The notes below the pieces were generated by a model that saw only the letters and a list, made by a program, of their open reading frames with translations, did not search any database and had not been told where the DNA came from. Positions 1 through 64,000 of a DNA stretch of 64,000 bases are shown here, one piece after another. The position numbers and the translations under genes were made by a program. The DNA is taken from IMG/VR virus record IMGVR_UViG_3300030107_006644, positions 124,001-188,000 of that record, one strand, 5' to 3'. Position 1 is the stretch's first letter, and every line of letters starts with the position of its first letter.

Positions 1-2
1 AC

Positions 3-653
3 AGTTGCCTTTCGGGGGTTCCGCTATCGGATCTGAATTCCTTTAAAGAAATGATATATGAAAAGGTGCAAGACACTCCGGGCCGACTAATTATTAAAGA
101 GTATCCAACAAAGTCTGCGTCAGCTAAGACGTTAGGGGCTCATTTAGAGAAGCTAAAACAGCGCGGCGTAGAGGTGGATATGATAATTGTTGACTACGGG
201 GACTTGCTGAGACCCAGTACCGCACATAGAGAAAGGAGGCATGACTTGCAGTCAATTTATGAAGAGTTAAGAGCTATTGCACAAGAGGTTCGCGCTCCGG
301 TCTGGACCGCTTCACAAACCAATCGCTCTGGACTTAACGCAGAAGTTATCACGATGGAATCGATTAGCGAAGCTTTCAGCAAGTGTTTTGTTGCTGATTT
401 TATCTTTTCGCTATCCAGAACAATCGAGGATAGAAACAGCAATGTAGGCAGAGTGTTCGTTGCAAAGAATAGATTTGGACCAGATGGGATAATCTATCCA
501 ATTTATATGGATACTTCGCGCGTAAAGATAAAGGTGTATCCGAGCAACGGAGATACGCCCGGGGATGTGATGGCGAAGAGCGCGAAAGAACAGTCAGAAC
601 TTCTCAAAGAGAAGTACAAAAAATTTAGAAAGGAAGAAAACGGGAGCAAATGA
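3..653 (+). CDS. dnaB: DnaB/T4 gp41-family replicative helicase, C-terminal part (5' truncated by window edge)
   Basis: Motifs IIKEYPT, MIIVDYGDLL (Walker B), PVWTASQTNRSG, ADFIFSL, KNRFG; frame is open from base 3. Confidence 0.88.
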   Translation, partial: SCLSGVPLSDLNSFKEMIYEKVQDTPGRLIIKEYPTKSASAKTLGAHLEKLKQRGVEVDMIIVDYGDLLRPSTAHRERRHDLQSIYEELRAIAQEVRAPVWTASQTNRSGLNAEVITMESISEAFSKCFVADFIFSLSRTIEDRNSNVGRVFVAKNRFGPDGIIYPIYMDTSRVKIKVYPSNGDTPGDVMAKSAKEQSELLKEKYKKFRKEENGSK

Positions 654-656
654 TTA

Positions 657-3089
657 ATGTATGACAAGCAGACTGTGATCGATAAGACACTGGAGTATTT
701 TAATGGCGACGAATTAGCGACTAACGTGTGGACTACGAAGTACGCACTAAAAGATAAGGACGGCAACTACTTAGAGCAGAGCCCTGATGATATGCACCGA
801 CGCATGGCTAAGGAATTTGCCCGGATAGAGGCAAAGTTTAACAGCGAGCGCGCACTTTCAGAAGAGGCAGTTTATGAATATTTGAAAGGGTTTAAGTATA
901 TCGTTCCCCAAGGTTCGCCCATGATGGGCATAGGAAATAATCATGTTAACGTATCCTTATCAAATTGTGTCGTGGTGGATGCCCCAAGAGACAATATCTC
1001 AGATATCATTAACGCCGGAAGAGATCTTGCTAATTTATTTAAGCGGCGTTGTGGCGTCGGTGTTGATATCAGCAATCTACGCCCTGAAGGAACAGTAGTC
1101 AACAACTCAGCCGGCACCACCACTGGAGCGTGGTCTTTCGCAGATTTTTACTCGTATGTCTGTCGAATGATAGGCCAGAATGGTCGCCGTGGAGCCCTGA
1201 TGATCACAATGGATATTCGGCATCCCGATGTTGAAAAGTTTGTAAGCATGAAGCATGATCTCACAAAGGTGACCGGCGCAAACGTCTCGGTTAAGATCAG
1301 TGACAGCTTCATGGAGGCTGTAGAGAAGAATCAGAAATTCACCTTGCAGTTCCCGGTCGACTCAGATACTCCAACTTATACGTCCGAAATTGACGCAAAA
1401 GAACTATGGAATACTATTGTCGAATCTGCTACAAAGACAGCTGAACCCGGCTTGTTGATGTGGGATAATATCGTCAACACTCTACCGGCAGAATGCTATG
1501 CCGATGATGGCTTTAAGACCGTTACCACTAATCCGTGTGGGGAGATTCCTCTTTCCGCAAATGATTCATGCAGGCTGATTTCTGTAAATCTAAAAACTTT
1601 TGTAGAGCAGAAGTTTCAAAAAACTGCATCCTTTAATTTTTCTAAGTTTTCGGAAGTCGCAGCTATGGCAATGAGGCTTTCCGATGATCTTGTTGAATTG
1701 GAGTTGGAAAAGTTAGATAATATTCTTGAGGTTTGCGATACTGATGACGAAAAGGTGCTCTGGAACAAGCTCAGAAAAGCCTGCTCTGATGGCCGCAGAA
1801 CTGGTCTCGGTACTCACGGTCTGGCAGATGCAATAGCGTGTCTGGGGCTCAAATATGACTCCAAGAAGGCCATCACAGTCATAGAGCAGATATATGAAAC
1901 ATTGCGCAACGCAGCCTATATGGAGAGTGCACGCCTCGCCGAAGAGCGCGGCGCTTTCGAAGTGTTCGATTGGGAGAAGGAAAAGGACAACGAGTATATA
2001 AAGTCGCTTCCCAAAAATATTCAAATGCTGATCAGTCAAGTTGGTCGTCGCAACATCTCGATCCTAACAAATGCCCCCACAGGCAGCGTGTCAATCTTAT
2101 CTCAGACCAGTTCGGGCCTTGAGCCGGTTTTTCGAAACAAGTATACTCGCCGAAGAAAGATAGATCGCAGCGACGAAGAGTCGGCAGACTTTGTAGACGC
2201 ACTGGGTGATCGTTGGCAAGAGTTTGAGGTCTTTCACCACAATGTCAAAGAATGGCTGGATTTACAAAAGAATCCAAACCGTGCCATTCCAAGCTTTTTC
2301 GTAGAAAGCGATCAGATTGACTGGACCAAGCGTATCGACATTCAGGCCGCCATTCAAAAAAGTATCGACCACTCGATTAGCTCAACTATTAACTTACCTA
2401 AAGATACTGACCCCTCTGTTGTGGCAGATCTTTATTTTAGGGGCTGGAAGCGCGGCCTAAAGGGTGTCACCGTATACGTTGATGGATCAAGGACAGGCGT
2501 ACTTGTCACAAAAGATGAGGAAGTGGAGGTTGTCGACGGCTTCCCGCAGAATCGAGCACCGAAGAGACTAAAGGAATTGGCGTGCGACATACATCAAACC
2601 ACAATTAAAGGTGAGAAGTGGACGATTTTGGTTGGACTACTGAACGATAGGCCTTACGAGGTAATGGGAGGTCTATCTACATTTGTAGAAATCCCCAAGA
2701 AGTACACCAACGGCACGCTTATTAAACATCCTAGAAAAACTATGAACTCTAAGTATGACTTGAAGTTCGGAGAGAATGGCGACGAGATCGTAATAAAAGA
2801 TCTAGTCAAGGTTTTTGACAATCCAAACAACTCTGCTTTTACGAGACTCATATCTTTGTCTCTTCGTCATGGCGCGCCAATTCAATATGTGGTGGAGCAA
2901 ATGCAGAAGGATCGAGATAGTGACATGTTCTCATTCGCGCGCTGTGTGGCGCGGGTCTTAAAATACTACATTAAGGACGGCACACAGGCTAGTGATAAAG
3001 CGTGCCCATCCTGCAATTCTGAAAGTGGCCTCATTTATGTAGAGGGTTGCTTAACTTGCAAAGACTGCGGCTATGCTAAGTGCGGTTAA
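657..3089 (+). CDS. nrdJ: Class II (adenosylcobalamin-dependent) ribonucleotide reductase with C-terminal TSCPD-like domain and zinc ribbon
   Basis: SLSNCVV, GQNGRRGALM, TTNPCGEIPL (catalytic NPCGE), NAPTGSVS, SISSTINLP, KGVTVYVDGSR; C-terminal CPSC...CKDCGYAKC; no NrdB next to it. Confidence 0.92.
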   Translation: MYDKQTVIDKTLEYFNGDELATNVWTTKYALKDKDGNYLEQSPDDMHRRMAKEFARIEAKFNSERALSEEAVYEYLKGFKYIVPQGSPMMGIGNNHVNVSLSNCVVVDAPRDNISDIINAGRDLANLFKRRCGVGVDISNLRPEGTVVNNSAGTTTGAWSFADFYSYVCRMIGQNGRRGALMITMDIRHPDVEKFVSMKHDLTKVTGANVSVKISDSFMEAVEKNQKFTLQFPVDSDTPTYTSEIDAKELWNTIVESATKTAEPGLLMWDNIVNTLPAECYADDGFKTVTTNPCGEIPLSANDSCRLISVNLKTFVEQKFQKTASFNFSKFSEVAAMAMRLSDDLVELELEKLDNILEVCDTDDEKVLWNKLRKACSDGRRTGLGTHGLADAIACLGLKYDSKKAITVIEQIYETLRNAAYMESARLAEERGAFEVFDWEKEKDNEYIKSLPKNIQMLISQVGRRNISILTNAPTGSVSILSQTSSGLEPVFRNKYTRRRKIDRSDEESADFVDALGDRWQEFEVFHHNVKEWLDLQKNPNRAIPSFFVESDQIDWTKRIDIQAAIQKSIDHSISSTINLPKDTDPSVVADLYFRGWKRGLKGVTVYVDGSRTGVLVTKDEEVEVVDGFPQNRAPKRLKELACDIHQTTIKGEKWTILVGLLNDRPYEVMGGLSTFVEIPKKYTNGTLIKHPRKTMNSKYDLKFGENGDEIVIKDLVKVFDNPNNSAFTRLISLSLRHGAPIQYVVEQMQKDRDSDMFSFARCVARVLKYYIKDGTQASDKACPSCNSESGLIYVEGCLTCKDCGYAKCG

Positions 3090-3100
3090 TGTAAATTTGC

Positions 3101-3129
3101 TTGACAAGCAGTAGAAATGTGGTTATAAT
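3101..3129 (+). promoter_or_regulatory. Sigma70-type promoter
   Basis: TTGACA(3101)-17 bp-TATAAT(3124); GGAGG SD precedes ATG 3158. Confidence 0.8.
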
Positions 3130-3157
3130 ATAAGTGGTATAATCTTGGAGGTGTACC

Positions 3158-3403
3158 ATGGCTGCAGATTTTGAACATTTAATGCCAAAAAGCACGCAGA
3201 AAACAAAGTGTCCAACAGGAAGAAAGCATCGCTGGACCCCATCTGGAACGATAGAAGCTAAAATTGGCGATAACATAAGAGTTGACTTTTATTGCAAGCT
3301 GTGCGAAAGGCGAGAAACCGTATTCTTGTCAAGCACTCAGTATCATTTGCATGAAGCTCTTCTCAGAAAGAACATCGAGAGGGAGCGGAGTGTCGGACGC
3401 TAA
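3158..3403 (+). CDS. Small hypothetical protein, possibly Zn-binding
   Basis: Strong SD; C..H and CKLC motifs. Confidence 0.6.
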   Translation: MAADFEHLMPKSTQKTKCPTGRKHRWTPSGTIEAKIGDNIRVDFYCKLCERRETVFLSSTQYHLHEALLRKNIERERSVGR

Positions 3404-4241
3404 GAAAAATGTTGTTTTAATCTTTTCTGGACCATGCAAACACAAATGGCATCCGGACTATGATTACTACACTTCTTTAAAGACCCACATCATAGAGCCT
3501 CTTTTGAAACGATTTGGCGTTTACATATTCATTGGCTGCGCGGAACACGAAAAAAGAGATTGGCAAAATGAACTGATATATCGCTTGTCGCCGCCGGGCC
3601 TCTCAGGCGCCGGCGCACAGATCGTATCTAAAATATTTGTTATAGAGCCGGTGCCTGAAGACGAAGACTGTCGCTTTAACGCTGAACTGACAAGGCACCC
3701 CGACAGGCTTAAATATTCGCAACAGTATGGCAAGCTCTACCAAACAGCACGCAAGGCGTTTGACTGCTTGGAGCAGCAATCGGCTGATTTTCATTACGTC
3801 ATAAAGTTGAGATTTGATCTTATATACAACTCGCTCGATTATTTTGATCCCAATTGGCTCACAGCCTTACCAGACTATACACATGTATTGCTGGCTCCTT
3901 CTACCGAGTTTCACTGTCTGGATAGATGGAAAGAACGTTCTCCATCGATGTGGCCAGATGGCATGTGTGAGCAGATTGTAGCAGGCAATAAGCGTAATAT
4001 GAAGATATATTTCGATCTCTATAAGAGTAGAGAAGTTTTCAGAAGCGACATAAAGGTTAGAAGCCAGAGCGCCGGCATTGAAAGTATCGTAGCAGATCAT
4101 CTTTTGTTAAACGGCCTAACATGTAAAACGTTCGACTTGCAGTTTTCGCAACCCGGCGGCAAACATATTCTTGGCTATCCGGATCCTTTGGATCCGACTA
4201 AGCATTTATGGTTGCCGCAAAGAGAAAATAAAATTAGATAA
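3390..4241 (+). CDS. Hypothetical protein, weakly glycosyltransferase-like
   Basis: VVLIFSG at N-terminus and YVIKLRFDL motif resemble GT-like viral proteins; GTG start inferred from overlap with upstream stop. Confidence 0.45.
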   Translation: MSDAKKNVVLIFSGPCKHKWHPDYDYYTSLKTHIIEPLLKRFGVYIFIGCAEHEKRDWQNELIYRLSPPGLSGAGAQIVSKIFVIEPVPEDEDCRFNAELTRHPDRLKYSQQYGKLYQTARKAFDCLEQQSADFHYVIKLRFDLIYNSLDYFDPNWLTALPDYTHVLLAPSTEFHCLDRWKERSPSMWPDGMCEQIVAGNKRNMKIYFDLYKSREVFRSDIKVRSQSAGIESIVADHLLLNGLTCKTFDLQFSQPGGKHILGYPDPLDPTKHLWLPQRENKIR

Positions 4242-4254
4242 TATAGGAGAAAAT

Positions 4255-4545
4255 ATGACAATTACACCAGTTAATAGGCACCTAATAGTTGGGCCTTGTG
4301 GGCAAGAGTCAAAGAAAGAAGATATTAGCATACTACTGCCTGATGACTACAAACCGAGTGAATCACAATTTGCAACAGTTCAAGTTATAGCTTGGGCGGA
4401 TAATGTTTCTTTGCCCCTTGCCTCGGGCGATGCGGCGGTAGTTAATCGCGCAATGATTCAAGAGGTGGAATGTTGTGGCGAAACATATCAGTTGATTTTG
4501 GAAAACTATGTATTAGCAATCGTCAAGGATAGAGCATCTGAGTGA
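4255..4545 (+). CDS. groES: GroES-like co-chaperonin
   Basis: ITPVNRHLIV, ILLPD loop, VQVIA, GDAAVV, C-terminal YQLILENYVLAIV; ~96 aa; AGGAGA SD. Confidence 0.7.
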   Translation: MTITPVNRHLIVGPCGQESKKEDISILLPDDYKPSESQFATVQVIAWADNVSLPLASGDAAVVNRAMIQEVECCGETYQLILENYVLAIVKDRASE

Positions 4546-5351
4546 AGGGGCATGTTTATGAAATGGGCGAAGTTGTGATTGGCGGCACCATGAGCGCAGC
4601 CATGCATTCCTACGTTAACAACTTGCCTTTGTTTTTTGCCAAGCATAGGCCACCATTTAGATTTGAATTGTACGAGGATGGAACGCCAAAGGCAGAAGCA
4701 TTTAGGCGCCTGATGTTTGTGTTGTCGCTCAAGGGACTTAACATGGCTTCAGATAACATATCATCCATGAGGTTTTCGGATGATGTGCTTAAGTTAACTA
4801 CTAAAAACTCAGCCCTGATCCGGGTCGCATTCTCGCGAGCCACCATTTTCGATGAGGCGGAATTGCACAATATAGATCCTCCAGCGCACGAAACTAAAGC
4901 GAAGTTTAAGGTTTACGACTGGTTTAGCGTCCGAAAAGGAATGGTGCACGAACATGATAAGATCGACACTGATTCAGATTTCGTTCAGCGTGTACATTTC
5001 TATCCGTCTGATCGGATCGACGGCAAACATGATAAAAAGGATTTGGTGGCCGTGTCTACGATGACAGAGGAGCAGTTGCACGATATCGATTATTCAGATA
5101 TCTATGTGAAGTTTAAGGTTGCGGATTTGATGAAGTCTGCTGGTATCCACGGCCCGCGTAACGGAGTGTGCGCTTCTACGGGTAGGCAAAAATACCACTC
5201 TATTGTTATAGAGCACGACCGTCGAGATTCCTCGCGCCTTGCGCGCCCCAAGCGACAAGACACTGAGTTTTTAACATACAACTATACAAATTATCAAGAT
5301 GATGAAGAGTTATGGAGCCAAATAAGCAAAAGCCTGCCTCATTTCACCTAG
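4542..5351 (+). CDS. Hypothetical protein with degenerate Rossmann-like N-terminus
   Basis: EVVIGGTMSAAMHS resembles a GxG dinucleotide-binding start; coupled to both neighbours. Confidence 0.45.
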   Translation: MKGHVYEMGEVVIGGTMSAAMHSYVNNLPLFFAKHRPPFRFELYEDGTPKAEAFRRLMFVLSLKGLNMASDNISSMRFSDDVLKLTTKNSALIRVAFSRATIFDEAELHNIDPPAHETKAKFKVYDWFSVRKGMVHEHDKIDTDSDFVQRVHFYPSDRIDGKHDKKDLVAVSTMTEEQLHDIDYSDIYVKFKVADLMKSAGIHGPRNGVCASTGRQKYHSIVIEHDRRDSSRLARPKRQDTEFLTYNYTNYQDDEELWSQISKSLPHFT

Positions 5352-6199
5352 CGGGGATTATTCCAGTGGCGGGACAGGAGTTGGATTTCTCTATGCCTTG
5401 GCATGACTGTATGCAGCCTCTTGCTCCGGGCTACCTAGCGATACATCATGCCGTTATGGAGTGCGCGTGGGCCGGATGCGAGACTATATGGATAACCTGC
5501 CATATAGATATGCAGCCGTTAATCCGTCATGAGATTGGCGATTACGTATATGATCCGGTGTGGTACGGAAGACACTCCGAACCGCGCCCATCAGAGGTTA
5601 GAAAAACTATTCCAATATACTATGTGCCAATACATCCGAACGATAGAGACAAGCGCGACTGCTTGGGCTGGAGCGTTCTATATGGAGCAAACGTGGCATA
5701 TTGGACTAGCAAGCAGATGAGCCGCTGGCTAACACCCAACAAGTACTATGCAGCGTTTCCATATGGTATATATGATAACGAGTTATTGCGCCAAAATCGA
5801 AAAACCATTTCATCCAGCAAGAGATTTTACTTGACATACGAAGGTCAGAACGTGTCCGACAACAACTATCTTGGTTTTACATTTGATGCGGAGGACTTTA
5901 AAAGGTTCCGCGCTCATTTGCGCGCCAACGCTACTGGCATCAAAGCCGGCTCGATAGACAAGACTTTGCCCATAGAAAAAAGATGGTCCGCAAGGCATTT
6001 TCCACTTGACAAAGTGTTTGAACTTGCTATAATAGATAATGACACAGCGCTACAAGAACTGCCATGGTACTACGATATTGGAACATGGGATGGCTACTGT
6101 GATTTCATAGCTTCAGATGAAAGAGACGAAGTGAAGAGACCATTTAAGAAGATTTTAGAATACCACGAATTTAATCCAATTGGAGTTGACAATGAATAA
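5312..6199 (+). CDS. Sugar-phosphate nucleotidyltransferase-fold protein
   Basis: LAGIIPVAG, MQPLA, ECAWAGCETIWI, C-terminal WYYDIGTWDGY. Confidence 0.65.
   Translation: MEPNKQKPASFHLAGIIPVAGQELDFSMPWHDCMQPLAPGYLAIHHAVMECAWAGCETIWITCHIDMQPLIRHEIGDYVYDPVWYGRHSEPRPSEVRKTIPIYYVPIHPNDRDKRDCLGWSVLYGANVAYWTSKQMSRWLTPNKYYAAFPYGIYDNELLRQNRKTISSSKRFYLTYEGQNVSDNNYLGFTFDAEDFKRFRAHLRANATGIKAGSIDKTLPIEKRWSARHFPLDKVFELAIIDNDTALQELPWYYDIGTWDGYCDFIASDERDEVKRPFKKILEYHEFNPIGVDNE
6006..6033 (+). promoter_or_regulatory. Internal sigma70-type promoter upstream of dnaE
   Basis: TTGACA(6006)-16 bp-TATAAT(6028) with extended TGn. Confidence 0.55.
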
Positions 6200-9100
6200 C
6201 AAAAGAACAGCATCGAAAATCAAATTTGTGGGGCTCCACGCTCATTCAGTAGCGGGCTCCATTTTCGACGCTTTAGGATATCCAGCCGATCATATGGACT
6301 TCGCCTATGAGAATGGCAACGATGCCCTAGCATTGACAGACCACGGCAACATGAACGGCTTGGCGTATCAAGTGCTACATGCCAAGAAGATGCAGGCTGA
6401 AGGAAAAGACTTCAAGCCAATTTACGGAGTGGAGGCGTACTTCATCCCTTCTCATGAAAAATGGCGTGAAGAATACGAAAAGGCAATGGAAGATAAGAAG
6501 CGCGCCCGGTCCATCGCAAAGGATTCAGCTTCCGGCGCGACGGTTGAAGACGAGGGAGCCAGCAAGAGATCTCAAGATATCCTTAAGGCCCGCCGCCATC
6601 TTGTCCTTTTGGCACAAAACGAAGTAGGTCTTAAGAATCTGTTCAAGCTTATTTCTGATAGTTACAGGTCCGAGAACTTTTATCGGTATCCGAGAGTTGA
6701 CTATGCCATGCTCAAGGAGCATAACGAGGGCATCATTGCCTCTTCGGCATGCTTGGGCGGCGTCTATGCAGGCAACTACTGGTCGGCGAGCACTTACGAT
6801 GAGGAGGGCAATCGCACAGGCTATGATGAGGAAATCGCCCTTGAGGCCATGCGCGAGACAACTCGCAACATGGTCGAGATCTTTGGAGATCGCTGGTACG
6901 CCGAAGTGCAGTGGAACAACATTCCACAACAGCATGAACTGAACCAACTTATCATTAAGGTCGCTGAGGAATTTGGAGTCGAACTTGTCTCTACTGCCGA
7001 CAGCCACTATCCGAATCCGACAGCGTGGAAGGACCGTGAACTTTACACGCGCTTGGGCTGGCTAGGCAAAGGAGGTTTGCCAGAATACATGTCGTCAGAC
7101 CTGCCAGATGGTGTGGAAGAGGTAGGGTATGAATTGTATCCGAAGAACGGAGACCAGATGTGGGCTTCCTACAAAAAGTACTCAGCCGAATGTGGGCATG
7201 AATACGATGATGATGCAGTCTTGCGCTCGATTACCAACACTCACCACATCGCGCACGAAAGAGTCGACTCTTTCTTCCCAGACAATACGGTCAGACTACC
7301 GGAGTTCGTTGTTCCTGCCGGCTTGACGGCCACACAGACCCTCGTTAAGCTGTCCATGGATGGTTTGGGTACCTTGGGGTTCGGAGACAACGAGGAGTAT
7401 ATAGAGCGCCTTAAGAGCGAATTAAAGGTTATTGATGATCGCGGGTTCTCCAAGTATTTCTTGACTATGAAGGCGGTATCCGACAAGGCCACTGATAGCA
7501 TGCTGGCCGGCCCCGGCAGAGGCTCAGCCGCCGGCTCGCTTGTGGCATATGCGCTCGGAGTTACACAGGTTGACCCGATTAAATACGGGCTTCTGTTTTC
7601 TAGGTTCTTGCGTTCGGATGCCACCGACTATCCCGATATTGATTACGATGTTGCGGATCCGATGGAGCTTAAAGAAAGGCTCATCGGAGAATGGGGAGAC
7701 GATACTGTTGTCCCTATTTCAAATTGGAACACACTGCAGCTTCGTTCTTTGGTCAAGGACATTTCCAAGTTTTACGAGATTCCCTTCCCAGAGGTAAACG
7801 CCGTTACCGGCAAGATGATTTGGGAAGCAACACCTGCAGCCAAGCAAAAGCACGGCATCAAAGCCGGCGTTTATGTGCCGACGTTTGAAGAGGTGAAAGA
7901 GTTCAGCCCATCTTTGCAGGCATTCTTGACCAAGTATCCGATGGTTGCTAACCATATCGATGTGCTTTACGGTCAGGTTCGCTCTTGTTCGCGTCATGCT
8001 GGAGGAGTTGTGATTGGGGAAAATCTCGATCACTATATGCCGCTCATCAACTCTGGTGGCGTGCGACAAACTCCTTGGAGCGAGGGTCAAAACGTGAGAC
8101 ATCTGGAGCCCATGGGGTTCATCAAGTTTGATATCTTGGGCTTGGCATCCTTAAGGATGATTGATGGAGCCATCCGGCACATCCTTCAGCGACACCAAGG
8201 TATTGAGCAGCCAACCTATGAAGACGTGAAGGCGTTCTATGATGGGAAGCTCCACCCAGATGTGCTAGACTTTGAAGACCAAGAAGTATATGAAAGTGTT
8301 TTCCACGCAGGCAAGTGGGCTGGAATCTTTCAGTTTACCGAGAAGGGAGCGCAGGAGTTTTGCACAAGGGCTAAGCCAACAAGTATTATTGATCTGTCTG
8401 CCATTACATCAATCTATCGTCCCGGCCCGCTTAGCGCCGACGTGGATGACAAGTATGTCGAGGCCAAGAACAGCCCTCAGTATATCAAGTACTTGCACCC
8501 TATTGTGCAGGAGGTTACGGAAGACACTTATGGATTCCTGATCTTCCAAGAGCAGATTGCAATCTTGGCGCATCGACTGGGGGAGGACTTGACTCTTGAC
8601 GAGGGCAACAAGCTTCGCAAGCTTCTGACCAAGAAGGGTACCGGAAAGGGTGCAACAGAAAAGAAGGTCATCTATGATAAGTTCATGAAGGGCTGCCTAA
8701 AGAAGAAGATTCACAGAGTGGATGCGCAAAACCTGTGGGATACATTTGAGTATTTTTCCGGTTATGGATTCAACAAGTCGCACGCTGTATCTTACAGTAT
8801 TCTTAGCTATCAGTGTGCGTGGCTTTGCCACTACTATACTCCGGAGTGGATCGCCTCGTTCTTAGATAAGGAGCCCGAGAAGAGAAAAGAGAAAGCCATC
8901 AACATCGCAAAGAGTTCAGGCTTTGCAATTCGCTCTTTGGATGTCAATACCTCTGGCCGCGTTTGGGAAATTAGCGAAGATGGTAACACGCTTGTTCAGC
9001 CGCTGACATCAATTAAAGGTTTGGGAGATACAGCGATTCAACAAATCGTTACAAATCGACCGTTCCAAACTGTGGAGGACTTCCTGTTTAATGAATCCAT

Positions 9101-9659
9101 CGTATACAGCAAGTTGAATAAGAAAGCTTTGGATGTCTTGATTCGAAGCGGCGCCATGGACACACTGATAGATGAGAGGTTCACCGGAGCAAAGCATTTC
9201 TGGTCAGCAGTTGCGGTTGATCGCCCTCGCAAGCCCAAGAACTTGCAGGAGAATATCGAGACTTATGCTCCCGAAGGAGACTTCTCGGAAGAGGACAAGA
9301 TCCAGTATCTCGTTGAGCTAACCGGCGTGTTCCCATTCAATCTGGTTATCGACGACAAGATTCGCCAGCGTTTGGAGAGTAAATTCATTCCGCCGATATC
9401 TGATTTCGATCCAGATCTACAACTGGCTTGGTTTATTCCCAGAAAGGTTACTCCTCGCAAAACCAAGAACGGCAAAGACTATTGGGTTGTCGAGGTCATC
9501 GATGATTCAAACAATTCGACAGTAATTCGATGTTGGGGTGTTCGACCAACACTCGATATGATACACATTAACAGGCCCTACATGGCTCGGCTAGATCATA
9601 ATGCCGAGTGGGGCTTTTCGACAAGATCTATTAGACATAATTTTAGGTTATTAGGATAA
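6192..9659 (+). CDS. dnaE: DNA polymerase III alpha subunit (family C) with PHP domain
   Basis: PHP motifs LHAHS, LTDHG, GVEAY, SACLGG, TADSHY; GPGRGSAAGSLVAY; catalytic PDIDYD and KFDILGL; YGFNKSHAVSY; no intein. Confidence 0.97.
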   Translation: MNNKRTASKIKFVGLHAHSVAGSIFDALGYPADHMDFAYENGNDALALTDHGNMNGLAYQVLHAKKMQAEGKDFKPIYGVEAYFIPSHEKWREEYEKAMEDKKRARSIAKDSASGATVEDEGASKRSQDILKARRHLVLLAQNEVGLKNLFKLISDSYRSENFYRYPRVDYAMLKEHNEGIIASSACLGGVYAGNYWSASTYDEEGNRTGYDEEIALEAMRETTRNMVEIFGDRWYAEVQWNNIPQQHELNQLIIKVAEEFGVELVSTADSHYPNPTAWKDRELYTRLGWLGKGGLPEYMSSDLPDGVEEVGYELYPKNGDQMWASYKKYSAECGHEYDDDAVLRSITNTHHIAHERVDSFFPDNTVRLPEFVVPAGLTATQTLVKLSMDGLGTLGFGDNEEYIERLKSELKVIDDRGFSKYFLTMKAVSDKATDSMLAGPGRGSAAGSLVAYALGVTQVDPIKYGLLFSRFLRSDATDYPDIDYDVADPMELKERLIGEWGDDTVVPISNWNTLQLRSLVKDISKFYEIPFPEVNAVTGKMIWEATPAAKQKHGIKAGVYVPTFEEVKEFSPSLQAFLTKYPMVANHIDVLYGQVRSCSRHAGGVVIGENLDHYMPLINSGGVRQTPWSEGQNVRHLEPMGFIKFDILGLASLRMIDGAIRHILQRHQGIEQPTYEDVKAFYDGKLHPDVLDFEDQEVYESVFHAGKWAGIFQFTEKGAQEFCTRAKPTSIIDLSAITSIYRPGPLSADVDDKYVEAKNSPQYIKYLHPIVQEVTEDTYGFLIFQEQIAILAHRLGEDLTLDEGNKLRKLLTKKGTGKGATEKKVIYDKFMKGCLKKKIHRVDAQNLWDTFEYFSGYGFNKSHAVSYSILSYQCAWLCHYYTPEWIASFLDKEPEKRKEKAINIAKSSGFAIRSLDVNTSGRVWEISEDGNTLVQPLTSIKGLGDTAIQQIVTNRPFQTVEDFLFNESIVYSKLNKKALDVLIRSGAMDTLIDERFTGAKHFWSAVAVDRPRKPKNLQENIETYAPEGDFSEEDKIQYLVELTGVFPFNLVIDDKIRQRLESKFIPPISDFDPDLQLAWFIPRKVTPRKTKNGKDYWVVEVIDDSNNSTVIRCWGVRPTLDMIHINRPYMARLDHNAEWGFSTRSIRHNFRLLG

Positions 9660-9669
9660 AGGAGGAAAT

Positions 9670-10134
9670 ATGCTATTAGAATATTACAGGGTGAGAGAGA
9701 GTGCTACTCCCCCGACTCGGGCCAATCCGAGTGATGCAGGGTTGGATATCCATTTCAGCCCAGAGGATCCGTGCACTGTTATGGCCACTATTGAGCCCGG
9801 CAGCAGCATGGTCTTGCCAACGGGGCTGAAGTTCGGAGTTCCCCACGGCTACATGCTGGAGGTAAAGAACCGTTCAGGTGTAGCCGCAAAGCGCGGCTTA
9901 TTGGTTGGAGCATGTGTGATTGATTCCGGGTACGACGGGGAGGTGTTTATTAACCTTCACAACGTAGGTTCGGAACCTCAATCGATTCTACCGGGCGCAA
10001 AGATTGCTCAAGTAGTTATGGTGCCGGTGGTACACTTTAGAGCCGTTGAGACTAGTCGGGATAATTTATATGATTGGTATCCCATTACAATCAGCGACCG
10101 AGGTGAGGGCGCATTGGGGAGCACTGGCGAATGA
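9670..10134 (+). CDS. dut: Trimeric dUTPase
   Basis: DAGLDI, KNRSG, VIDSGYDGE, KIAQ, RGEGALGSTG. Confidence 0.96.
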   Translation: MLLEYYRVRESATPPTRANPSDAGLDIHFSPEDPCTVMATIEPGSSMVLPTGLKFGVPHGYMLEVKNRSGVAAKRGLLVGACVIDSGYDGEVFINLHNVGSEPQSILPGAKIAQVVMVPVVHFRAVETSRDNLYDWYPITISDRGEGALGSTGE

Positions 10135-10604
10135 ACACAGCAACACAAAAGATAATGTTTTCTAGCAAAACTGGAGAATGGGCAACACCTCAAGATTTCT
10201 TCGACAAGCTTGATTGGCGTTTTGGTCCGTTTGACTTGGACCCCTGCGCCACTCCGTACAATACAAAGTGTGTTAATTTCTACACGGAAGCTGAAGATGG
10301 TCTGTCCAAAGACTGGTCAGGTCACACGGTATTTGTCAACCCTCCTTATGGCAGGGGTATTGACAAATGGATCCAAAAAGGTTATAATACTGCTAAAGAT
10401 GGAGTTTCTAAGGTGGTCATGTTGATTCCGGCCCGAACCGATACAAAGTATTGGCACGATTATGTGATGAATGCCTCAGAGGTTTACTTCATACGGGGAC
10501 GACTAAAATTCGGCAACAACAGCAATAGCGCGCCGTTTCCATCGGCAGTTGTGGTATTTGAAGAGAGTCGACTCCCGCAGAGATTTGGAGCGATGAACAG
10601 ATGA
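10131..10604 (+). CDS. Phage DNA N6-adenine methyltransferase (Dam-like)
   Basis: WATPQDFF, FDLDPCA, EDGL..DW, FVNPPY, VMLIPARTDT, RGRLKF, SAPFPS. Confidence 0.92.
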   Translation: MNTATQKIMFSSKTGEWATPQDFFDKLDWRFGPFDLDPCATPYNTKCVNFYTEAEDGLSKDWSGHTVFVNPPYGRGIDKWIQKGYNTAKDGVSKVVMLIPARTDTKYWHDYVMNASEVYFIRGRLKFGNNSNSAPFPSAVVVFEESRLPQRFGAMNR

Positions 10605-10885
10605 ATCGCAAACAACGCAGGGCTATGTCCAAGCTTCAAAAGAAGGGCAGCGACAAAGAAAAGGAAATGGCTCAGAAGGTTGCTCTCTTTGGCAAGTTGC
10701 CGGAAAGCTGCATGACGTGCAACAAGCCTTTTGACAAAGAAGACCGAGAGATGGTCATGGAGTGGAATGTAGTTGTGCGAAATGATAGAGAAAGTGTCAA
10801 CTTGTATTGCCCCACTTGTTGGGACAAGGCTAGACAGCTTATAGAAGAATTAAACCTTATGGAGAAGTCGAAAGATGAAGATTAG
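10601..10885 (+). CDS. Hypothetical protein with two CxxC motifs
   Basis: MNRKQRRA start; CMTC and CPTC; overlaps neighbours. Confidence 0.65.
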   Translation: MNRKQRRAMSKLQKKGSDKEKEMAQKVALFGKLPESCMTCNKPFDKEDREMVMEWNVVVRNDRESVNLYCPTCWDKARQLIEELNLMEKSKDED

Positions 10886-11924
10886 AGAAGCTTTAAGTTA
10901 TGATGATGTACTGCTTCAACCACAGTACTCAGACATTAAGAGTCGCACTGAGATAGACATTAGCAGTGCGCTGGATGATAGCCTGCTCTTGCAGTTGCCT
11001 ATTATTGCCAGCCCAATGGATACGATTAGTGGTGAATCAATGGGCAAGGCTATGGCGAAAGCAGGAGCCATGGCAGTTATTCATCGATATAATACGGTAG
11101 CAGAGCAGGGGCGCATCATAACATCAATATATGAATCTGAGCCAAATGCTGTTGCAGCAGCTGCAGTCGGAGTGACAGGAGATTTTTTGCAGCGCGCACA
11201 GATTGCCCATAAGCTCGGTGCAAAAGTTATCTGTATCGATGTGGCACACGGACATCACGTACTGATGGAGAGGGCGATAAAGAGCGTGCGTGATAAATGC
11301 GGTGATGAGATTCACATTATGGCCGGCAACGTGGCCACGCTCCAAGGCATTGACGACTTGGCCGATTGGGGAGCGGACTCGGTTCGCTGCAATATAGGTG
11401 GCGGCTCTATCTGCTCAACGCGCATACAAACTGGTCATGGCATCCCGGGCTTCGACACGATTTTGCAGTGCTCAAAAACGGATCGCGATGTAAAGATAGT
11501 TGCTGATGGCGGAATTAGAAACAGCGGCGATGCCGTTAAGGCCCTTGCAGCCGGCGCAGATTTTGTCATGGTCGGTTCCATGCTGGCTGGCACAACTCAA
11601 ACGCCCGGGGAGATTGTTTATCTTGGTACTCCCGGTCATGGCAAGGGATTCAAAACTTATCGAGGAATGGCCAGCAAAGAAGCCCAGATTGATTGGAGAG
11701 GCCGCACTGCCTCTGTGGAAGGTATGTCATCTATGGTACCAGTTAAGGGTGATGTGGCCGCCGTTTTGGAGAACTTAGAACTCGGTATTCGCAGTGGCCT
11801 TTCCTACACGGGAGCCAGAGATTTGCGTGAACTACATGCGAAAGCTAAGTTTGTTAGACAGACCCCAGCCGGCCAAACAGAGAGTGGTACGCACATATTG
11901 GGAGCCGGCGGTGTCAAACAATAA
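10875..11924 (+). CDS. guaB: IMP dehydrogenase / GMP reductase family protein (no CBS domain)
   Basis: LSYDDVLL, IIASPMDT, IDVAHGH, MAGNVAT, GGGSICSTR (catalytic Cys), ADGGI, YRGMAS; IMPDH vs GMPR not resolved. Confidence 0.85.
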   Translation: MKIREALSYDDVLLQPQYSDIKSRTEIDISSALDDSLLLQLPIIASPMDTISGESMGKAMAKAGAMAVIHRYNTVAEQGRIITSIYESEPNAVAAAAVGVTGDFLQRAQIAHKLGAKVICIDVAHGHHVLMERAIKSVRDKCGDEIHIMAGNVATLQGIDDLADWGADSVRCNIGGGSICSTRIQTGHGIPGFDTILQCSKTDRDVKIVADGGIRNSGDAVKALAAGADFVMVGSMLAGTTQTPGEIVYLGTPGHGKGFKTYRGMASKEAQIDWRGRTASVEGMSSMVPVKGDVAAVLENLELGIRSGLSYTGARDLRELHAKAKFVRQTPAGQTESGTHILGAGGVKQ

Positions 11925-12240
11925 AGAGTATGAAAAGGTGTCTTTCCATGAGCATAATAAAAGGAAGGCTGATTTGAAAATAAAGCTCCACAGCGATGGG
12001 CTGTCTCAAGCAGCATTTTTTCGAGGAGTGGTAGAGGCCTATGTAACGAGTCAGTCTTCGTTTATGGACTGGTTCAGAGACTTCAGGGAACAGAACAGCA
12101 AGATTCAGAGTAAGACCAAGAATCTTAAAACTGAAAAGCTTGAGAAAACTGGCGAGCAAATAATGTCAAAGTTTGGATTTAGCTCGACAGAGGTAGAAGA
12201 TATATTTGATTTAATTGAGCGGGAGCACACAAAGTTATGA
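11911..12240 (+). CDS. Hypothetical protein
   Basis: ORF coupled to both neighbours; start inferred. Confidence 0.55.
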   Translation: MSNNKEYEKVSFHEHNKRKADLKIKLHSDGLSQAAFFRGVVEAYVTSQSSFMDWFRDFREQNSKIQSKTKNLKTEKLEKTGEQIMSKFGFSSTEVEDIFDLIEREHTKL

Positions 12241-12476
12241 GAAGTTGCGCATACAAATGTAAGAAGGAAGAGGTTGAATGTCCAAACGAGGGCTGCAGGT
12301 TATGGATTAATTATGAAGAAGACTTAAACTGCACACTAATTAGTGTAGACAAGCATGGGTCTATGACCCTACGCGACATCGCAAAAAGAGAAGGCGTAAG
12401 TTTCGTCAGAATTCAGCAAATAGAGAAAAAGGCTACAGCTAAACTTAAGAAGAAGTTAATGGAGTGGAAATTGTAA
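12237..12476 (+). CDS. Stand-alone sigma70 region-4 HTH protein with Cys-rich N-terminus
   Basis: MTLRDIAKREGVSFVRIQQIEKKATAKLK matches the region 4.2 pattern TL.E.G....V..ERIRQIE.KAL.KL. Confidence 0.75.
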   Translation: MRSCAYKCKKEEVECPNEGCRLWINYEEDLNCTLISVDKHGSMTLRDIAKREGVSFVRIQQIEKKATAKLKKKLMEWKL

Positions 12477-12553
12477 AAGAAAAGTGCATTTAAGCTTTTA
12501 CATTACTATTTATTTGTAGAAAAACCTCATTTTTAACGGGAGTAAACAATACG

Positions 12554-13401
12554 ATGAGCAAAAAATTATTAAACGAATCTCAGGTTCGCAGATTTATGAA
12601 GCTGGCCACAATTGAGCCACTGGCTAACGGCTTCGTGCAGAGAGGTGGCAAGGTTCTGTTTGAACAGGACGAAATGGAAGACGAGATGGCAGATCCAGTC
12701 GGAGACGATGCACTGCCTCCCGGAGGCCCAGAAGAGCCTGCTGATATGATGGCTCCCGAAGATTTGGACGCTCCAGCCGGCCCCNNNNNNNNNNCCCCGC
12801 CGATTTTGACGTGGAAGAGCTTGTTATCGCAATTGCTGATGCAATTGAAGGTGTAACGGGTGTCGAGGTTGACGTTGAGGGCGAAGGCGGAGAAGAAGAG
12901 GGCGAAATGGCTCCTGTTGATGACATGGGCGGCATGGAAGATGATGCAATGGCTGCTGATATGGGTGGCGACATGGGCATGGAAGAAGAAGAGCCTCTCA
13001 TGGAACGCCGACTCCGCGCATATATTAACTCCCGTATTCGCAAAGTCATGGCTAAGGCTCTCACTGAAGGTGCAGATGCCTACGATCAGCCCGGCGCTTA
13101 TAAGAAAGAAGATGACGAAGACGAGGTGCAGGAAGAAGGTCATAAGCACATGTCTGGTGGTGAAGACATGCTCTCCAAGGGCACGAACGATGAGTTCGGC
13201 TCGGTCTCGAAAGACCCGCACCGTAGCAGCGCCGGTAAACACCATACCGGTGGTGAAGCCGCGCCAAAGTCTAAGCAGCATATGGGTGGCAACAACGCCG
13301 CACTTCCCCTTGAGGAGCAGATCACCGATGATCTACTTGAGCGCGTAACCCGTCAGGTTGCCGCCAAGCTCATGGCTGCTTCCAAAAAGCGTAGAAAGTA
13401 A
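12554..13401 (+). CDS. Acidic low-complexity protein, probably virion/scaffold related; one gene split by the N gap
   Basis: ORFs 12554.. and ..13401 are separated by 10 Ns (12785-12794); D/E/M-rich; starts MSKKLLNESQVRRFMKLA; CTATTTA upstream. Confidence 0.6.
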
Positions 13402-13458
13402 TTGAACGGATTCAAATACCGTGTTATAATAAAAGAGCCATGTTAGCATGGCTTTTTT
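13402..13458 (+). promoter_or_regulatory. Sigma70-like promoter followed by a hairpin and T tract
   Basis: TTGAAC(13402)-17 bp-TATAAT(13425); AGCCATG-ttag-CATGGCT-TTTTT at 13436-13458. Confidence 0.5.
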
Positions 13459-13471
13459 ATTAGGTGGATAG

Positions 13472-13861
13472 ATGTTTACATTAGAGAATTTCTTGATTTT
13501 TTTATTGGGATTGATAGTTGGCAAGCTAATGGCTAATTTGTTGACATTTGGCAAGTCCTTGTTAATGGTAAGGAAGACAGAGCTTCAATGTTTAAAGATG
13601 CTCGCTTCAGCCGCGCAAGATATAGCATTCATCAAGCAGATGAAGGAGCGCGCCATTGAGGTCGCCGGCGCCGACATTAACGAAATCAAGATGCAGAACA
13701 ACTTAGACGAGTATTCGGTCGACGTGTGGAAGAAGGCGGCAGTTAATAATATTGTTGCAGAGTATCCGCATGTTCTCCGTGGTGGCGTGAAGTATCACGA
13801 TTGGGAGGGTGCCATGGCACGCCTAGTGACACTGTTGAATGAGCAGGAAAAAAAGAAATAA
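13472..13861 (+). CDS. Hypothetical protein with N-terminal membrane helix
   Basis: Hydrophobic FLIFLLGLIVG. Confidence 0.6.
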   Translation: MFTLENFLIFLLGLIVGKLMANLLTFGKSLLMVRKTELQCLKMLASAAQDIAFIKQMKERAIEVAGADINEIKMQNNLDEYSVDVWKKAAVNNIVAEYPHVLRGGVKYHDWEGAMARLVTLLNEQEKKK

Positions 13862-13910
13862 ACCTTTAAATAGAAAGTAGAGCTGTTATAATATTTTCAT
13901 AGGAGAACTG

Positions 13911-14546
13911 ATGAAGTTAGGAAAGAAAGACAACAAGCCTGAAGAGGAAGAGGTGGAAACGCCGGTCAACCCGGAGGAACTATCTGCGGTTTTGTTCGGG
14001 CCCGAAGATCTCGGTGTTCGTACAATTGGCCTTTGCGGAGACGTAGAGGAAGAGAAGGTCGGCGAAGTAATAGGGATGCTATTGGGTATGAGACAATCCG
14101 GTCTATTTTTGCCCGGGAATTCACCTTCGGAGGATCCTGTAGAGTTTCTGATCTCTACTTCTGGGGGGTCCGCACATGAGATGTTTGCACTGTACGATGT
14201 TATGCGGCTCATGCGAAATGACATGCCAATTCACACAATAGGGATTGGGAAAGTGATGTCGGCAGGTGTGGTTCTGTTAGCTGCTGGGACAAAAGGCCAG
14301 CGCAAGATCACGAAGAACTGTCGAGTTATGCTTCATAGTGTAATTGGGGGCAACATGGGATCCCTACACAGCCTAGAGAACGAAATGGATGAGATTAGAT
14401 GCACGCAGGAAAGATACATTGACGCGCTAGTGCAGGAAACTGATATGACAAAGCGTTTCTTGAAGAAGTTGATTGAGAGAAAGGTAAATGTGTACCTAAC
14501 GGCACAAGAGGCAGTAGAGTACGGAATCGCAGACGAGGTAGTATAG
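13911..14546 (+). CDS. clpP: ClpP-family protease proteolytic subunit
   Basis: ISTSGGS, GKVMSAG (catalytic Ser), LLAAGTKGQR, VMLH, YLTAQEAVEYGIADEV. Confidence 0.9.
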   Translation: MKLGKKDNKPEEEEVETPVNPEELSAVLFGPEDLGVRTIGLCGDVEEEKVGEVIGMLLGMRQSGLFLPGNSPSEDPVEFLISTSGGSAHEMFALYDVMRLMRNDMPIHTIGIGKVMSAGVVLLAAGTKGQRKITKNCRVMLHSVIGGNMGSLHSLENEMDEIRCTQERYIDALVQETDMTKRFLKKLIERKVNVYLTAQEAVEYGIADEVV

Positions 14547-15472
14547 TGGACAAGGTGTTTTATAATCAATCTTCAGCAGACAAGCTTGGCTGGGATCCGT
14601 CTTGGTTTGGCGAGAAGTACAATGATGAAGATCTGGTTAAAGCAGTAAAACGTTGGCAAAAGGACAAAGGTCTAACTCAAGACGGACTGGTTGGTCCGAT
14701 GACCTATAGGAGAATCTGGACAGAGCGAGAAGCAGAGATATCAGATTATAAACCTTCTAGCCCTCTGTATTCTAGAGTGAGTAATCGATGCGATGATCAG
14801 AAACATATTGTACATAATGGTAAATTTCTTGAAATTGATTGGCCAGATGTGGTATTATGGGATGAGCCGAACGGACTAAAGATCAAGAGCGGTAACTACT
14901 ATGACTATTCCGGAGAGGAAGACAGGGAGCCAACCATGTTTGTAAACCATTGGGATGTGTGTCTTTCTGCAGAATCGTGTGCCAAAGTCTTGAACCGTCG
15001 AGGCATATCTGTGCACTTCTGCATTGACAATGATGGCACAATATATCAACTGCTAGATACTCAACACGGTGCATGGCACTGCAGCAATGGCAAAGGTAAC
15101 AAGAAGAGTGTTGGAGTTGAAGTAAGCAACGGCTATTATACAAAGTATCAAAGTTGGTATGAAAAGAATGGTTTTGGCCCTCGCCCAGTACAAGAGAATG
15201 CTTGGGTTCACGACCGAAAGCTAGACCCTTTCTTGGATTTTTATCCTGCTCAAATTAAAGCTTTACAAGCTCTGTGGGCCGCCATTCATAAAGGTCTAGA
15301 TATTCCACTAGAGTATCCAAAGAATTCCAAGGGCCATGTGGATATTGGGGTTAACAGAAGTTGCACACGCGCTACTTTCAAAGGTTTTTGCAATCATTAT
15401 AATTTCACGCGAGGAAAAATCGACTGTGCAGGCTTGGATTTGCCAACTCTTTTGGACGAACTTAAAGATTAG
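14546..15472 (+). CDS. N-acetylmuramoyl-L-alanine amidase with N-terminal peptidoglycan-binding domain (endolysin)
   Basis: AVKRWQKDKGLTQDGLVGPMT (PG-binding); FVNHW, SVHFCIDNDGTIYQL, AWH, NKKSVGVEV, KIDC. Confidence 0.88.
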   Translation: MDKVFYNQSSADKLGWDPSWFGEKYNDEDLVKAVKRWQKDKGLTQDGLVGPMTYRRIWTEREAEISDYKPSSPLYSRVSNRCDDQKHIVHNGKFLEIDWPDVVLWDEPNGLKIKSGNYYDYSGEEDREPTMFVNHWDVCLSAESCAKVLNRRGISVHFCIDNDGTIYQLLDTQHGAWHCSNGKGNKKSVGVEVSNGYYTKYQSWYEKNGFGPRPVQENAWVHDRKLDPFLDFYPAQIKALQALWAAIHKGLDIPLEYPKNSKGHVDIGVNRSCTRATFKGFCNHYNFTRGKIDCAGLDLPTLLDELKD

Positions 15473-15490
15473 GAACTAATTATTTTTGAT

Positions 15491-17260
15491 ATGGATAGAG
15501 AATTACAAAATTTATTAGCAAGCTACTACTCAGAGCCGTCCGATACGACTCTTGGGGCGAGCGAGATGTTTCGTCTCGTTGAGGAGGCGATGAGTGTACT
15601 TCCGATATTACTCGAACAGGAGCAACAGAGCGGGCCTACCGAAAAGGACTCAGATGGAGAAGACCTGCAGATTTTCATACCGCGCGTTCGGATTTCCGAA
15701 AAAATGTGGGGGAAACAAGGCTCAGAAGATCGAGAAATAATCCAGAGCCTGCTAACAAGATTAGTGGGTGAAGCTGGCGGAACAACTTTGAAAGCTAAGG
15801 TCGAGAAAATATCGGAGTTTTTGGAGTCGAGACCAGAAACGGAAGATATTTCTGAGATTCTTACGCATATTGTGCTGCTTGATACGCTTACGAACATCAT
15901 GCTACACTTTAATGCATCGGCAGCAGGTTTCACCTTTGAAGGATTCTTATCGGCGCTCCTTAGCGGTACTCAGATTCCGGCTGGCACTGCAGGAATTCAA
16001 GACTTGATTGATGCTGATGACAATCCGATCAGTTTGAAATTGCTAACCGGCGCAGGTTCGGAAGGCTCAACAGGAAACGTGCATGGAAGCTATAGAGATT
16101 TAGTCGATCATTTTATTGATCCGGCCGCCAAGGAAACGGGAGCTAGAAGATCCCAGAGAACATATGTGGACCCGCAGACGGGCGAGGAAACGGTTAATCC
16201 TCACTATGTCGGTCTTGCCGGCGCAGCCGGAACTATGACATATGTTGTAGTGCTTAAGTCATTTAGAGATATGGAATCAACCGCCAAGCTCTCGGCCGAA
16301 GAAGTTGCAGAAGGCGAGGAACCCGAAACCATTAGGTTTTTCCAGTTTGATTTTACCGCCAAAACATTTTTTGAGGCATTGGTAACTCACAAACACAACG
16401 CTAAATTATTGCTACTTCCCAAAGAAGAGTTCGGCCACCCAGAAGAACAAGCGCAAACCCAGCCAGAACAAGAGATTTACGAACCGATTTCGGATGAGGA
16501 TCTAAAGAGAATGTTTGCAGGCCGTAGCAGTGGTTACGACCCCGGAACGGCACATGCGTATCGAAAGATCATAGCAAATTATGTTCCTGAATATGCCAAG
16601 GAACTGTTAGACGACGCCTCGCTAAGCCCATCAGAAAAGAACCCAAAAAAGCTTGTACTATTGGATGCAAACGGAGAACCGATTAGATACGTCGAGTTGC
16701 CGCCGGCTGATCCGAGAAGAAGGGACATAGCTTCTGTCGCGTACACACAGAAGACTACACCAGACAGGAAGGATATAGATCCTGAAACCGGTAAAGCTCG
16801 CGTTGCTAATGTAGAGTGGCTGGATTACGCCTCATCAGTTAAGCTATTAAAGTCAAAACTATCAGGCAACGAAGAAAACCCAGTAGAGTTTTGGAACCTT
16901 ATTGCACAAACTTCTGGATATACCGGCGCCGCAGAAGAGACACAGTTTGTGGTGAGTCCTAGATATTACCGACAAAAGAGATGGGAACAGGATGGGTTTG
17001 GATACATCGGGCAGATATATGTGGGTAAAGCCGCAGTACTCGATCTAGCGAAAGCATATGCAGATATCTTAAACCAAAAAATCTACGATATGTTTAAGAA
17101 GGTTCAAACACTGTCTCAACAAATTAATGGATACTTTATTGGTGGCAATAAGGGCGATGCCCTCGCTGCAGCCAACACTGCGGATGATATTGAGCAAGGC
17201 GCAAGAGAGTATCATGAACAAGATGTAGAAAGTCAACAGGCTATAGCCGCCAAAGAATAA
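15491..17260 (+). CDS. Hypothetical protein, possible PD-(D/E)xK-like nuclease segment
   Basis: 589-aa ORF; AGFTFEGFL..L...IQDL...ISLKLL; CTAATTA upstream. Confidence 0.5.
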   Translation: MDRELQNLLASYYSEPSDTTLGASEMFRLVEEAMSVLPILLEQEQQSGPTEKDSDGEDLQIFIPRVRISEKMWGKQGSEDREIIQSLLTRLVGEAGGTTLKAKVEKISEFLESRPETEDISEILTHIVLLDTLTNIMLHFNASAAGFTFEGFLSALLSGTQIPAGTAGIQDLIDADDNPISLKLLTGAGSEGSTGNVHGSYRDLVDHFIDPAAKETGARRSQRTYVDPQTGEETVNPHYVGLAGAAGTMTYVVVLKSFRDMESTAKLSAEEVAEGEEPETIRFFQFDFTAKTFFEALVTHKHNAKLLLLPKEEFGHPEEQAQTQPEQEIYEPISDEDLKRMFAGRSSGYDPGTAHAYRKIIANYVPEYAKELLDDASLSPSEKNPKKLVLLDANGEPIRYVELPPADPRRRDIASVAYTQKTTPDRKDIDPETGKARVANVEWLDYASSVKLLKSKLSGNEENPVEFWNLIAQTSGYTGAAEETQFVVSPRYYRQKRWEQDGFGYIGQIYVGKAAVLDLAKAYADILNQKIYDMFKKVQTLSQQINGYFIGGNKGDALAAANTADDIEQGAREYHEQDVESQQAIAAKE

Positions 17261-17274
17261 ACGAGAGGTGTAAA

Positions 17275-18849
17275 TTGGCAAAGACATATGATTCTGGAAA
17301 CGCATTAAGCCAGAAAATCTTGAAGGGAGTTAACGTTTTAGCAGACAACGTGGCTTCCACATTGGGCCCCCGAGGTCGAAATGTTATTCTGCAAGAACCG
17401 GGCAAGCGCCCAATTGTTACGAAAGATGGTGTAACTGTAGCGCAATTCGTAACCCTTGACGATCCAGTCGAAAATGTCGGCGCCGAGATTATCAAGCAGG
17501 CGTCAGCCGAAACAAACAACACGGCCGGAGACGGAACAACAACGGCTACAGTGTTGTCTCGCGCAATACTTACGCAGGCGCAAGCGTTCTTAACTGCCGG
17601 CTCATCGCCTATCGAACTTAAACGTGGCATAGATAAAGCTGTCGAAGTTATAAGCGATAGACTGTATAAACAGGCAAAGCCAATTTCCAGTCAAGAAGAC
17701 ATTGCACACGTTGCCACCATATCCGCTAACGGCGATAAGGTTATAGGACAACTGATAGCTACGGCAGTGGATGCGATTGGTAAGGATGGGGCAATCACAG
17801 TAGAGGAAGCTCGTTCCTTGACTACGGCACTCGATATTGTGGAGGGCTTTCAACTAGGCAGTGGATTTGTATCCTCGTCTTTTATTACGGACGAGCGCCG
17901 TGGGGCTGTTCGGTACGAAAACAGCTACGTGCTGGTTACGGATGGCACAATCGACACGGTGGATGAGTTGCTTCCTGTGCTTGAGGTCGTGGCTCGCGAG
18001 AACAGGCCGCTAGTCGTTGTCTCCGAGAACATCGAGGGGCAAGCATTGGCCGCTCTGATAATGAATTCAGTACGAGGCACGTTGAAGGTAGCAGCTATCA
18101 AGGCGCCTAGATATGGCGAAGAGCGCCGCAACATACTTAAGGATCTGTGTTATGCTGTGGGAGCAAAGTTCGTCTCACGCGAATCTGGAGTCGGACTCCG
18201 CGAAGTAAAGTTGGAGCATCTGGGCACATGCAAAAGTATTGAAGTCTTAAAAACCAACACCACAATTGTTGGCGGCGGCGGAAACTACGAAGCTTTAGAA
18301 AAGAGGATCGAATCACTCAGGGTAGAGCTTTCGCAGACGGAGAACTTGCATGAGTGCGAGAGGTTACAAGAGAGAATTACACGTCTATCTTCTGGCGTTG
18401 CCATAATAAGGGTTGGCGCGCCAACTGAAATTGAAATGGTAGAAAAGAAGCACAGAATTGAGGATGCATTAGAGGCTGTCCGCTCCGCTCAAGAGGAAGG
18501 CATCGTTCCCGGCGGAGGCACTGCGCTAATTAGAGCGGTGACCAACTTAGAGGTACAGACCGAAAACGAGACTCAAGCTCAAGGTGTTGAGATTGTTCGT
18601 CGCGCCTGTTCAGATCCTCTACGTCAGATGGCTATTAACGCTGGAGAATCTCCCGACATTGTGCAGGAGAAGGTTGAGGCTCTAGAGGATTCCGTCAGCG
18701 GATATGATTTTGCCGCTGGAGAAATCAAAGATTTGATCGAGGTGGGAATTATCGACCCAGTAAAGGTCACGCGAACCGCACTTGAGAACGCAGCCTCGGT
18801 AGCTAGTACCTTAATTACGACAAATCATGCAATAATACAAGTTGATTAG
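17275..18849 (+). CDS. groEL: Chaperonin GroEL
   Basis: TLGPRGRNV, TKDGVTVA, AGDGTTTATVL, KAPRYGEERR, IVPGGG, GIIDPVKVTR; lacks the GGM tail. Confidence 0.97.
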   Translation: MAKTYDSGNALSQKILKGVNVLADNVASTLGPRGRNVILQEPGKRPIVTKDGVTVAQFVTLDDPVENVGAEIIKQASAETNNTAGDGTTTATVLSRAILTQAQAFLTAGSSPIELKRGIDKAVEVISDRLYKQAKPISSQEDIAHVATISANGDKVIGQLIATAVDAIGKDGAITVEEARSLTTALDIVEGFQLGSGFVSSSFITDERRGAVRYENSYVLVTDGTIDTVDELLPVLEVVARENRPLVVVSENIEGQALAALIMNSVRGTLKVAAIKAPRYGEERRNILKDLCYAVGAKFVSRESGVGLREVKLEHLGTCKSIEVLKTNTTIVGGGGNYEALEKRIESLRVELSQTENLHECERLQERITRLSSGVAIIRVGAPTEIEMVEKKHRIEDALEAVRSAQEEGIVPGGGTALIRAVTNLEVQTENETQAQGVEIVRRACSDPLRQMAINAGESPDIVQEKVEALEDSVSGYDFAAGEIKDLIEVGIIDPVKVTRTALENAASVASTLITTNHAIIQVD

Positions 18850-18872
18850 TTCTTTCTAAAACTATATATTAC

Positions 18873-19148
18873 ATGGATGAAACCACACAAACGCTCATGG
18901 AGCTTAACAGCAAGCTTGATCGCATGTTGTCTAGCGTTGAGATGCTGGCCGAAAACCAGAATCGCATGAGTGAGGATATATCTAAGATTAAGGAGGCGGT
19001 ATACAACCCAGACGAAGGATTATATGCACGACTGCGTGCATTAGAGCAGTGGAAGGCTGGCCAAGCAAAGGTACAGTGGGTCATTATTTCGGCAATTATA
19101 GCGATGGTGGCTAAACAATTCTGGGACATTGTAGTATTATCACCATGA
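18873..19148 (+). CDS. Coiled-coil protein with C-terminal membrane helix (holin/XhlA-like)
   Basis: Heptad region, GLYARLRALE, then WVIISAIIAMVA. Confidence 0.45.
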   Translation: MDETTQTLMELNSKLDRMLSSVEMLAENQNRMSEDISKIKEAVYNPDEGLYARLRALEQWKAGQAKVQWVIISAIIAMVAKQFWDIVVLSP

Positions 19149-19154
19149 AAGAGA

Positions 19155-19772
19155 ATGATTACGCCGACTCCCAATGCAGACTCGAAAATGATAGAGGAGC
19201 TTCTATCGGAGTACGATCTTGGTGCGTCAACTCGTAGATATCTTTTTTCATTGAGAAATTGGCTTTCAAGCAGGCCGCTAACATATAGGCAGCGAGGAGC
19301 ACTCCATAGAATTAGAGAGAGGGCTAGAAATAGGATGGAGCCGACTCAACAATGGATAGCAATGTGGAGCGATGAAAAGAGAGAAGCAGCATCAATATGT
19401 GCCAAATACTACATCGAAAACCCGCCCTATTTTGATTGGCTAAGTCATAATATTCTAAACAATCCAGATTTTATACCAACACAGGAAGAGTACGAAAAAC
19501 TTACCACCAACAAATACGCCATAAAAGTTCTGAACGCTTATCATTCGGATGCGAAATACAAACTTGGAGATTTGATGACTTATCGCTTGGGCGCGCCTGC
19601 AGAAGTTAAAGCTTTGTTCGAGGGCCGCCTTGCTATTATCATAAAAACAAACTTATTACCAATTACTAGCGCAGCTATAGGCGCTAAAAACTACATGGTC
19701 TTATCACTAGGCAACGACACTCCGTTTGTTGTCGAAGAAAGATTTATTAAAAAATACAAACAAAAGGCTTGA
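19155..19772 (+). CDS. Hypothetical protein, paralogue of 43772..44575
   Basis: Shared A.YY....YF..L...IL.NPDF.P....Y...T.NKYA.KVL.A....KY..G and EER.IK. Confidence 0.7.
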   Translation: MITPTPNADSKMIEELLSEYDLGASTRRYLFSLRNWLSSRPLTYRQRGALHRIRERARNRMEPTQQWIAMWSDEKREAASICAKYYIENPPYFDWLSHNILNNPDFIPTQEEYEKLTTNKYAIKVLNAYHSDAKYKLGDLMTYRLGAPAEVKALFEGRLAIIIKTNLLPITSAAIGAKNYMVLSLGNDTPFVVEERFIKKYKQKA

Positions 19773-19797
19773 CTAAGCCGTCAATATACGTTATATT
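19769..19797 (+). promoter_or_regulatory. Sigma70-type promoter
   Basis: TTGACT(19769)-17 bp-TATATT(19792); AAGGAG SD before ATG 19820. Confidence 0.65.
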
Positions 19798-19819
19798 AGT
19801 TAAAGAAAAGGAGAAAACT

Positions 19820-20218
19820 ATGCGTGTTAATGTATGCTATTCGGCAGAATTGGAGGAGCTTCCTTCTATTGTGCTTAACTTAAGTTCCGAGGTTGCCAAC
19901 AATCTCAGAGCGATTGCAGATAGTCTGGATAACGGAGTGTCTGAGACCTTGGCAGGAGGTCAATCAAAGAATCCTGAAGATCTGGTAAGGGTCGATTACG
20001 CTCTGCGTGTTGCCCGTGCCGCATTTGTGAATCTGGATACGAGGATTCAAGATATTCAGCTGATTAATAGCGGTGCTGCTGATGTGTTTGCTAACCCTGA
20101 ACAATATGAAGCAGAGATTGCTCGCCGACAAGCAGAGGCTGCAGCCGCACAAGCTCAAGCAGAACGAGAGCCCGAGGAGCCTGTCGTGGTGGAAGTTGAG
20201 GAATCCGAGGAAGCCTAA
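19820..20218 (+). CDS. Hypothetical protein
   Basis: SD and promoter upstream. Confidence 0.65.
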   Translation: MRVNVCYSAELEELPSIVLNLSSEVANNLRAIADSLDNGVSETLAGGQSKNPEDLVRVDYALRVARAAFVNLDTRIQDIQLINSGAADVFANPEQYEAEIARRQAEAAAAQAQAEREPEEPVVVEVEESEEA

Positions 20219-20219
20219 G

Positions 20220-20483
20220 TTGGTTTCGGATTTGGCGATCCGGACAGGAGACATGGTTTACCTTCCGTCCGAGGTCCGTTTGCTGCAATATAACGACAAT
20301 GGACTTGTCGTGAAACACTGTAAAACAGAGAAGCCGCAGAATGTTCTGGTCACTGGCAATCAGCAAGATCATTCTTTTCTTCTTAAAAAGATGTACAGGG
20401 TGTTTTTTAAAGGAGAGCAGTGGTTTGCTAAAACGGAAGATCTTTATCCAGTATATAACAAAGTGGAGAAACACAAGTGGTAA
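20220..20483 (+). CDS. Hypothetical SH3-like (GD.V-type) protein
   Basis: IRTGDMVYL...YRVFFKGEQWF..EDLYPV; TTG start inferred. Confidence 0.5.
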   Translation: MVSDLAIRTGDMVYLPSEVRLLQYNDNGLVVKHCKTEKPQNVLVTGNQQDHSFLLKKMYRVFFKGEQWFAKTEDLYPVYNKVEKHKW

Positions 20484-20779
20484 AGCTAATAGAAGTCTGT
20501 AAGCCCAACAACTATACAACGTTGGGCGACAAAACAAAATACACCTTGAAAGAGGTGTTTATCAATCCTCAACACGTTGTCTGTTTGCGCGAAGATAATC
20601 TAGCGCGCAGACATTTGGTTGAGGGTCGAATGCCTCCGGGCTTGGATGAGAGACAGGAGTTTACAAAGGTTCATATTAATCGAGGTCAATCTGGTATTGA
20701 TATAACCGTAGTTGGCAACCCTGTCATGATCGAACAACAACTCAATCTTGAAAAGCAGCAAGTTTTGCTGAAAGGATAA
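20477..20779 (+). CDS. Hypothetical protein, weakly FlbD-like
   Basis: EVFINPQHVVCLRE...TKVHI...ITVVG. Confidence 0.5.
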   Translation: MVKLIEVCKPNNYTTLGDKTKYTLKEVFINPQHVVCLREDNLARRHLVEGRMPPGLDERQEFTKVHINRGQSGIDITVVGNPVMIEQQLNLEKQQVLLKG

Positions 20780-20781
20780 AA

Positions 20782-21078
20782 ATGAAATACTTTATTGTGC
20801 ACGGCAGAACATCGTGCCCGTTTTGTGTTAAGGCTGTAGGTCTGTTAGAAAGCAAAAACGTGGCATATGTATTTTCGCCCGTAGATGGCGAGGTCTTGAC
20901 AGAGACTAAGCAAAGGTGGGGTCACCCGACTGTGCCTATCGTGGTAGAGCGCGATCTACATGAGTGTGAATACGAATTGCTAATTGGCGGATATACCGAA
21001 CTTAGTGAATATTTGACGGAATACGTTGAAGACGAGCAGGAAGGAGGCGGCTGTGTTTTGGACAGCAATAGCGATTAA
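20782..21078 (+). CDS. Glutaredoxin
   Basis: CPFC active site, TVPIV, IGGYTEL. Confidence 0.88.
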   Translation: MKYFIVHGRTSCPFCVKAVGLLESKNVAYVFSPVDGEVLTETKQRWGHPTVPIVVERDLHECEYELLIGGYTELSEYLTEYVEDEQEGGGCVLDSNSD

Positions 21079-21253
21079 CCCAGCCCTTGAAAAGGCCGAG
21101 CATCATGTGTTTGATAGCCTGTCGCATGACAACAGTAAAGCATACGCAGACATTCAAAAGCTTCTGCCAAATCGAGTCATTATTGCCTTGGTGAAAGGCA
21201 ACCACAGTTCGTCCACTTACGTGCCGGATAAGACCGTCCAAGTGATCTGGTAG
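21026..21253 (+). CDS. Hypothetical protein
   Basis: Short ORF filling the gap in a + strand operon. Confidence 0.45.
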   Translation: MKTSRKEAAVFWTAIAINPALEKAEHHVFDSLSHDNSKAYADIQKLLPNRVIIALVKGNHSSSTYVPDKTVQVIW

Positions 21254-21257
21254 CAGC

Positions 21258-21602
21258 ATGCCAAATATTCTTTTGGGTTGCCTGCTGTTTGTCATAGGGC
21301 AAACACTGGTCTGGTTTCAGTTAAACTCTCAGTTTGTATGGGATTGGTGGAAAGACAAGCCAATACCGGCCATTGTTCTCTTCTCTGTACCGGCCAGCTT
21401 TTGCTTTTGGTATGGAGTGAGAATGGTGGTCGGAGAAATGAACGAACTATGGGGACCGAGATTGCTTATTTTTGGCATGTCTTACTTGACGTTTCCCTTG
21501 TTAACATGGCATTTTATGGGGGAGAGTATGTTCGCGCCAAAGACGCTAATTTGTGTCCTCTTATCTTTTACAATAGTAGGAGTACAACTTTTTTGGAAAT
21601 GA
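21258..21602 (+). CDS. Small 4-TM membrane protein (SMR/DMT-like)
   Basis: Four hydrophobic segments; WHFMGES...KTLIC. Confidence 0.6.
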   Translation: MPNILLGCLLFVIGQTLVWFQLNSQFVWDWWKDKPIPAIVLFSVPASFCFWYGVRMVVGEMNELWGPRLLIFGMSYLTFPLLTWHFMGESMFAPKTLICVLLSFTIVGVQLFWK

Positions 21603-21603
21603 G

Positions 21604-21624
21604 GGAGCCACTGGCTCCTTTTTT
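21604..21624 (+). terminator. Intrinsic terminator
   Basis: GGAGCC-act-GGCTCC followed by TTTTTT. Confidence 0.7.
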
Positions 21625-21681
21625 GTTGGTATTAGGGCTTTAAATAACTATTTACATAGTAGCCGCAACGTGGAGCTTTAT

Positions 21682-24600
21682 ATGAAGAAGATTTACGAGG
21701 GCTGGCGACGTTATGTTAAGAGAGTTCAACTCGATGAGTCTCGCAAAGTTAAACGTTCGCAGCTCCAAGAAAATTTAGAAACACTGAACGAGATTTCTCG
21801 CGAAGTCTCAGACAGAATATACAAATGGATGCGCGATGCATCGGTCATGGACTATTCGTTTGATGAATTGTTTGACGGTAAGATGCGCATGGCTATGCCG
21901 TTCGACTCTGAAGATGCGTTGAACCTTAAGAAGGTCGTCCGCGCACTCAAGAAAGACGGTTGGCAAGCCGGCGAAATGGTTCCGTGGGAAGGGGGCATGC
22001 ACAGCGCCAACAAGTTCCCCACGCGCACGGTCAAACAGAAGAGACAAAGACTTGCAGACGAGGGCGGCGGCTTTTACGAAGAAGAGATCGAGGTCGCGGA
22101 TCTGGGCCTTGCCAAGAGTTATGAAAAGGAAATACCCGCAGGCCCTCGCAAGGGAGAGATCATCCAGCGTACAGACAAGCTAGGAATGGGCAAAGCAATC
22201 GCCAAACTTGTTAAGGAGAAAAAGCTAGATAAAGAGTTGCTGGATTGGTGGCTTAAGAAACAAACTTATTATACAAAAGACAGGAACTGGACAGAGATCG
22301 AGGCATTGTTCGCCAACACTGAAGTGGATTATACTGTCATTATCTCGCGCCATCCAGTCGATGTACTCCGTATGAGTGATATTGGCAGCATCAGATCGTG
22401 CCACAGCGAGGGGCATAGTCACTTCCAATGCGCTGTGGCAGAAGCTAGGGGTCATGGACCCATCGCGTACCTTGTTCCGACGACAGAGTATGATAAACTC
22501 ATGGCCGGCTTGTATGAGGAATATGATACTGCTGATGATCCTGAGTCGGCATACGATGTGAATCGATCCACCAGCAAATTACTTAAAGCACACGCAGTGT
22601 TCAAAGCAGAAGAATATATCAAAAATCACATTACGACCATACACTCTCGCTGGTCATCGATATACAAAATAATTGACAATATCAAAACTAGCAAGGACGA
22701 GGATATGCTTGAATTCGCAATCCAAGCAGTCTTCGATGCCGACCCTGTGTATGGAGAACTAGACCCTACCGTTCGCGGCTTGCTAACTGATCAAGCTGTG
22801 ATGGACGCTGTGGTTGCCAAAGCCGAGGGCAAGGAATGGTCGCTCCGTCCAGACGACACGCAGGAAGACGAACCTGACGAACCTGAAGAAATCGGAGACA
22901 TATCCAAGTTTGATGATAAGGAAATCTTCAGAGACGGGCAGCGCGGAGTTAAAGGTATCGTTGCAAAGGGTCGCGTCAGGTTTAGAAAATTTGAAGATAG
23001 CGACTCGGATATGCAATTTATTGCCCCAGAGCACAGAACATATGGTGCAGTTCCTCCCGGCTTTGTCAAGTCGATGGTCAAGTGGGCCGCAGAGAGCCAA
23101 GAGCAGACGTTTAGAGACAACGGTTTTCTAGGCCGCCACCCAGAGCAGAGAGGCTTGCACGCCCCCAACTGGTACAGCCTGACTAGATATGGAGGATCGT
23201 ATGAGGACACAGAAGATGGGGATGTGCTGACGGCACTCTTTCAGCACTATGACTCGGAATTTAGTTCTTATAAGCTGGGTTGGAATGTCGATCATCACAC
23301 CGAAGATGAGCAGGACAGCCTCGCCGAACAATATGAGCAGAGAGTCGACGATCTTAATGATTACGCGGCCAACAATTTGGGGCACTGCAGCACCCACGCC
23401 GAGGTTAATGATGACGGTGAAGAGCCCTATGTCTATGCCAGCGGAGACTTGTCAATCGAATTAAACCTTCTAGGCTGGGGCGGCTTGATGGAAGACTATG
23501 TTGGCACAAACTACTATCAATCAAGAGGCGCCGATGAGGACGGCGACCCATATATTATTCCAAAGAGTTGGGGCGGTGATTATCAAAAGAGAAGACAATT
23601 TGAAAGAGCAATCGAAGACAAGCTGGACATCTACTCGGAAGAGACGGATTGGGAGGTTAATGTTCAAAAAGGTGGAGCAATAGGTGAAAAGGGCCCAACA
23701 ACAGTTTTAGAAGTGCGATTTAGATTTAGCATGGAAGATGGTCACACTCCTGATGACTACGAGAACTTTATTGATTATCTTAAGTCCGATGTCGATGACA
23801 AATATGAGAACATTCGCGAAGGAATAAGGTTAGCACTGGTTGAAGAAGGGTACATGCTCAGAAACTACTTCGACAAGCTTAATTATGCAGCGACAGAAGA
23901 TGACGAGGGAGAAGAGATCGAGCCCGGCCCTACTCCAGCGGAGGAATTTGCTGGAAGTCTTCAGCACTTCGAATTCTATCCTCCATCGGATGATGGCGAT
24001 GGCGAAATGTTGTTCGTGTCTCGCGGGCCCGGAAAGGTTAATTATATTACAACACCCACAATGATGCCCGCCTCGCTCCGAAAGCATGACAGAGCAACAG
24101 GCTGGACGGTGGCTGATCTTGAGACAGCGTTTGGTGGCGAACGGTTCTCACTTGGATTCGGCACACCGCCGTCAGTCAAACACACAGGCCTTGGCATGCA
24201 TAAGATAGCCATGGCCCTTAGCGACATACAAGAGGAAGCGGAAGCATATGCCGGCAGGCAATTGTCGCTTGACTTTGGGGAGAGATACGAGGCACCACCC
24301 GATCAGGATGTACTTCCAGACTTTGCAAAGAATGTGGAGTTCATAACCGTTCTTGCTACACCAACTGCTTCACAACAAGCGGGACTACCAGAGACAGGCG
24401 ATAAGGACTCTAGACATTTAGGTTTTGGGATCAGGGTTAAGATTCTTTCTGTTGATTCTGAACGCGAAATTAAAGGTGCAATTGCGTTTATGGAATATGT
24501 CGATAAGGAAATTAGGACAATTGCCAGAGCATTTCAAAGTCTATGGGAACCCGCAATTGAAGAGGCTGAAGAAACAAAAAAGAAGGCGCAAGCCGCAGCA

Positions 24601-26910
24601 GTTAGCAAAGGCACGATGGAGCAGCTTACAAACGCTCTCGACACTAAGGTGAGGAACATGCTCAACACCCCTAGGCCCGGTAATCCTGATTATCAGCCAC
24701 CTCTTGTTGCTGTATTAAAGGCTTATATTGAGTGGGCCCACGCAGCATGGCCAGAAATGCACTTGCTTGAACGCAGAGTGCTTATAAATCAGTATTTGAG
24801 GCCGCTACAGCAGGGAAGTCTCGGCACATCAGCGGGTAATTTTGAGCCGAACAGCACTGGAAGCAGTCACTCTCCACTGCACTGGAAGCGAGCGGTTCAG
24901 CAAGCCCATCGCGAAGCCGGAGCCCCAGAAGCCGTGTGGGGCAGATATGATTGGTATGGTGATGCTGATTTTAGGGATATTATAGCGAAGCACCAAGCCG
25001 AGGCCGGCATTGACAGAGATGCAGAACTTGATGCAGATATTGAGCAGGCAGAGCGTGTGCAACAACAGCTATCACCTGAAGCTGACGCAGAACAGGAAGA
25101 GCCCATCGGCCTCGCACGCTTAGGTACCGCACTCGACCGAGGTGGTGGAGGGCCGATTGTCAGGAGACACGGATCCGCCAATCCCCCCGAGCCCGAGGAT
25201 TTGAGAGAGGCCATTCGGAAAGCGATAAGCGGAACTATTTACGGTAAAGGAGAAATCAAAGTGTCAAACAAAGACAAACTTAGAGAAGCAATTCGAGGAG
25301 CAATAAAACAAAAGCTAGACGAGAATTGGCTGCAGCGCGGGATGGCGTATGCAACTGGTCAAGGCGAAGAGTATGATCGCGATCAGACAGTCGCAAGAGA
25401 AAGCGAAGAAGCAAGAGAGCAAGGACTGCGTGGTCGGCCAGATCCAGATTATGAGCCACCTCCATATCTAGACAGAACATCGCAGTCAGGTCGACGCCCG
25501 AACGATATTTATGCCGGCTCCATTGCTGAACCAGATTACTTACCTGCAGAGTACGCCGGTTGGGAGCAGGGCGATGCAACCCCTTTCGAGCAAGATGTTC
25601 AAAATTGGTACCAGCTAGGCGGCCCGCTTGAAGTTGACGAATTTGGGTATCCAAGTGAAGACTACGAAGCTGGTACGAACTTCATGGCGGGCAGCGATCC
25701 TATGAGTGAATACTTTGTTGATCCTGTGGACAATCCTTACCTATACGATGCGATGACCGGCTGGTATGAAGGTGGCCTAGGCGACACTTGGACAGACCAG
25801 TTTGGAATGCAACGCGATTGGGCACCCGAATTGCTTTATGGAGATCCGCGAAGGCATTTAGAGACCACACAACCGCCCGAAACGTGGCTTGATCCACTGG
25901 GCTCTATGGAAATACCTTGGCGAGGACGAGCCCCCGCTGAAGGCGAGTCGCACGACATTACACAAAACATACTCGATCAATACTTCGGTACGCACAACGA
26001 CTTTGCCGGCCGTGTACACCCAGTGCACGGCGGCCGAAGCACTCATTTAGCTATCGATGCCGGCGGCAGAGTGGGCGATCCACTTTATGCTAGTTTGCCG
26101 GGCTACGCACACTTGCAACGGCGCTATGGTGGGGGCGGTAACACTGTTGGCATGGTGTCCCTAGTCCCAGATCCTAATGATCCGACGCAACCCTACTACG
26201 TTGATCAGCGATACATGCACATGAGGTCTCACCCCGGCGGCTATACGACAAGAGGCCAACGAGTTGAGCCCGGTCAGTTAGTGGGTGAGCTTGGAGGCAC
26301 CGGCACATCGACCACTGGACCTCATCTACATTGGAGCATGCAAGGTGGCGATCTTGGGACTGAATTGGGGGGCGGCGGAGTGAGGGTCGGGTTCGATCAG
26401 CCGGGAACCAGTCGAGCCCAGACAGACGCCTATTTCAATCCGCGAGTGGAGAGAGTTGCGCCTGTAAATCCGGGCCAACTGGCGACTCACTGGAAGTTCC
26501 CCGACAACAGCTATACCGTTCCAGATACATATCGGACTCCTTACATAAACCCTACGTTACTTAGCCCTGATATATGGAACTACTCCTATTACAACCCGCC
26601 CCCGATGCAGGGCCCTGCCCCGTACATACCGATAGGCCCCGGCGATCCGGGATGGTATCCAGAGCCGGGAGAAGAAGGCTACGGAGTACTGCGAGAAAAT
26701 GCCCAGACCTCTGACTTAAAAGACGCAATTCGAGAAGCTATCAAATTAAAGGTTTCCACGAGTGAAGAGGCTCACCATGGTGGGTGCGATGCCTGCGAAA
26801 CTTGCGGCGAGATGCATGGTCCCGAAGAGCCTTGCGAATTGCCAACCTTAGAAGAGGCGATTAGGCAGGCGATACTTCGCAAAATAGGCAAGAAGGTTAA
26901 AGATAGATGA
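21682..26910 (+). CDS. Giant multidomain virion-associated protein with C-terminal M23 peptidase domain
   Basis: M23 motifs HLAID, RYMHM, RVEPGQLVGELGGTGTSTTGPHLHW; repeated LREAIR linkers; CTATTTA upstream. Confidence 0.8.
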   Translation: MKKIYEGWRRYVKRVQLDESRKVKRSQLQENLETLNEISREVSDRIYKWMRDASVMDYSFDELFDGKMRMAMPFDSEDALNLKKVVRALKKDGWQAGEMVPWEGGMHSANKFPTRTVKQKRQRLADEGGGFYEEEIEVADLGLAKSYEKEIPAGPRKGEIIQRTDKLGMGKAIAKLVKEKKLDKELLDWWLKKQTYYTKDRNWTEIEALFANTEVDYTVIISRHPVDVLRMSDIGSIRSCHSEGHSHFQCAVAEARGHGPIAYLVPTTEYDKLMAGLYEEYDTADDPESAYDVNRSTSKLLKAHAVFKAEEYIKNHITTIHSRWSSIYKIIDNIKTSKDEDMLEFAIQAVFDADPVYGELDPTVRGLLTDQAVMDAVVAKAEGKEWSLRPDDTQEDEPDEPEEIGDISKFDDKEIFRDGQRGVKGIVAKGRVRFRKFEDSDSDMQFIAPEHRTYGAVPPGFVKSMVKWAAESQEQTFRDNGFLGRHPEQRGLHAPNWYSLTRYGGSYEDTEDGDVLTALFQHYDSEFSSYKLGWNVDHHTEDEQDSLAEQYEQRVDDLNDYAANNLGHCSTHAEVNDDGEEPYVYASGDLSIELNLLGWGGLMEDYVGTNYYQSRGADEDGDPYIIPKSWGGDYQKRRQFERAIEDKLDIYSEETDWEVNVQKGGAIGEKGPTTVLEVRFRFSMEDGHTPDDYENFIDYLKSDVDDKYENIREGIRLALVEEGYMLRNYFDKLNYAATEDDEGEEIEPGPTPAEEFAGSLQHFEFYPPSDDGDGEMLFVSRGPGKVNYITTPTMMPASLRKHDRATGWTVADLETAFGGERFSLGFGTPPSVKHTGLGMHKIAMALSDIQEEAEAYAGRQLSLDFGERYEAPPDQDVLPDFAKNVEFITVLATPTASQQAGLPETGDKDSRHLGFGIRVKILSVDSEREIKGAIAFMEYVDKEIRTIARAFQSLWEPAIEEAEETKKKAQAAAVSKGTMEQLTNALDTKVRNMLNTPRPGNPDYQPPLVAVLKAYIEWAHAAWPEMHLLERRVLINQYLRPLQQGSLGTSAGNFEPNSTGSSHSPLHWKRAVQQAHREAGAPEAVWGRYDWYGDADFRDIIAKHQAEAGIDRDAELDADIEQAERVQQQLSPEADAEQEEPIGLARLGTALDRGGGGPIVRRHGSANPPEPEDLREAIRKAISGTIYGKGEIKVSNKDKLREAIRGAIKQKLDENWLQRGMAYATGQGEEYDRDQTVARESEEAREQGLRGRPDPDYEPPPYLDRTSQSGRRPNDIYAGSIAEPDYLPAEYAGWEQGDATPFEQDVQNWYQLGGPLEVDEFGYPSEDYEAGTNFMAGSDPMSEYFVDPVDNPYLYDAMTGWYEGGLGDTWTDQFGMQRDWAPELLYGDPRRHLETTQPPETWLDPLGSMEIPWRGRAPAEGESHDITQNILDQYFGTHNDFAGRVHPVHGGRSTHLAIDAGGRVGDPLYASLPGYAHLQRRYGGGGNTVGMVSLVPDPNDPTQPYYVDQRYMHMRSHPGGYTTRGQRVEPGQLVGELGGTGTSTTGPHLHWSMQGGDLGTELGGGGVRVGFDQPGTSRAQTDAYFNPRVERVAPVNPGQLATHWKFPDNSYTVPDTYRTPYINPTLLSPDIWNYSYYNPPPMQGPAPYIPIGPGDPGWYPEPGEEGYGVLRENAQTSDLKDAIREAIKLKVSTSEEAHHGGCDACETCGEMHGPEEPCELPTLEEAIRQAILRKIGKKVKDR

Positions 26911-28949
26911 GTTATGAAAAGATAGCTAACGATTGGAAGAGGTTTATGTCCGAGGATCTGAATCCCGACATAGAGGCTGCAATAGATCGCTCAAGTTCAA
27001 CAGAGCCATCACCGGCAACGGAAGAGGACTTTGAATCGTATGCTGCTGTGGCCGATTATGTTAGTGGTCAAGGCCACGCTCCAGAGGGAATACTCGGCTT
27101 TGCCGATCAGTATGACGCTAGCAAATATCCCGATTGGAACGATAGGGTCGCTCGAACGGACGCTGAGCTGGAATCCCTGCCCGGTCTTGCTCCTCGCGAA
27201 ACAAGGTTGCCGGGCGTACATCGAGGTCCGTACAGGGAAGACGCAGCTATATTTAGCGCCGCTGAATCCGAGGCTGCAGCCGAGGAAGAAAGGTTACGTC
27301 AGCGTAGAGAAGAGAACGATTACTGGAGAGACCAGCACGCTATCTCGCAAGGCTATGAAAGCTGGAATGACATGGCAGAGAACGACGAAGATTTGAGGGC
27401 AACCCTGCAGGTCCATCAGGACCGTGAGGACGAGCGCGAGCGCAGACAAGCTTACGATGAGGAATCTATGGAACATATGATTGCTCTAGGAATGTATGAA
27501 CGCCCTGAAGAGCCGGAGCCGGGCCGTCGATATGGCTTTGAGGATTGGCGAGATGAAAACCCTAATGTTGCAAACGATTTCCGGGCCACAGAACAAGTTA
27601 TGGGCTCCTCTTTCCTGCAGACAGTCGACTGGGAAGGTATGTCCGATCAGGATTACGAGACGCTGCAAAGAGCGGAGTATTTGTTTTTGATGTTTGGAGG
27701 ATCCGGCGCCCGTCGAGGAAATGCCGGCCACGCTCATCATGAGGATTCGGAAGAAGCAGACTCAATTTTAAGAGAATTGTATGGCACAGTGTACGATGAG
27801 ATGCTTGAGCGAGAAGATTTGGGTAAAATGGTTCGACCTGTCACAACTAGGGTCAGGGATCGCGATACCGGCGTTGTCGAGAGAGTTAAGCAGTGGCAAG
27901 AGTGTTCGGATGATGATATGCAACAGCATCCGACGACTGACGGTGATCGCGCCGGTCGCGGAACAGGCTGCAGACCCCAACTTTACAACTCTGTTGACAC
28001 TAGGGATCGATACATAGACAATGCGATGGGGCAGAACAAGTATCACTGGAGTGCAGCAACGATCACCTTTCTCAACAGACATATGGCTCCGAACTTTCGA
28101 GGACATCAGGGACACTTTGCATACATGGGCGATGCTAAACGTGCTCTAGATTCTGAAGAGTACGAAGTAGGAGATTATGTAGCTCACCGGCCCGTCGATG
28201 ATGAAACCGGGACTACTCACGGACAAATAACAATAGGAGATGTCGGTGTGGGCTCTTCGTTATGTAGTCCAAGAGGAGGTACTGGTGATGGCTGGTCAAA
28301 TATTGGGTCTGCCAATCACTGTGATATTGTGATCGCAAAGGATGTAGATGGAAACCTTGTCACAATGGGGGGCAATATTGCTAACGGAAGACTGGGGATC
28401 CGCGTTTTTACTTCTGATGTTAGGGCATACCTCAAGCAGCACGGCAGGCAGCCCGGCGTAGATGTTGTTAGTTGGACTCGCCCTTCGATGGTGATCGCGC
28501 AAGCGCAACAACCCGGACCAGCCTCCGATGCATTGGCTTTAGCCGAACCTCTTCAAGAATCTAAGGACACAACAACTTTACGAACCGCAATCCGCTCTGC
28601 ACTTAAGTTATTAAAAGAAGATTATATTCAAAATGTTTACGAGGCCCAGTGTTCGCTCAACATTCATAAGAAAAAGGGTGGCGATAAAAAACAAACCTTA
28701 ACAGACATTCGTGGCATCCCCGGTGTTACAATTGTTAGTGTGGTTCCCGGTACAAGTCGAGAGATGGGGCATACCTTTATAACAACGCTGTCGGTTAAGT
28801 TTGAACTCAACAATAATCTGCCGCCGCGTAATTACATTAAGAGGGTTCTGGTTCCTCACTTACGAAGAGTAGAGGGCGTCAGCAATATTCAGGTAAAGCG
28901 AATAACTAAGTTATCTAATGTGCAGGGGGAAGAAGATTATCATGGCTGA
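26907..28949 (+). CDS. Probable virion-associated protein with DUF2272/CHAP-like domain and ACT-like C-terminal domain
   Basis: HWSAATITFL, VGDYVA, HCDIVI, MGGNI; C-terminal LTDIRGIPGVTIV. Confidence 0.6.
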   Translation: MSYEKIANDWKRFMSEDLNPDIEAAIDRSSSTEPSPATEEDFESYAAVADYVSGQGHAPEGILGFADQYDASKYPDWNDRVARTDAELESLPGLAPRETRLPGVHRGPYREDAAIFSAAESEAAAEEERLRQRREENDYWRDQHAISQGYESWNDMAENDEDLRATLQVHQDREDERERRQAYDEESMEHMIALGMYERPEEPEPGRRYGFEDWRDENPNVANDFRATEQVMGSSFLQTVDWEGMSDQDYETLQRAEYLFLMFGGSGARRGNAGHAHHEDSEEADSILRELYGTVYDEMLEREDLGKMVRPVTTRVRDRDTGVVERVKQWQECSDDDMQQHPTTDGDRAGRGTGCRPQLYNSVDTRDRYIDNAMGQNKYHWSAATITFLNRHMAPNFRGHQGHFAYMGDAKRALDSEEYEVGDYVAHRPVDDETGTTHGQITIGDVGVGSSLCSPRGGTGDGWSNIGSANHCDIVIAKDVDGNLVTMGGNIANGRLGIRVFTSDVRAYLKQHGRQPGVDVVSWTRPSMVIAQAQQPGPASDALALAEPLQESKDTTTLRTAIRSALKLLKEDYIQNVYEAQCSLNIHKKKGGDKKQTLTDIRGIPGVTIVSVVPGTSREMGHTFITTLSVKFELNNNLPPRNYIKRVLVPHLRRVEGVSNIQVKRITKLSNVQGEEDYHG

Positions 28950-29679
28950 TTATTATGATAAGTGGAAACGCTTTATAGCAGAGCGAAAACAGGCGCCGCA
29001 CCAAATCTACTGTGATATGGATGGCGTTTTGGTAGACTTCGTTCGCGGTGCTCTTGTATCTATTAACGAGGATGTTAATAACGCCAAGCTTTCCGACAAG
29101 AAAGAGACAGGCGGGATGACTGATCTTGGCCATCTTAGACGCGCCATGAAACGAGAAGGTGTGGACACCGTAACCGAAGAGCATATTGAAAAATTTGCAG
29201 GTGGACACTCTAAAGTGAGAAAATACGCCATAAGACATATGTATGCCAGCTTGTCTGATGATGTAGACTTCTGGGCTAATTTGCCTTGGATGGAGGGTGG
29301 TCGTGAGTTGTGGGACTCGATCAAAAAGTATGAACCTTATATTTTAACTGCGCCTATGGGCCCCGGCTCTGAAGAGGGCAAGAGAAGGTGGATTCGCAGA
29401 AATCTTTCTCCGTCGCCCAAAAAGATATTCATGTCTCACGACAAGTTTAAGTGGGCAACAGATAGCGGTGGAAACGCCAATATCTTAATAGACGACTTTA
29501 TGACCAATATTGGCCCATGGAGAGAGAACGGTGGCATAGCTGTCCATCACGATGCAACCGACCTGCAGGAAACTTACGCCGAACTGTTAAGAAACGGCAT
29601 TGAGGTATTGCGAGCCCCCGAGAGTCATGAGGAAGATCCCATGTCGTCTATGCACGATGACGACGAGGATGTTATATAA
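28942..29679 (+). CDS. HAD-superfamily 5'(3')-deoxyribonucleotidase-like protein
   Basis: IYCDMDGVLVDF, FWANLPWM, ILTAP, GKRRW, ILIDD...NIGPW...GGIAVHH. Confidence 0.85.
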   Translation: MADYYDKWKRFIAERKQAPHQIYCDMDGVLVDFVRGALVSINEDVNNAKLSDKKETGGMTDLGHLRRAMKREGVDTVTEEHIEKFAGGHSKVRKYAIRHMYASLSDDVDFWANLPWMEGGRELWDSIKKYEPYILTAPMGPGSEEGKRRWIRRNLSPSPKKIFMSHDKFKWATDSGGNANILIDDFMTNIGPWRENGGIAVHHDATDLQETYAELLRNGIEVLRAPESHEEDPMSSMHDDDEDVI

Positions 29680-29782
29680 AACAAATTTCTTTACCTCATG
29701 ATAAATTAGTGGAAGAAATTACGAGAAAATAAGATTTTTATAGATCCGGCTAATAGTTACTACAGAGCGGAGGCCGTTTTGC

Positions 29783-30598
29783 ATGGGTCTAATGTCGAAA
29801 GCTATCACGATTTTTACCACAGCTATGATGAGTGGTTGCGTACAAGTTGGTAGCACTGACCCCGTTGTTGTTAGCCCGACATTACCAAATGCACATTTTT
29901 GCGAAGCTGGTAGCGAGGTAAACAGAGAGGTACAATCCGCACCCTCCAGAAGACTCGCAAAGATAGCGACGAAGACAAGAAACGCAGCAGTTATGATACA
30001 CCACCTCGACGGCTCACGTCGAGGTTCTGGCGTGTATATGTCTTACGACAACCATCACTTAGTTTTAACCTCTGCTCACGTTGTGCAGGGCGGCCCACCG
30101 ATAGTGAGAGTGACCACGCATACCGGAGAGTCTGTTGTTGCACCTGTGGTTGTTGCGGCTCTTTCACATACAGAAGACTACGCCGTTCTCTTGATCGAGG
30201 AACCCTTGTCTTCTGCTACAGCGATGCCATTAAAGATCCGCCAGAACTCTAGAAGCGGGATTGTCGGCGAGTCGATAGTTTACTCTGGTTCTCCCGGCCA
30301 CCACGAACTTCTAACTCTTTACGGAAACGTGTCTGGTGTTGCTGCGAACGAGAATTTAATAGTACACTCCTATGCTTGGATGGGGGCTTCTGGCTCCGGT
30401 GTATTTGATGACAGAGGAAACCTTGTTGGCATACTGAGAGCTATAGACGTGAATGACGGCATAGTGGTGCCTCAACTGAATGAAGATATGGTCTGGGTTG
30501 CGCCACTGACAAGCGTAGACTTGCAGAGATTATCGCTGGTTCTGGAAATTTATGATCTAGCGAGTGAGGTAGATGAATTAAACATGCCGCAGAGATAG
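29783..30598 (+). CDS. Trypsin-like serine protease, probable lipoprotein
   Basis: GSGV, LTSAHVV, DYAVL, GASGSGVFDDRGNLVGI; lipobox-like MMSGC. Confidence 0.85.
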   Translation: MGLMSKAITIFTTAMMSGCVQVGSTDPVVVSPTLPNAHFCEAGSEVNREVQSAPSRRLAKIATKTRNAAVMIHHLDGSRRGSGVYMSYDNHHLVLTSAHVVQGGPPIVRVTTHTGESVVAPVVVAALSHTEDYAVLLIEEPLSSATAMPLKIRQNSRSGIVGESIVYSGSPGHHELLTLYGNVSGVAANENLIVHSYAWMGASGSGVFDDRGNLVGILRAIDVNDGIVVPQLNEDMVWVAPLTSVDLQRLSLVLEIYDLASEVDELNMPQR

Positions 30599-30618
30599 GC
30601 AGTAAAGGAGAGAAAGTT

Positions 30619-31653
30619 GTGAAACAAGTTAAAGCATTTAAGATGTTGATGATGCTGCCACTGTTGTTCTTTACCTCTTGCTTATCAGTGGATTATAGAA
30701 TGACCGGCGAAGGAGAGACATCCGGCGAAAGCCAAATTATCGAGGTGCCAGTTTACATATTGGTAGAGGTGCCGGGCGAAACTGAATATGGGGAAATCTG
30801 GGTAGACTCTTTTGACCAACCTCAGAGCGTTGACGGTGTAGACATTCTATGGGTCATCGACACATCCGGTTCGATGTATAGGTACGACCCCGAGTTGATG
30901 GCTGGTATCGAGGCTATGCTAGAGGCCTTACCAGAGACAGGATGGCGACTAGCTATGGTAAGCAACGATCCAACCAAGGCTTCTGTCGAGGCGCAGTTTC
31001 CTTTGGTGCCGGGCGACGACATTGGTGACGCGATGGATATGTACAATGCCATGGGGCGCGGAGGAAGAGAAGAAGGCTTCGATGCGGCCTATGAGTATAT
31101 CGTAAATAATTCTTATGCCTCCACATGGCTACGTCCAGATGCCGCTTTGTTAGTTGTTTTCGTCTCGGATGAAGAAGAGCAGAGCGACGATCACTTTACA
31201 GACATCGCTGATTTTAAGGCGTGGTATGGCTCTCAGCGAGGAGGCTCTGCATTTCTGGCTAGTATCAACAATGTTGCACAAGCAGACTCGGTATGTGATA
31301 ACCCGCCAAGTTCTATGGATATTGGCGACAGATATATGGAGGCAACCAATTATTTTAGTGGAGTCGTTGTAGACATTTGCGCTGAAGATTGGGCCCCCGG
31401 CGTACAGGATGCGTCAAACCGTCTGGAGCCATATGAGCATATAGAGTTAACATATGTGGTGAGCGATGAGTCCACTATCCGAGTTTTTGTCAACGGAGCG
31501 TTGAACTGGGATTGGTACTATCAGGCGTCTGACAATACCGTGTATTTCACTGTGATTCCGGCAGGCAATGATCATGTGGATGTTGCCTATCATTATGATC
31601 CGGACGATCCGTATGGAAATGGTTCGGGAGACACGGGTGATACGGGAAGTTAA
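30619..31653 (+). CDS. vWA-domain lipoprotein
   Basis: Lipobox FFTSC; MIDAS DILWVIDTSGSM; LRPDAALLVVFVSDEEEQS; GDTGDTGS tail. Confidence 0.8.
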   Translation: MKQVKAFKMLMMLPLLFFTSCLSVDYRMTGEGETSGESQIIEVPVYILVEVPGETEYGEIWVDSFDQPQSVDGVDILWVIDTSGSMYRYDPELMAGIEAMLEALPETGWRLAMVSNDPTKASVEAQFPLVPGDDIGDAMDMYNAMGRGGREEGFDAAYEYIVNNSYASTWLRPDAALLVVFVSDEEEQSDDHFTDIADFKAWYGSQRGGSAFLASINNVAQADSVCDNPPSSMDIGDRYMEATNYFSGVVVDICAEDWAPGVQDASNRLEPYEHIELTYVVSDESTIRVFVNGALNWDWYYQASDNTVYFTVIPAGNDHVDVAYHYDPDDPYGNGSGDTGDTGS

Positions 31654-32217
31654 ACCTTTGGAGACGGCCGAGATGACCGAAGAAGAAAAAAAATGCAGGC
31701 CACCATACCTTAAACTTGTTCACTCAAAGGCGTATGAGCCTCCGGCAGAACCTGAGAAAGTCGAAGAGATAGAGGTTATAGATTTTCACAAACCGTCTCG
31801 TGGTTTTCGCGACATGCTGAATCGAAAGGGCATAGATATGAAAACAATAACTATGGGCTTGGGTGCTATATGTATAATGTGTGCATCAATTGTGTTTATG
31901 ATGACCGTGCTATTGTTGGCTTCCTCTTCTTGACGATTTGCGATAGAGCGAACTATTTATATATTGTGAGGTGTAAGTTGTGGGATAGCTGTGCTAACAT
32001 TGTGTACTTCGGCTTTCGTTTGCTATGTGGCGGCGAGAATCAGGAAATCGTATATGTTGGCAGAGCAAAAAAAGAGACTGTTATCTGAGATGGAACAGAA
32101 GAGGCAACTCTTGGAGAGCTTGGAGAAACTTAAAGCTAAGGCAGCCCGCAGACGAAAAGCCAAAAAGAAAACTTAAAAACCACATCAACATAGTATATGA
32201 TATGAACTGGAGGACAA

Positions 32218-32472
32218 ATGTTTAAATGGTTGCGGCAAAAGCTAGGAATAGTTAGCCAAAAAGAGGTCGATTATTTAATTGCCGAGAACGCACTTTTGAG
32301 AGCTAAGGTGGCGATGTTAGAGAGAGATATTTCAACACTCAGAGGGGAGAATGCCATTCTGATGGAGCGCGAACGAGAACAGCAGAAGCAGGACTCCCGT
32401 GCGATGAAGTCAGTGTTGGAACAACTGGATCTGCTACTTCTCGAAACCTTAGACCCAATTGGAGATGCGTGA
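32218..32472 (+). CDS. Coiled-coil hypothetical protein
   Basis: GGAGG SD; heptad pattern. Confidence 0.6.
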   Translation: MFKWLRQKLGIVSQKEVDYLIAENALLRAKVAMLERDISTLRGENAILMEREREQQKQDSRAMKSVLEQLDLLLLETLDPIGDA

Positions 32473-32909
32473 TGGTGAGAAACAAGAAGCATGCAAAAAG
32501 CGCATGGATCGCAAATAGTTCTTGCGTAGCAAAGCCTTGGGGAGAAGAGATTTCGTGGGCCGCTTTGCCGTCAATACATGGGAAGATGCTTTATATCGAG
32601 GCGGGAACTAGAACCAGCTACAAATATCACAAGAGCAAAAATGAGGTTCTCTTTGTGTTGAAAGGTGAGGCAAAAGTACAGTTTGGCTCCGAATACACAC
32701 TTGAAGATCCGATTGGCTTTCCCTTAAAGCACGCATTACTTGAGCCCGGCCAGTGTCTTAACGTGCAGTCAGGTTGCCCATACCGCATCGAGGCGATTAC
32801 GGATTGCGAAATTGTAGAGATAAGCGATGGGCGCTCCGGAGAATCAGATAAAGTCAGGATCGAAGATGATTATGGGAGAGAAGCAACCTCCAAAGCGCGG
32901 AAAGAATAA
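32469..32909 (+). CDS. Cupin-domain protein (mannose-6-phosphate isomerase-like)
   Basis: KPWGEE, GKMLYI..G.RTS..YHKSKNE, YRIEA..DCEIVEIS, VRIEDDYGR. Confidence 0.8.
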   Translation: MMVRNKKHAKSAWIANSSCVAKPWGEEISWAALPSIHGKMLYIEAGTRTSYKYHKSKNEVLFVLKGEAKVQFGSEYTLEDPIGFPLKHALLEPGQCLNVQSGCPYRIEAITDCEIVEISDGRSGESDKVRIEDDYGREATSKARKE

Positions 32910-33245
32910 ATGAGTAACAACAGCATGGAACTGATAACAGCGGGCGACGAAGATTTAAAGCCAAAGAAGCCTAGTAATCGCGCCCCCGAAGGTATACGGA
33001 CCTTTACTGTCTGTCGCCAGCACGATGAGACTGGTATATCTGGGGAAGGCGTAGTTATTGAAGGCGCGACGTTCGCCACAGGCCATACGGTTATACACTG
33101 GCTCACTCCGGCACCCCGTGGATCAATTGCATTCTTTGATGCTTTTGATGACTTTATCAAGATTCACGTTACCAGCCATCCGAGCAACAACACCATTATC
33201 ACGTTTGAAGATGGCGAACAGACTATTTACGAAGGTAAGAGTTAG
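32910..33245 (+). CDS. Phage hypothetical protein
   Basis: RTF...RQHDETGISGEGVVIEG..F..G..VIHW, a pattern I recognise from other phage proteins. Confidence 0.65.
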   Translation: MSNNSMELITAGDEDLKPKKPSNRAPEGIRTFTVCRQHDETGISGEGVVIEGATFATGHTVIHWLTPAPRGSIAFFDAFDDFIKIHVTSHPSNNTIITFEDGEQTIYEGKS

Positions 33246-33266
33246 TAAGAGAGGTTCGTTTGCGTT

Positions 33267-33515
33267 TTGACTCAACACAACAAGTTTAATATTGGTGACC
33301 TCGTAAAGCTAGTACCGGCGGCAATAGGGTATCCAATGTTTGATGATGCAAAGGAAGCACTTGGTGTTGGCATTGTTATAGAACAGAGGATGCAGGCTCC
33401 AGAATGGGGAGATCCGTCCGGTATTCCCACCTTAATGTATCGTGTGATGTGGAGTGGTACAAATACGAAAAGATGGGAATTCCCCAGTGATTTAGTTAAA
33501 GTCATAGATAAATAG
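33267..33515 (+). CDS. GDLV-family SH3/KOW-like microprotein
   Basis: FNIGDLVKL...GVGIVIE...YRVMW...DLVKV. Confidence 0.65.
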   Translation: MTQHNKFNIGDLVKLVPAAIGYPMFDDAKEALGVGIVIEQRMQAPEWGDPSGIPTLMYRVMWSGTNTKRWEFPSDLVKVIDK

Positions 33516-33518
33516 TAT

Positions 33519-33806
33519 GTGGAGTGCGAACTTACAACTGCTACTGTCGGCATCGGAGATTTGATTAGGTGGGTAAAGCCGCTCTACTATATACAGAATG
33601 GTAAAGAGTATACATTAGAAAACTGGAACTATGCGCTCGTTATTGAGGTTAATATCAAGGTCTACTCTACTTTGGTAGTGCGAAATTTAACCTTGCAACT
33701 GCTTGGCGAACATAGCTCAATGCGTATAGACATATCTCTTGACATGTTGACTGATCTTGGGAAGATAGAGAAATTATGCGAAAGAAAATGGATTTGTATA
33801 GGTTGA
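33519..33806 (+). CDS. GDLV-family microprotein
   Basis: VGIGDLIRW...YALVIEV. Confidence 0.55.
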   Translation: MECELTTATVGIGDLIRWVKPLYYIQNGKEYTLENWNYALVIEVNIKVYSTLVVRNLTLQLLGEHSSMRIDISLDMLTDLGKIEKLCERKWICIG

Positions 33807-33887
33807 GTAGAACTACTTAAATTAAAGGTTCTCTCGAACCGCCGCGCGAAACTTCGCGGAAAATTTTTCAATGCGAGGTGCCAATGA

Positions 33888-34178
33888 GTGTCAATCAGGA
33901 GATTCCGAATCGGAGATTACATACGCTGGGAGTCTGGAATCGAGGCATTCAGCGCAAGTGCGTCGGGCATTGTCCACCCAATCGAGTTCAGATACGACTA
34001 TGGCATCGTGGTAGACATAGCAGAAGGCAATCCGAAGGAGAACGCATCGGACGTTATCATCGCGTATTGTGTCGAAAAGAGAGATTGGATTGTTGCTCAC
34101 GTTGACGATGCAGAATATCGCATGGAACTGGTCAGCCGAGCACCAGAAAAGCCCATTGGTAAAGTCGATGGGAGATGA
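33888..34178 (+). CDS. GDLV-family microprotein
   Basis: FRIGDYIRW...YGIVVDI...MELVSRA. Confidence 0.65.
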   Translation: MSIRRFRIGDYIRWESGIEAFSASASGIVHPIEFRYDYGIVVDIAEGNPKENASDVIIAYCVEKRDWIVAHVDDAEYRMELVSRAPEKPIGKVDGR

Positions 34179-34566
34179 CAAGACGATAGAAGAGAAGCCG
34201 CCTGATGTGTTCGTAGGCGACATGATAAAGTGGAAGGAAGCCGAGTTCTCATATACGCCAAGCGACTACAAGGTTAAACACTACGTCGGAATAGTCGTAG
34301 AGGTGAAGGTGCCGGAAGCTACAGTGCAGGATATAATGTGGAACATATACTATAGTCACAGCTACGACCCATTGGTAGACGAGTATTACCGCAAGAACTT
34401 CTGGGACCAAAGATATGAAGAGGTGCCATGGATTAAGGTGTTGACTATTCAAGGCAAGACCGGAAAGAAGGTGTTTCGCTACCTTTCGATGGAGGATGAG
34501 TTTGAAGTCCTATCGCGAGCTAGTCTGCTGATCCTGCCAACCACGGAGAAGGAGCATGAAGAGTAA
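34168..34566 (+). CDS. GDLV-family protein
   Basis: FVGDMIKW...VGIVVEV...FEVLSRA. Confidence 0.6.
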   Translation: MGDDKTIEEKPPDVFVGDMIKWKEAEFSYTPSDYKVKHYVGIVVEVKVPEATVQDIMWNIYYSHSYDPLVDEYYRKNFWDQRYEEVPWIKVLTIQGKTGKKVFRYLSMEDEFEVLSRASLLILPTTEKEHEE

Positions 34567-34786
34567 CCCCGATGCTTATGACATTGGCGATTACGTCGAA
34601 ATAATGGTGTGTCCGTCCATTGGTGGCGGTGTGGAAGTCTGCTACGGGATTGTAGTGGCTAGCTCATCAAAAAAAACGAGCTATTTAATATACTTGTTTG
34701 ACAAAAATCGCTGGAAGTGGTACAATGATTTTGAGCTTACACTGATGAGCGCAGCGGAAGAGGCAAATGGAACTAGGAAAAAATAG
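34556..34786 (+). CDS. GDLV-family microprotein
   Basis: YDIGDYVEI...YGIVV...LTLMSAA. Confidence 0.6.
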   Translation: MKSNPDAYDIGDYVEIMVCPSIGGGVEVCYGIVVASSSKKTSYLIYLFDKNRWKWYNDFELTLMSAAEEANGTRKK

Positions 34787-35090
34787 CGGCGAAAGGCTAC
34801 AAGTTTACAAATACACGGCAGAAGATGAGAACGGACAGATAGTGTTTTACTACACATACCCCGAGAAAAGCGAGAGAATCGTCAAGAGGGTTGAAGACAA
34901 GATTAAACAAGATGTGATCGTGTTCGATATATTTCCGGGCTTAATCAATGGTGACGAAGAACTAGAAGAGGCAATATGGGTGACAACGCAAATACAAACT
35001 CCCATGTATCTTCCGGCAGGCATGGGCGTAACTATGCATGACTTTGGAACCATACTATACGGAATCGCAGAAGATGACGAAGACTCTTGA
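34767..35090 (+). CDS. Hypothetical protein
   Basis: Preceded by TTGACA(34698)-17 bp-TACAAT(34721). Confidence 0.55.
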   Translation: MELGKNSGERLQVYKYTAEDENGQIVFYYTYPEKSERIVKRVEDKIKQDVIVFDIFPGLINGDEELEEAIWVTTQIQTPMYLPAGMGVTMHDFGTILYGIAEDDEDS

Positions 35091-35141
35091 CATGTTGCTG
35101 ACAACTTTTCCATTGACAGGCGGGTCGTGATGAGCTATATT
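35087..35141 (+). promoter_or_regulatory. Triple-TTGAC early promoter, copy 1
   Basis: TTGACA(35087), CTGACA(35098), TTGACA(35113)-17 bp-TATATT(35136). Confidence 0.85.
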
Positions 35142-35164
35142 ATTAGGGTAAACAGGAGGAAGCC

Positions 35165-35440
35165 TTGAAGGTTGGAGATTTGGTAACGCTTTCATCTTAT
35201 GGTAAGCGCATTAACTATATGGGTAAGTGCATAGCCCAGCGAAAATATAACGGAGGATTTCGTGGCCCGTTGATTGGGCTGGTTATCGCAAAAGTCGAGC
35301 CCACACATTCGTGGGAGAAGCAAATGAAGTATTCGGTTGCATGGATTGATAACTGCGAGTTCAATCCACAAGGTCGAGATAACTGGGTGAAGTATTTTCA
35401 CCGCAAAGACCTTAAGATGGTCAAAAAAGCAAAGAAGTAA
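35165..35440 (+). CDS. GDLV-family microprotein
   Basis: MKVGDLVTL...IGLVI...YSVAW...DLKMV. Confidence 0.7.
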   Translation: MKVGDLVTLSSYGKRINYMGKCIAQRKYNGGFRGPLIGLVIAKVEPTHSWEKQMKYSVAWIDNCEFNPQGRDNWVKYFHRKDLKMVKKAKK

Positions 35441-35450
35441 GGAGATAAAC

Positions 35451-35774
35451 ATGCATAGAACAATGATTATGACAATCGCAACGCTGATGGCAGCAGCAGC
35501 ATACGCAGATGAACCCCCAACAGCGGTCGAAGTGCCAGCTACCGCAACGACACAGCCAGTGCGCGTAGTTACAGGTACGGTTGTCGATTCAATGGGCGGA
35601 TCTGACCTCCACGGGGGATGGGTCAAGGTTCATTTGGATGGTCAGCCCGAAGGACTAATCAACACCTTCAGCGATATTGTCTTTCCGCACACCTGTACCA
35701 CACTCGGTGATAAGTTCTACATCGTCTTTGGTAGCGTTACAACCAGTATTACATGCGGGGAACCAACCAAGTGA
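35451..35774 (+). CDS. Secreted hypothetical protein
   Basis: Signal peptide ending AAYA; AAGGAG SD. Confidence 0.6.
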   Translation: MHRTMIMTIATLMAAAAYADEPPTAVEVPATATTQPVRVVTGTVVDSMGGSDLHGGWVKVHLDGQPEGLINTFSDIVFPHTCTTLGDKFYIVFGSVTTSITCGEPTK

Positions 35775-36073
35775 GAAAGAAACTTAACAAAACCGTGGTG
35801 TGCGCTGATGGGTTCTCCATGAGCGTGCAGGCCAATGGCACCGCTTATTGTCATCCTCGTCAGGAGCATGCAGAGCAGTACACGGAGGTCGAGATCGGCT
35901 TTCCTAGCGAGGAGGAAGAGTTGCTGATGGAGTGGGCAGAGAATCCCAGTGAGCCGACCGATACCGTGTATGCGTGGGTGCCTGCTGGACGTGTTTCGCT
36001 CGTTATCGCAAAGCATGGCGGCATGGTGTCGGGGGAACTTCCTCCCGGCATTCCGCGACTGGAAGCCTGTTGA
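35771..36073 (+). CDS. Phage hypothetical protein
   Basis: VVCADGFSMSVQA...YC.PR...YTEVEIGFPS...VYAWVP. Confidence 0.7.
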   Translation: MRKKLNKTVVCADGFSMSVQANGTAYCHPRQEHAEQYTEVEIGFPSEEEELLMEWAENPSEPTDTVYAWVPAGRVSLVIAKHGGMVSGELPPGIPRLEAC

Positions 36074-36124
36074 CATTTACTTGACAAAGTTTTCCTTGAC
36101 TTTGCGCTCACTGTAGAGTATATT
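36070..36124 (+). promoter_or_regulatory. Triple-TTGAC early promoter, copy 2 (probably leaderless transcript)
   Basis: TTGACA(36070), TTGACA(36081), TTGACT(36096)-17 bp-TATATT(36119); ATG at 36131. Confidence 0.85.
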
Positions 36125-36130
36125 ATTTGT

Positions 36131-36388
36131 ATGAAACGGAAGTTGAACATTGGCGATTTGGTGCGAGTCACCGAGGACACACACGATTCAAGGATGCCTC
36201 CCTCACGCACTGGTCTGATTGTGAGTCAGGTTTGCGAAGAGGCATGGAATGATGAAAAGGTGCCTGTCGGCGTGTTTAACGTATGGATGACGAACGGTGA
36301 AACTCTAAGGTTTCACGAAATGTTCTTGGTAAAGGTCGAAAGGGTCGAAAGGGTCGAAAGGAACGAAGATGAGAAGAGAGAAGATTAA
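36131..36388 (+). CDS. GDLV-family microprotein
   Basis: LNIGDLVRV...TGLIV...FNVW; 9-bp tandem repeat near the 3' end. Confidence 0.7.
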   Translation: MKRKLNIGDLVRVTEDTHDSRMPPSRTGLIVSQVCEEAWNDEKVPVGVFNVWMTNGETLRFHEMFLVKVERVERVERNEDEKRED

Positions 36389-36465
36389 ACGGGCGTTGCG
36401 CCAAACTCTGCGGATCCTAATCCTAGGCTATCCCGCTATTTATTTCTAAACTACTGGAGAAAATC

Positions 36466-36615
36466 ATGGAAATCGGTACTATTGTTCAACACTTTGTGTG
36501 TGATTATCGAGGTCGAATCGTGGCCATGGCCAATGGTCTGGTTCACGTCCTTGTCGATGGCGTTGGCGTTGTGGAAGATCGTGTTGAGAACTTTGTCTTG
36601 TCCGAAGCGGCTTGA
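36466..36615 (+). CDS. GDLV-like microprotein (49 aa, not in ORF track)
   Basis: MEIGTIVQHFVCDYRGRIVAMANGLVHVLVDGVGVVEDRVENFVLSEAA; GGAGA SD. Confidence 0.55.
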   Translation: MEIGTIVQHFVCDYRGRIVAMANGLVHVLVDGVGVVEDRVENFVLSEAA

Positions 36616-36666
36616 CATTTTCTTGACAGGAAACCACTTGACGAATGAGCGTTTGGTGAGTATATT
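36612..36666 (+). promoter_or_regulatory. Triple-TTGAC early promoter, copy 3
   Basis: TTGACA(36612), TTGACA(36623), TTGACG(36638)-17 bp-TATATT(36661). Confidence 0.85.
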
Positions 36667-37296
36667 ATATGGGTAAGCAGGAGAAAGCAAACATGGAACT
36701 TGATACACCTTTTGATAATGCAGCTATCGCATGCGAATGCATTGTAACATCTGTCGCCTTTGCCTCGCAGGTAATCGAGGCGCAGAAGAAACTTCAACTA
36801 CAGCCAGAAGAAAATCGTGAAATGGTTTCTATTCTACTGGAAACCTATGCTATCGCATGGCTGGAAGCAGACGGAGCAGCGCAAGCCTGATGAAGACTGT
36901 AATCGTATTCGACACCGATGATGAAGAGGGCATGCGTAATGCCTTCAAGATCGTTGATCATCTTTCAATGCAGTATCTCAACCAACGCTTGCGTGCGATG
37001 ACTCCAACGGAGATTCGTTTCGGTCGGATCGAGTTTATAAAGATGATCCGTGCATATGCGAAACATATTACAGACGCTCAAAAGGCTGACGCCAAGGTAG
37101 ACATTAACAGTCTTAGATTCAACAAAGAGTATGCTGATAAGATTTGGCAGGAGAAACGCGCAAAGGCACTGATATGAAACACAACGAAGAACCAAAAACC
37201 GATCCACTATTCACTGCATACCTGTGTGTGTGCGTGTTCTGGATGCTCGCTGCTAGTGTCGCAGCGGCAAGTTAAACCTTCCGGCGGAGAAAACCA

Positions 37297-37434
37297 ATGG
37301 CTAAGAAGAAAATCAAAACCATCAAACCTCGCAACTGGCTGGCGCTTCATGCCCGTCGTCGTCGCGGTGGTCCGATGAGGGATCGAAAGAAGGCAGCGAA
37401 CAAGAAGGCATGCCGTGGGAGAGTCCATGCATAA
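37297..37434 (+). CDS. Highly basic 45-aa microprotein (not in ORF track)
   Basis: MAKKKIKTIKPRNWLALHARRRRGGPMRDRKKAANKKACRGRVHA; GGAGA SD. Confidence 0.6.
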   Translation: MAKKKIKTIKPRNWLALHARRRRGGPMRDRKKAANKKACRGRVHA

Positions 37435-37747
37435 GAAGCTGATCGGAGCACTCGTTCGGTTCTTGCCTGTTGGCAACTATCATGAGTTTCACAATGCTGT
37501 GGGTATGGTGACTTCGCATAATAAACCTTCACATGTTCGCGTCAAGTGGATCAAGCCTGTTCACTATGCCGTTCACAGCGAACACTACAAGTTTCATGGA
37601 CCGGCGACGGTTTCGGACTTTGACCTCGACCGGCTTGAAGTGATCAGTAGCGTACTTAGTGACGAGCAGCTTGAAAGCGTTGTCGGTGGTATGAGTCCAG
37701 AAAGTTTTAGTAACTGGCGAGCGGAGAAGTTAAATGAAAGTCGGTGA
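37427..37747 (+). CDS. GDLV-like protein with a C-terminal double-glycine-leader-like extension
   Basis: LIGALVRF...VGMV...VRVKW...LEVISS followed by LSDEQLESVVGG. Confidence 0.65.
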   Translation: MHKKLIGALVRFLPVGNYHEFHNAVGMVTSHNKPSHVRVKWIKPVHYAVHSEHYKFHGPATVSDFDLDRLEVISSVLSDEQLESVVGGMSPESFSNWRAEKLNESR

Positions 37748-37904
37748 TTTGGTTTGGATTGATTGGAATAGTTACCCAGAAGAGGCGTTCACTGCATCCG
37801 GCGTTATCATTAAGGATGAGGGATTTAGCTTCTTTAGGGTCTTGTTTAACGGTGAGCAGAGGGTTTTCCATTCTGATTATCTGGAGGCACTCAATGAAGC
37901 ATAG
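37734..37904 (+). CDS. GDLV-family microprotein (56 aa, not in ORF track)
   Basis: MKVGDLVWIDWNSYPEEAFTASGVIIKDEGFSFFRVLFNGEQRVFHSDYLEALNEA. Confidence 0.7.
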   Translation: MKVGDLVWIDWNSYPEEAFTASGVIIKDEGFSFFRVLFNGEQRVFHSDYLEALNEA

Positions 37905-38082
37905 TGGTGCGCCGAGTGTGGGCGATCTCGTTGTGGCGCTCTATGACGAGCAGCGAGGACTCAAGTGTATCGGCCTTGTTTTAGATTGCCGAGGTATTGA
38001 GTGTCGAATCAAGTGGGCTTCGCGCAGCGACCCTATTGGGTGGTGGAGAAGAGATCAGTTAAGGGTTGTGCATGCCGCTTGA
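37894..38082 (+). CDS. GDLV-family microprotein
   Basis: PSVGDLVV...IGLVLD...RIKW...QLRVV. Confidence 0.65.
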   Translation: MKHSGAPSVGDLVVALYDEQRGLKCIGLVLDCRGIECRIKWASRSDPIGWWRRDQLRVVHAA

Positions 38083-38135
38083 AGTCTTGGCAATAATGGT
38101 TATTTGGATATGTTTTTGGATATTAAGGGAGAAGT

Positions 38136-38339
38136 ATGAAAGTCGGTGATCTCGTTATTATGCCTGATCAGAAGCTGCTGAAGGATGAGCCTGTACCTAT
38201 TGCCGTCGTGCTGCAAACAAAGCATGATGGCATCAACCGAGGCACAAGCCATAAGCGTGTTAGGGTTCACTGGATTCAAGATAATGAAAGATCATGGGAG
38301 CCTGTGAAGTGGCTGGAGGTAATCAGTGCGGTTAGTTAG
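38136..38339 (+). CDS. GDLV-family microprotein
   Basis: MKVGDLVI...VRVHW...WLEVISAVS. Confidence 0.7.
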   Translation: MKVGDLVIMPDQKLLKDEPVPIAVVLQTKHDGINRGTSHKRVRVHWIQDNERSWEPVKWLEVISAVS

Positions 38340-38658
38340 AGACATAAAGTTAGTTAGAGATTTAATCCCTCGCATCATCGAGGAGGAAGGAGGCACATGC
38401 AACAGTCGCACGGTTCACGGGGTCGATGAACACCTTGTCTTTCTTAGAGTCAAGATGATCGAAGAGGTGAATGAGTTTATTGTGGATCCATCTTATGAAG
38501 AGGCTGCAGACATGTTAGAGGTTCTAAAAGCCTTTTGTTTATTAAATGGCTTGGATTTTGATACCGTGGTCAGCACGGCGCAAAGCAAACAAGAGGAGCG
38601 CGGAGGATTTCATCGCGGAGTCATCTTGCAGGAGGTAACAAACAGTGAAGATCGGTGA
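38326..38658 (+). CDS. MazG/PRA-PH-like nucleoside triphosphate pyrophosphohydrolase
   Basis: KLVRDLIPRII, KMIEEVNEF, EEAADMLEV, K.EERGGF. Confidence 0.85.
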   Translation: MRLVRDIKLVRDLIPRIIEEEGGTCNSRTVHGVDEHLVFLRVKMIEEVNEFIVDPSYEEAADMLEVLKAFCLLNGLDFDTVVSTAQSKQEERGGFHRGVILQEVTNSEDR

Positions 38659-38851
38659 CTTGGTAAGATGGTGCGGAAAAATCTGCGTTGTTACGGAGGT
38701 TTATGAAAGCAAGATATGGCGCACCGACAAAATGGGAAAGATGGTGCGTTGGGGAGAGATTGAACCCGAGCCTTTCGCCCGAATCTTGCTTGGCGATGAG
38801 CTGCGTGGTGTGCCGCAAACGGACCTAGAGGTAGTCAGTGGGTGCAGCTAA
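38645..38851 (+). CDS. GDLV-family microprotein
   Basis: MKIGDLVRW...DLEVVS. Confidence 0.7.
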   Translation: MKIGDLVRWCGKICVVTEVYESKIWRTDKMGKMVRWGEIEPEPFARILLGDELRGVPQTDLEVVSGCS

Positions 38852-39090
38852 ATGTAACCATACTTCCCGGCGATCTGCTATGGCAGTTGCGACCTCCGCA
38901 CGGAGTCTGCCTATTGTTGGAGATAAAAGACCTTCCACAAGACGTTCGCTCAATGAAAGGCTGGATTTCTCAAGACTATCCAGTATACAGACTATTACAT
39001 CAAGCTGGGTTCATTTTTGAGGATCCCCATTACTATTACGAGAAGTTAAACCTTAGCCGACAGGAGAAACAAGATGGCAACTTGTATTAA
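38842..39090 (+). CDS. GDLV-like microprotein
   Basis: ILPGDLLW...YRLL. Confidence 0.5.
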   Translation: MQLNVTILPGDLLWQLRPPHGVCLLLEIKDLPQDVRSMKGWISQDYPVYRLLHQAGFIFEDPHYYYEKLNLSRQEKQDGNLY

Positions 39091-39271
39091 ATGTGAAGAA
39101 GAATATAACGATAAGCGACTAGCCCTAGGCTACCGCACATGCTTGGACTGTGGCGGTCGCGATGCCAACAGGATCAGTCGAGCGAGAACAGCACAGGTTC
39201 TCAAGTCAATGACGCCAAATCATTATGAAGGTAGTCCCGAAGACCTGTTCGATAAGCCCGACGAGTCTTGA
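39074..39271 (+). CDS. Small C4 zinc-finger protein
   Basis: CIKC...RLALGYRTCLDC. Confidence 0.65.
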   Translation: MATCIKCEEEYNDKRLALGYRTCLDCGGRDANRISRARTAQVLKSMTPNHYEGSPEDLFDKPDES

Positions 39272-39322
39272 CATTTACTTGACAACTGCACCCTTGACTT
39301 TCCCGGTCAGGGGTGCTATATT
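39268..39322 (+). promoter_or_regulatory. Triple-TTGAC early promoter, copy 4
   Basis: TTGACA(39268), TTGACA(39279), TTGACT(39294)-17 bp-TATATT(39317). Confidence 0.85.
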
Positions 39323-39516
39323 ATAGGGGTAATCAGCAAGGAGTATACAGTGAACTTGACAGAAGATGAAATCGTTGACCTGATCGACTGCGTTAACAAT
39401 CGCATTGATGACCTGATGGACTGCGCCATGTTTGGCGATGCCGTCGAGATTGAGAGCGAGATTGAGAGGATGAATGAACTATCAACTAAACTTAGCGAAG
39501 CATTGGAGGCTTAAAC

Positions 39517-39882
39517 ATGGGCTATCGTTCAACAGCTATTCTCGCGGTCAGCAAAGAGGCTCGACCGTATCTTATGCACTTTCTCGGTAAAACACCGGCT
39601 GCTATGGAACTTTGTTTCGGACCACATGCGGATCGTACCGAAGACTTCCAAGGCGAAGAAGGGTCGGTCATGTTTCGTTTCGACAGCATTAAGTGGTACG
39701 AGGGCTATAAGGAGATCGACGCTATCGAGTCCTTCATGAGCCACATGGACTGCGACGAAGCAGAAGAACTGGGCGAGGGATGCGAGCATTATCGCTTTGT
39801 ACGTACTGGCGAAGAGTACGAGGATATTGAACAGCGTGGTTATGCCTTTGACATTCACCCGTCAGTCGGTATCGAGTATTAA
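39517..39882 (+). CDS. Phage hypothetical protein
   Basis: MGYRS start, IKWY, YRFVRTGEEYEDIE; GGAGG SD. Confidence 0.7.
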   Translation: MGYRSTAILAVSKEARPYLMHFLGKTPAAMELCFGPHADRTEDFQGEEGSVMFRFDSIKWYEGYKEIDAIESFMSHMDCDEAEELGEGCEHYRFVRTGEEYEDIEQRGYAFDIHPSVGIEY

Positions 39883-40100
39883 AGTTAAAGGTTGATAACA
39901 GGATCATAACATGAAGTATACAATACCGCAAGCAGGATCGATGATCGGCGCTCTCGCTACTGGTGAGAACATCAAAGGGATTCAGATCGTTGTCGAGTAC
40001 AAGTGTGACGCGAAAGGCGAGTGGATTCGATTCATTAAAGATCCACCAGATCATTGGTGGGATCTTAGCAATATAAACATTATTTCAAAGAAGGAACAGA

Positions 40101-40373
40101 ATGGCTAACTTAGCATTTTCAGGAGAGAAGGTATCGCAGGACGAGGTGAAGAAAGCGTTGATGGCTATTTTAGCCGAGGACTGGCCCGAAGCCTTTACCG
40201 TAGACTTTCATTCAGACGGTGGAGGATCGGTGGTTCGCGCCATCGTCGAATGTCACAACACCGACGATCATTTAGACAAGTCCTTGACTGACAAGCTGCC
40301 ACTTAAGTTTATGGGATGGCGACTTGTGATATTAAAGGTTCCTATTGGTCATGTTGGAGTCTTTTACTCCTGA
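40101..40373 (+). CDS. Hypothetical protein
   Basis: ORF with SD; its stop codon lies in the next promoter repeat. Confidence 0.55.
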   Translation: MANLAFSGEKVSQDEVKKALMAILAEDWPEAFTVDFHSDGGGSVVRAIVECHNTDDHLDKSLTDKLPLKFMGWRLVILKVPIGHVGVFYS

Positions 40374-40424
40374 CATTCTCTTGACAACTTTGCTATTGAC
40401 TTCGACCCTCGCAGGTGCTATATT
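40370..40424 (+). promoter_or_regulatory. Triple-TTGAC early promoter, copy 5
   Basis: CTGACA(40370), TTGACA(40381), TTGACT(40396)-17 bp-TATATT(40419). Confidence 0.85.
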
Positions 40425-40449
40425 ATATGAGTAACCAAGGAGAGTACAC

Positions 40450-40794
40450 ATGGCCTATCTCACGAAAGACGATCTCGTAATCATTCGCACAAGCGACACC
40501 ACCATTCAGGCGCGTGTTGTAGACATGCAGTTTCGGCGCTTCAAGCGTTCATGGCAGGACAAGAAGACTGGTGAGTGGAAATACCGATGGAAGTCCGTGC
40601 CTTATGCGATTTGCGAGTGCTTCATCGGCGCTCCTGTCGGTACAGAGTTCTTGATTCCCGGCTATAAGCTGAAGAGTGAGGTCAAGAACGGAGAAAGTCT
40701 GCTTGTTCTCCGCGACAAGTATGCAGCCGAGTTCGATGGCGAGTGGGTAAGTAAGATGTTGGCCGAAAGCAAGGCCAAGCGAGCTAGTGCGTGA
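40450..40794 (+). CDS. Hypothetical protein
   Basis: AAGGAG SD directly after the promoter. Confidence 0.7.
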   Translation: MAYLTKDDLVIIRTSDTTIQARVVDMQFRRFKRSWQDKKTGEWKYRWKSVPYAICECFIGAPVGTEFLIPGYKLKSEVKNGESLLVLRDKYAAEFDGEWVSKMLAESKAKRASA

Positions 40795-40955
40795 AAGTCG
40801 GTGATCTGGTAAAGTATAGACGCAACGCGGTAGACGCTGGTGTGGGCATCGCTCTCATCGAGGGTGCCAATGCGCGGTGGACGATTCTGTGGTCAACCGG
40901 CGTGAGTGAGATCGTTAGAGAAGAAAACTTGAAGGTGATCAATGAAAGTCGGTGA
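40791..40955 (+). CDS. GDLV-family microprotein (54 aa, not in ORF track)
   Basis: MKVGDLVKYRRNAVDAGVGIALIEGANARWTILWSTGVSEIVREENLKVINESR. Confidence 0.75.
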   Translation: MKVGDLVKYRRNAVDAGVGIALIEGANARWTILWSTGVSEIVREENLKVINESR

Positions 40956-41121
40956 TATAGTAACTTGTAGCTACGGTATTGGCATGGTGGCAGCAAAGGC
41001 TTTGCAGCATGACGGCCCGCTATTCCGTATCATATTCAACGCTTTCCCAGAGCGCAAGATATGGGTTCGCCCGTGGGAACTGGAGGTAATCAGTGCAAGT
41101 CGGCGATCTGGTCAAGTTTGA
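40942..41121 (+). CDS. GDLV-family microprotein (59 aa, not in ORF track)
   Basis: MKVGDIVTCSYGIGMVAAKALQHDGPLFRIIFNAFPERKIWVRPWELEVISASRRSGQV; junction TGA is CGA here. Confidence 0.7.
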   Translation: MKVGDIVTCSYGIGMVAAKALQHDGPLFRIIFNAFPERKIWVRPWELEVISASRRSGQV

Positions 41122-41281
41122 AACTAACTCATGGGTGATGCAGCGGGACGACTATGCAAATCCCGGTGTGATCGTGGAAGACGTGTCTGGCGTGAGCACC
41201 CGACGCTACCGAGTCATGTGGGCCGATCAGAGAATCACGGTCGAACATGAAGGTTATCTTAAACCTTTGACATCTTCTTGA
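41093..41281 (+). CDS. GDLV-family microprotein
   Basis: MQVGDLVKF...PGVIV...YRVMW. Confidence 0.75.
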   Translation: MQVGDLVKFETNSWVMQRDDYANPGVIVEDVSGVSTRRYRVMWADQRITVEHEGYLKPLTSS

Positions 41282-41320
41282 CAAGATCCGCTTGACTTCC
41301 ATGCTCGCCCATGCTATATT
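41267..41320 (+). promoter_or_regulatory. Triple-TTGAC early promoter, copy 6
   Basis: TTGACA(41267), TTGACA(41278), TTGACT(41292)-17 bp-TATATT(41315). Confidence 0.85.
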
Positions 41321-41342
41321 ATATGGGTAATCAGGGAGAGAT

Positions 41343-41525
41343 ATGATTAAGGTTGGCGATTTGGTAAGGATAGCGGAGCCCTTCATGGGCTATCAGGGTC
41401 AAGTGGGTATCGTTACAAAGATCCCGCTGACCGAGCGTGGCATGTGGGCTATCCTGCTCACATCCGGCGAGCTTATCGCCACGAGGCTTATGTCACGTAT
41501 GGAGGTCGTCAATGAAAGTCGGTAA
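41343..41525 (+). CDS. GDLV/KOW-like microprotein
   Basis: IKVGDLVRIAEPFMGYQGQVGIV (KOW-like)...MEVVNESR. Confidence 0.75.
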   Translation: MIKVGDLVRIAEPFMGYQGQVGIVTKIPLTERGMWAILLTSGELIATRLMSRMEVVNESR

Positions 41526-41691
41526 TCTAGTAAGTGTGAAGCGCACTCATGGCCGAGAGCCTGTCATCGGTGTTATCATCGAGATCAAGGAAGACGAACA
41601 CAATCGAGTCGCACTTGTTGAGTCTATTAAAGGTAACTATCGGCTTTATGCTAACCCTCTCGACATCGAGGTGATAAGTGACTGTCGGTGA
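41512..41691 (+). CDS. GDLV-family microprotein
   Basis: MKVGNLVSV...IGVIIEI...DIEVISDCR. Confidence 0.75.
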   Translation: MKVGNLVSVKRTHGREPVIGVIIEIKEDEHNRVALVESIKGNYRLYANPLDIEVISDCR

Positions 41692-41896
41692 TCTCGTTAA
41701 AGTTACACGCGCATCCATCGGCGTGCCTGTTGGGACATTGGGTCTAATCATGTCCTCGCATGAAACCCGTGGAGACTATGATACTGCGTCGGGCGAGAAG
41801 ATTCACATACTGCAGCTTATTGGAGGTGATTTTGCATGGGGGCAGAACCGTCGTTATTTGGGGAGAGACTTGGAGGTAATCAATGCAAGTCGGTGA
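41678..41896 (+). CDS. GDLV-family microprotein
   Basis: MTVGDLVKV...LGLIM...DLEVINASR. Confidence 0.75.
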   Translation: MTVGDLVKVTRASIGVPVGTLGLIMSSHETRGDYDTASGEKIHILQLIGGDFAWGQNRRYLGRDLEVINASR

Positions 41897-42056
41897 TTTG
41901 GTGAGGAACCGTAACTCTGAGGGCGGCCTGCTGGGTATTATTGTGGGCTGGCAGGATCTCAGTTATGAGGGTTTGCAGCCTATTATACACTGGTTCGACG
42001 GGCGCACAAGTTGGATTATGGCGCATCGCGTGGAGGTCATCAATGCAAGTCGGTAG
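41883..42056 (+). CDS. GDLV-family microprotein (57 aa, not in ORF track)
   Basis: MQVGDLVRNRNSEGGLLGIIVGWQDLSYEGLQPIIHWFDGRTSWIMAHRVEVINASR. Confidence 0.75.
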   Translation: MQVGDLVRNRNSEGGLLGIIVGWQDLSYEGLQPIIHWFDGRTSWIMAHRVEVINASR

Positions 42057-42252
42057 TCTATACAGGTTTGACCGTATCAACGGTCACACAACAACCGTGA
42101 ATGGCCGGTTGGCGATTTATTTGGGCGAAGCCTTCATCCGTCGAGACGATGGCGTGACCATCGAGAACCACAGGGTTTTGATGGTTGGGAACACAAGCCC
42201 GACGATCATTGATCGCGGCCTGCTGAAGCACATGCGAGAGGTGACAGCATGA
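42043..42252 (+). CDS. GDLV-like microprotein
   Basis: MQVGSLYRF...LAIYLG...HRVL...MREVTA. Confidence 0.7.
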   Translation: MQVGSLYRFDRINGHTTTVNGRLAIYLGEAFIRRDDGVTIENHRVLMVGNTSPTIIDRGLLKHMREVTA

Positions 42253-42422
42253 AAGTCGGTGATCTGGTAACACAGTCGCATGCCGGGAGTAATACAGGCA
42301 TCATCATAGCCATCGATCCCGAAGAAATCGGAGATTCAAAAGAAGTGCTGGTATTCTGGGACGATGGCGAAGTTTGGAACCATTCGATGCGGTTTCTGGA
42401 GGTGATCAGTGCAAGATCCTAG
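42249..42422 (+). CDS. GDLV-family microprotein (57 aa, not in ORF track)
   Basis: MKVGDLVTQSHAGSNTGIIIAIDPEEIGDSKEVLVFWDDGEVWNHSMRFLEVISARS. Confidence 0.75.
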   Translation: MKVGDLVTQSHAGSNTGIIIAIDPEEIGDSKEVLVFWDDGEVWNHSMRFLEVISARS

Positions 42423-42609
42423 ACCTTGGAAGGTGGGCGATCTAGTCAGGATTAAACGCACTGGTGAGACTGCGTTGATATTGTACGTTGCCGATGCGTC
42501 CATCGGCTGCAAAATGATTAAGATTCATACGGGCGAGTATTTCGCCCCTTGGAAGTTAAACCTTGTTAGCAAGGGAGCTAACAAGGTCGAAGAAGGGAGA
42601 GAGGAATGA
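42409..42609 (+). CDS. GDLV-family microprotein
   Basis: WKVGDLVRIKRTGETALIL...KLNLVSK. Confidence 0.7.
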   Translation: MQDPRPWKVGDLVRIKRTGETALILYVADASIGCKMIKIHTGEYFAPWKLNLVSKGANKVEEGREE

Positions 42610-42959
42610 TGCCGATTTGGGTTTTTATGGTTCGCTACGATGGCGAAATGGCTTGCAGTACGCACTTGACGGAGAAGGGCGCGATCCTGACCGCGATTGA
42701 AGACGTGCTGCAGTACCTTGGAGTAGAAGACGAAGAGGACGCGAAGAACATATTTAGCGAACCGAGAAGATACAGTAATGTTTCCGCAGTCGAAGCAGCA
42801 CTGAAAGAAGACGAGGTTCAACCTCCCGAATGGGATATTGGAAAGATGCAGAAGATGAATCGTGAACAACTTTATCGAGTCTATGCCGGATGGTGCGAGA
42901 AGACGTGGGATCACCACATCTACGAGTGCGAGATCATGAAAACGACGGTGACCGGATGA
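42606..42959 (+). CDS. Hypothetical protein
   Basis: Coupled to both neighbours. Confidence 0.6.
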   Translation: MMPIWVFMVRYDGEMACSTHLTEKGAILTAIEDVLQYLGVEDEEDAKNIFSEPRRYSNVSAVEAALKEDEVQPPEWDIGKMQKMNREQLYRVYAGWCEKTWDHHIYECEIMKTTVTG

Positions 42960-43279
42960 AGTTAAACCTTGAAGCTGCACCCGTCGAGGTTGTCTGGCCG
43001 CCGTGTCTCTCGACTATCGGAGGCAAGCGATATGCGATCAGCGGCAACGTCTGGATCGAAGTACCGATGTCCACCGTGTTCGACGATTTGCCTCGATATA
43101 TGGTCTGTGAGGCCCGCAAAGCCCCTGTGACGGCTCCGTGTCAGTCATGGGAGGTACAGGGTAGCAAAGGCAACAAGTACGCTGTGAGGCTGTCTGAGGG
43201 TGTCTGGTCCTGCTCATGTCCCGGCTACTCGTTCCGTCGCAAATGTCGCCATATTGAGGAAAAGAAGATTGAAGTTTAA
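42956..43279 (+). CDS. SWIM zinc-finger protein
   Basis: VQGSKGNKYAV...WSCSCPGYSFRRKCRHI (CxC...CxH). Confidence 0.8.
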   Translation: MKLNLEAAPVEVVWPPCLSTIGGKRYAISGNVWIEVPMSTVFDDLPRYMVCEARKAPVTAPCQSWEVQGSKGNKYAVRLSEGVWSCSCPGYSFRRKCRHIEEKKIEV

Positions 43280-43454
43280 GGTTGGTGACTTGGTGACTTG
43301 GAGGAATGGCCTTGCTCAACCTCCCGGTATCATATTAAAGGTTTCCACCGAAAGGCGTGCGTACCTTATTTGCTTTCCGCATAAGAGCGTCACCCAGTGG
43401 TGTCCCGACGAGTTCTTGAACCAGTTGACAACCTCTTTACAAGAAAATCCTTGA
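43269..43454 (+). CDS. GDLV-family microprotein
   Basis: FKVGDLVTW...PGIILKV...YLICF; TTG start. Confidence 0.65.
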   Translation: MKFKVGDLVTWRNGLAQPPGIILKVSTERRAYLICFPHKSVTQWCPDEFLNQLTTSLQENP

Positions 43455-43479
43455 CTTTGGGCCTGAAAGACTATATATT
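43425..43479 (+). promoter_or_regulatory. Triple-TTGAC early promoter, copy 7
   Basis: TTGACA(43425), TTTACA(43436), TTGACT(43451)-17 bp-TATATT(43474). Confidence 0.85.
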
Positions 43480-43503
43480 ATAGGGGTAACAAGGAGAGAT
43501 ACC

Positions 43504-43698
43504 ATGCAACCCGTGATTCCACTTGACAAGATTCTTGAGCGCATGCGCGAAGAGCAACAGCCCGAGCGCCCAGCTTTGCGACTGTATGCACCCGAGCCTT
43601 CACCCGGTGATCCTCGCGACCATGAGTGGCCACCACGCCGGATCGAAGAAGACGAGCAGCCCGAAAGAGGGGTTGCAATCATTGATTTCACGATTTGA
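43504..43698 (+). CDS. Small Pro/Glu-rich protein
   Basis: AAGGAG SD; ends ERGVAIIDFTI; the only gene between two promoter copies. Confidence 0.65.
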   Translation: MQPVIPLDKILERMREEQQPERPALRLYAPEPSPGDPRDHEWPPRRIEEDEQPERGVAIIDFTI

Positions 43699-43748
43699 CA
43701 TTTCCCTGACATTTTAGACTTGACTTTCTCTCTTCCCTGTGAGATAAT
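43695..43748 (+). promoter_or_regulatory. Triple-TTGAC early promoter, copy 8
   Basis: TTGACA(43695), CTGACA(43706), TTGACT(43720)-17 bp-GATAAT(43743). Confidence 0.8.
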
Positions 43749-43771
43749 ACAGGGGTAATCAAGGAGATCCC

Positions 43772-44575
43772 ATGCCCCGTGTGACCTACGCCGACCGCTT
43801 CGCTGCCCTTCTCGCCCGCCCGCTATCCAGTAGCGACCGGAGATTCTGCGAAAGTCTGCGAGACTTCTACCAGCGCAAAGGTCGCCTGACCTCTGGGCGT
43901 GTGCGGTGTTTTAAGCAGCTTGAGGAGCGTTACAGTGCCGAGAGGCTAGCCGAGGCTGCAGAGCGCGGCGGGCCGATGCTCAAGCGATTGAGCGGCCTTC
44001 TGCCCCGCGTGGAGGGCAACAAATGGGCAAGCGGATTCGTGATGAGTCTATCCCAACAAGTTCAAGGAGGGCGCAATCTCTCCGACAAGCAGATTACAAT
44101 GCTTGAAAAGATCGAGCGAGAAAACAGTGATGAAGCAATCGCAGCACGACAGACATGGCATCTTGATTATGATGACGACAAGCGTTTGCGTGCGATGGTC
44201 GCGGCTCGATACTACCGGGAGAGCGGAGGCTACTTCCGCGATCTGGTTAACAAGATTCTTGAAAACCCTGACTTCGTGCCGTCCCAGCGGCAGTACAGGT
44301 CTATCACCGAGAACAAGTATGCACAGAAGGTCTTGGATGCCCATTTCGCCGCGCCTAAGTACGCGGTCGGGTCATTCGTCGCGATGCGCTCCAGCGCACC
44401 GTGGGCATGCCGTAGCGGGGCCGGAAACAAGCCTTGCGTTGTCATCCAGACCGATGCCGCTCCTGTCGTCAGTGCAGCCCGAGGAGTCAAGCGTTACAAG
44501 GTGCTGCCCATCGGATCGGCAAGGCCGATCATTGTCGAGGAGCGACACATTAAAGCTGCGAGAGGACTTAAATAA
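43772..44575 (+). CDS. Hypothetical protein, paralogue of 19155..19772
   Basis: Shared C-terminal region; internal duplicated F..SL...Q..GR.L(T/S) helical unit. Confidence 0.75.
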   Translation: MPRVTYADRFAALLARPLSSSDRRFCESLRDFYQRKGRLTSGRVRCFKQLEERYSAERLAEAAERGGPMLKRLSGLLPRVEGNKWASGFVMSLSQQVQGGRNLSDKQITMLEKIERENSDEAIAARQTWHLDYDDDKRLRAMVAARYYRESGGYFRDLVNKILENPDFVPSQRQYRSITENKYAQKVLDAHFAAPKYAVGSFVAMRSSAPWACRSGAGNKPCVVIQTDAAPVVSAARGVKRYKVLPIGSARPIIVEERHIKAARGLK

Positions 44576-44578
44576 CCA

Positions 44579-44745
44579 GTGCGGCCCCACCACATATATA
44601 ACTAAAGGTGGGATTCAATGCCTTGAGTGAATCCACTGCGCTCCACCAGTCCCTTTGCGGGATGAGGACGTGAACCCGAGAGGGAGTCGAAACAAGGCTG
44701 GCGAGGAAGACGCGGTAAGGACAGCGATCATCGGTGGGGCCGCAC
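44579..44745 (+). ncRNA. Candidate structured non-coding RNA (~167 nt); strand assumed from flanking genes
   Basis: Perfect 13-bp closing stem GTGCGGCCCCACC/GGTGGGGCCGCAC; internal stems GGATTCA/TGAATCC, CTGCG/CGCGG, CCAG/CTGG, GAC/GTC; CCC-GAGA-GGG GNRA hairpin; intergenic. Confidence 0.6.
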
Positions 44746-44783
44746 CCCCTTCAACTTAAACCTTTGAACTTTTGAGAAAACAC

Positions 44784-45182
44784 ATGAAAGTAGAACTGAC
44801 CGACATTGAGATTATCCACATTATGAACGCGCTTAAGCTGACAGCCAACAAGCTCCGCGAAAAGCACTCGATTTCTGGTGACATGGAGCAAGCCGATCTT
44901 GCCGACGAACTTGAAGAGATCGAGTTTGACTTGTTTGAGGCTGTCAATCGACGCGATGACGACTGGCTAGCCGACCGAGACGATCCCACAGACCTTATGG
45001 GCCAAACGCTCTCAGAGCCGGATGCTGCCCTTTCATTCGTGCAGGCAGGCATTGACGCCCGCGAGCAAGTTAAAGGTTCCTCAATGGCCGCACAACGCCG
45101 GGAAGAGCAGGTTAAGCGCATGATGAAAGGTACAGCCACACCACGCGATCCTGACTTCATGAATGATCCGGTGGACTGGTAA
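44784..45182 (+). CDS. Acidic hypothetical protein
   Basis: ORF ends just before promoter copy 9. Confidence 0.6.
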   Translation: MKVELTDIEIIHIMNALKLTANKLREKHSISGDMEQADLADELEEIEFDLFEAVNRRDDDWLADRDDPTDLMGQTLSEPDAALSFVQAGIDAREQVKGSSMAAQRREEQVKRMMKGTATPRDPDFMNDPVDW

Positions 45183-45194
45183 ATCAAACCTCTC

Positions 45195-45249
45195 TTGACA
45201 TTCTCTTTACAACTTTAACCTTGACTTCCTCACTCATATCGGCTATATT
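45195..45249 (+). promoter_or_regulatory. Triple-TTGAC early promoter, copy 9
   Basis: TTGACA(45195), TTTACA(45206), TTGACT(45221)-17 bp-TATATT(45244). Confidence 0.85.
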
Positions 45250-45294
45250 ATAAGGGTAAGAACGAGTTGAACCCCCTGACTTTGGAGATTTTAC

Positions 45295-46077
45295 ATGGGT
45301 AACTATTCTGGAACTATTCGATGCGGTCACTGTTACGAGCGAGGCCACAATCGGGCTGGCTGCGAGAAGCTGACCGAGCAACTTGCTACACAATGGAGTC
45401 GCATCGAGACTGCGGGGTATGATGATGACAACTATACTCATAAGCGCACCCGTCAAATGCTAGCCAAGCGTCAGGGGTCTGACCCTCTCACTGGTGAGAG
45501 CACCCGCAAGCGTCGGGCGACCTACGGAGGCCGCAAGTGCTCATACTGCGGCGAGCCGGGTCACACTCGTCGCACTTGTCCGTCGATGAAGACTGACAAA
45601 CAGAACTATCGCACGTTGACTGCAGCATCGCGCTCGACCCTCATTGAACGCATGCGCGAGCATGGTTTCGGACCCGGCTCGCTCTTGACTACCGTGTCAA
45701 AGGATTGGGAGGATGGCGAGTACAAGACCCGCACGGTCCCGATGATTGTCAAGTCCGTGGACTGGGAAGCGATCCACCAACGGACATGGGGCAGTCAGGG
45801 TCAGGGTGGCCCCGAATGTGTCACAGTGCTCCGCATGAATGATAGCCGCATCGTTCAGATTATGCTTCCTAACTGCGTTACAGGCTACGATCCTAGCTGG
45901 AATCGCGTTGAGCTTGCTGGTCGAGTAGAGGACGTGCAGCCTCCCGCTGGATGGCTCGATGCATCGGAACTCGACTCCAAGACCATGGGCCAAGTGGTCG
46001 AACTCTTTGAAACTGGGGTTGCCCGCGACTACTACTGGTGGCAGCGACAGCCCGAAATAGAAGGACAGGAAGGTTAA
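45295..46077 (+). CDS. Protein with two CCHC zinc knuckles
   Basis: CGHCYERGHNRAGC and CSYCGEPGHTRRTC, both exact CX2CX4HX4C. Confidence 0.8.
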   Translation: MGNYSGTIRCGHCYERGHNRAGCEKLTEQLATQWSRIETAGYDDDNYTHKRTRQMLAKRQGSDPLTGESTRKRRATYGGRKCSYCGEPGHTRRTCPSMKTDKQNYRTLTAASRSTLIERMREHGFGPGSLLTTVSKDWEDGEYKTRTVPMIVKSVDWEAIHQRTWGSQGQGGPECVTVLRMNDSRIVQIMLPNCVTGYDPSWNRVELAGRVEDVQPPAGWLDASELDSKTMGQVVELFETGVARDYYWWQRQPEIEGQEG

Positions 46078-46084
46078 ACCTTTC

Positions 46085-46139
46085 TTGACATTCTCTTGAC
46101 AACTTCGCTATTGACTTTTCCTCTCCCCTGTGGGATAAT
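46085..46139 (+). promoter_or_regulatory. Triple-TTGAC early promoter, copy 10
   Basis: TTGACA(46085), TTGACA(46096), TTGACT(46111)-17 bp-GATAAT(46134). Confidence 0.85.
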
Positions 46140-46168
46140 ACAGGGGTAATCGAGCAAGGAGCTATCCG

Positions 46169-46729
46169 ATGACTGACACGCCGACCACTTCTGACCTTCG
46201 CGCCCTCAAGCTGACCGAGGACGAATGGCACTCACTCATGCACATGGGTGAGTTTGATCCTATTCGCGCTCACATGGATATGCTTGTGCTGGCTGGGCTT
46301 GCCGTGCGAACGCACATTCACCCGCCCGAATGGGATCTGACCGAGGCCGGTCACGCAGCCTGCAACGCGATTGATCTCATCCTCGACTGGGATGACTTTG
46401 TATTCGTAGGCGACGGAGAGGACACCGAGCCTTTCGGCGTTATTCAGCTTGAGAACGCTTCTGATGCCTCTGATACGGTCTTCCTGAATGGTGAGCCTAT
46501 CGAGCGCAGCGAAGCCGTAGAACTGGCTTCTGAGGCCCCTAAGCGCATCGGCGTAGGATCGCTTGTGCGCCACCAGCACCACGGCGAAGGTCTAGTGACC
46601 GATCATTTCATGTGGGATGGCGACTGGGGCGGCTTCAGGATTAAACTTCTTAAACCTTCCCAAACTGGCGCTACAACCTCGATTACCGAGTTTAGTGACC
46701 GCGCCGATTCCTTTGAACTTGTAAGTTAA
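46169..46729 (+). CDS. Hypothetical protein: wHTH-like N-terminus and SH3-like C-terminus
   Basis: LVLAGLA...WDLTEAG; IGVGSLVRHQHHGEGLV...FELVS. Confidence 0.6.
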   Translation: MTDTPTTSDLRALKLTEDEWHSLMHMGEFDPIRAHMDMLVLAGLAVRTHIHPPEWDLTEAGHAACNAIDLILDWDDFVFVGDGEDTEPFGVIQLENASDASDTVFLNGEPIERSEAVELASEAPKRIGVGSLVRHQHHGEGLVTDHFMWDGDWGGFRIKLLKPSQTGATTSITEFSDRADSFELVS

Positions 46730-46736
46730 ACCTCTC

Positions 46737-46791
46737 TTGACATTTACTTGACAAGATAATCCTTGACCTTTTACCCCCACCGTGCTATATT
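46737..46791 (+). promoter_or_regulatory. Triple-TTGAC early promoter, copy 11
   Basis: TTGACA(46737), TTGACA(46748), TTGACC(46763)-17 bp-TATATT(46786). Confidence 0.85.
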
Positions 46792-46840
46792 TATAATGTG
46801 AGCGAGGGATGAACCCTCGCCTTGACCTAGGAGTCCTATC

Positions 46841-47908
46841 ATGGCTGTCGATTTCGCCACTTTCCGTTCTGTCGTTCCTCATGTCACTGCTGCCCGCTTC
46901 CCCGTGCTCTTGCGCGGTCGTCACGGTGTCGGTAAATCACAGGTTGTTTATCAGCTTGCAGGCGATCTCGATCTCCCCGTTGTGGAGCGTCGAGCTTCGC
47001 AAATGACCGAGGGCGATCTTCTCGGCCTTCCGTCTACCGATGGCGCGACCACCCGATGGAACCCGCCTGTCTGGTTTAAGACCGCGTGCGAGACTCCTGT
47101 TGTGCTCTTTCTGGATGAGGTTGACCGTGCGACGGTCGAGGTCCGTCAGGGCATTTTCGAGTTGACCGATAGCCGCAAGCTGGCTGGGTTCTCGCTCCAT
47201 GAGGACACGATCATCATCGCAGCCGTCAACGGTGGCGAACATGGCGCTCAATATCAGGTCGGCGAAATGGACCCGGCAGAGCTTGACCGCTACACGGTCT
47301 TCGACGTTGAGCCTTCCCATGAGGATTGGCTTGAGTGGGCGAAGTCTAACGTCGATGGCGTCGTTTGGGACTTCATCAACAACAATCGGAACCACCTTGA
47401 GCACGCTGGCGACTTTGAGCCGAACAAGGTTTACCCTTCCCGTCGTTCGTGGGATCGGCTCAATCAGGCTGCGACTGGTGCGGCTCTCTTTGAAGAGGGT
47501 GCCGATCTCGGTCTGCTCTACAACCTGACTTGCGCGTTTGTCGGCTTTGAAGCTGGCGTTGCGTTCAAGGACTTCGTTGAGAACTATTCCCGTCAGGTCA
47601 CTGTCGAGGATATTTTGGTCAAGGGTGAGATTGACCGTACCTCCGAGTTCACGATCAACGAGCACAGTGCTTTGGTCGAAAAGATGGAGGCAACCGAGAC
47701 TTTCGCGGATCACCTGCCTTCCGAGCAGATTCAGAACCTCGCTGATTTCTTCGTCACGCTGCCTTCTGAAGTTGCTATGAAGCTGTGGACCGTCATGGGT
47801 AACGGCGAGATCCAGAACACTGTCGATCTCCACCAGTCCACTGCGTCCGATGGTCGCTCCGTGTCTGGATACCTCGTTGAGCTTCTGACCGGCGAGGCAG
47901 CAAGTTAA
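46841..47908 (+). CDS. MoxR-like AAA+ ATPase
   Basis: Walker A GRHGVGKS, GDLLGLP, Walker B LFLDEVDRA, MDPAELDRY, PSRRSW. Confidence 0.9.
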   Translation: MAVDFATFRSVVPHVTAARFPVLLRGRHGVGKSQVVYQLAGDLDLPVVERRASQMTEGDLLGLPSTDGATTRWNPPVWFKTACETPVVLFLDEVDRATVEVRQGIFELTDSRKLAGFSLHEDTIIIAAVNGGEHGAQYQVGEMDPAELDRYTVFDVEPSHEDWLEWAKSNVDGVVWDFINNNRNHLEHAGDFEPNKVYPSRRSWDRLNQAATGAALFEEGADLGLLYNLTCAFVGFEAGVAFKDFVENYSRQVTVEDILVKGEIDRTSEFTINEHSALVEKMEATETFADHLPSEQIQNLADFFVTLPSEVAMKLWTVMGNGEIQNTVDLHQSTASDGRSVSGYLVELLTGEAAS

Positions 47909-47917
47909 ACCTTGAAC

Positions 47918-47938
47918 GTCCCCCGCTTGTCGGGGGAC
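47918..47938 (+). terminator. GC-rich hairpin after the ATPase gene (possible terminator)
   Basis: GTCCCCCG-cttgt-CGGGGGAC, flanked on both sides by TTAAACCTT. Confidence 0.5.
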
Positions 47939-47949
47939 TTAAACCTTTC

Positions 47950-48004
47950 TTGACATTCTCTTGACAACTTTGCCCTTGATTTTTTCGCTCCAGCGTGCTA
48001 TATT
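47950..48004 (+). promoter_or_regulatory. Triple-TTGAC early promoter, copy 12
   Basis: TTGACA(47950), TTGACA(47961), TTGATT(47976)-17 bp-TATATT(47999). Confidence 0.85.
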
Positions 48005-48027
48005 ATATGTGTAGTAAGGAGATTTCT

Positions 48028-49224
48028 ATGACCGACCAGCCTTCGACCTTCGACCTCAACAAGCACACTGCGCGTCTGCTTATGAACGAGCCCTTCTTTG
48101 CCGCGCTCTCGCGCCGGATCAATAAGCGCAAGTCCAGCGCGATCCCGACTGCCGGTGTGCGCGTGACCGATGATGGTCACTTTGAAATGCTTTATAATCC
48201 TGCTTTCTTTGAGGAGTTGACCGACGTGCAGCGTGCGGGCGTCCTTAAGCATGAGTTCTACCACCTTGTTTTTGAGCACGTCACTGGACGGTTGCCCGAG
48301 GCTGGTATGTCTAAAATGTGGAACATCGCCACAGACCTCGCGATCAACAGTCACCTTGTGGGCGAGTTGCCCGAACAGTGCTGTATGCCCGGTCAAGGCC
48401 CGTTCGCCGATATGGAGTTGGGCAAGTCTGCCGAGTTCTACTTTGCCGCACTGAAGAAGAAGGCAGAGGAGCAGGACGAGCAGGAGGGCGACGGTGAAGG
48501 TGGCGGATCCGGCGACCCGTCCGATCAAATGGGCGATAGCTTTGATGACCACAGCGGCTGGGGAGAGGGTTCAGGGACCGCTCAAGACATCGCGAAGGAG
48601 CGTCTTAAGGATTCGGTCAAGAAAGCCGCTGAAGAGGCTCAGAAGGCCAATAGCTGGGGTTCTGTTAGCTCCTCGTGCCGTCAAGACATCCTTGAGCGCA
48701 TCGCGACCCGCATCGACTGGCGCAAGGTGCTCCGCTACTTCATTAAAACTTCTCAACGGTCTAACCGTACTCGCACGGTCAAGCGTTTGAACAAGCGTTA
48801 CCCCTACATTCACGCGGGTTCTCGCGTCAGGCGTCAGGCCCGTATCGCGATCAGCATCGATCAGTCTGGTTCCGTTGATGATGGCATGCTTGCCGCGTTC
48901 TTCTCCGAGTTGAACAAGCTGGCCGAGCTTGCCGAGTTTACGGTTGTTCCTTTCGACACCGAGGTTGCAGAGGATCACGTCCACGTCTGGAAGCGCGGAG
49001 AGCGCCGCAAGTGGGTCCGTGTTCGCTATGGAGGCACTTGCTTCAACGCTCCGACCCGATACGTCAATGAGGGCAACTTCGACGGTCACATCGTCCTGAC
49101 GGACCTCATGGCCCCTAAGCCAATCGCTAGCCGATGCCAGCGTATGTGGATGACGACCAAGCAGTACGCGGAGCGTCCTTACTTTCAAACCAACGAGCGT
49201 ATCATCGCTATTGATACGCAATAA
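48028..49224 (+). CDS. DUF2201-type metallopeptidase-vWA protein (MoxR partner)
   Basis: IPTAGV, YNPAFF, VLKHEFYHLV (HExxH), WNIATDLAIN, DDHSGW, DWRKVLR, ISIDQSGSV (MIDAS), GGTCF, VLTD. Confidence 0.88.
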   Translation: MTDQPSTFDLNKHTARLLMNEPFFAALSRRINKRKSSAIPTAGVRVTDDGHFEMLYNPAFFEELTDVQRAGVLKHEFYHLVFEHVTGRLPEAGMSKMWNIATDLAINSHLVGELPEQCCMPGQGPFADMELGKSAEFYFAALKKKAEEQDEQEGDGEGGGSGDPSDQMGDSFDDHSGWGEGSGTAQDIAKERLKDSVKKAAEEAQKANSWGSVSSSCRQDILERIATRIDWRKVLRYFIKTSQRSNRTRTVKRLNKRYPYIHAGSRVRRQARIAISIDQSGSVDDGMLAAFFSELNKLAELAEFTVVPFDTEVAEDHVHVWKRGERRKWVRVRYGGTCFNAPTRYVNEGNFDGHIVLTDLMAPKPIASRCQRMWMTTKQYAERPYFQTNERIIAIDTQ

Positions 49225-49357
49225 ACAACACAACTTAAACCTTTGGAGGGTTTTGTGATTACTACTGCAGCAGCTATTTTGTTTTGTTCTCTTTGGGTCG
49301 CCGCCTTTTCGGTGCTTGGCTATGAAGCATGCGCCCCGCTCATTCGTGGGGTGTAAC

Positions 49358-49678
49358 ATGGCTATTTTCTCAAGAGACACGCGAGGAACCAATCAGACCG
49401 TTATTCAAGAGTGGTCCGAGGGTAGAAGTGCCAGAAATCATAAAGGTACACTGACCACAAACGGTATCTATCTTTACAGTTACACAGTGGTTATTGGTAT
49501 CAGGCTTGAGTCCGGTGTAACAATCGTCAAGGACTGCACTGCGCCCGCTGGCATGTTCCATTCTATGACCACTTCACAGCATGTAGGCGCAGCAAAGCGA
49601 GTAGCTAACACTGTCATGCATCCAAGGGTCTGGGAAGCAACGCCCGAACTGCATGAGTTCTCCGATGTGCCATTTTAA
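49358..49678 (+). CDS. Phage hypothetical protein
   Basis: LYSYTVVIG...SMTTSQHV. Confidence 0.65.
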   Translation: MAIFSRDTRGTNQTVIQEWSEGRSARNHKGTLTTNGIYLYSYTVVIGIRLESGVTIVKDCTAPAGMFHSMTTSQHVGAAKRVANTVMHPRVWEATPELHEFSDVPF

Positions 49679-49693
49679 GGGTCGAGGGTAATA

Positions 49694-50014
49694 ATGAAGT
49701 ATTATTTAACGAAAACAGACGTTAGACGCGGGGATCCTCAAAAGGGTGAACCCGCTATTGTTGCGACAGAAGTTGTGATGACCAAGCCAGCAACGTACAA
49801 GGCGACAGAAGGAGCACGCCAACGCTGGACCGCTATGGGTATTGAAAACCTGCATGTCATTGAACACAAAGCCAAGCGATACAACAGTTTGGTGAGGGAA
49901 CAGAATAAAAGACGCAAAGCAGAGAAGAAGATGACCAAGGCAGACTTGGCCGAGATTGCTGCAGCGTTCGCAGACAATGACGAGGAGAATAAGGAAGAGG
50001 GTAGTAATGATTAA
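49694..50014 (+). CDS. Hypothetical protein
   Basis: ORF with GAGG SD. Confidence 0.6.
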   Translation: MKYYLTKTDVRRGDPQKGEPAIVATEVVMTKPATYKATEGARQRWTAMGIENLHVIEHKAKRYNSLVREQNKRRKAEKKMTKADLAEIAAAFADNDEENKEEGSND

Positions 50015-50129
50015 AAAGATTATTGCTGCATTGATTGTGATACTTCTATGGGAGAATAGACACACTATTGCAGAACACATTAAGGTATTCTGGTATGAAG
50101 GTGTTACCATTTCCCAGAACGGTTAGGAG

Positions 50130-50870
50130 GGATCAGGCCCGTGGAGTTTCATCGGGTTAGGACAAAGCAAGTTAAACCTTTCTATAAAGTGAGCGAAGAG
50201 GTAACAAAATGAGGGGATGATCTAGTATATACACGATGCACCACTGTGTCAACGTGTCAAAACATATACGGTTAGCTGGGGAAGCGTATCAAAAGGTATA
50301 CGCTGCTCAAGTTAAACCTTTGTCACATAAATGTCACACAAGGCATGCTACAAGTGCGACAAGGGTGGACATGACAAGGCCGAGGGCCGAGGAGAATATA
50401 AATGTATCAGCGTAACAACAATGATGCTACAAATGCGACAGACGAGAGCGCAGGTTATAACGACCATATCAGTGACGCACTAGCATGTGTCTTTATGTGT
50501 ATCATTGTATACATCATGTGCTACATAGGGTTTGCTCTTGACGTTGCAGGAGGATACGAAAGATGAGCGAGGGTAATAAAATAAATAATGATACACAATA
50601 ATACATACAACACATGTAACACAGGTGATACAAGCAACACATAAAGGGACACAAGCATAAGGTAGGTGTAACCTATGTAACCAGTGACACATATAAAGCG
50701 TATACATTTATATATGCTACACAAAAGCATAGTAATAACAAGCACATACACTACCCCCCCTCCCCTCTCCCGGAATGTAAGTACCTGTAATCATTGGGGT
50801 TTCAAGCGACGACTAGATCAACGTGTGATCGCTATGAAAAAAACGTAGATCTTCATTTTTCAGAAAATAT
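50130..50870. other. Long non-coding, strand-skewed region (candidate origin or terminus)
   Basis: No credible ORF; A/C-rich low-complexity tract ~50570-50750; C tract 50754-50771; two GTTAAACCTT sites; reversed TGACA repeats. Confidence 0.5.
50224..50260 (-). promoter_or_regulatory. Minus-strand sigma70 promoter with doubled TTGACA
   Basis: Reverse complement reads TTGACA-cg-TTGACA-17 bp-TATACT. Confidence 0.6.
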
Positions 50871-50899
50871 TTGACAAATTTCGTAGGATAGGTTATATT
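50871..50899 (+). promoter_or_regulatory. Sigma70-type promoter
   Basis: TTGACA(50871)-17 bp-TATATT(50894). Confidence 0.7.
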
Positions 50900-50973
50900 T
50901 ATATGTGAGGGCTAAAAGATATGACAGTAAGTGAAGCCCCAAAAATTTTGCAAAGTAAAAAATCGAGGATATA

Positions 50974-52608
50974 ATGGCAGAATGCAGAGAATGTGGCGGT
51001 CCGATTCCGCCCAAGAAGACGAGCCGAGGGCCAAAGAAGAAGTATTGCAGTGAAAGATGCATGGATTTGTGGCACTACAAAAACGGAAAGCACAAATATG
51101 TGAAGAAGAACCCAAATTGGGGTAGTCTAACGCCAAAGCGAGAGGCCGAAAGGAAAAAGAGGCGAGAAGAGTACGAATGGTACAGCCAAAATTGGCTAAC
51201 AGCGACAGATCTTGGCGATCACTTGGGGATTCACCCGACAGGAGTGTTCCACAGGGCCAAAAAGCTTGGAATAAGACCCAAAATTGTGTTGTGGAGCGGT
51301 AAGAAGTCGTTCTACAGCCCAGAACAGGCCAAACAGATCGAGGAGGAGTATTTAGAAACACCGATTCCAGAAGGATTTCTAAAAAAGGTAGATGCAGCAG
51401 AGTACATATCCATGGCGGAGGGTACATTTGACTGGTATGTTCTTAAAAGAGAGATAGTACCCAGCATGGAATGGCAACAGACGCATGGTCAGAGAAATAA
51501 ATGCTTTCTATATAGCGTAGAATCGTTAGACGAGTTCCAAGAGGGTATGGATGCCAAGAGAGCCGAGAGAGCCGCTGTACGGGAAGCTAGGGCTGCTGAA
51601 AGAGAGGCGAGGGAGGTCGCCCGAGTAGAGGCTACTACGGGTAGGCTGACCATGCAACAGGTAGCTGCGCTTCATGGAGTCTCAGTAACCACTGTTCTTA
51701 AGTGGGTTAACCACGGTTTGGTGCCGTATGTTACGTTTAGCGGAGTTTATTACATCGATGAAGACGGTGTGCAAGAGAAGCCGTTTGTCATAAAGGAACA
51801 CACACCTTCTCAAACCCTCACTGATGAGGAGCGGCGATTGAACGAAATGTTCACGGCTATAGAACGTAGCAAAAACATATCTTCTGATTATGATATGGAG
51901 AGGCAACACCAACGTGAGCGAACAGAAGAGCTTAGTAGAAGGCAGAAGGAGCGTTGGAAAGATCCGAATGTCAAGTTTAGGATCCTTGTTGCAAATGCCA
52001 TTAAGGGCGATATCAAGAAAAATACGAAGGATCGGTACTTCCGCTTAGCGGTAAGAGATAGCTGGAAAGCGCTTAAAGAGAAGTGCGGGTATGACTGTGC
52101 TGCTCTTATCAAGCATATCGAGTCGCAATTTACCGATGAAATGAATTGGGATAACCACGGAAGGGTTAAAAAGGAAGGAGAAGGCTTTACATGGCAAATA
52201 GATCACATTAAGCCTCGCTCTGCTTTTAAATATACAAGCGTCGACGACCCTAAATTCGCTGAATGTTGGAGTTTAAATAACCTTAGACCGCTCGATGCAA
52301 GGCTCAACCTGTCTAAAGGTAGTGATAGTGAAGATAAGAAACCCACTTTAAAGCCCTCAAACGACAGAAAAAAATTCTCGCAAAAAAATTCGGCGCCGTT
52401 TTTGGCTTCTCCCTACAAGGATTACCTACATCCTTCGGAAGTTGCGCACAAACTTGACGTCTGTGAAGACACTGTGCGTAGATGGATACGTCAAGGAAAA
52501 ATTTCTGCCGCGAAAATTGGCAATGCGCTTTACATTCACGAAGATAATGTCGAGCGGCCGGCCCGTCGCGCGTGGGGATCGGTCCGAAAAGTCGACTACA
52601 GGTACTGA
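50974..52608 (+). CDS. Multi-HTH (excisionase/MerR-like) protein with HNH endonuclease domain
   Basis: N-terminal CRECG..KYCSERC; HTH_17-like LTMQQVAALHGVSVTTVLKWV and LHPSEVAHKLDVCEDTVRRWIRQG; HNH HIESQF..MNWDNHG..WQIDHIKP..LNNLRPL...NLSKG. Confidence 0.8.
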   Translation: MAECRECGGPIPPKKTSRGPKKKYCSERCMDLWHYKNGKHKYVKKNPNWGSLTPKREAERKKRREEYEWYSQNWLTATDLGDHLGIHPTGVFHRAKKLGIRPKIVLWSGKKSFYSPEQAKQIEEEYLETPIPEGFLKKVDAAEYISMAEGTFDWYVLKREIVPSMEWQQTHGQRNKCFLYSVESLDEFQEGMDAKRAERAAVREARAAEREAREVARVEATTGRLTMQQVAALHGVSVTTVLKWVNHGLVPYVTFSGVYYIDEDGVQEKPFVIKEHTPSQTLTDEERRLNEMFTAIERSKNISSDYDMERQHQRERTEELSRRQKERWKDPNVKFRILVANAIKGDIKKNTKDRYFRLAVRDSWKALKEKCGYDCAALIKHIESQFTDEMNWDNHGRVKKEGEGFTWQIDHIKPRSAFKYTSVDDPKFAECWSLNNLRPLDARLNLSKGSDSEDKKPTLKPSNDRKKFSQKNSAPFLASPYKDYLHPSEVAHKLDVCEDTVRRWIRQGKISAAKIGNALYIHEDNVERPARRAWGSVRKVDYRY

Positions 52609-52646
52609 AATTGCAAGGCTACTACTTAATAGAAGGGAGTGGCTTG

Positions 52647-52889
52647 ATGAACAAGGGCGATCTTGTATGGTGGTACGACTTGTATGATGATGATATCGTC
52701 AAAGACGCCGGTTCCGGAGTTGTCTTAGAGTCCAAGACATGGCGCTATGATAGTGAACCCGAGAGGGGCCCGAATTTCTCATCGAACATAATACGAACGA
52801 TTCATCGTGTGTATAAGTTTAAAACATGTAATGAAGACTGGTATACTGAATCAAATTTGGAACTTCTTTCAGAAAAAACAGAAGATTAG
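52647..52889 (+). CDS. GDLV-family microprotein
   Basis: MNKGDLVWW...GVVLE...HRVY...NLELLS. Confidence 0.6.
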   Translation: MNKGDLVWWYDLYDDDIVKDAGSGVVLESKTWRYDSEPERGPNFSSNIIRTIHRVYKFKTCNEDWYTESNLELLSEKTED

Positions 52890-52946
52890 TATAAGTTGGC
52901 CTCTAGTTACTTATGAGGCTTACCTCACATTTTATTAGGAGTGTAA

Positions 52947-53249
52947 ATGTTGTCAAACTCAGCTTCCGGTTCAATTGACATAGAAGAGCTTCTCAAAGAG
53001 ATGCTTTTAGTTCAATCGAGTGCTTCAAAAGCTACAAAAGAGCCAACACCTTATCAGGTTGTTAGTGGTTCTGGTGATGCTTGGTATTTTAGCCCCCAAG
53101 ACAGAAAAATGGTTAGAGTTCAACGTGGTTCTGAAGTATTGGTTTTGTCGAAAGAGACTGATATTCCCGGAAAGGTTTATGTTACGGACAGTAGTTCAAA
53201 AATATTTCTGATGCCAGTTGAAGAAATCATTGATATCGGATACAATTAA
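52947..53249 (+). CDS. Hypothetical protein
   Basis: AGGAG SD; CTAGTTA upstream. Confidence 0.6.
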   Translation: MLSNSASGSIDIEELLKEMLLVQSSASKATKEPTPYQVVSGSGDAWYFSPQDRKMVRVQRGSEVLVLSKETDIPGKVYVTDSSSKIFLMPVEEIIDIGYN

Positions 53250-53450
53250 ATTATAACAGGAGGCGGCATGGGTTCGCTATTGTTCACCCCTTTCGGTGCC
53301 AAACTCGTATGGATAGCTATATGGCTATTTTTTTGGTGGCTATTTAGTGCCGAGTTCGTAGTTGTGGTGCTGTTGTCGATGATCGCATACAAAAACCTGT
53401 TCCCAGAAGATTAGATAAACTTTTTCTATTTAACAGGCCTATTTATAGAG

Positions 53451-56400
53451 ATGAGTAAATTAACAAGAAAACAGCTTGAAGAATTAATCCACAAGAAACT
53501 GATGGAAACTTCGATAGCTAGTACAAATCCCAGAAGCGCTCGTAGCGCTAGCATGCCGCCGAGAGCAAGGAATCAGGCAGATCAACGAAATCCTGCCGAT
53601 GAAGAAGTGCTTAGCGAAGAAGTTGGCGAGACAGAAGAGTTCGAAGCAGAAGAAACATCTGGTGGCGATGCAATTGCTATGGCAGATCCTCCCAGCGAAT
53701 CGGAGATTGAGGATTATAGGCCGGAATTACCGGCCGAGCGACCTCCAGCAGAACCAGATTTGGAGAGATTTAGAATATCCCGTGGTGGAGGCGGTGGAGG
53801 ATCTGGCGGGAGCCAGCAAGTCTTTTCGCGTAGAGCAGAGCTTACCCCGCAAGCGCGAGATTGGCAGCGTTATGATGCAGCAATCGAACGTCGAAACACA
53901 ATTTTAGATACCTTCGGTCAAGCTGAAAGTCCGGAAGCGGCTGCTGAACAGTTTCTTCGCGGATTGGAAATAAGTCAAGAGGATATTCAGGGCGCATTCG
54001 GAGGGCAAGATTTTAGATATCTCCGCACCGCGTTAGAAGATCAGACTGAAGACATCTGGGGAGGCATCAGTGATATGCGCACCGCGTTCGCTAGTCAGAT
54101 AAATCAAGAAAGTAGTCCGACAGATAGGCAAGGGCGATCTCAATATATTGCAAATCCGGATATGCAAGCACTGATGGCAAAAATAGAACAGGGCAGCCCT
54201 CTTGATTCTAATGATACCGAACTTATTACCAGCCGCATGCGGACTTTAGACGTCGGAGATACTCAAGCTTCGCCGATGGGAGCATGGGACTTCTACGAAC
54301 AAGAAGGCCTTACTGTGGCCGGAGAGGACGGCCGGATCGAAATGCGGTCGCAACAAGATATGACTCCTTTGCAAAGTGCAACAAAAAATGTCATCCTAAA
54401 CGCCATGGCTGGTGGAGATTTTCAGCCTACCATTGGAATTGAATCAGTGCCAATGGCCCAGTATGGCGGCGGGCCCGGGCTGGCGGTCACTAGAGCCGTT
54501 GTACCTCCGGGTTCTGAAGAGTATGAACACTTGCAGAGAGTGCACGATCAAGTTCGAAGACAGGGGATTCACCCCACAGAAAGACAGGTTGGTACAGATT
54601 CTGAAGGCCGGCCAATTCTTTTAGCTATGGCGGATCTTAACCCTGAACACTTCGCATCCACTCGCCAGTCGAATCAAAACGCGCATACGATTGCCGCTGA
54701 GCGTGCCGGCTGGGGTGCGGAAATGGAAGACCTCCGGCAATACGCGGACGAACTCAATGATCAGATTAGATCAACAAACCGTAGAGGTCAAGCAACAGAG
54801 CCGCTTCGACAAGGCACTTCTATTGCGGATACCGACTTTGTTCTCCCGATGGACTTTTGGCATCCAAATATGAACAGGCCGAGAACCCGCGAGGAACTCG
54901 AAGGAGTAATGACCTCGCGAATACAAAGACGAGCAACGCGGGATCGACGGCAGATCCGCAGACGAGCGAAGATCAGACGTGGGCAGGCTGCTGCAGCAGA
55001 TGAGGGCGGGTGGGCACAACAAGCTTATACGTCAATGGATCGGGCGAGGGCAGCCGCTGGGACTGAAAGCGGGGCACGCACTATGGCCTCTGTGGGTATT
55101 AAGCGCGATGATGATAAATTTAATGAATCCCTCGACTATTCCAATTTTAAACCTTGGACGTCGCAAGGATTTGCAAATCTTGTAATGGCTGAAAGAAACC
55201 ACCATAAGAATAAAATTGACAGACAAATTGCAGAAACTCAGGAACAAATTCGCACAAAACACAGAGATCGACGAGCATTAGAGAGCAAAGTGCGCAGAGT
55301 TTTAGAACAAAAACTAAAAAAAAAGCTGAATGAAGCAGTTCCATATGGACAGCAGTTTGTACCCGGTACACTACCCTACGACTATGGCGCGGGTGGAGAG
55401 GGCAATTGGGCCCAGCCGGCGAACTGGCAGCCGACAACTGTAGCCGATACTGGAGGTGGGGGTGCGCCGGCAGCCGTCACCCCACCGCCAAGGGGCAGGG
55501 CCTCGCACCCATTAAGCGATGTAATTGGCGATAACCAAGAACGCGGAAATCTATTTAGACGATGGGTGAATGCAAATTATGGAGATTCGCTAGCAGGAGT
55601 TTTTGAAACAGACCAGAGAACTGCGGGACTTACCAACCGTCGTACCGGGCAACCAGATCGCAGCCTAGGCGGGAGCGGAAACCCCTCTAACGCCCACATG
55701 CAAGCTGCTTGGGATGCCTATGGCGACCAATTTATTAGAGCCATGTCCGCTACCGACGAAGGCGCAGATGTACATCCTAATTTAAGACCGTCTGAGGGAG
55801 ACGCTGGATATTTTAGCCAATTCGAAATGCCTACGCTCACTCCTCCGTCTGAAATTGAAACGCCCGAAACCGTAACACACACTTTTGGACAAGCCGATCT
55901 TGAGCAGCATCAAGCTGCGCTAGATAGCGATGATCAATTACCTCCAAGCTGGAGTCAGCAAAACCAACAGACGAGTCATAGTCCCGCTTATAGGGACAGA
56001 ATGCTTAGATCCCGAGGCGGTCGGACATTTGGCCAAAAATTAGCAGACCCATGGCGTAGAGTTGGTCAACAAGTACGCGACACTGCAGGAACATATATAG
56101 ATCCAGAAGATACTACGAACGCCGGCGTAGCTAGAAACGTTGCGCGCGGTATTGGCGGGGCTGCAACTCTTGGCCTTGTTGGACATCACCAGAGTACGGA
56201 AGCTAGCCCGCTTGGAGTGGTGGGCTCAACGGCAAGAGCTATTGGTAGTAATATAGGTACCGCATTGACTGAGCCTGTTAGGGCTATTGGCAATATCGGC
56301 ACAAGACAGCGTATATCTGGATTTGACGCCGAGACTGGCCGGCGAACAGACACACCAGCTGGAACTCGCACAGATGTTGGCGCTGAGCTTAGTCGTATCG

Positions 56401-56651
56401 GTACTCACTTGAATCCTTTTGACGCCCAATCAGAACGTAGTCGCGCAACAGATCGTGCTGAAGCGAGCGCGGAAAGAATGGAAAGAATTGGGGGCCAAGA
56501 AGGTATAGATAGTATAACAGATATGATCAGTCAGCGCCGAGCAGAGCGTGGTGTGCAAGAAGGCAAAACTAAAAGTAGAATAGAAACGAAAGGTCTTTTG
56601 ACAGAAGAACAACGCCACAGGTTTATAAAACTAGCATTAATTAAAAGTTGA
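53451..56651 (+). CDS. Large probable virion-associated/internal protein
   Basis: 1066 aa; MSKLTRKQLEELIHKKLME start, KLNE linker, LLTEEQRHRFIKLA end; two CTATTTA upstream. Confidence 0.7.
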   Translation: MSKLTRKQLEELIHKKLMETSIASTNPRSARSASMPPRARNQADQRNPADEEVLSEEVGETEEFEAEETSGGDAIAMADPPSESEIEDYRPELPAERPPAEPDLERFRISRGGGGGGSGGSQQVFSRRAELTPQARDWQRYDAAIERRNTILDTFGQAESPEAAAEQFLRGLEISQEDIQGAFGGQDFRYLRTALEDQTEDIWGGISDMRTAFASQINQESSPTDRQGRSQYIANPDMQALMAKIEQGSPLDSNDTELITSRMRTLDVGDTQASPMGAWDFYEQEGLTVAGEDGRIEMRSQQDMTPLQSATKNVILNAMAGGDFQPTIGIESVPMAQYGGGPGLAVTRAVVPPGSEEYEHLQRVHDQVRRQGIHPTERQVGTDSEGRPILLAMADLNPEHFASTRQSNQNAHTIAAERAGWGAEMEDLRQYADELNDQIRSTNRRGQATEPLRQGTSIADTDFVLPMDFWHPNMNRPRTREELEGVMTSRIQRRATRDRRQIRRRAKIRRGQAAAADEGGWAQQAYTSMDRARAAAGTESGARTMASVGIKRDDDKFNESLDYSNFKPWTSQGFANLVMAERNHHKNKIDRQIAETQEQIRTKHRDRRALESKVRRVLEQKLKKKLNEAVPYGQQFVPGTLPYDYGAGGEGNWAQPANWQPTTVADTGGGGAPAAVTPPPRGRASHPLSDVIGDNQERGNLFRRWVNANYGDSLAGVFETDQRTAGLTNRRTGQPDRSLGGSGNPSNAHMQAAWDAYGDQFIRAMSATDEGADVHPNLRPSEGDAGYFSQFEMPTLTPPSEIETPETVTHTFGQADLEQHQAALDSDDQLPPSWSQQNQQTSHSPAYRDRMLRSRGGRTFGQKLADPWRRVGQQVRDTAGTYIDPEDTTNAGVARNVARGIGGAATLGLVGHHQSTEASPLGVVGSTARAIGSNIGTALTEPVRAIGNIGTRQRISGFDAETGRRTDTPAGTRTDVGAELSRIGTHLNPFDAQSERSRATDRAEASAERMERIGGQEGIDSITDMISQRRAERGVQEGKTKSRIETKGLLTEEQRHRFIKLALIKS

Positions 56652-56676
56652 CATTCTGTCATTAACGCTATATAAT
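56648..56676 (+). promoter_or_regulatory. Consensus sigma70 promoter (probably leaderless transcript)
   Basis: TTGACA(56648)-17 bp-TATAAT(56671); ATG at 56683 with no SD. Confidence 0.75.
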
Positions 56677-56682
56677 ATGTAA

Positions 56683-57153
56683 ATGAGTATTTGGTTTACT
56701 GGTAGTGGTTATGAAATCAAGTTTGACGAAATGGTCAAACAAATTGAACGCCATTTAGGCAAAAACGGCAAACTCTTTATCGGTACTGATTCTTTCTTGA
56801 CCAAAAAAAGCTGTGTTTTCGCAACAGCGATATGTCTCCACGGAGCGGATGAGCAATCAGGAGGTATTTATTTTGTTCAAAAGGTTAAAACATCTAACCG
56901 ACCCTTTCGGCACCTTATGTTACGAATCTTGACTGAGGTTGAAAAGACAGTCGACACCGCGCTTAAAATATCCTCGCTATATCCTGAAGCCGATATAGAA
57001 CTGCATTTGGATATAAGCGCGTCGAACACCGGTGCTGCAACTGCTAGGTTTTCCGATGCTTTAGCTGGATATGCAAAAAGCACAGGCTTCTCATGCAAAC
57101 TCAAACCGTACTCATGGGCCGCAGCTTCTGTGGCCGATAAACATTCAAAATAA
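56683..57153 (+). CDS. YkuK/DUF458 RNase H-like protein
   Basis: LFIGTDS, FATAICLH, RILTEVEKT, ELHLDI, KPYSWAAASVADKH. Confidence 0.85.
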   Translation: MSIWFTGSGYEIKFDEMVKQIERHLGKNGKLFIGTDSFLTKKSCVFATAICLHGADEQSGGIYFVQKVKTSNRPFRHLMLRILTEVEKTVDTALKISSLYPEADIELHLDISASNTGAATARFSDALAGYAKSTGFSCKLKPYSWAAASVADKHSK

Positions 57154-57161
57154 GAGGAACT

Positions 57162-57605
57162 ATGAATTTAGATGAAAAGAGGAAATTGCTGTATGCTGGA
57201 TATTACGAAGCTATTAACTGGGCCGAAAATGCTGGTTATGAAGTAATCGAGGGTCCGGAAGAACTAGATGCATGCTGGTCCGATGTAAAACACATAACAG
57301 TGTATTCTAGTCAAGGTGTTGAAAACAGGCTTTATTCTCTCCTACATGAATGCGGACATGCCCTAATCAGGAGAAACTGGAGTAAGTTTGAGTCCGAATA
57401 CCCCGCTCATGCTACGGCTGAACTTGACCGACGCAAGATGAAAAGTGAAAAATATAAAGCTTCCCTGATCGAAGAAGAGGTTGAAGCATGGAAGCGAGGA
57501 CGGCGTTTAGCCAAGAGGCTTGGAATATATGTCGACGATGAAAAATTTAATAAATTGAAAGCGAAATGTCTTATGAGTTATTTCACTTGGGCCGTAGAGA
57601 CGTGA
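57162..57605 (+). CDS. ImmA/IrrE-like zinc metallopeptidase
   Basis: LYSLLHECGHALI (HExxH), EEEVEAWKRG. Confidence 0.7.
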   Translation: MNLDEKRKLLYAGYYEAINWAENAGYEVIEGPEELDACWSDVKHITVYSSQGVENRLYSLLHECGHALIRRNWSKFESEYPAHATAELDRRKMKSEKYKASLIEEEVEAWKRGRRLAKRLGIYVDDEKFNKLKAKCLMSYFTWAVET

Positions 57606-57731
57606 AAAGACACAAGCTTAAAGAAAGACTTTCTTCTGTAAGAGGAAAATTAGAGCTTTTACCTGTAGTTTTCTTGTTGTCTGCTGCTATTTATACTCAC
57701 GTAATATACTACGGATATCAGCGATCAAAAA

Positions 57732-57983
57732 ATGAAAAAAAACGAAAGTCTTGGACATAGCGCAACAAAGAAATTTGGAATTGGAGATCTTGTAACGTGG
57801 AAGGACCTATCTGGTCCTCAAAAATTGGGTATAATAAAAGAAATATACACAAAAATGCAAGGAGGGAGACCCGTGGCATATGCCCGGGTTTTTCTAGTTA
57901 AAGATGACAAAAAACAATCCCTTTTGCACGAAGAAGACATAATTATTATAAAGCTACGGTTGGTTTCCAAGCGATCTCGATGA
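57732..57983 (+). CDS. GDLV-family microprotein
   Basis: FGIGDLVTW...LGIIKEI...ARVF...LRLVSK. Confidence 0.65.
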   Translation: MKKNESLGHSATKKFGIGDLVTWKDLSGPQKLGIIKEIYTKMQGGRPVAYARVFLVKDDKKQSLLHEEDIIIIKLRLVSKRSR

Positions 57984-58055
57984 GAATATCGAAATTTATG
58001 CCGCTTTGCAATCACAAATATTACTTTTTTACAACAAAGCAAACTATTTATTAAT

Positions 58056-61000
58056 ATGCGTAAGCCAAAAATTATTAACAATACAGAGGCTGATCACTCT
58101 AGCCTTATCGAATTAGCAAATCACTTTTTTCCTTTTGCTCAAAAGCAGATGGGATTTTCCGAACCCGTCACCATAGTTTTGATCTCAGACGAAGAGAACG
58201 GCGCAGACCACTTAGGAAAAACAGGATATTACAACCCTTCAGACAACAACATAGGATTGTATACTGACAGTAGGCATCCAAAAGATATTTTAAGATCTCT
58301 CGCGCATGAGTTGGTGCACCATACTCAAAATGGCAAAGGTATGTTTAATTTAGATATCGATCTTGAGCCCGGCTATGCTCAGAATGATGAACATATGCGC
58401 GAAATGGAACGTCAAGCCTATGAGCTTGGGAACATGTGCTTCAGAGACTGGGAAGATAACAACAAAGAAGAGATTCGCAAATGGGATCTTAAGGAATCTA
58501 TTCGTCAAGAACTTAGAAAAAGAATGTCTGGAACGCCGGAGATCTTAGAAGAAGGTCCTCGATGGGACAAGTTTAAAGGCGCAATGGGCTCGGCTGGCAA
58601 AGGCGTGTGGGGTGGGGTCAAGGCTGCACCGGGCGCGACTTGGAGAGGGATAAAACATTCTTGGACGGGAGATCCGGTAGCCATGAGTGCAAAACCTGCT
58701 CGGGGGCCCAAGGGAGAGTATATTCCGCGCGGCGGCCCGGGCAAGGAAAAAAAGCAATTTTTCACCGAAGAAGAACAGACCACGAGCGAATTTCCCTCCC
58801 CATTTCAGCAAAAAATCACTGAAAAGTCTGATGCAGAAGCATGGGCTAAGTGGATTATGGATTTTCAAGAACCAGCTTTAATCAAAAAAGCATTTTATAC
58901 AGTGATATACGATGAAATTCTCGGTAACGATGGGGAACCGGTCAAATTTAAGATGAATAAGAAGCTCGAAATTGCCCAGCATTACACGGCAATGTTTTAT
59001 GGACCGGATGGGCCCGGGCACGAAGAGGCACCACCTGCTGAAAGCCCAGTAGAAACTGCAGCAGATACTGCCGATGCCGATGCGGAAGAATCACCAGCAA
59101 CAGCAGAGGTCGAGGATGACTCCAGTATCTATGATGTGTCTAGAGTCATGACGCCCGGTACCGACTATGAAGATCCCATCGAGACAGGATATGGAACTTC
59201 CGTAGATGATCCAACTGCTGGAGGACTTGGTGGAGAGTGGAGAGAGCATAAGGAAATGAACAGTATGAACAAAAAACTCAGTATACGAGAAGAACTAAGA
59301 CTTCGAAGTCTTATCGCCGAAGCAACACAGAGAGTAATGCAAAAACAAAGACTGCTGAGGGAGAATTCTCAAGAAGAGTTTGGCACATCTGATGTGACTG
59401 TCGACGAGCCCTCTGCACACGGAGGTCTTGAAGATCGCGGAGAATGGACAAACCCTGTTACTGATGTTACACATGAAAACACAAGAGATGATGCTGCGGC
59501 CGATCTTCAGTTCGACACATCGACTGCTTTTGGTACATCGTATACCCAAGGCGCCGGCGGTGCACCAGTAGGAAGCTGGCTAACCAATCCAGCAATGAGA
59601 CATCCAACGGCATCTTGGACAGGGAGGCAAGAAAAGATCGCGCGGACCTTAGCCGGCGAGACTGTGACCAATCGCGACGGCAGCGTCTTTGAAATTGGCC
59701 GTGGAGATCAGAGGTTCGTTGATCGTCTGCAAAGCGGCGATTTGATGGGTACCGATTTGGGCATGGTTAGACGTGGAGAACGTATTAATCCAAATGCTTG
59801 GCGCGAAGCCTTATTGGAGGCTGGAGACGTGGGTCGTGCACTTTATGAGCAGCACGATGCCGAAGGCTGGATTAACGAAGGTGAAATTAAAGATTTTTGG
59901 CAACCAGCTTACGAAAGAGAATGGCTGTCGCAATATCGTGCGAACAACGATTATCATCGTGAAAGATTTGCTAGGCAAGAGGGGTTTCAAAGCTGGAACT
60001 CCCTGCAGGCTGCTGGTGGAGCCGACCTGTTTACAGTTACGGCTGAAGATATTGATGCTGAAATGCCTACTCGATTGGAATGGGCACAGCACCACTTAGG
60101 GCTTGGAGATATTAAATCTGCCTCTGGTGCCGGCGGACTTGCAGGCGATCCTCGATTTGATATGAGGGTTAACCCCAATCTCACACAGCAACAGGCAGAG
60201 CGCAATATGCGTATGTGGGGATATGAGCCGGAATACGTAGATCTTCCCGATGGTAGAAGGATTCCCATGGCTCTGACGAGAGAACAGGCCGACGAACAAA
60301 TTGCAGAAAACGAGTGGGGAGTCACCACGTTCTTGCGGCGAAATGTTGCAGATCCAATTGTTCAGGATATCGCTCAACAAGGCCAATTTGCTCACGATGC
60401 AATATTGCGCCCGATGTTTGGCAACGTGCAAAGCGGAGAATTTATACCCCTCTGGGCTGGCTGGGGCCTTGGTGATGATCCTATAAACCAATGGGGCCGG
60501 GATGACGTATATGGAAGCGGCCGTCAGTTCGGCGCATCGATGCCGGGAACATATAGAGATCCTCGAATGCAATCAGTTTATGCAGAATACTATGGTCCAG
60601 AAGACGCTCCTAGCGAAGATATGATTGGAAAAATGAAGCCTATGGATGAATGGAATATTCCCAACAGGGGCGCGGTGATTATGAATTCTCTTAACATGCC
60701 CGAATCATGGAAGTATGCCGCGATGTATTATGGTGGCGGTGCTGCGATGAGAGGTCTTGGGGCTTTGCGCGGCATGCCAGCAGCTGCCGGCGGAGCCGGT
60801 GCATCTGGTGGAGGCGCGGCTGGAGGTTGGCTTGGTGGCTCCGTTCCAAAATGGCTTGGGCAAATTCCCGGGCGAACACCGGGGCTATGGCGAGCACCGG
60901 GCGCCGGAGCGGTTGAGTCAGGCCTTGTTAACCTAGGTTCTCGTTTGGGACCGTGGGGAACAAGGTGGGGAACAACGCTCGGCCGATGGGGAGGATACGG

Positions 61001-63872
61001 CGCCGGTGCCGGTGCGGCCGGTAGTTTGGGAATGGGCGCGCTGGGTGTCGGTGGACATTTTGGAAGAAGCCTGATGGACGACGGGCCCGGGCTCAATCAA
61101 CTGTTTGGTATCGGAAGCGGTGTAAATTGGTTAGGAGATCAGTTAGACCCGGGCAGATCGGGCTGGGGAAGAGAAGGTTGGACAAGCGATGCTAATTTTG
61201 GCCAACCACAGCCTAAATATGAGCGCGATGAAAGCGGTGAATTTGTCAGAGATGAAAGAGGTCGACGAGTAATTGCGCGGGACGAAAACGGACTACCACA
61301 ATATGAAACAAACGAAGACGGAAGTTTAGTTTATGCGCATGATCAGTATCGTTCACTTTTAAGCCAGCCGGTGGGCAACTTGGCCGGGCTTGGAGATACA
61401 GAATATCAGCCATGGGAAAGTCCGTATGAGGCAAGGTGGGCAAGAGAAGCAGATCTTGGCGGAATGGCTGCAGCTTTTAATGCTGAAGATATACAACAAG
61501 CGGAGATGGCAACAGGTTTGCGCGCTGCTGATGCCCAAGTTCAATCATTGGAGACACAACTTCTTGGAATGGCAATGGAAAATGTGGCGGACGCGCCGGC
61601 AGATCTTGTTAATCCTGATGCTGCCATGGCATTTGCAAGCGACATGGGAGTTGACAACGCTGAAGCTGTCTCGGATCAAGCCCAAGAATATGTAGAGCGA
61701 ATTGAACGTCTTAAGCAAAACTATGGATTAACTAATGCTAGCGAAGCTGATGTTGGGCGTGTGTCCGAAGAACAAATGGCCATACTTCAGCAAAATCCGC
61801 AAAGTTTAGCAGAGTTTGAATCTGGAATGTCAGAATTAAGTGCCGGGTGGAATCAGGAAGTGACCGCACTGCTTGGACCTCAAGCAGGAAGAGAGGCCGG
61901 CGGCCAATATGCTTTTGACTTTGGAGTTACCGGTACGGGTGGAAACCAATATAGAACACCAAATATGTCTCCGGCTGCAATAGAAGATTTACTTATGAAC
62001 ATTTCGTCTAACAGGGTGTCAAATGGAAACTATACAATACCTTCGGGAATTCCATTGCCAACATTGGAAGTTACCAATGAAAATGGTGAAACAGTGGAAG
62101 TTACTGCACATTCAGACCCACATCGATGGTGGAACGCTCTTCATCAAATGCAGCAAGAGAGATTTAACAGTAATTTAGATCAGGCAATTGCAGGAGACCT
62201 CGATGAAATAATTGGCGAACGTTCTGCAGCCGGTAGTTTGGCTCGATTTATCACCGGCCAAGATGGCTTCCTAATGACTCAGGGTTCCGAGGCGCCAGTT
62301 GAAGCTGGATTGGAACAGGGCGAACGCGTTGGCCGGCGAGAGATGCTAGAAACCTATTATAATACAAGAGTCGAAGAGCATGTTGCACAGATTACAGAAA
62401 ACCGGGTTCAACAGATGGTACAATACGGTAACATGAGTGAAGACGAAGCTCAGCTACAACTTCGTGGTATGCGGGATGAGATCGTAAGAGAAGCAACTGG
62501 ATATGCTATAGATGATGTAACATTAAAAAGAATTCTTACTCCTATTCCTCCGAGTAGTCAAGACGGCACTTGGAACCCTCTAGCTGGAATAGGACAGTTT
62601 GGGTTAGGTTCTGACAATCCCGATTCGGCTGGGCCTGAAGCTGAAGCATTTAACGCCGATATGACTGTCATAGCTATGCTAAGCATGCCTTCTCATAGAG
62701 ACGCAATTCTGTCCCACGAAGATGGTCTTGGAAAAGTTGCACAACTAGCGTGGGATTACGGATTTGCTAAAAACAATCCACAATTTATAGAACAGATTTT
62801 GCCCGGACCACAATATGCACAACTGAGAAGAACAATTTCCATGGCAGCATATAGAAAGTCGCAAACTCTTCTTGCGTGGGATACTGCCGGTGAGGCGACA
62901 AATCCGAGAACGGGAGAAAGGTTGGGTAACATCGATGTTCTTTCAGAAGAATCACAGCAAGCTTTTAGCCGACTCAGGAATATTAACTGGGGACACTTTG
63001 GCTTAGTAGAGGGCTCTGATGGTTCGGCGAATCTGGGCGCATGGAGAGATTACGCTGGAAACGGACATGATCTTGACCGGCTTGGTCCGGTCGGGAACGC
63101 CACAGCAACAAATCCTGATGGCGAATTAACCGTTAACGCACAAGAAATGGTTGCACTGAATGAAGAGTTTAGCGATCTCAGCGATCTAGACCGACGAACG
63201 CCGTTGTATTCTGCTGCCTACAATGCTTTGCCGGAAGAAACACAAGACAGAATATACCAATATAGCGTAACTAGATCAGATATAATAGGTCGACAATATA
63301 AAAGGCGTGGAGAACTCCTGCAGGACGAAGGGCATGCGATCCCAAGAGCAAGACAAATGGCTGGAGCATATTACGTAGCTAGTTCCGGAGATCCGGTCTT
63401 AGATCAATTAAGAGGCGTAGGGTTCCCATCAGCAGCTATTGCAAATCAGGTTGCATTAAGACTTGTAGGCGGACAACCATTGCAGGACATTCAACTAGCT
63501 ATAAACCCGGATGGGCGAGCCGCTGCAGCGATTGAGGCAGGGCGAGGAGATTTGAATGGCCCCATATGGGTAGCAGGGGAAACGCTAGACGAAGCCCGAC
63601 AAAGTGGACAAACATTGCTGTGGGCCCCTAATCTTGAAAACTCAGCTGGAATGGGCGGTGCACTACCGCAAGGCGCAACAATCAGATTCGGCAGCAACCA
63701 GACGGGAGGCGAAACTACGCAAGCTATAGAAGTTCCGCAGGCGCCCGGGGCTGGAGCTAGCGCTGAAGATCAGGCCGAATATCGTCGACAATTGCAAGAT
63801 GCAGCGCGACAACAGGTGGGCGCACAGGGAGCCCCTAGACGCAGGGGTCGAGTTGTTGTACCGGCGAGATAA
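58056..63872 (+). CDS. Giant probable virion-associated protein with N-terminal HExxH zincin-like domain and Gly-rich segment
   Basis: GYYNP...RHPKDILRSLAHELVHHTQN...MERQAY; linkers LKESIRQEL and SIREELRLRSLIAE; CTATTTA upstream. Confidence 0.75.
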   Translation: MRKPKIINNTEADHSSLIELANHFFPFAQKQMGFSEPVTIVLISDEENGADHLGKTGYYNPSDNNIGLYTDSRHPKDILRSLAHELVHHTQNGKGMFNLDIDLEPGYAQNDEHMREMERQAYELGNMCFRDWEDNNKEEIRKWDLKESIRQELRKRMSGTPEILEEGPRWDKFKGAMGSAGKGVWGGVKAAPGATWRGIKHSWTGDPVAMSAKPARGPKGEYIPRGGPGKEKKQFFTEEEQTTSEFPSPFQQKITEKSDAEAWAKWIMDFQEPALIKKAFYTVIYDEILGNDGEPVKFKMNKKLEIAQHYTAMFYGPDGPGHEEAPPAESPVETAADTADADAEESPATAEVEDDSSIYDVSRVMTPGTDYEDPIETGYGTSVDDPTAGGLGGEWREHKEMNSMNKKLSIREELRLRSLIAEATQRVMQKQRLLRENSQEEFGTSDVTVDEPSAHGGLEDRGEWTNPVTDVTHENTRDDAAADLQFDTSTAFGTSYTQGAGGAPVGSWLTNPAMRHPTASWTGRQEKIARTLAGETVTNRDGSVFEIGRGDQRFVDRLQSGDLMGTDLGMVRRGERINPNAWREALLEAGDVGRALYEQHDAEGWINEGEIKDFWQPAYEREWLSQYRANNDYHRERFARQEGFQSWNSLQAAGGADLFTVTAEDIDAEMPTRLEWAQHHLGLGDIKSASGAGGLAGDPRFDMRVNPNLTQQQAERNMRMWGYEPEYVDLPDGRRIPMALTREQADEQIAENEWGVTTFLRRNVADPIVQDIAQQGQFAHDAILRPMFGNVQSGEFIPLWAGWGLGDDPINQWGRDDVYGSGRQFGASMPGTYRDPRMQSVYAEYYGPEDAPSEDMIGKMKPMDEWNIPNRGAVIMNSLNMPESWKYAAMYYGGGAAMRGLGALRGMPAAAGGAGASGGGAAGGWLGGSVPKWLGQIPGRTPGLWRAPGAGAVESGLVNLGSRLGPWGTRWGTTLGRWGGYGAGAGAAGSLGMGALGVGGHFGRSLMDDGPGLNQLFGIGSGVNWLGDQLDPGRSGWGREGWTSDANFGQPQPKYERDESGEFVRDERGRRVIARDENGLPQYETNEDGSLVYAHDQYRSLLSQPVGNLAGLGDTEYQPWESPYEARWAREADLGGMAAAFNAEDIQQAEMATGLRAADAQVQSLETQLLGMAMENVADAPADLVNPDAAMAFASDMGVDNAEAVSDQAQEYVERIERLKQNYGLTNASEADVGRVSEEQMAILQQNPQSLAEFESGMSELSAGWNQEVTALLGPQAGREAGGQYAFDFGVTGTGGNQYRTPNMSPAAIEDLLMNISSNRVSNGNYTIPSGIPLPTLEVTNENGETVEVTAHSDPHRWWNALHQMQQERFNSNLDQAIAGDLDEIIGERSAAGSLARFITGQDGFLMTQGSEAPVEAGLEQGERVGRREMLETYYNTRVEEHVAQITENRVQQMVQYGNMSEDEAQLQLRGMRDEIVREATGYAIDDVTLKRILTPIPPSSQDGTWNPLAGIGQFGLGSDNPDSAGPEAEAFNADMTVIAMLSMPSHRDAILSHEDGLGKVAQLAWDYGFAKNNPQFIEQILPGPQYAQLRRTISMAAYRKSQTLLAWDTAGEATNPRTGERLGNIDVLSEESQQAFSRLRNINWGHFGLVEGSDGSANLGAWRDYAGNGHDLDRLGPVGNATATNPDGELTVNAQEMVALNEEFSDLSDLDRRTPLYSAAYNALPEETQDRIYQYSVTRSDIIGRQYKRRGELLQDEGHAIPRARQMAGAYYVASSGDPVLDQLRGVGFPSAAIANQVALRLVGGQPLQDIQLAINPDGRAAAAIEAGRGDLNGPIWVAGETLDEARQSGQTLLWAPNLENSAGMGGALPQGATIRFGSNQTGGETTQAIEVPQAPGAGASAEDQAEYRRQLQDAARQQVGAQGAPRRRGRVVVPAR

Positions 63873-63972
63873 TAAGATGACGAAAGTGGTAGATGACATT
63901 TACACAATAACACACTATTTAAGATAGCAGAGATTAATAACTCAATTTTTCATTTTTTAAGGAGCAAGACAA

Positions 63973-64000
63973 ATGAGTAAAAAAACAAAATTAAACAGAA
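63973..64000 (+). CDS. Start of a probable late gene (truncated by window edge)
   Basis: CTATTTA(63915), AAGGAG SD, MSKKTKLNR. Confidence 0.5.

What the first reader, a model, noticed from the sequence alone, without database searches (positions are those of the whole stretch)
44579..44745. Candidate novel structured ncRNA with a hammerhead-like GAUGAG...CGAAA core
Seen: an intergenic ~167-nt element closed by a perfect 13-bp stem (44579-44591 with 44733-44745). It contains a GGATTCA/TGAATCC hairpin and a long interrupted stem (CTGCG/CGCGG, CCAG/CTGG, CTTTG/CAAG). That stem encloses GGAUGAG-GAC...CCC-GAGA-GGG...GUC-GAAAC, with a GNRA tetraloop. The GAUGAG-stem-CGAAAC arrangement resembles the hammerhead core but lacks the canonical CUGA and an evident cleavage triplet. 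It is followed by a TTAAACCTT site and lies ~550 nt from the zinc-knuckle gene. Inference: a regulatory sRNA, a variant ribozyme or a protein-decoy RNA.
Basis: partly seen in the sequence, partly recalled or inferred. Interest (0 to 1): 0.7.

Follow-up and report, generated by a model that had tools for sequence, protein, structure and literature searches.

The report
New pseudoknotted RNA of marine jumbo phages
The flagged 167-base stretch is a real copy of a previously undescribed, strongly conserved folded RNA found in more than a hundred uncultured marine giant phages, often next to their tRNA and tmRNA genes; it is not a hammerhead ribozyme and its job is still unknown.

Summary
The element is real and is more than chance. 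The window is part of a 205.5-kb marine phage record. Homologues were found at 139 distinct sites in related phage and marine metagenome contigs. Every hit from the model searches lies on the gene strand, and none of the 30 sites checked is spanned by a credible ORF.

- **P1:** a long closing helix with different letters in every phage.
- **P2:**
- **PK1:** a 6-bp pseudoknot between the P2 loop (GCCUUG) and CAAGGC downstream.
- **Variable insert:** it holds the CCC-GAGA-GGG hairpin and the "GAUGAG" letters.
- **P4:** a hairpin with a conserved 10-nt loop.
- **PK2:** a 2-bp contact between the P4 loop and the invariant UGGCGA strand.

On 50 sequences, 95.6% of pair cells are paired, against 68.7% when shuffled (0 of 500 shuffles reach the observed value).

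Rfam 15 has no match.

Copies often sit just upstream of phage tRNA or tmRNA genes on the same strand. A diverged second copy in this genome lies before its tmRNA.

Best reading (inferred): a small stable RNA cut from polycistronic transcripts that acts in trans. A ribozyme, an aptamer or a cis-acting role remain possible.

The parts
44579..44591 (+). P1, 5' arm of the closing helix
   Evidence: It forms 13 perfect pairs with 44733-44745. In 37 homologues the arms are 8-21 bp long with unrelated letters, and the stem beats 100 shuffles in nearly all of them.
44592..44610 (+). J1/2, an A/U-rich joiner holding the semi-conserved ..CUAAAGG.. motif
   Evidence: Alignments A7 and A9.
44611..44634 (+). 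P2 hairpin: stem 44611-44616 with 44629-44634, and a 12-nt loop AAU-GCCUUG-AGU
   Evidence: All 6 pairs show changes on both sides (GGGUUC/GAACCC, AGCGCG/CGCGCU, CCUUCA/UGAAGG). 97.6% of cells are paired.
44620..44625 (+). PK1 5' strand (GCCUUG, inside the P2 loop)
   Evidence: It pairs with 44693-44698. First found by RNAalifold. It was not part of the search model, yet 95.7% of cells are paired and all 6 pairs covary.
44635..44684 (+). Variable insert. It ends in the small P3 hairpin CCC-GAGA-GGG (44675-44684) and contains the "GAUGAG-GAC" letters.
   Evidence: The region between P2 and AGU is 5-76 nt long across homologues. It is only 5 nt in L168 and L196.
44685..44692 (+). Conserved joiner AGUCGAAA (consensus AGUYGAAA)
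   Evidence: A7 and A9.
44693..44698 (+). PK1 3' strand (CAAGGC)
44699..44706 (+). Conserved strand UGGCGAGG. G44701 and C44702 form the PK2 contact with the P4 loop.
   Evidence: Pair types are CG 30, UA 7, GC 3, UG 1 at one position and GC 23, GU 15, AU 3 at the other. 89.1% of cells are paired.
44711..44726 (+). P4 hairpin: stem 44711-44713 with 44724-44726, and a conserved 10-nt loop GGUAAGGACA (consensus GRYRARRACA). Loop nucleotides G44715 and U44716 pair with C44702 and G44701.
   Evidence: The stem covaries (CG/GC/UA/AU) and 95.7% of cells are paired. The stem is longer in relatives, for example GAUGGCGC/GCGCCAUC in L040.
44727..44732 (+). J4/1 joiner
   Evidence: Alignment.
44733..44745 (+). 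P1, 3' arm
43720..43748 (+). Nearest upstream sigma-70-like promoter (TTGACT-17-GATAAT). It is the likely source of the transcript that carries ORF 43772-44575 and the element.
   Evidence: Consensus scan. No promoter lies between it and the element. That this promoter drives the element is inferred, not shown.

Best explanation
**What it is (shown).** This is the window's copy of an undescribed family of structured RNAs. The family belongs to a clade of uncultured marine phages of about 185-205 kb. It is read from the + (gene) strand.

The fold is a P1-closed pseudoknot:
- The loop of hairpin P2 pairs with six bases downstream (PK1).
- The invariant strand that follows (UGGCGA) touches the conserved loop of hairpin P4 (PK2).
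- An insert of free length and sequence sits between P2 and PK1.

**How it most likely works (inferred).** It has no promoter of its own here, so it is made as part of a longer early transcript. The long closing helix and the A/U-rich flanks would let host nucleases trim it to a discrete, stable small RNA. This is how tRNAs, tmRNA and the T4 stable RNAs are released from shared precursors. The invariant pseudoknotted core would then bind one specific partner in trans. The neighbouring genes suggest a factor of translation or RNA processing, but the partner is unknown.
For: **A family exists**
- An iterated nhmmer search found about 24 copies.
- Model R1 gave 30 hits at E <= 6e-5 in 86 loci, all on the + strand.
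- Model R2 hit 19 of 24 related phage records.
- R2 confirmed 64 of 80 fetched marine metagenome loci.
- In all there are 139 distinct copies.

**Structure**
- On 50 sequences, 95.6% of pair cells are paired against 68.7% when shuffled. The covariation score is 0.70 against 0.215, and 0 of 500 shuffles reach it. Partners slid by 1-3 columns give 34-44% paired.
- PK1 was not in the search model and still covaries.
- Frequent G-U pairs on the + strand would be A-C mismatches on the other strand. This points to RNA read from this strand.
- P1 arms differ completely between phages but stay complementary.

**Not coding**
- No credible ORF spans any of the 30 sites checked.

**Stable-RNA context**
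- 36 of the 139 copies have a tRNA or tmRNA gene within 1.5 kb. All 36 are on the same strand, and in 32 of them the gene lies downstream of the element.
- Spacers can be as short as about 11 nt, as in L277, where P1 is followed by tRNA-Leu.
- The diverged "type 2" copies lie upstream of the phage tmRNA gene in 8 of 8 cases, and 18-27 nt before it in three.
- This genome has a type 2 copy at G000:C1:194929-195050, ahead of its tmRNA at 195888-196224.

**No fixed downstream gene**
- Copies follow the 267-aa ORF, follow the DUF2201/VWA gene, or sit inside tRNA clusters.
Against: - No expression data exist. No listed RNA run holds the stretch, and four metatranscriptomes laid on it gave nothing. 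Transcription, processing and stability are therefore all inferred.
- P1 here is only 13-14 bp, which is short for a classical RNase III site.
- No partner was identified. The zinc-knuckle protein does not track the RNA. The upstream 267-aa protein is present in all 24 genomes, so it is uninformative. The complex prediction was not folded.
- About 30 near-invariant unpaired bases around two pseudoknots would suit a catalytic or ligand-binding pocket just as well.
Confidence: 0.45

Rival explanations
1. It is a new self-cleaving or otherwise RNA-processing ribozyme. It would cut polycistronic transcripts at operon ends and ahead of tRNA and tmRNA genes.
For: - A compact double-pseudoknot core carries many invariant unpaired bases.
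- The element sits at places where transcripts need cutting: 18-30 nt after stop codons, and about 11-65 nt before tRNA or tmRNA genes.
- From general knowledge: small ribozymes (hammerhead, twister, HDV-like) are common in phage genomes, and some sit next to tRNAs.
Against: - No ribozyme family in Rfam matches.
- No conserved candidate cleavage site could be named.
- A long P1 would hold the cleavage products together.
- Host RNase P already makes tRNA and tmRNA 5' ends.
- New ribozyme classes are rare.
Confidence: 0.17
2. It is a ligand-binding aptamer. It would act either as a riboswitch or as an excised RNA "sponge" for a host metabolite or signalling nucleotide.
For: - The helix order matches the SAM-I riboswitch. 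This comparison is from general knowledge: P1, then a P2 whose loop pairs with the joiner before the last hairpin, then P4 and P1'.
- The invariant joiners would be typical of a binding pocket.
Against: - There is no consistent downstream gene and no expression platform.
- Most copies in the early region are followed by a fresh promoter.
- P1 is far longer and more stable than a switching P1.
- No riboswitch model matches.
Confidence: 0.12
3. It is a cis-acting transcript element. It could be an exonuclease barrier or insulator at the 3' end of a transcription unit. It could also be an RNA that makes RNA polymerase resistant to termination across untranslated tRNA and tmRNA genes.
For: - Copies upstream of the ATPase sit right after a stop codon, with a strong promoter 25-80 nt downstream.
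- Other copies sit at the head of untranslated tRNA or tmRNA genes.
- The element is always co-oriented with transcription.
Against: - There are only 1-3 copies per genome, while this window alone has nine or more such promoter units.
- A simple barrier would not need two covarying pseudoknots and about 30 invariant bases.
- Most copies lack a U-tract after P1.
Confidence: 0.15
4. It is a hammerhead-type ribozyme variant.
For: Only the letters GAUGAG...CGAAAC in this one copy.
Against: - No hammerhead model hits at E <= 10.
- The core letters lie in the variable insert and are absent from homologues.
- The proposed stems conflict with PK1 and P4.
Confidence: 0.01
5. It is a DNA-level inverted repeat, such as a MITE, an origin or a recombination site, or a chance palindrome.
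For: - It has perfect 13-bp terminal inverted repeats.
- The position varies between genomes.
- Both strands fold well.
Against: - The arms change letters freely while keeping complementarity.
- Internal helices use many G-U pairs, which work on the + strand only.
- All model hits lie on the gene strand.
- There is only one full copy in the window.
Confidence: 0.02

Closest known systems
T4 small stable RNAs, species 1 and 2 (rnaC, rnaD)
   Same: They are phage-encoded RNAs of about 120-140 nt with still-unknown function. They lie in a tRNA gene cluster, a few bases from a tRNA, and are co-oriented with it (annotation). This is the closest analogy for genomic setting and for the likely way the RNA is made.
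   Different: There is no homology: model R1 scores at most 5.5 bits anywhere in the T4 tRNA region. T4 rnaC ends in a tRNA-like T-arm. The present RNA has no T-loop, and ARAGORN finds no tRNA or tmRNA in the window. T4's RNAs lie downstream of the tRNAs, whereas these lie mostly upstream.
SAM-I (S-box) riboswitch aptamer
   Same: The order of helix strands is the same: a P1-closed junction in which the loop of P2 forms a pseudoknot with the joiner between the last two hairpins. This comparison is from general knowledge.
   Different: - No sequence or model match to RF00162 or the SAM-IV and SAM-I/IV families.
- J1/2 is long.
- The middle hairpin is dispensable.
- There is an extra P4-loop contact.
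- It is not upstream of methionine or SAM genes.
Hammerhead ribozyme
   Same: A GAUGAG...GAAAC letter pattern in this one copy.
   Different: The core, the helices and conservation all fail.
Pistol and other small pseudoknotted self-cleaving ribozymes
   Same: A hairpin loop forms a 6-bp pseudoknot with a downstream strand. These ribozymes are common in phage-related DNA (general knowledge).
   Different: No Rfam match. The size and the conserved letters differ. No cleavage site is known.
tmRNA (RF00023) and its precursor leader
   Same: Type 2 copies sit 18-27 nt, or a few hundred nt, upstream of phage tmRNA on the same strand, with a shared promoter in some.
   Different: It is not part of tmRNA. 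The tmRNA model starts after the element. Five related genomes have tmRNA without a nearby copy. The window's own copy is 27 kb from the tmRNA gene.

Membership tests
Hammerhead ribozyme | Conserved core CUGANGA ... GAAA plus a cleavage triplet (UH) | tested here: not met
   The window has GGGAUGAG with no CUGA and no triplet. These letters are absent from homologues.
Hammerhead ribozyme | Three helices around the core, kept by covariation | tested here: not met
   The proposed stems lie in a variable insert and clash with PK1 and P4, which do covary.
Hammerhead ribozyme | Match to the Rfam hammerhead covariance models | tested here: not met
   No hit at the gathering score or at E <= 10.
Hammerhead ribozyme | Site-specific self-cleavage | not testable with these tools
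   This needs an in vitro transcription and cleavage assay.
Any Rfam 15 family (4227 models) | Score at or above the family's gathering threshold on the element | tested here: not met
   The window has 0 matches. At E <= 10 the region gives only chance snoRNA, miRNA and lncRNA hits. In 17 homologous loci only the neighbouring tmRNA and tRNA genes hit.
SAM-I riboswitch | Pseudoknot between the P2 loop and the joiner before the last hairpin, inside a P1-closed junction | tested here: met
   PK1 has this topology. This is a likeness of topology only.
SAM-I riboswitch | Conserved core sequence or model match, and a position upstream of sulfur or methionine genes | tested here: not met
   No model match. 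The flanking genes are phage ORFs, tRNA and tmRNA.
Riboswitch (generic) | A fixed position in the 5' leader of functionally related genes, with an expression platform | tested here: not met
   The element occurs in at least four different contexts and is often followed by a new promoter.
T4 rnaC/rnaD stable RNAs | Sequence and structure homology | tested here: not met
   R1 with filters off scores at most 5.5 bits on the T4 tRNA region.
T4 rnaC/rnaD stable RNAs | Lies in a phage tRNA cluster, co-oriented and closely spaced | tested here: met
   True for 36 of 139 copies, though not for the window's own copy.
tRNA / tmRNA | Cloverleaf with T-loop, or tRNA-like domain plus tag ORF | tested here: not met
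   ARAGORN finds none in the window. The tmRNA model aligns only downstream of type 2 copies.

The most novel reading that the evidence does not exclude
The invariant double-pseudoknot core is an active site. On this reading the RNA is a new class of small ribozyme, or a small-molecule aptamer, that jumbo phages place ahead of their tRNA and tmRNA genes and inside early operons. It would process or protect stable-RNA precursors, or capture a host signal molecule.
Probability: 0.25. Interest if true: 0.9.

Novelty: categorically new. Interest (0 to 1): 0.68.

Why it matters
Complex RNA folds that are conserved across many genomes have often turned out to be ribozymes, riboswitches or cores of RNA-protein machines.

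This one has two covarying pseudoknots, about 30 invariant unpaired bases and 139 distinct copies. It is abundant in marine metagenomes and seems confined to one clade of uncultured giant phages. Those phages also carry tmRNA, tRNAs and GroEL.

Its tie to stable-RNA genes points to an unknown phage function in translation or RNA processing.

"Categorically new" refers to the family and its fold. The function has not been demonstrated.

The minimal forms (about 90 nt plus P1) are small enough for direct cleavage, ligand-binding and structure work.

Tried and rejected
- **Rfam:** run at gathering and permissive thresholds on the window and on 27 homologous loci. Only neighbouring tRNA and tmRNA genes hit.
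no hits.
- **Synteny via the upstream ORF:** five relatives lack the element at that place.
- **GenBank phages:** blastn of 2.4 kb found no match. The best protein match to a cultured phage is 30% identity.
- **A 22-nt repeat of the P3 region at 52753 and 54881:** both lie inside ORFs, so this is taken as chance.
- **A kissing interaction between the P2 and P4 loops:** checked by hand on 15 sequences and not supported.
- **Likeness to RNase P helix P4 and to HDV-like topology:** considered from memory and dropped, because the strand order differs and no model hits.
- **T4 rnaC/rnaD homology:** none.
- **Zinc-knuckle protein as partner:** its presence does not track the RNA.
- **The 267-aa ORF:** virus-only hypothetical protein with a weak SH3/KOW-like C-terminus. 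It is universal in the clade, so uninformative.
- **SmpB:** absent from this genome.
- **Bacterial genomes:** a degenerate pattern gave 39 hits, about the number I estimated for chance. The only real one is a phage contig of this clade binned into a MAG.
- **RNA evidence:** no listed run holds the stretch, and four metatranscriptomes gave no contigs.
- **Complex prediction with the upstream protein:** the job was not folded, so it is no evidence either way.
- **Literature searches:** no description found.

Full report
**Setting.** The window is G000:C1:124001-188000 of a 205,517-base virus record. It encodes ribonucleotide reductase, a large DNA polymerase and GroEL, plus a MoxR-type AAA ATPase next to a DUF2201/VWA protein. 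The record also carries tmRNA and four tRNAs outside the window. DNA runs that hold the stretch are marine metagenomes. No cultured phage is close: there is no blastn match, and the best ATPase match is 30% identity to Vibrio jumbo phages. The region around the finding is an early-type region on the + strand with repeated sigma-70-like promoter arrays.

**The observation.** The 13-bp closing stem, the GGATTCA/TGAATCC hairpin and the CCC-GAGA-GGG hairpin are all in the sequence as stated. The element starts 4 nt after the stop codon of ORF 43772-44575. It ends 38 nt before the ATG at 44784. The + strand folds to -69 kcal/mol (z = -3.8). The - strand folds nearly as well (z = -3.7), so energy alone does not settle the strand or the function. 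Rfam 15 gives nothing for the whole window, and only chance hits at E <= 10. There is no tRNA or tmRNA in the window.

**Homologues.**
- Five relatives of the upstream ORF lack the element at that position.
- A related 203-kb phage (G001) has a homologue elsewhere in its genome. Its 11-bp closing stem has entirely different letters (GGCCCCUGGAG/CUCCAGGGGCC).
- Eighty loci were fetched with the ATPase as a handle. An iterated nhmmer search on them found about 24 copies.
- A covariance model built from 8 sequences (R1) found 30 copies at E <= 6e-5, all on the gene strand.
- A second model (R2) hit 19 of 24 whole phage records, several with two or three copies.
- A degenerate pattern of the conserved 3' half found 34 IMG/VR stretches. 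Seventeen were on contigs not seen before, and R2 confirmed the element on 12 of them.
R2 confirmed 64 of the 80 fetched loci.
- In 185,579 prokaryote genomes the pattern gave 39 hits, about the number I estimated for chance. The only real one lies on an 84-kb contig with the same ATPase-VWA gene pair, binned into a "Legionellales" MAG.
- Counting distinct sequences over everything fetched gives 139 copies.
- None of the 30 sites checked is spanned by a credible ORF.

**The fold.** Six bases of the P2 loop pair with six bases just 5' of the invariant UGGCGA. Examples: GCCUUG:CAAGGC in the window, GCUUUG:CAAAGC, GUCGCC:GGUGGC, GAUUCU:AGAAUC and GACUCC:GGAGUC. This pseudoknot (PK1) was left out of the search models, so its support is independent of them.

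| Alignment | Cells paired | Shuffled | Covariation score | Shuffles reaching it |
|---|---|---|---|---|
| A7, 30 sequences | 98.0% | 68.7% | 0.73 vs 0.21 | 0 of 500 |
| A9, 50 sequences | 95.6% | 68.7% | 0.70 vs 0.215 | 0 of 500 |

On the 50-sequence alignment, partners slid by 1-3 columns give only 34-44% paired. Per helix, the paired shares are P2 97.6%, PK1 95.7%, P4 95.7% and PK2 89.1%. The P2 and P4 columns were fitted to the model, so they lean towards it.

PK2 is a 2-bp contact found by an all-against-all column scan. It joins the G-C of UGGCGA to loop positions 2-3 of P4. Pair types are CG, UA, GC and UG at one position and GC, GU and AU at the other.

P1 was scored separately. In 37 copies the best stem between the flanks is 8-21 bp long, and few or none of 100 shuffles reach it in nearly all. 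The arm sequences are unrelated between phages.

Many pairs are G-U on the + strand. These would be A-C mismatches on the other strand, so the selected structure is RNA read from the + strand. A + strand of single-stranded DNA cannot be formally excluded.

The stretch between P2 and the conserved AGUYGAAA joiner is 5-76 nt long. It usually ends in a small hairpin (P3), but it is only 5 nt long in L168 and L196. The window's insert, with P3 and the "GAUGAG-GAC" letters, is therefore dispensable.

P1, P2 and P3 stand. The long interrupted stem does not:
- Its 5' strands (CUGCG, CCAG, CUUUG) lie in the variable insert.
- CAAGGC belongs to PK1.
- CGC belongs to P4.

The hammerhead idea fails every testable criterion (see the membership table).

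**Context.** Copies occur in four settings.
- **(a) After the 267-aa ORF.** They sit directly after homologues of the 267-278-aa ORF or after small ORFs, upstream of the ATPase. A strong promoter usually lies 25-80 nt downstream and none lies just upstream. In five relatives the 3' arm of P1 overlaps the first TTGACA box of that promoter array.
- **(b) After the DUF2201/VWA gene,** 13-40 nt before the next ORF in several cases.
- **(c) Upstream of tmRNA.** A diverged "type 2" form has a P4 loop such as GAGCGAGGAGGA or GCGAAGA. It lies upstream of the phage tmRNA gene on the same strand in 8 of 8 cases, and 18-27 nt before it in L104, L150 and L154. A sigma-70-like promoter lies ahead of it in L149, L150 and L154. 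This genome's type 2 copy is at 194929-195050 and its tmRNA at 195888-196224.
- **(d) In or at the head of tRNA clusters.** Of the 139 copies, 36 have a tRNA or tmRNA within 1.5 kb. All 36 are on the same strand and 32 lie downstream of the element. In L277 only about 11 nt separate P1 from tRNA-Leu.

Five genomes have tmRNA without a nearby copy. The link to tmRNA is therefore frequent but not obligatory. The window's own copy is of kind (a), except that a 132-aa ORF lies between it and the next promoter at 45221.

**Interpretation.**
- Shown: this is a conserved RNA family with a defined double-pseudoknot fold, sense-oriented and non-coding. It is confined, as far as I could search, to one marine phage clade, and is often clustered with stable-RNA genes.
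- Inferred: it is transcribed within longer RNAs and released as a stable small RNA that works in trans.

Three points favour this reading. There is no fixed neighbouring gene. The spacing to tRNA and tmRNA genes is typical of tRNA gene clusters. And P1 is long and free in sequence, which isolates the fold from its flanks. The closest analogy is T4's rnaC and rnaD, but there is no homology.

The invariant core would fit a ribozyme or an aptamer equally well, and I cannot tell these apart by computation. I give the stable trans-acting RNA reading 0.45, a ribozyme 0.17, a cis-acting transcript element 0.15, an aptamer 0.12, and the remaining readings less than 0.05 together. That the family and its fold are real I hold at about 0.97.

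**Limits.**
- There is no RNA-seq support.
- The complex prediction was not run by the tool.
- Shuffle controls do not remove phylogenetic signal. The slid-partner control and the model-independent PK1 cover that weakness only partly.
- The pattern scans detect only copies that keep the 3' consensus, so the distribution is a lower bound.
- Absence from bacteria is only as good as that one pattern.

**Novelty.** Nothing in Rfam 15 and nothing in the searchable literature describes this family.

Noticed in passing
G000:C1:194929-195050 (outside the window; L155 1501-1622), with tmRNA at 195888-196224 and tRNA-Arg, Leu, Lys and Gly at 197763-199744: The same genome holds a diverged second copy ("type 2") of the RNA upstream of a phage tmRNA gene (tag ANNNNHFDSVRLAA) and a small tRNA cluster. 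No SmpB gene was found in the genome.
   Followed up: yes
window 35084-48021 (e.g. 45192-45264, 46082-46154, 47947-48019): There are at least nine repeated promoter arrays. Each has three TTGACA-like boxes about 13-17 nt apart, then TATATTATA and GGGTAA, roughly one per kilobase ahead of short early ORFs. The triple -35-like arrangement is unusual and unexplained.
   Followed up: partly
window 13859, 31651, 41260, 44757, 46075, 46727, 47940, 49236, 50173, 50313 (+ strand): The motif TAAACCTYT occurs 13 times against 1.1 expected (0 of 100 shuffles reach 13), and 10 of the 13 are on the + strand. It usually overlaps a stop codon and sits just before a promoter array or a ribosome-binding site.
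   Followed up: partly
window 37733-43454: A tandem family of at least ten small ORFs (about 55-85 aa) start with M-K/Q-V-G-D-L-V and end with ..EVI.. . They are seen as DNA repeat families D5-D9. The C-terminus of the 267-aa ORF 43772-44575 looks similar, and a structure-atlas search gave weak SH3/KOW-like matches for it.
   Followed up: partly
L063, L030, L038, L042, L040 (relatives): The 3' arm of P1 includes the first CTTGACA box of the next promoter array, and the 5' arm includes its reverse complement TGTCAAG. The same DNA therefore serves as RNA helix and as promoter box.
   Followed up: no
L150 1557-1759 and L154 1550-1755: The Rfam permuted-tmRNA model (RF04321) scores above its threshold (60 and 47.3 bits) across the 3' part of the type 2 element plus the start of the standard tmRNA. 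It aligns P4 plus the P1 3' arm (CCCCUCCACAG) to the T-arm and acceptor 3' strand. This is probably a by-product of the real tmRNA 5' half, but it was not resolved.
   Followed up: partly
L126 (contig PBLX01000048.1, 84,552 bases, labelled Legionellales MAG SP228): A contig of this phage clade (ATPase, VWA gene and the RNA at 7135-7293) is binned into a bacterial MAG. This is either a binning artefact or a weak host hint.
   Followed up: no
L176 (136-262 and 1339-1477), L243, L213, L232, L023, L310: Some relatives carry two copies of the RNA 1-5 kb apart on the same strand. One copy always scores lower, which suggests duplication followed by divergence.
   Followed up: no
window 52753-52774 and 54881-54902: Matches of 22 nt (82-86% identity) to the P3 region of the element lie inside ORFs 52572-52889 and 53451-56651. 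They are judged to be chance.
   Followed up: yes
window 42890-43279 and 45295-46077: Two small zinc-binding proteins lie in the early region: a SWIM zinc-finger ORF and a CCHC zinc-knuckle ORF. The knuckle protein was found in 18 of 24 related genomes, independent of the RNA.
   Followed up: partly
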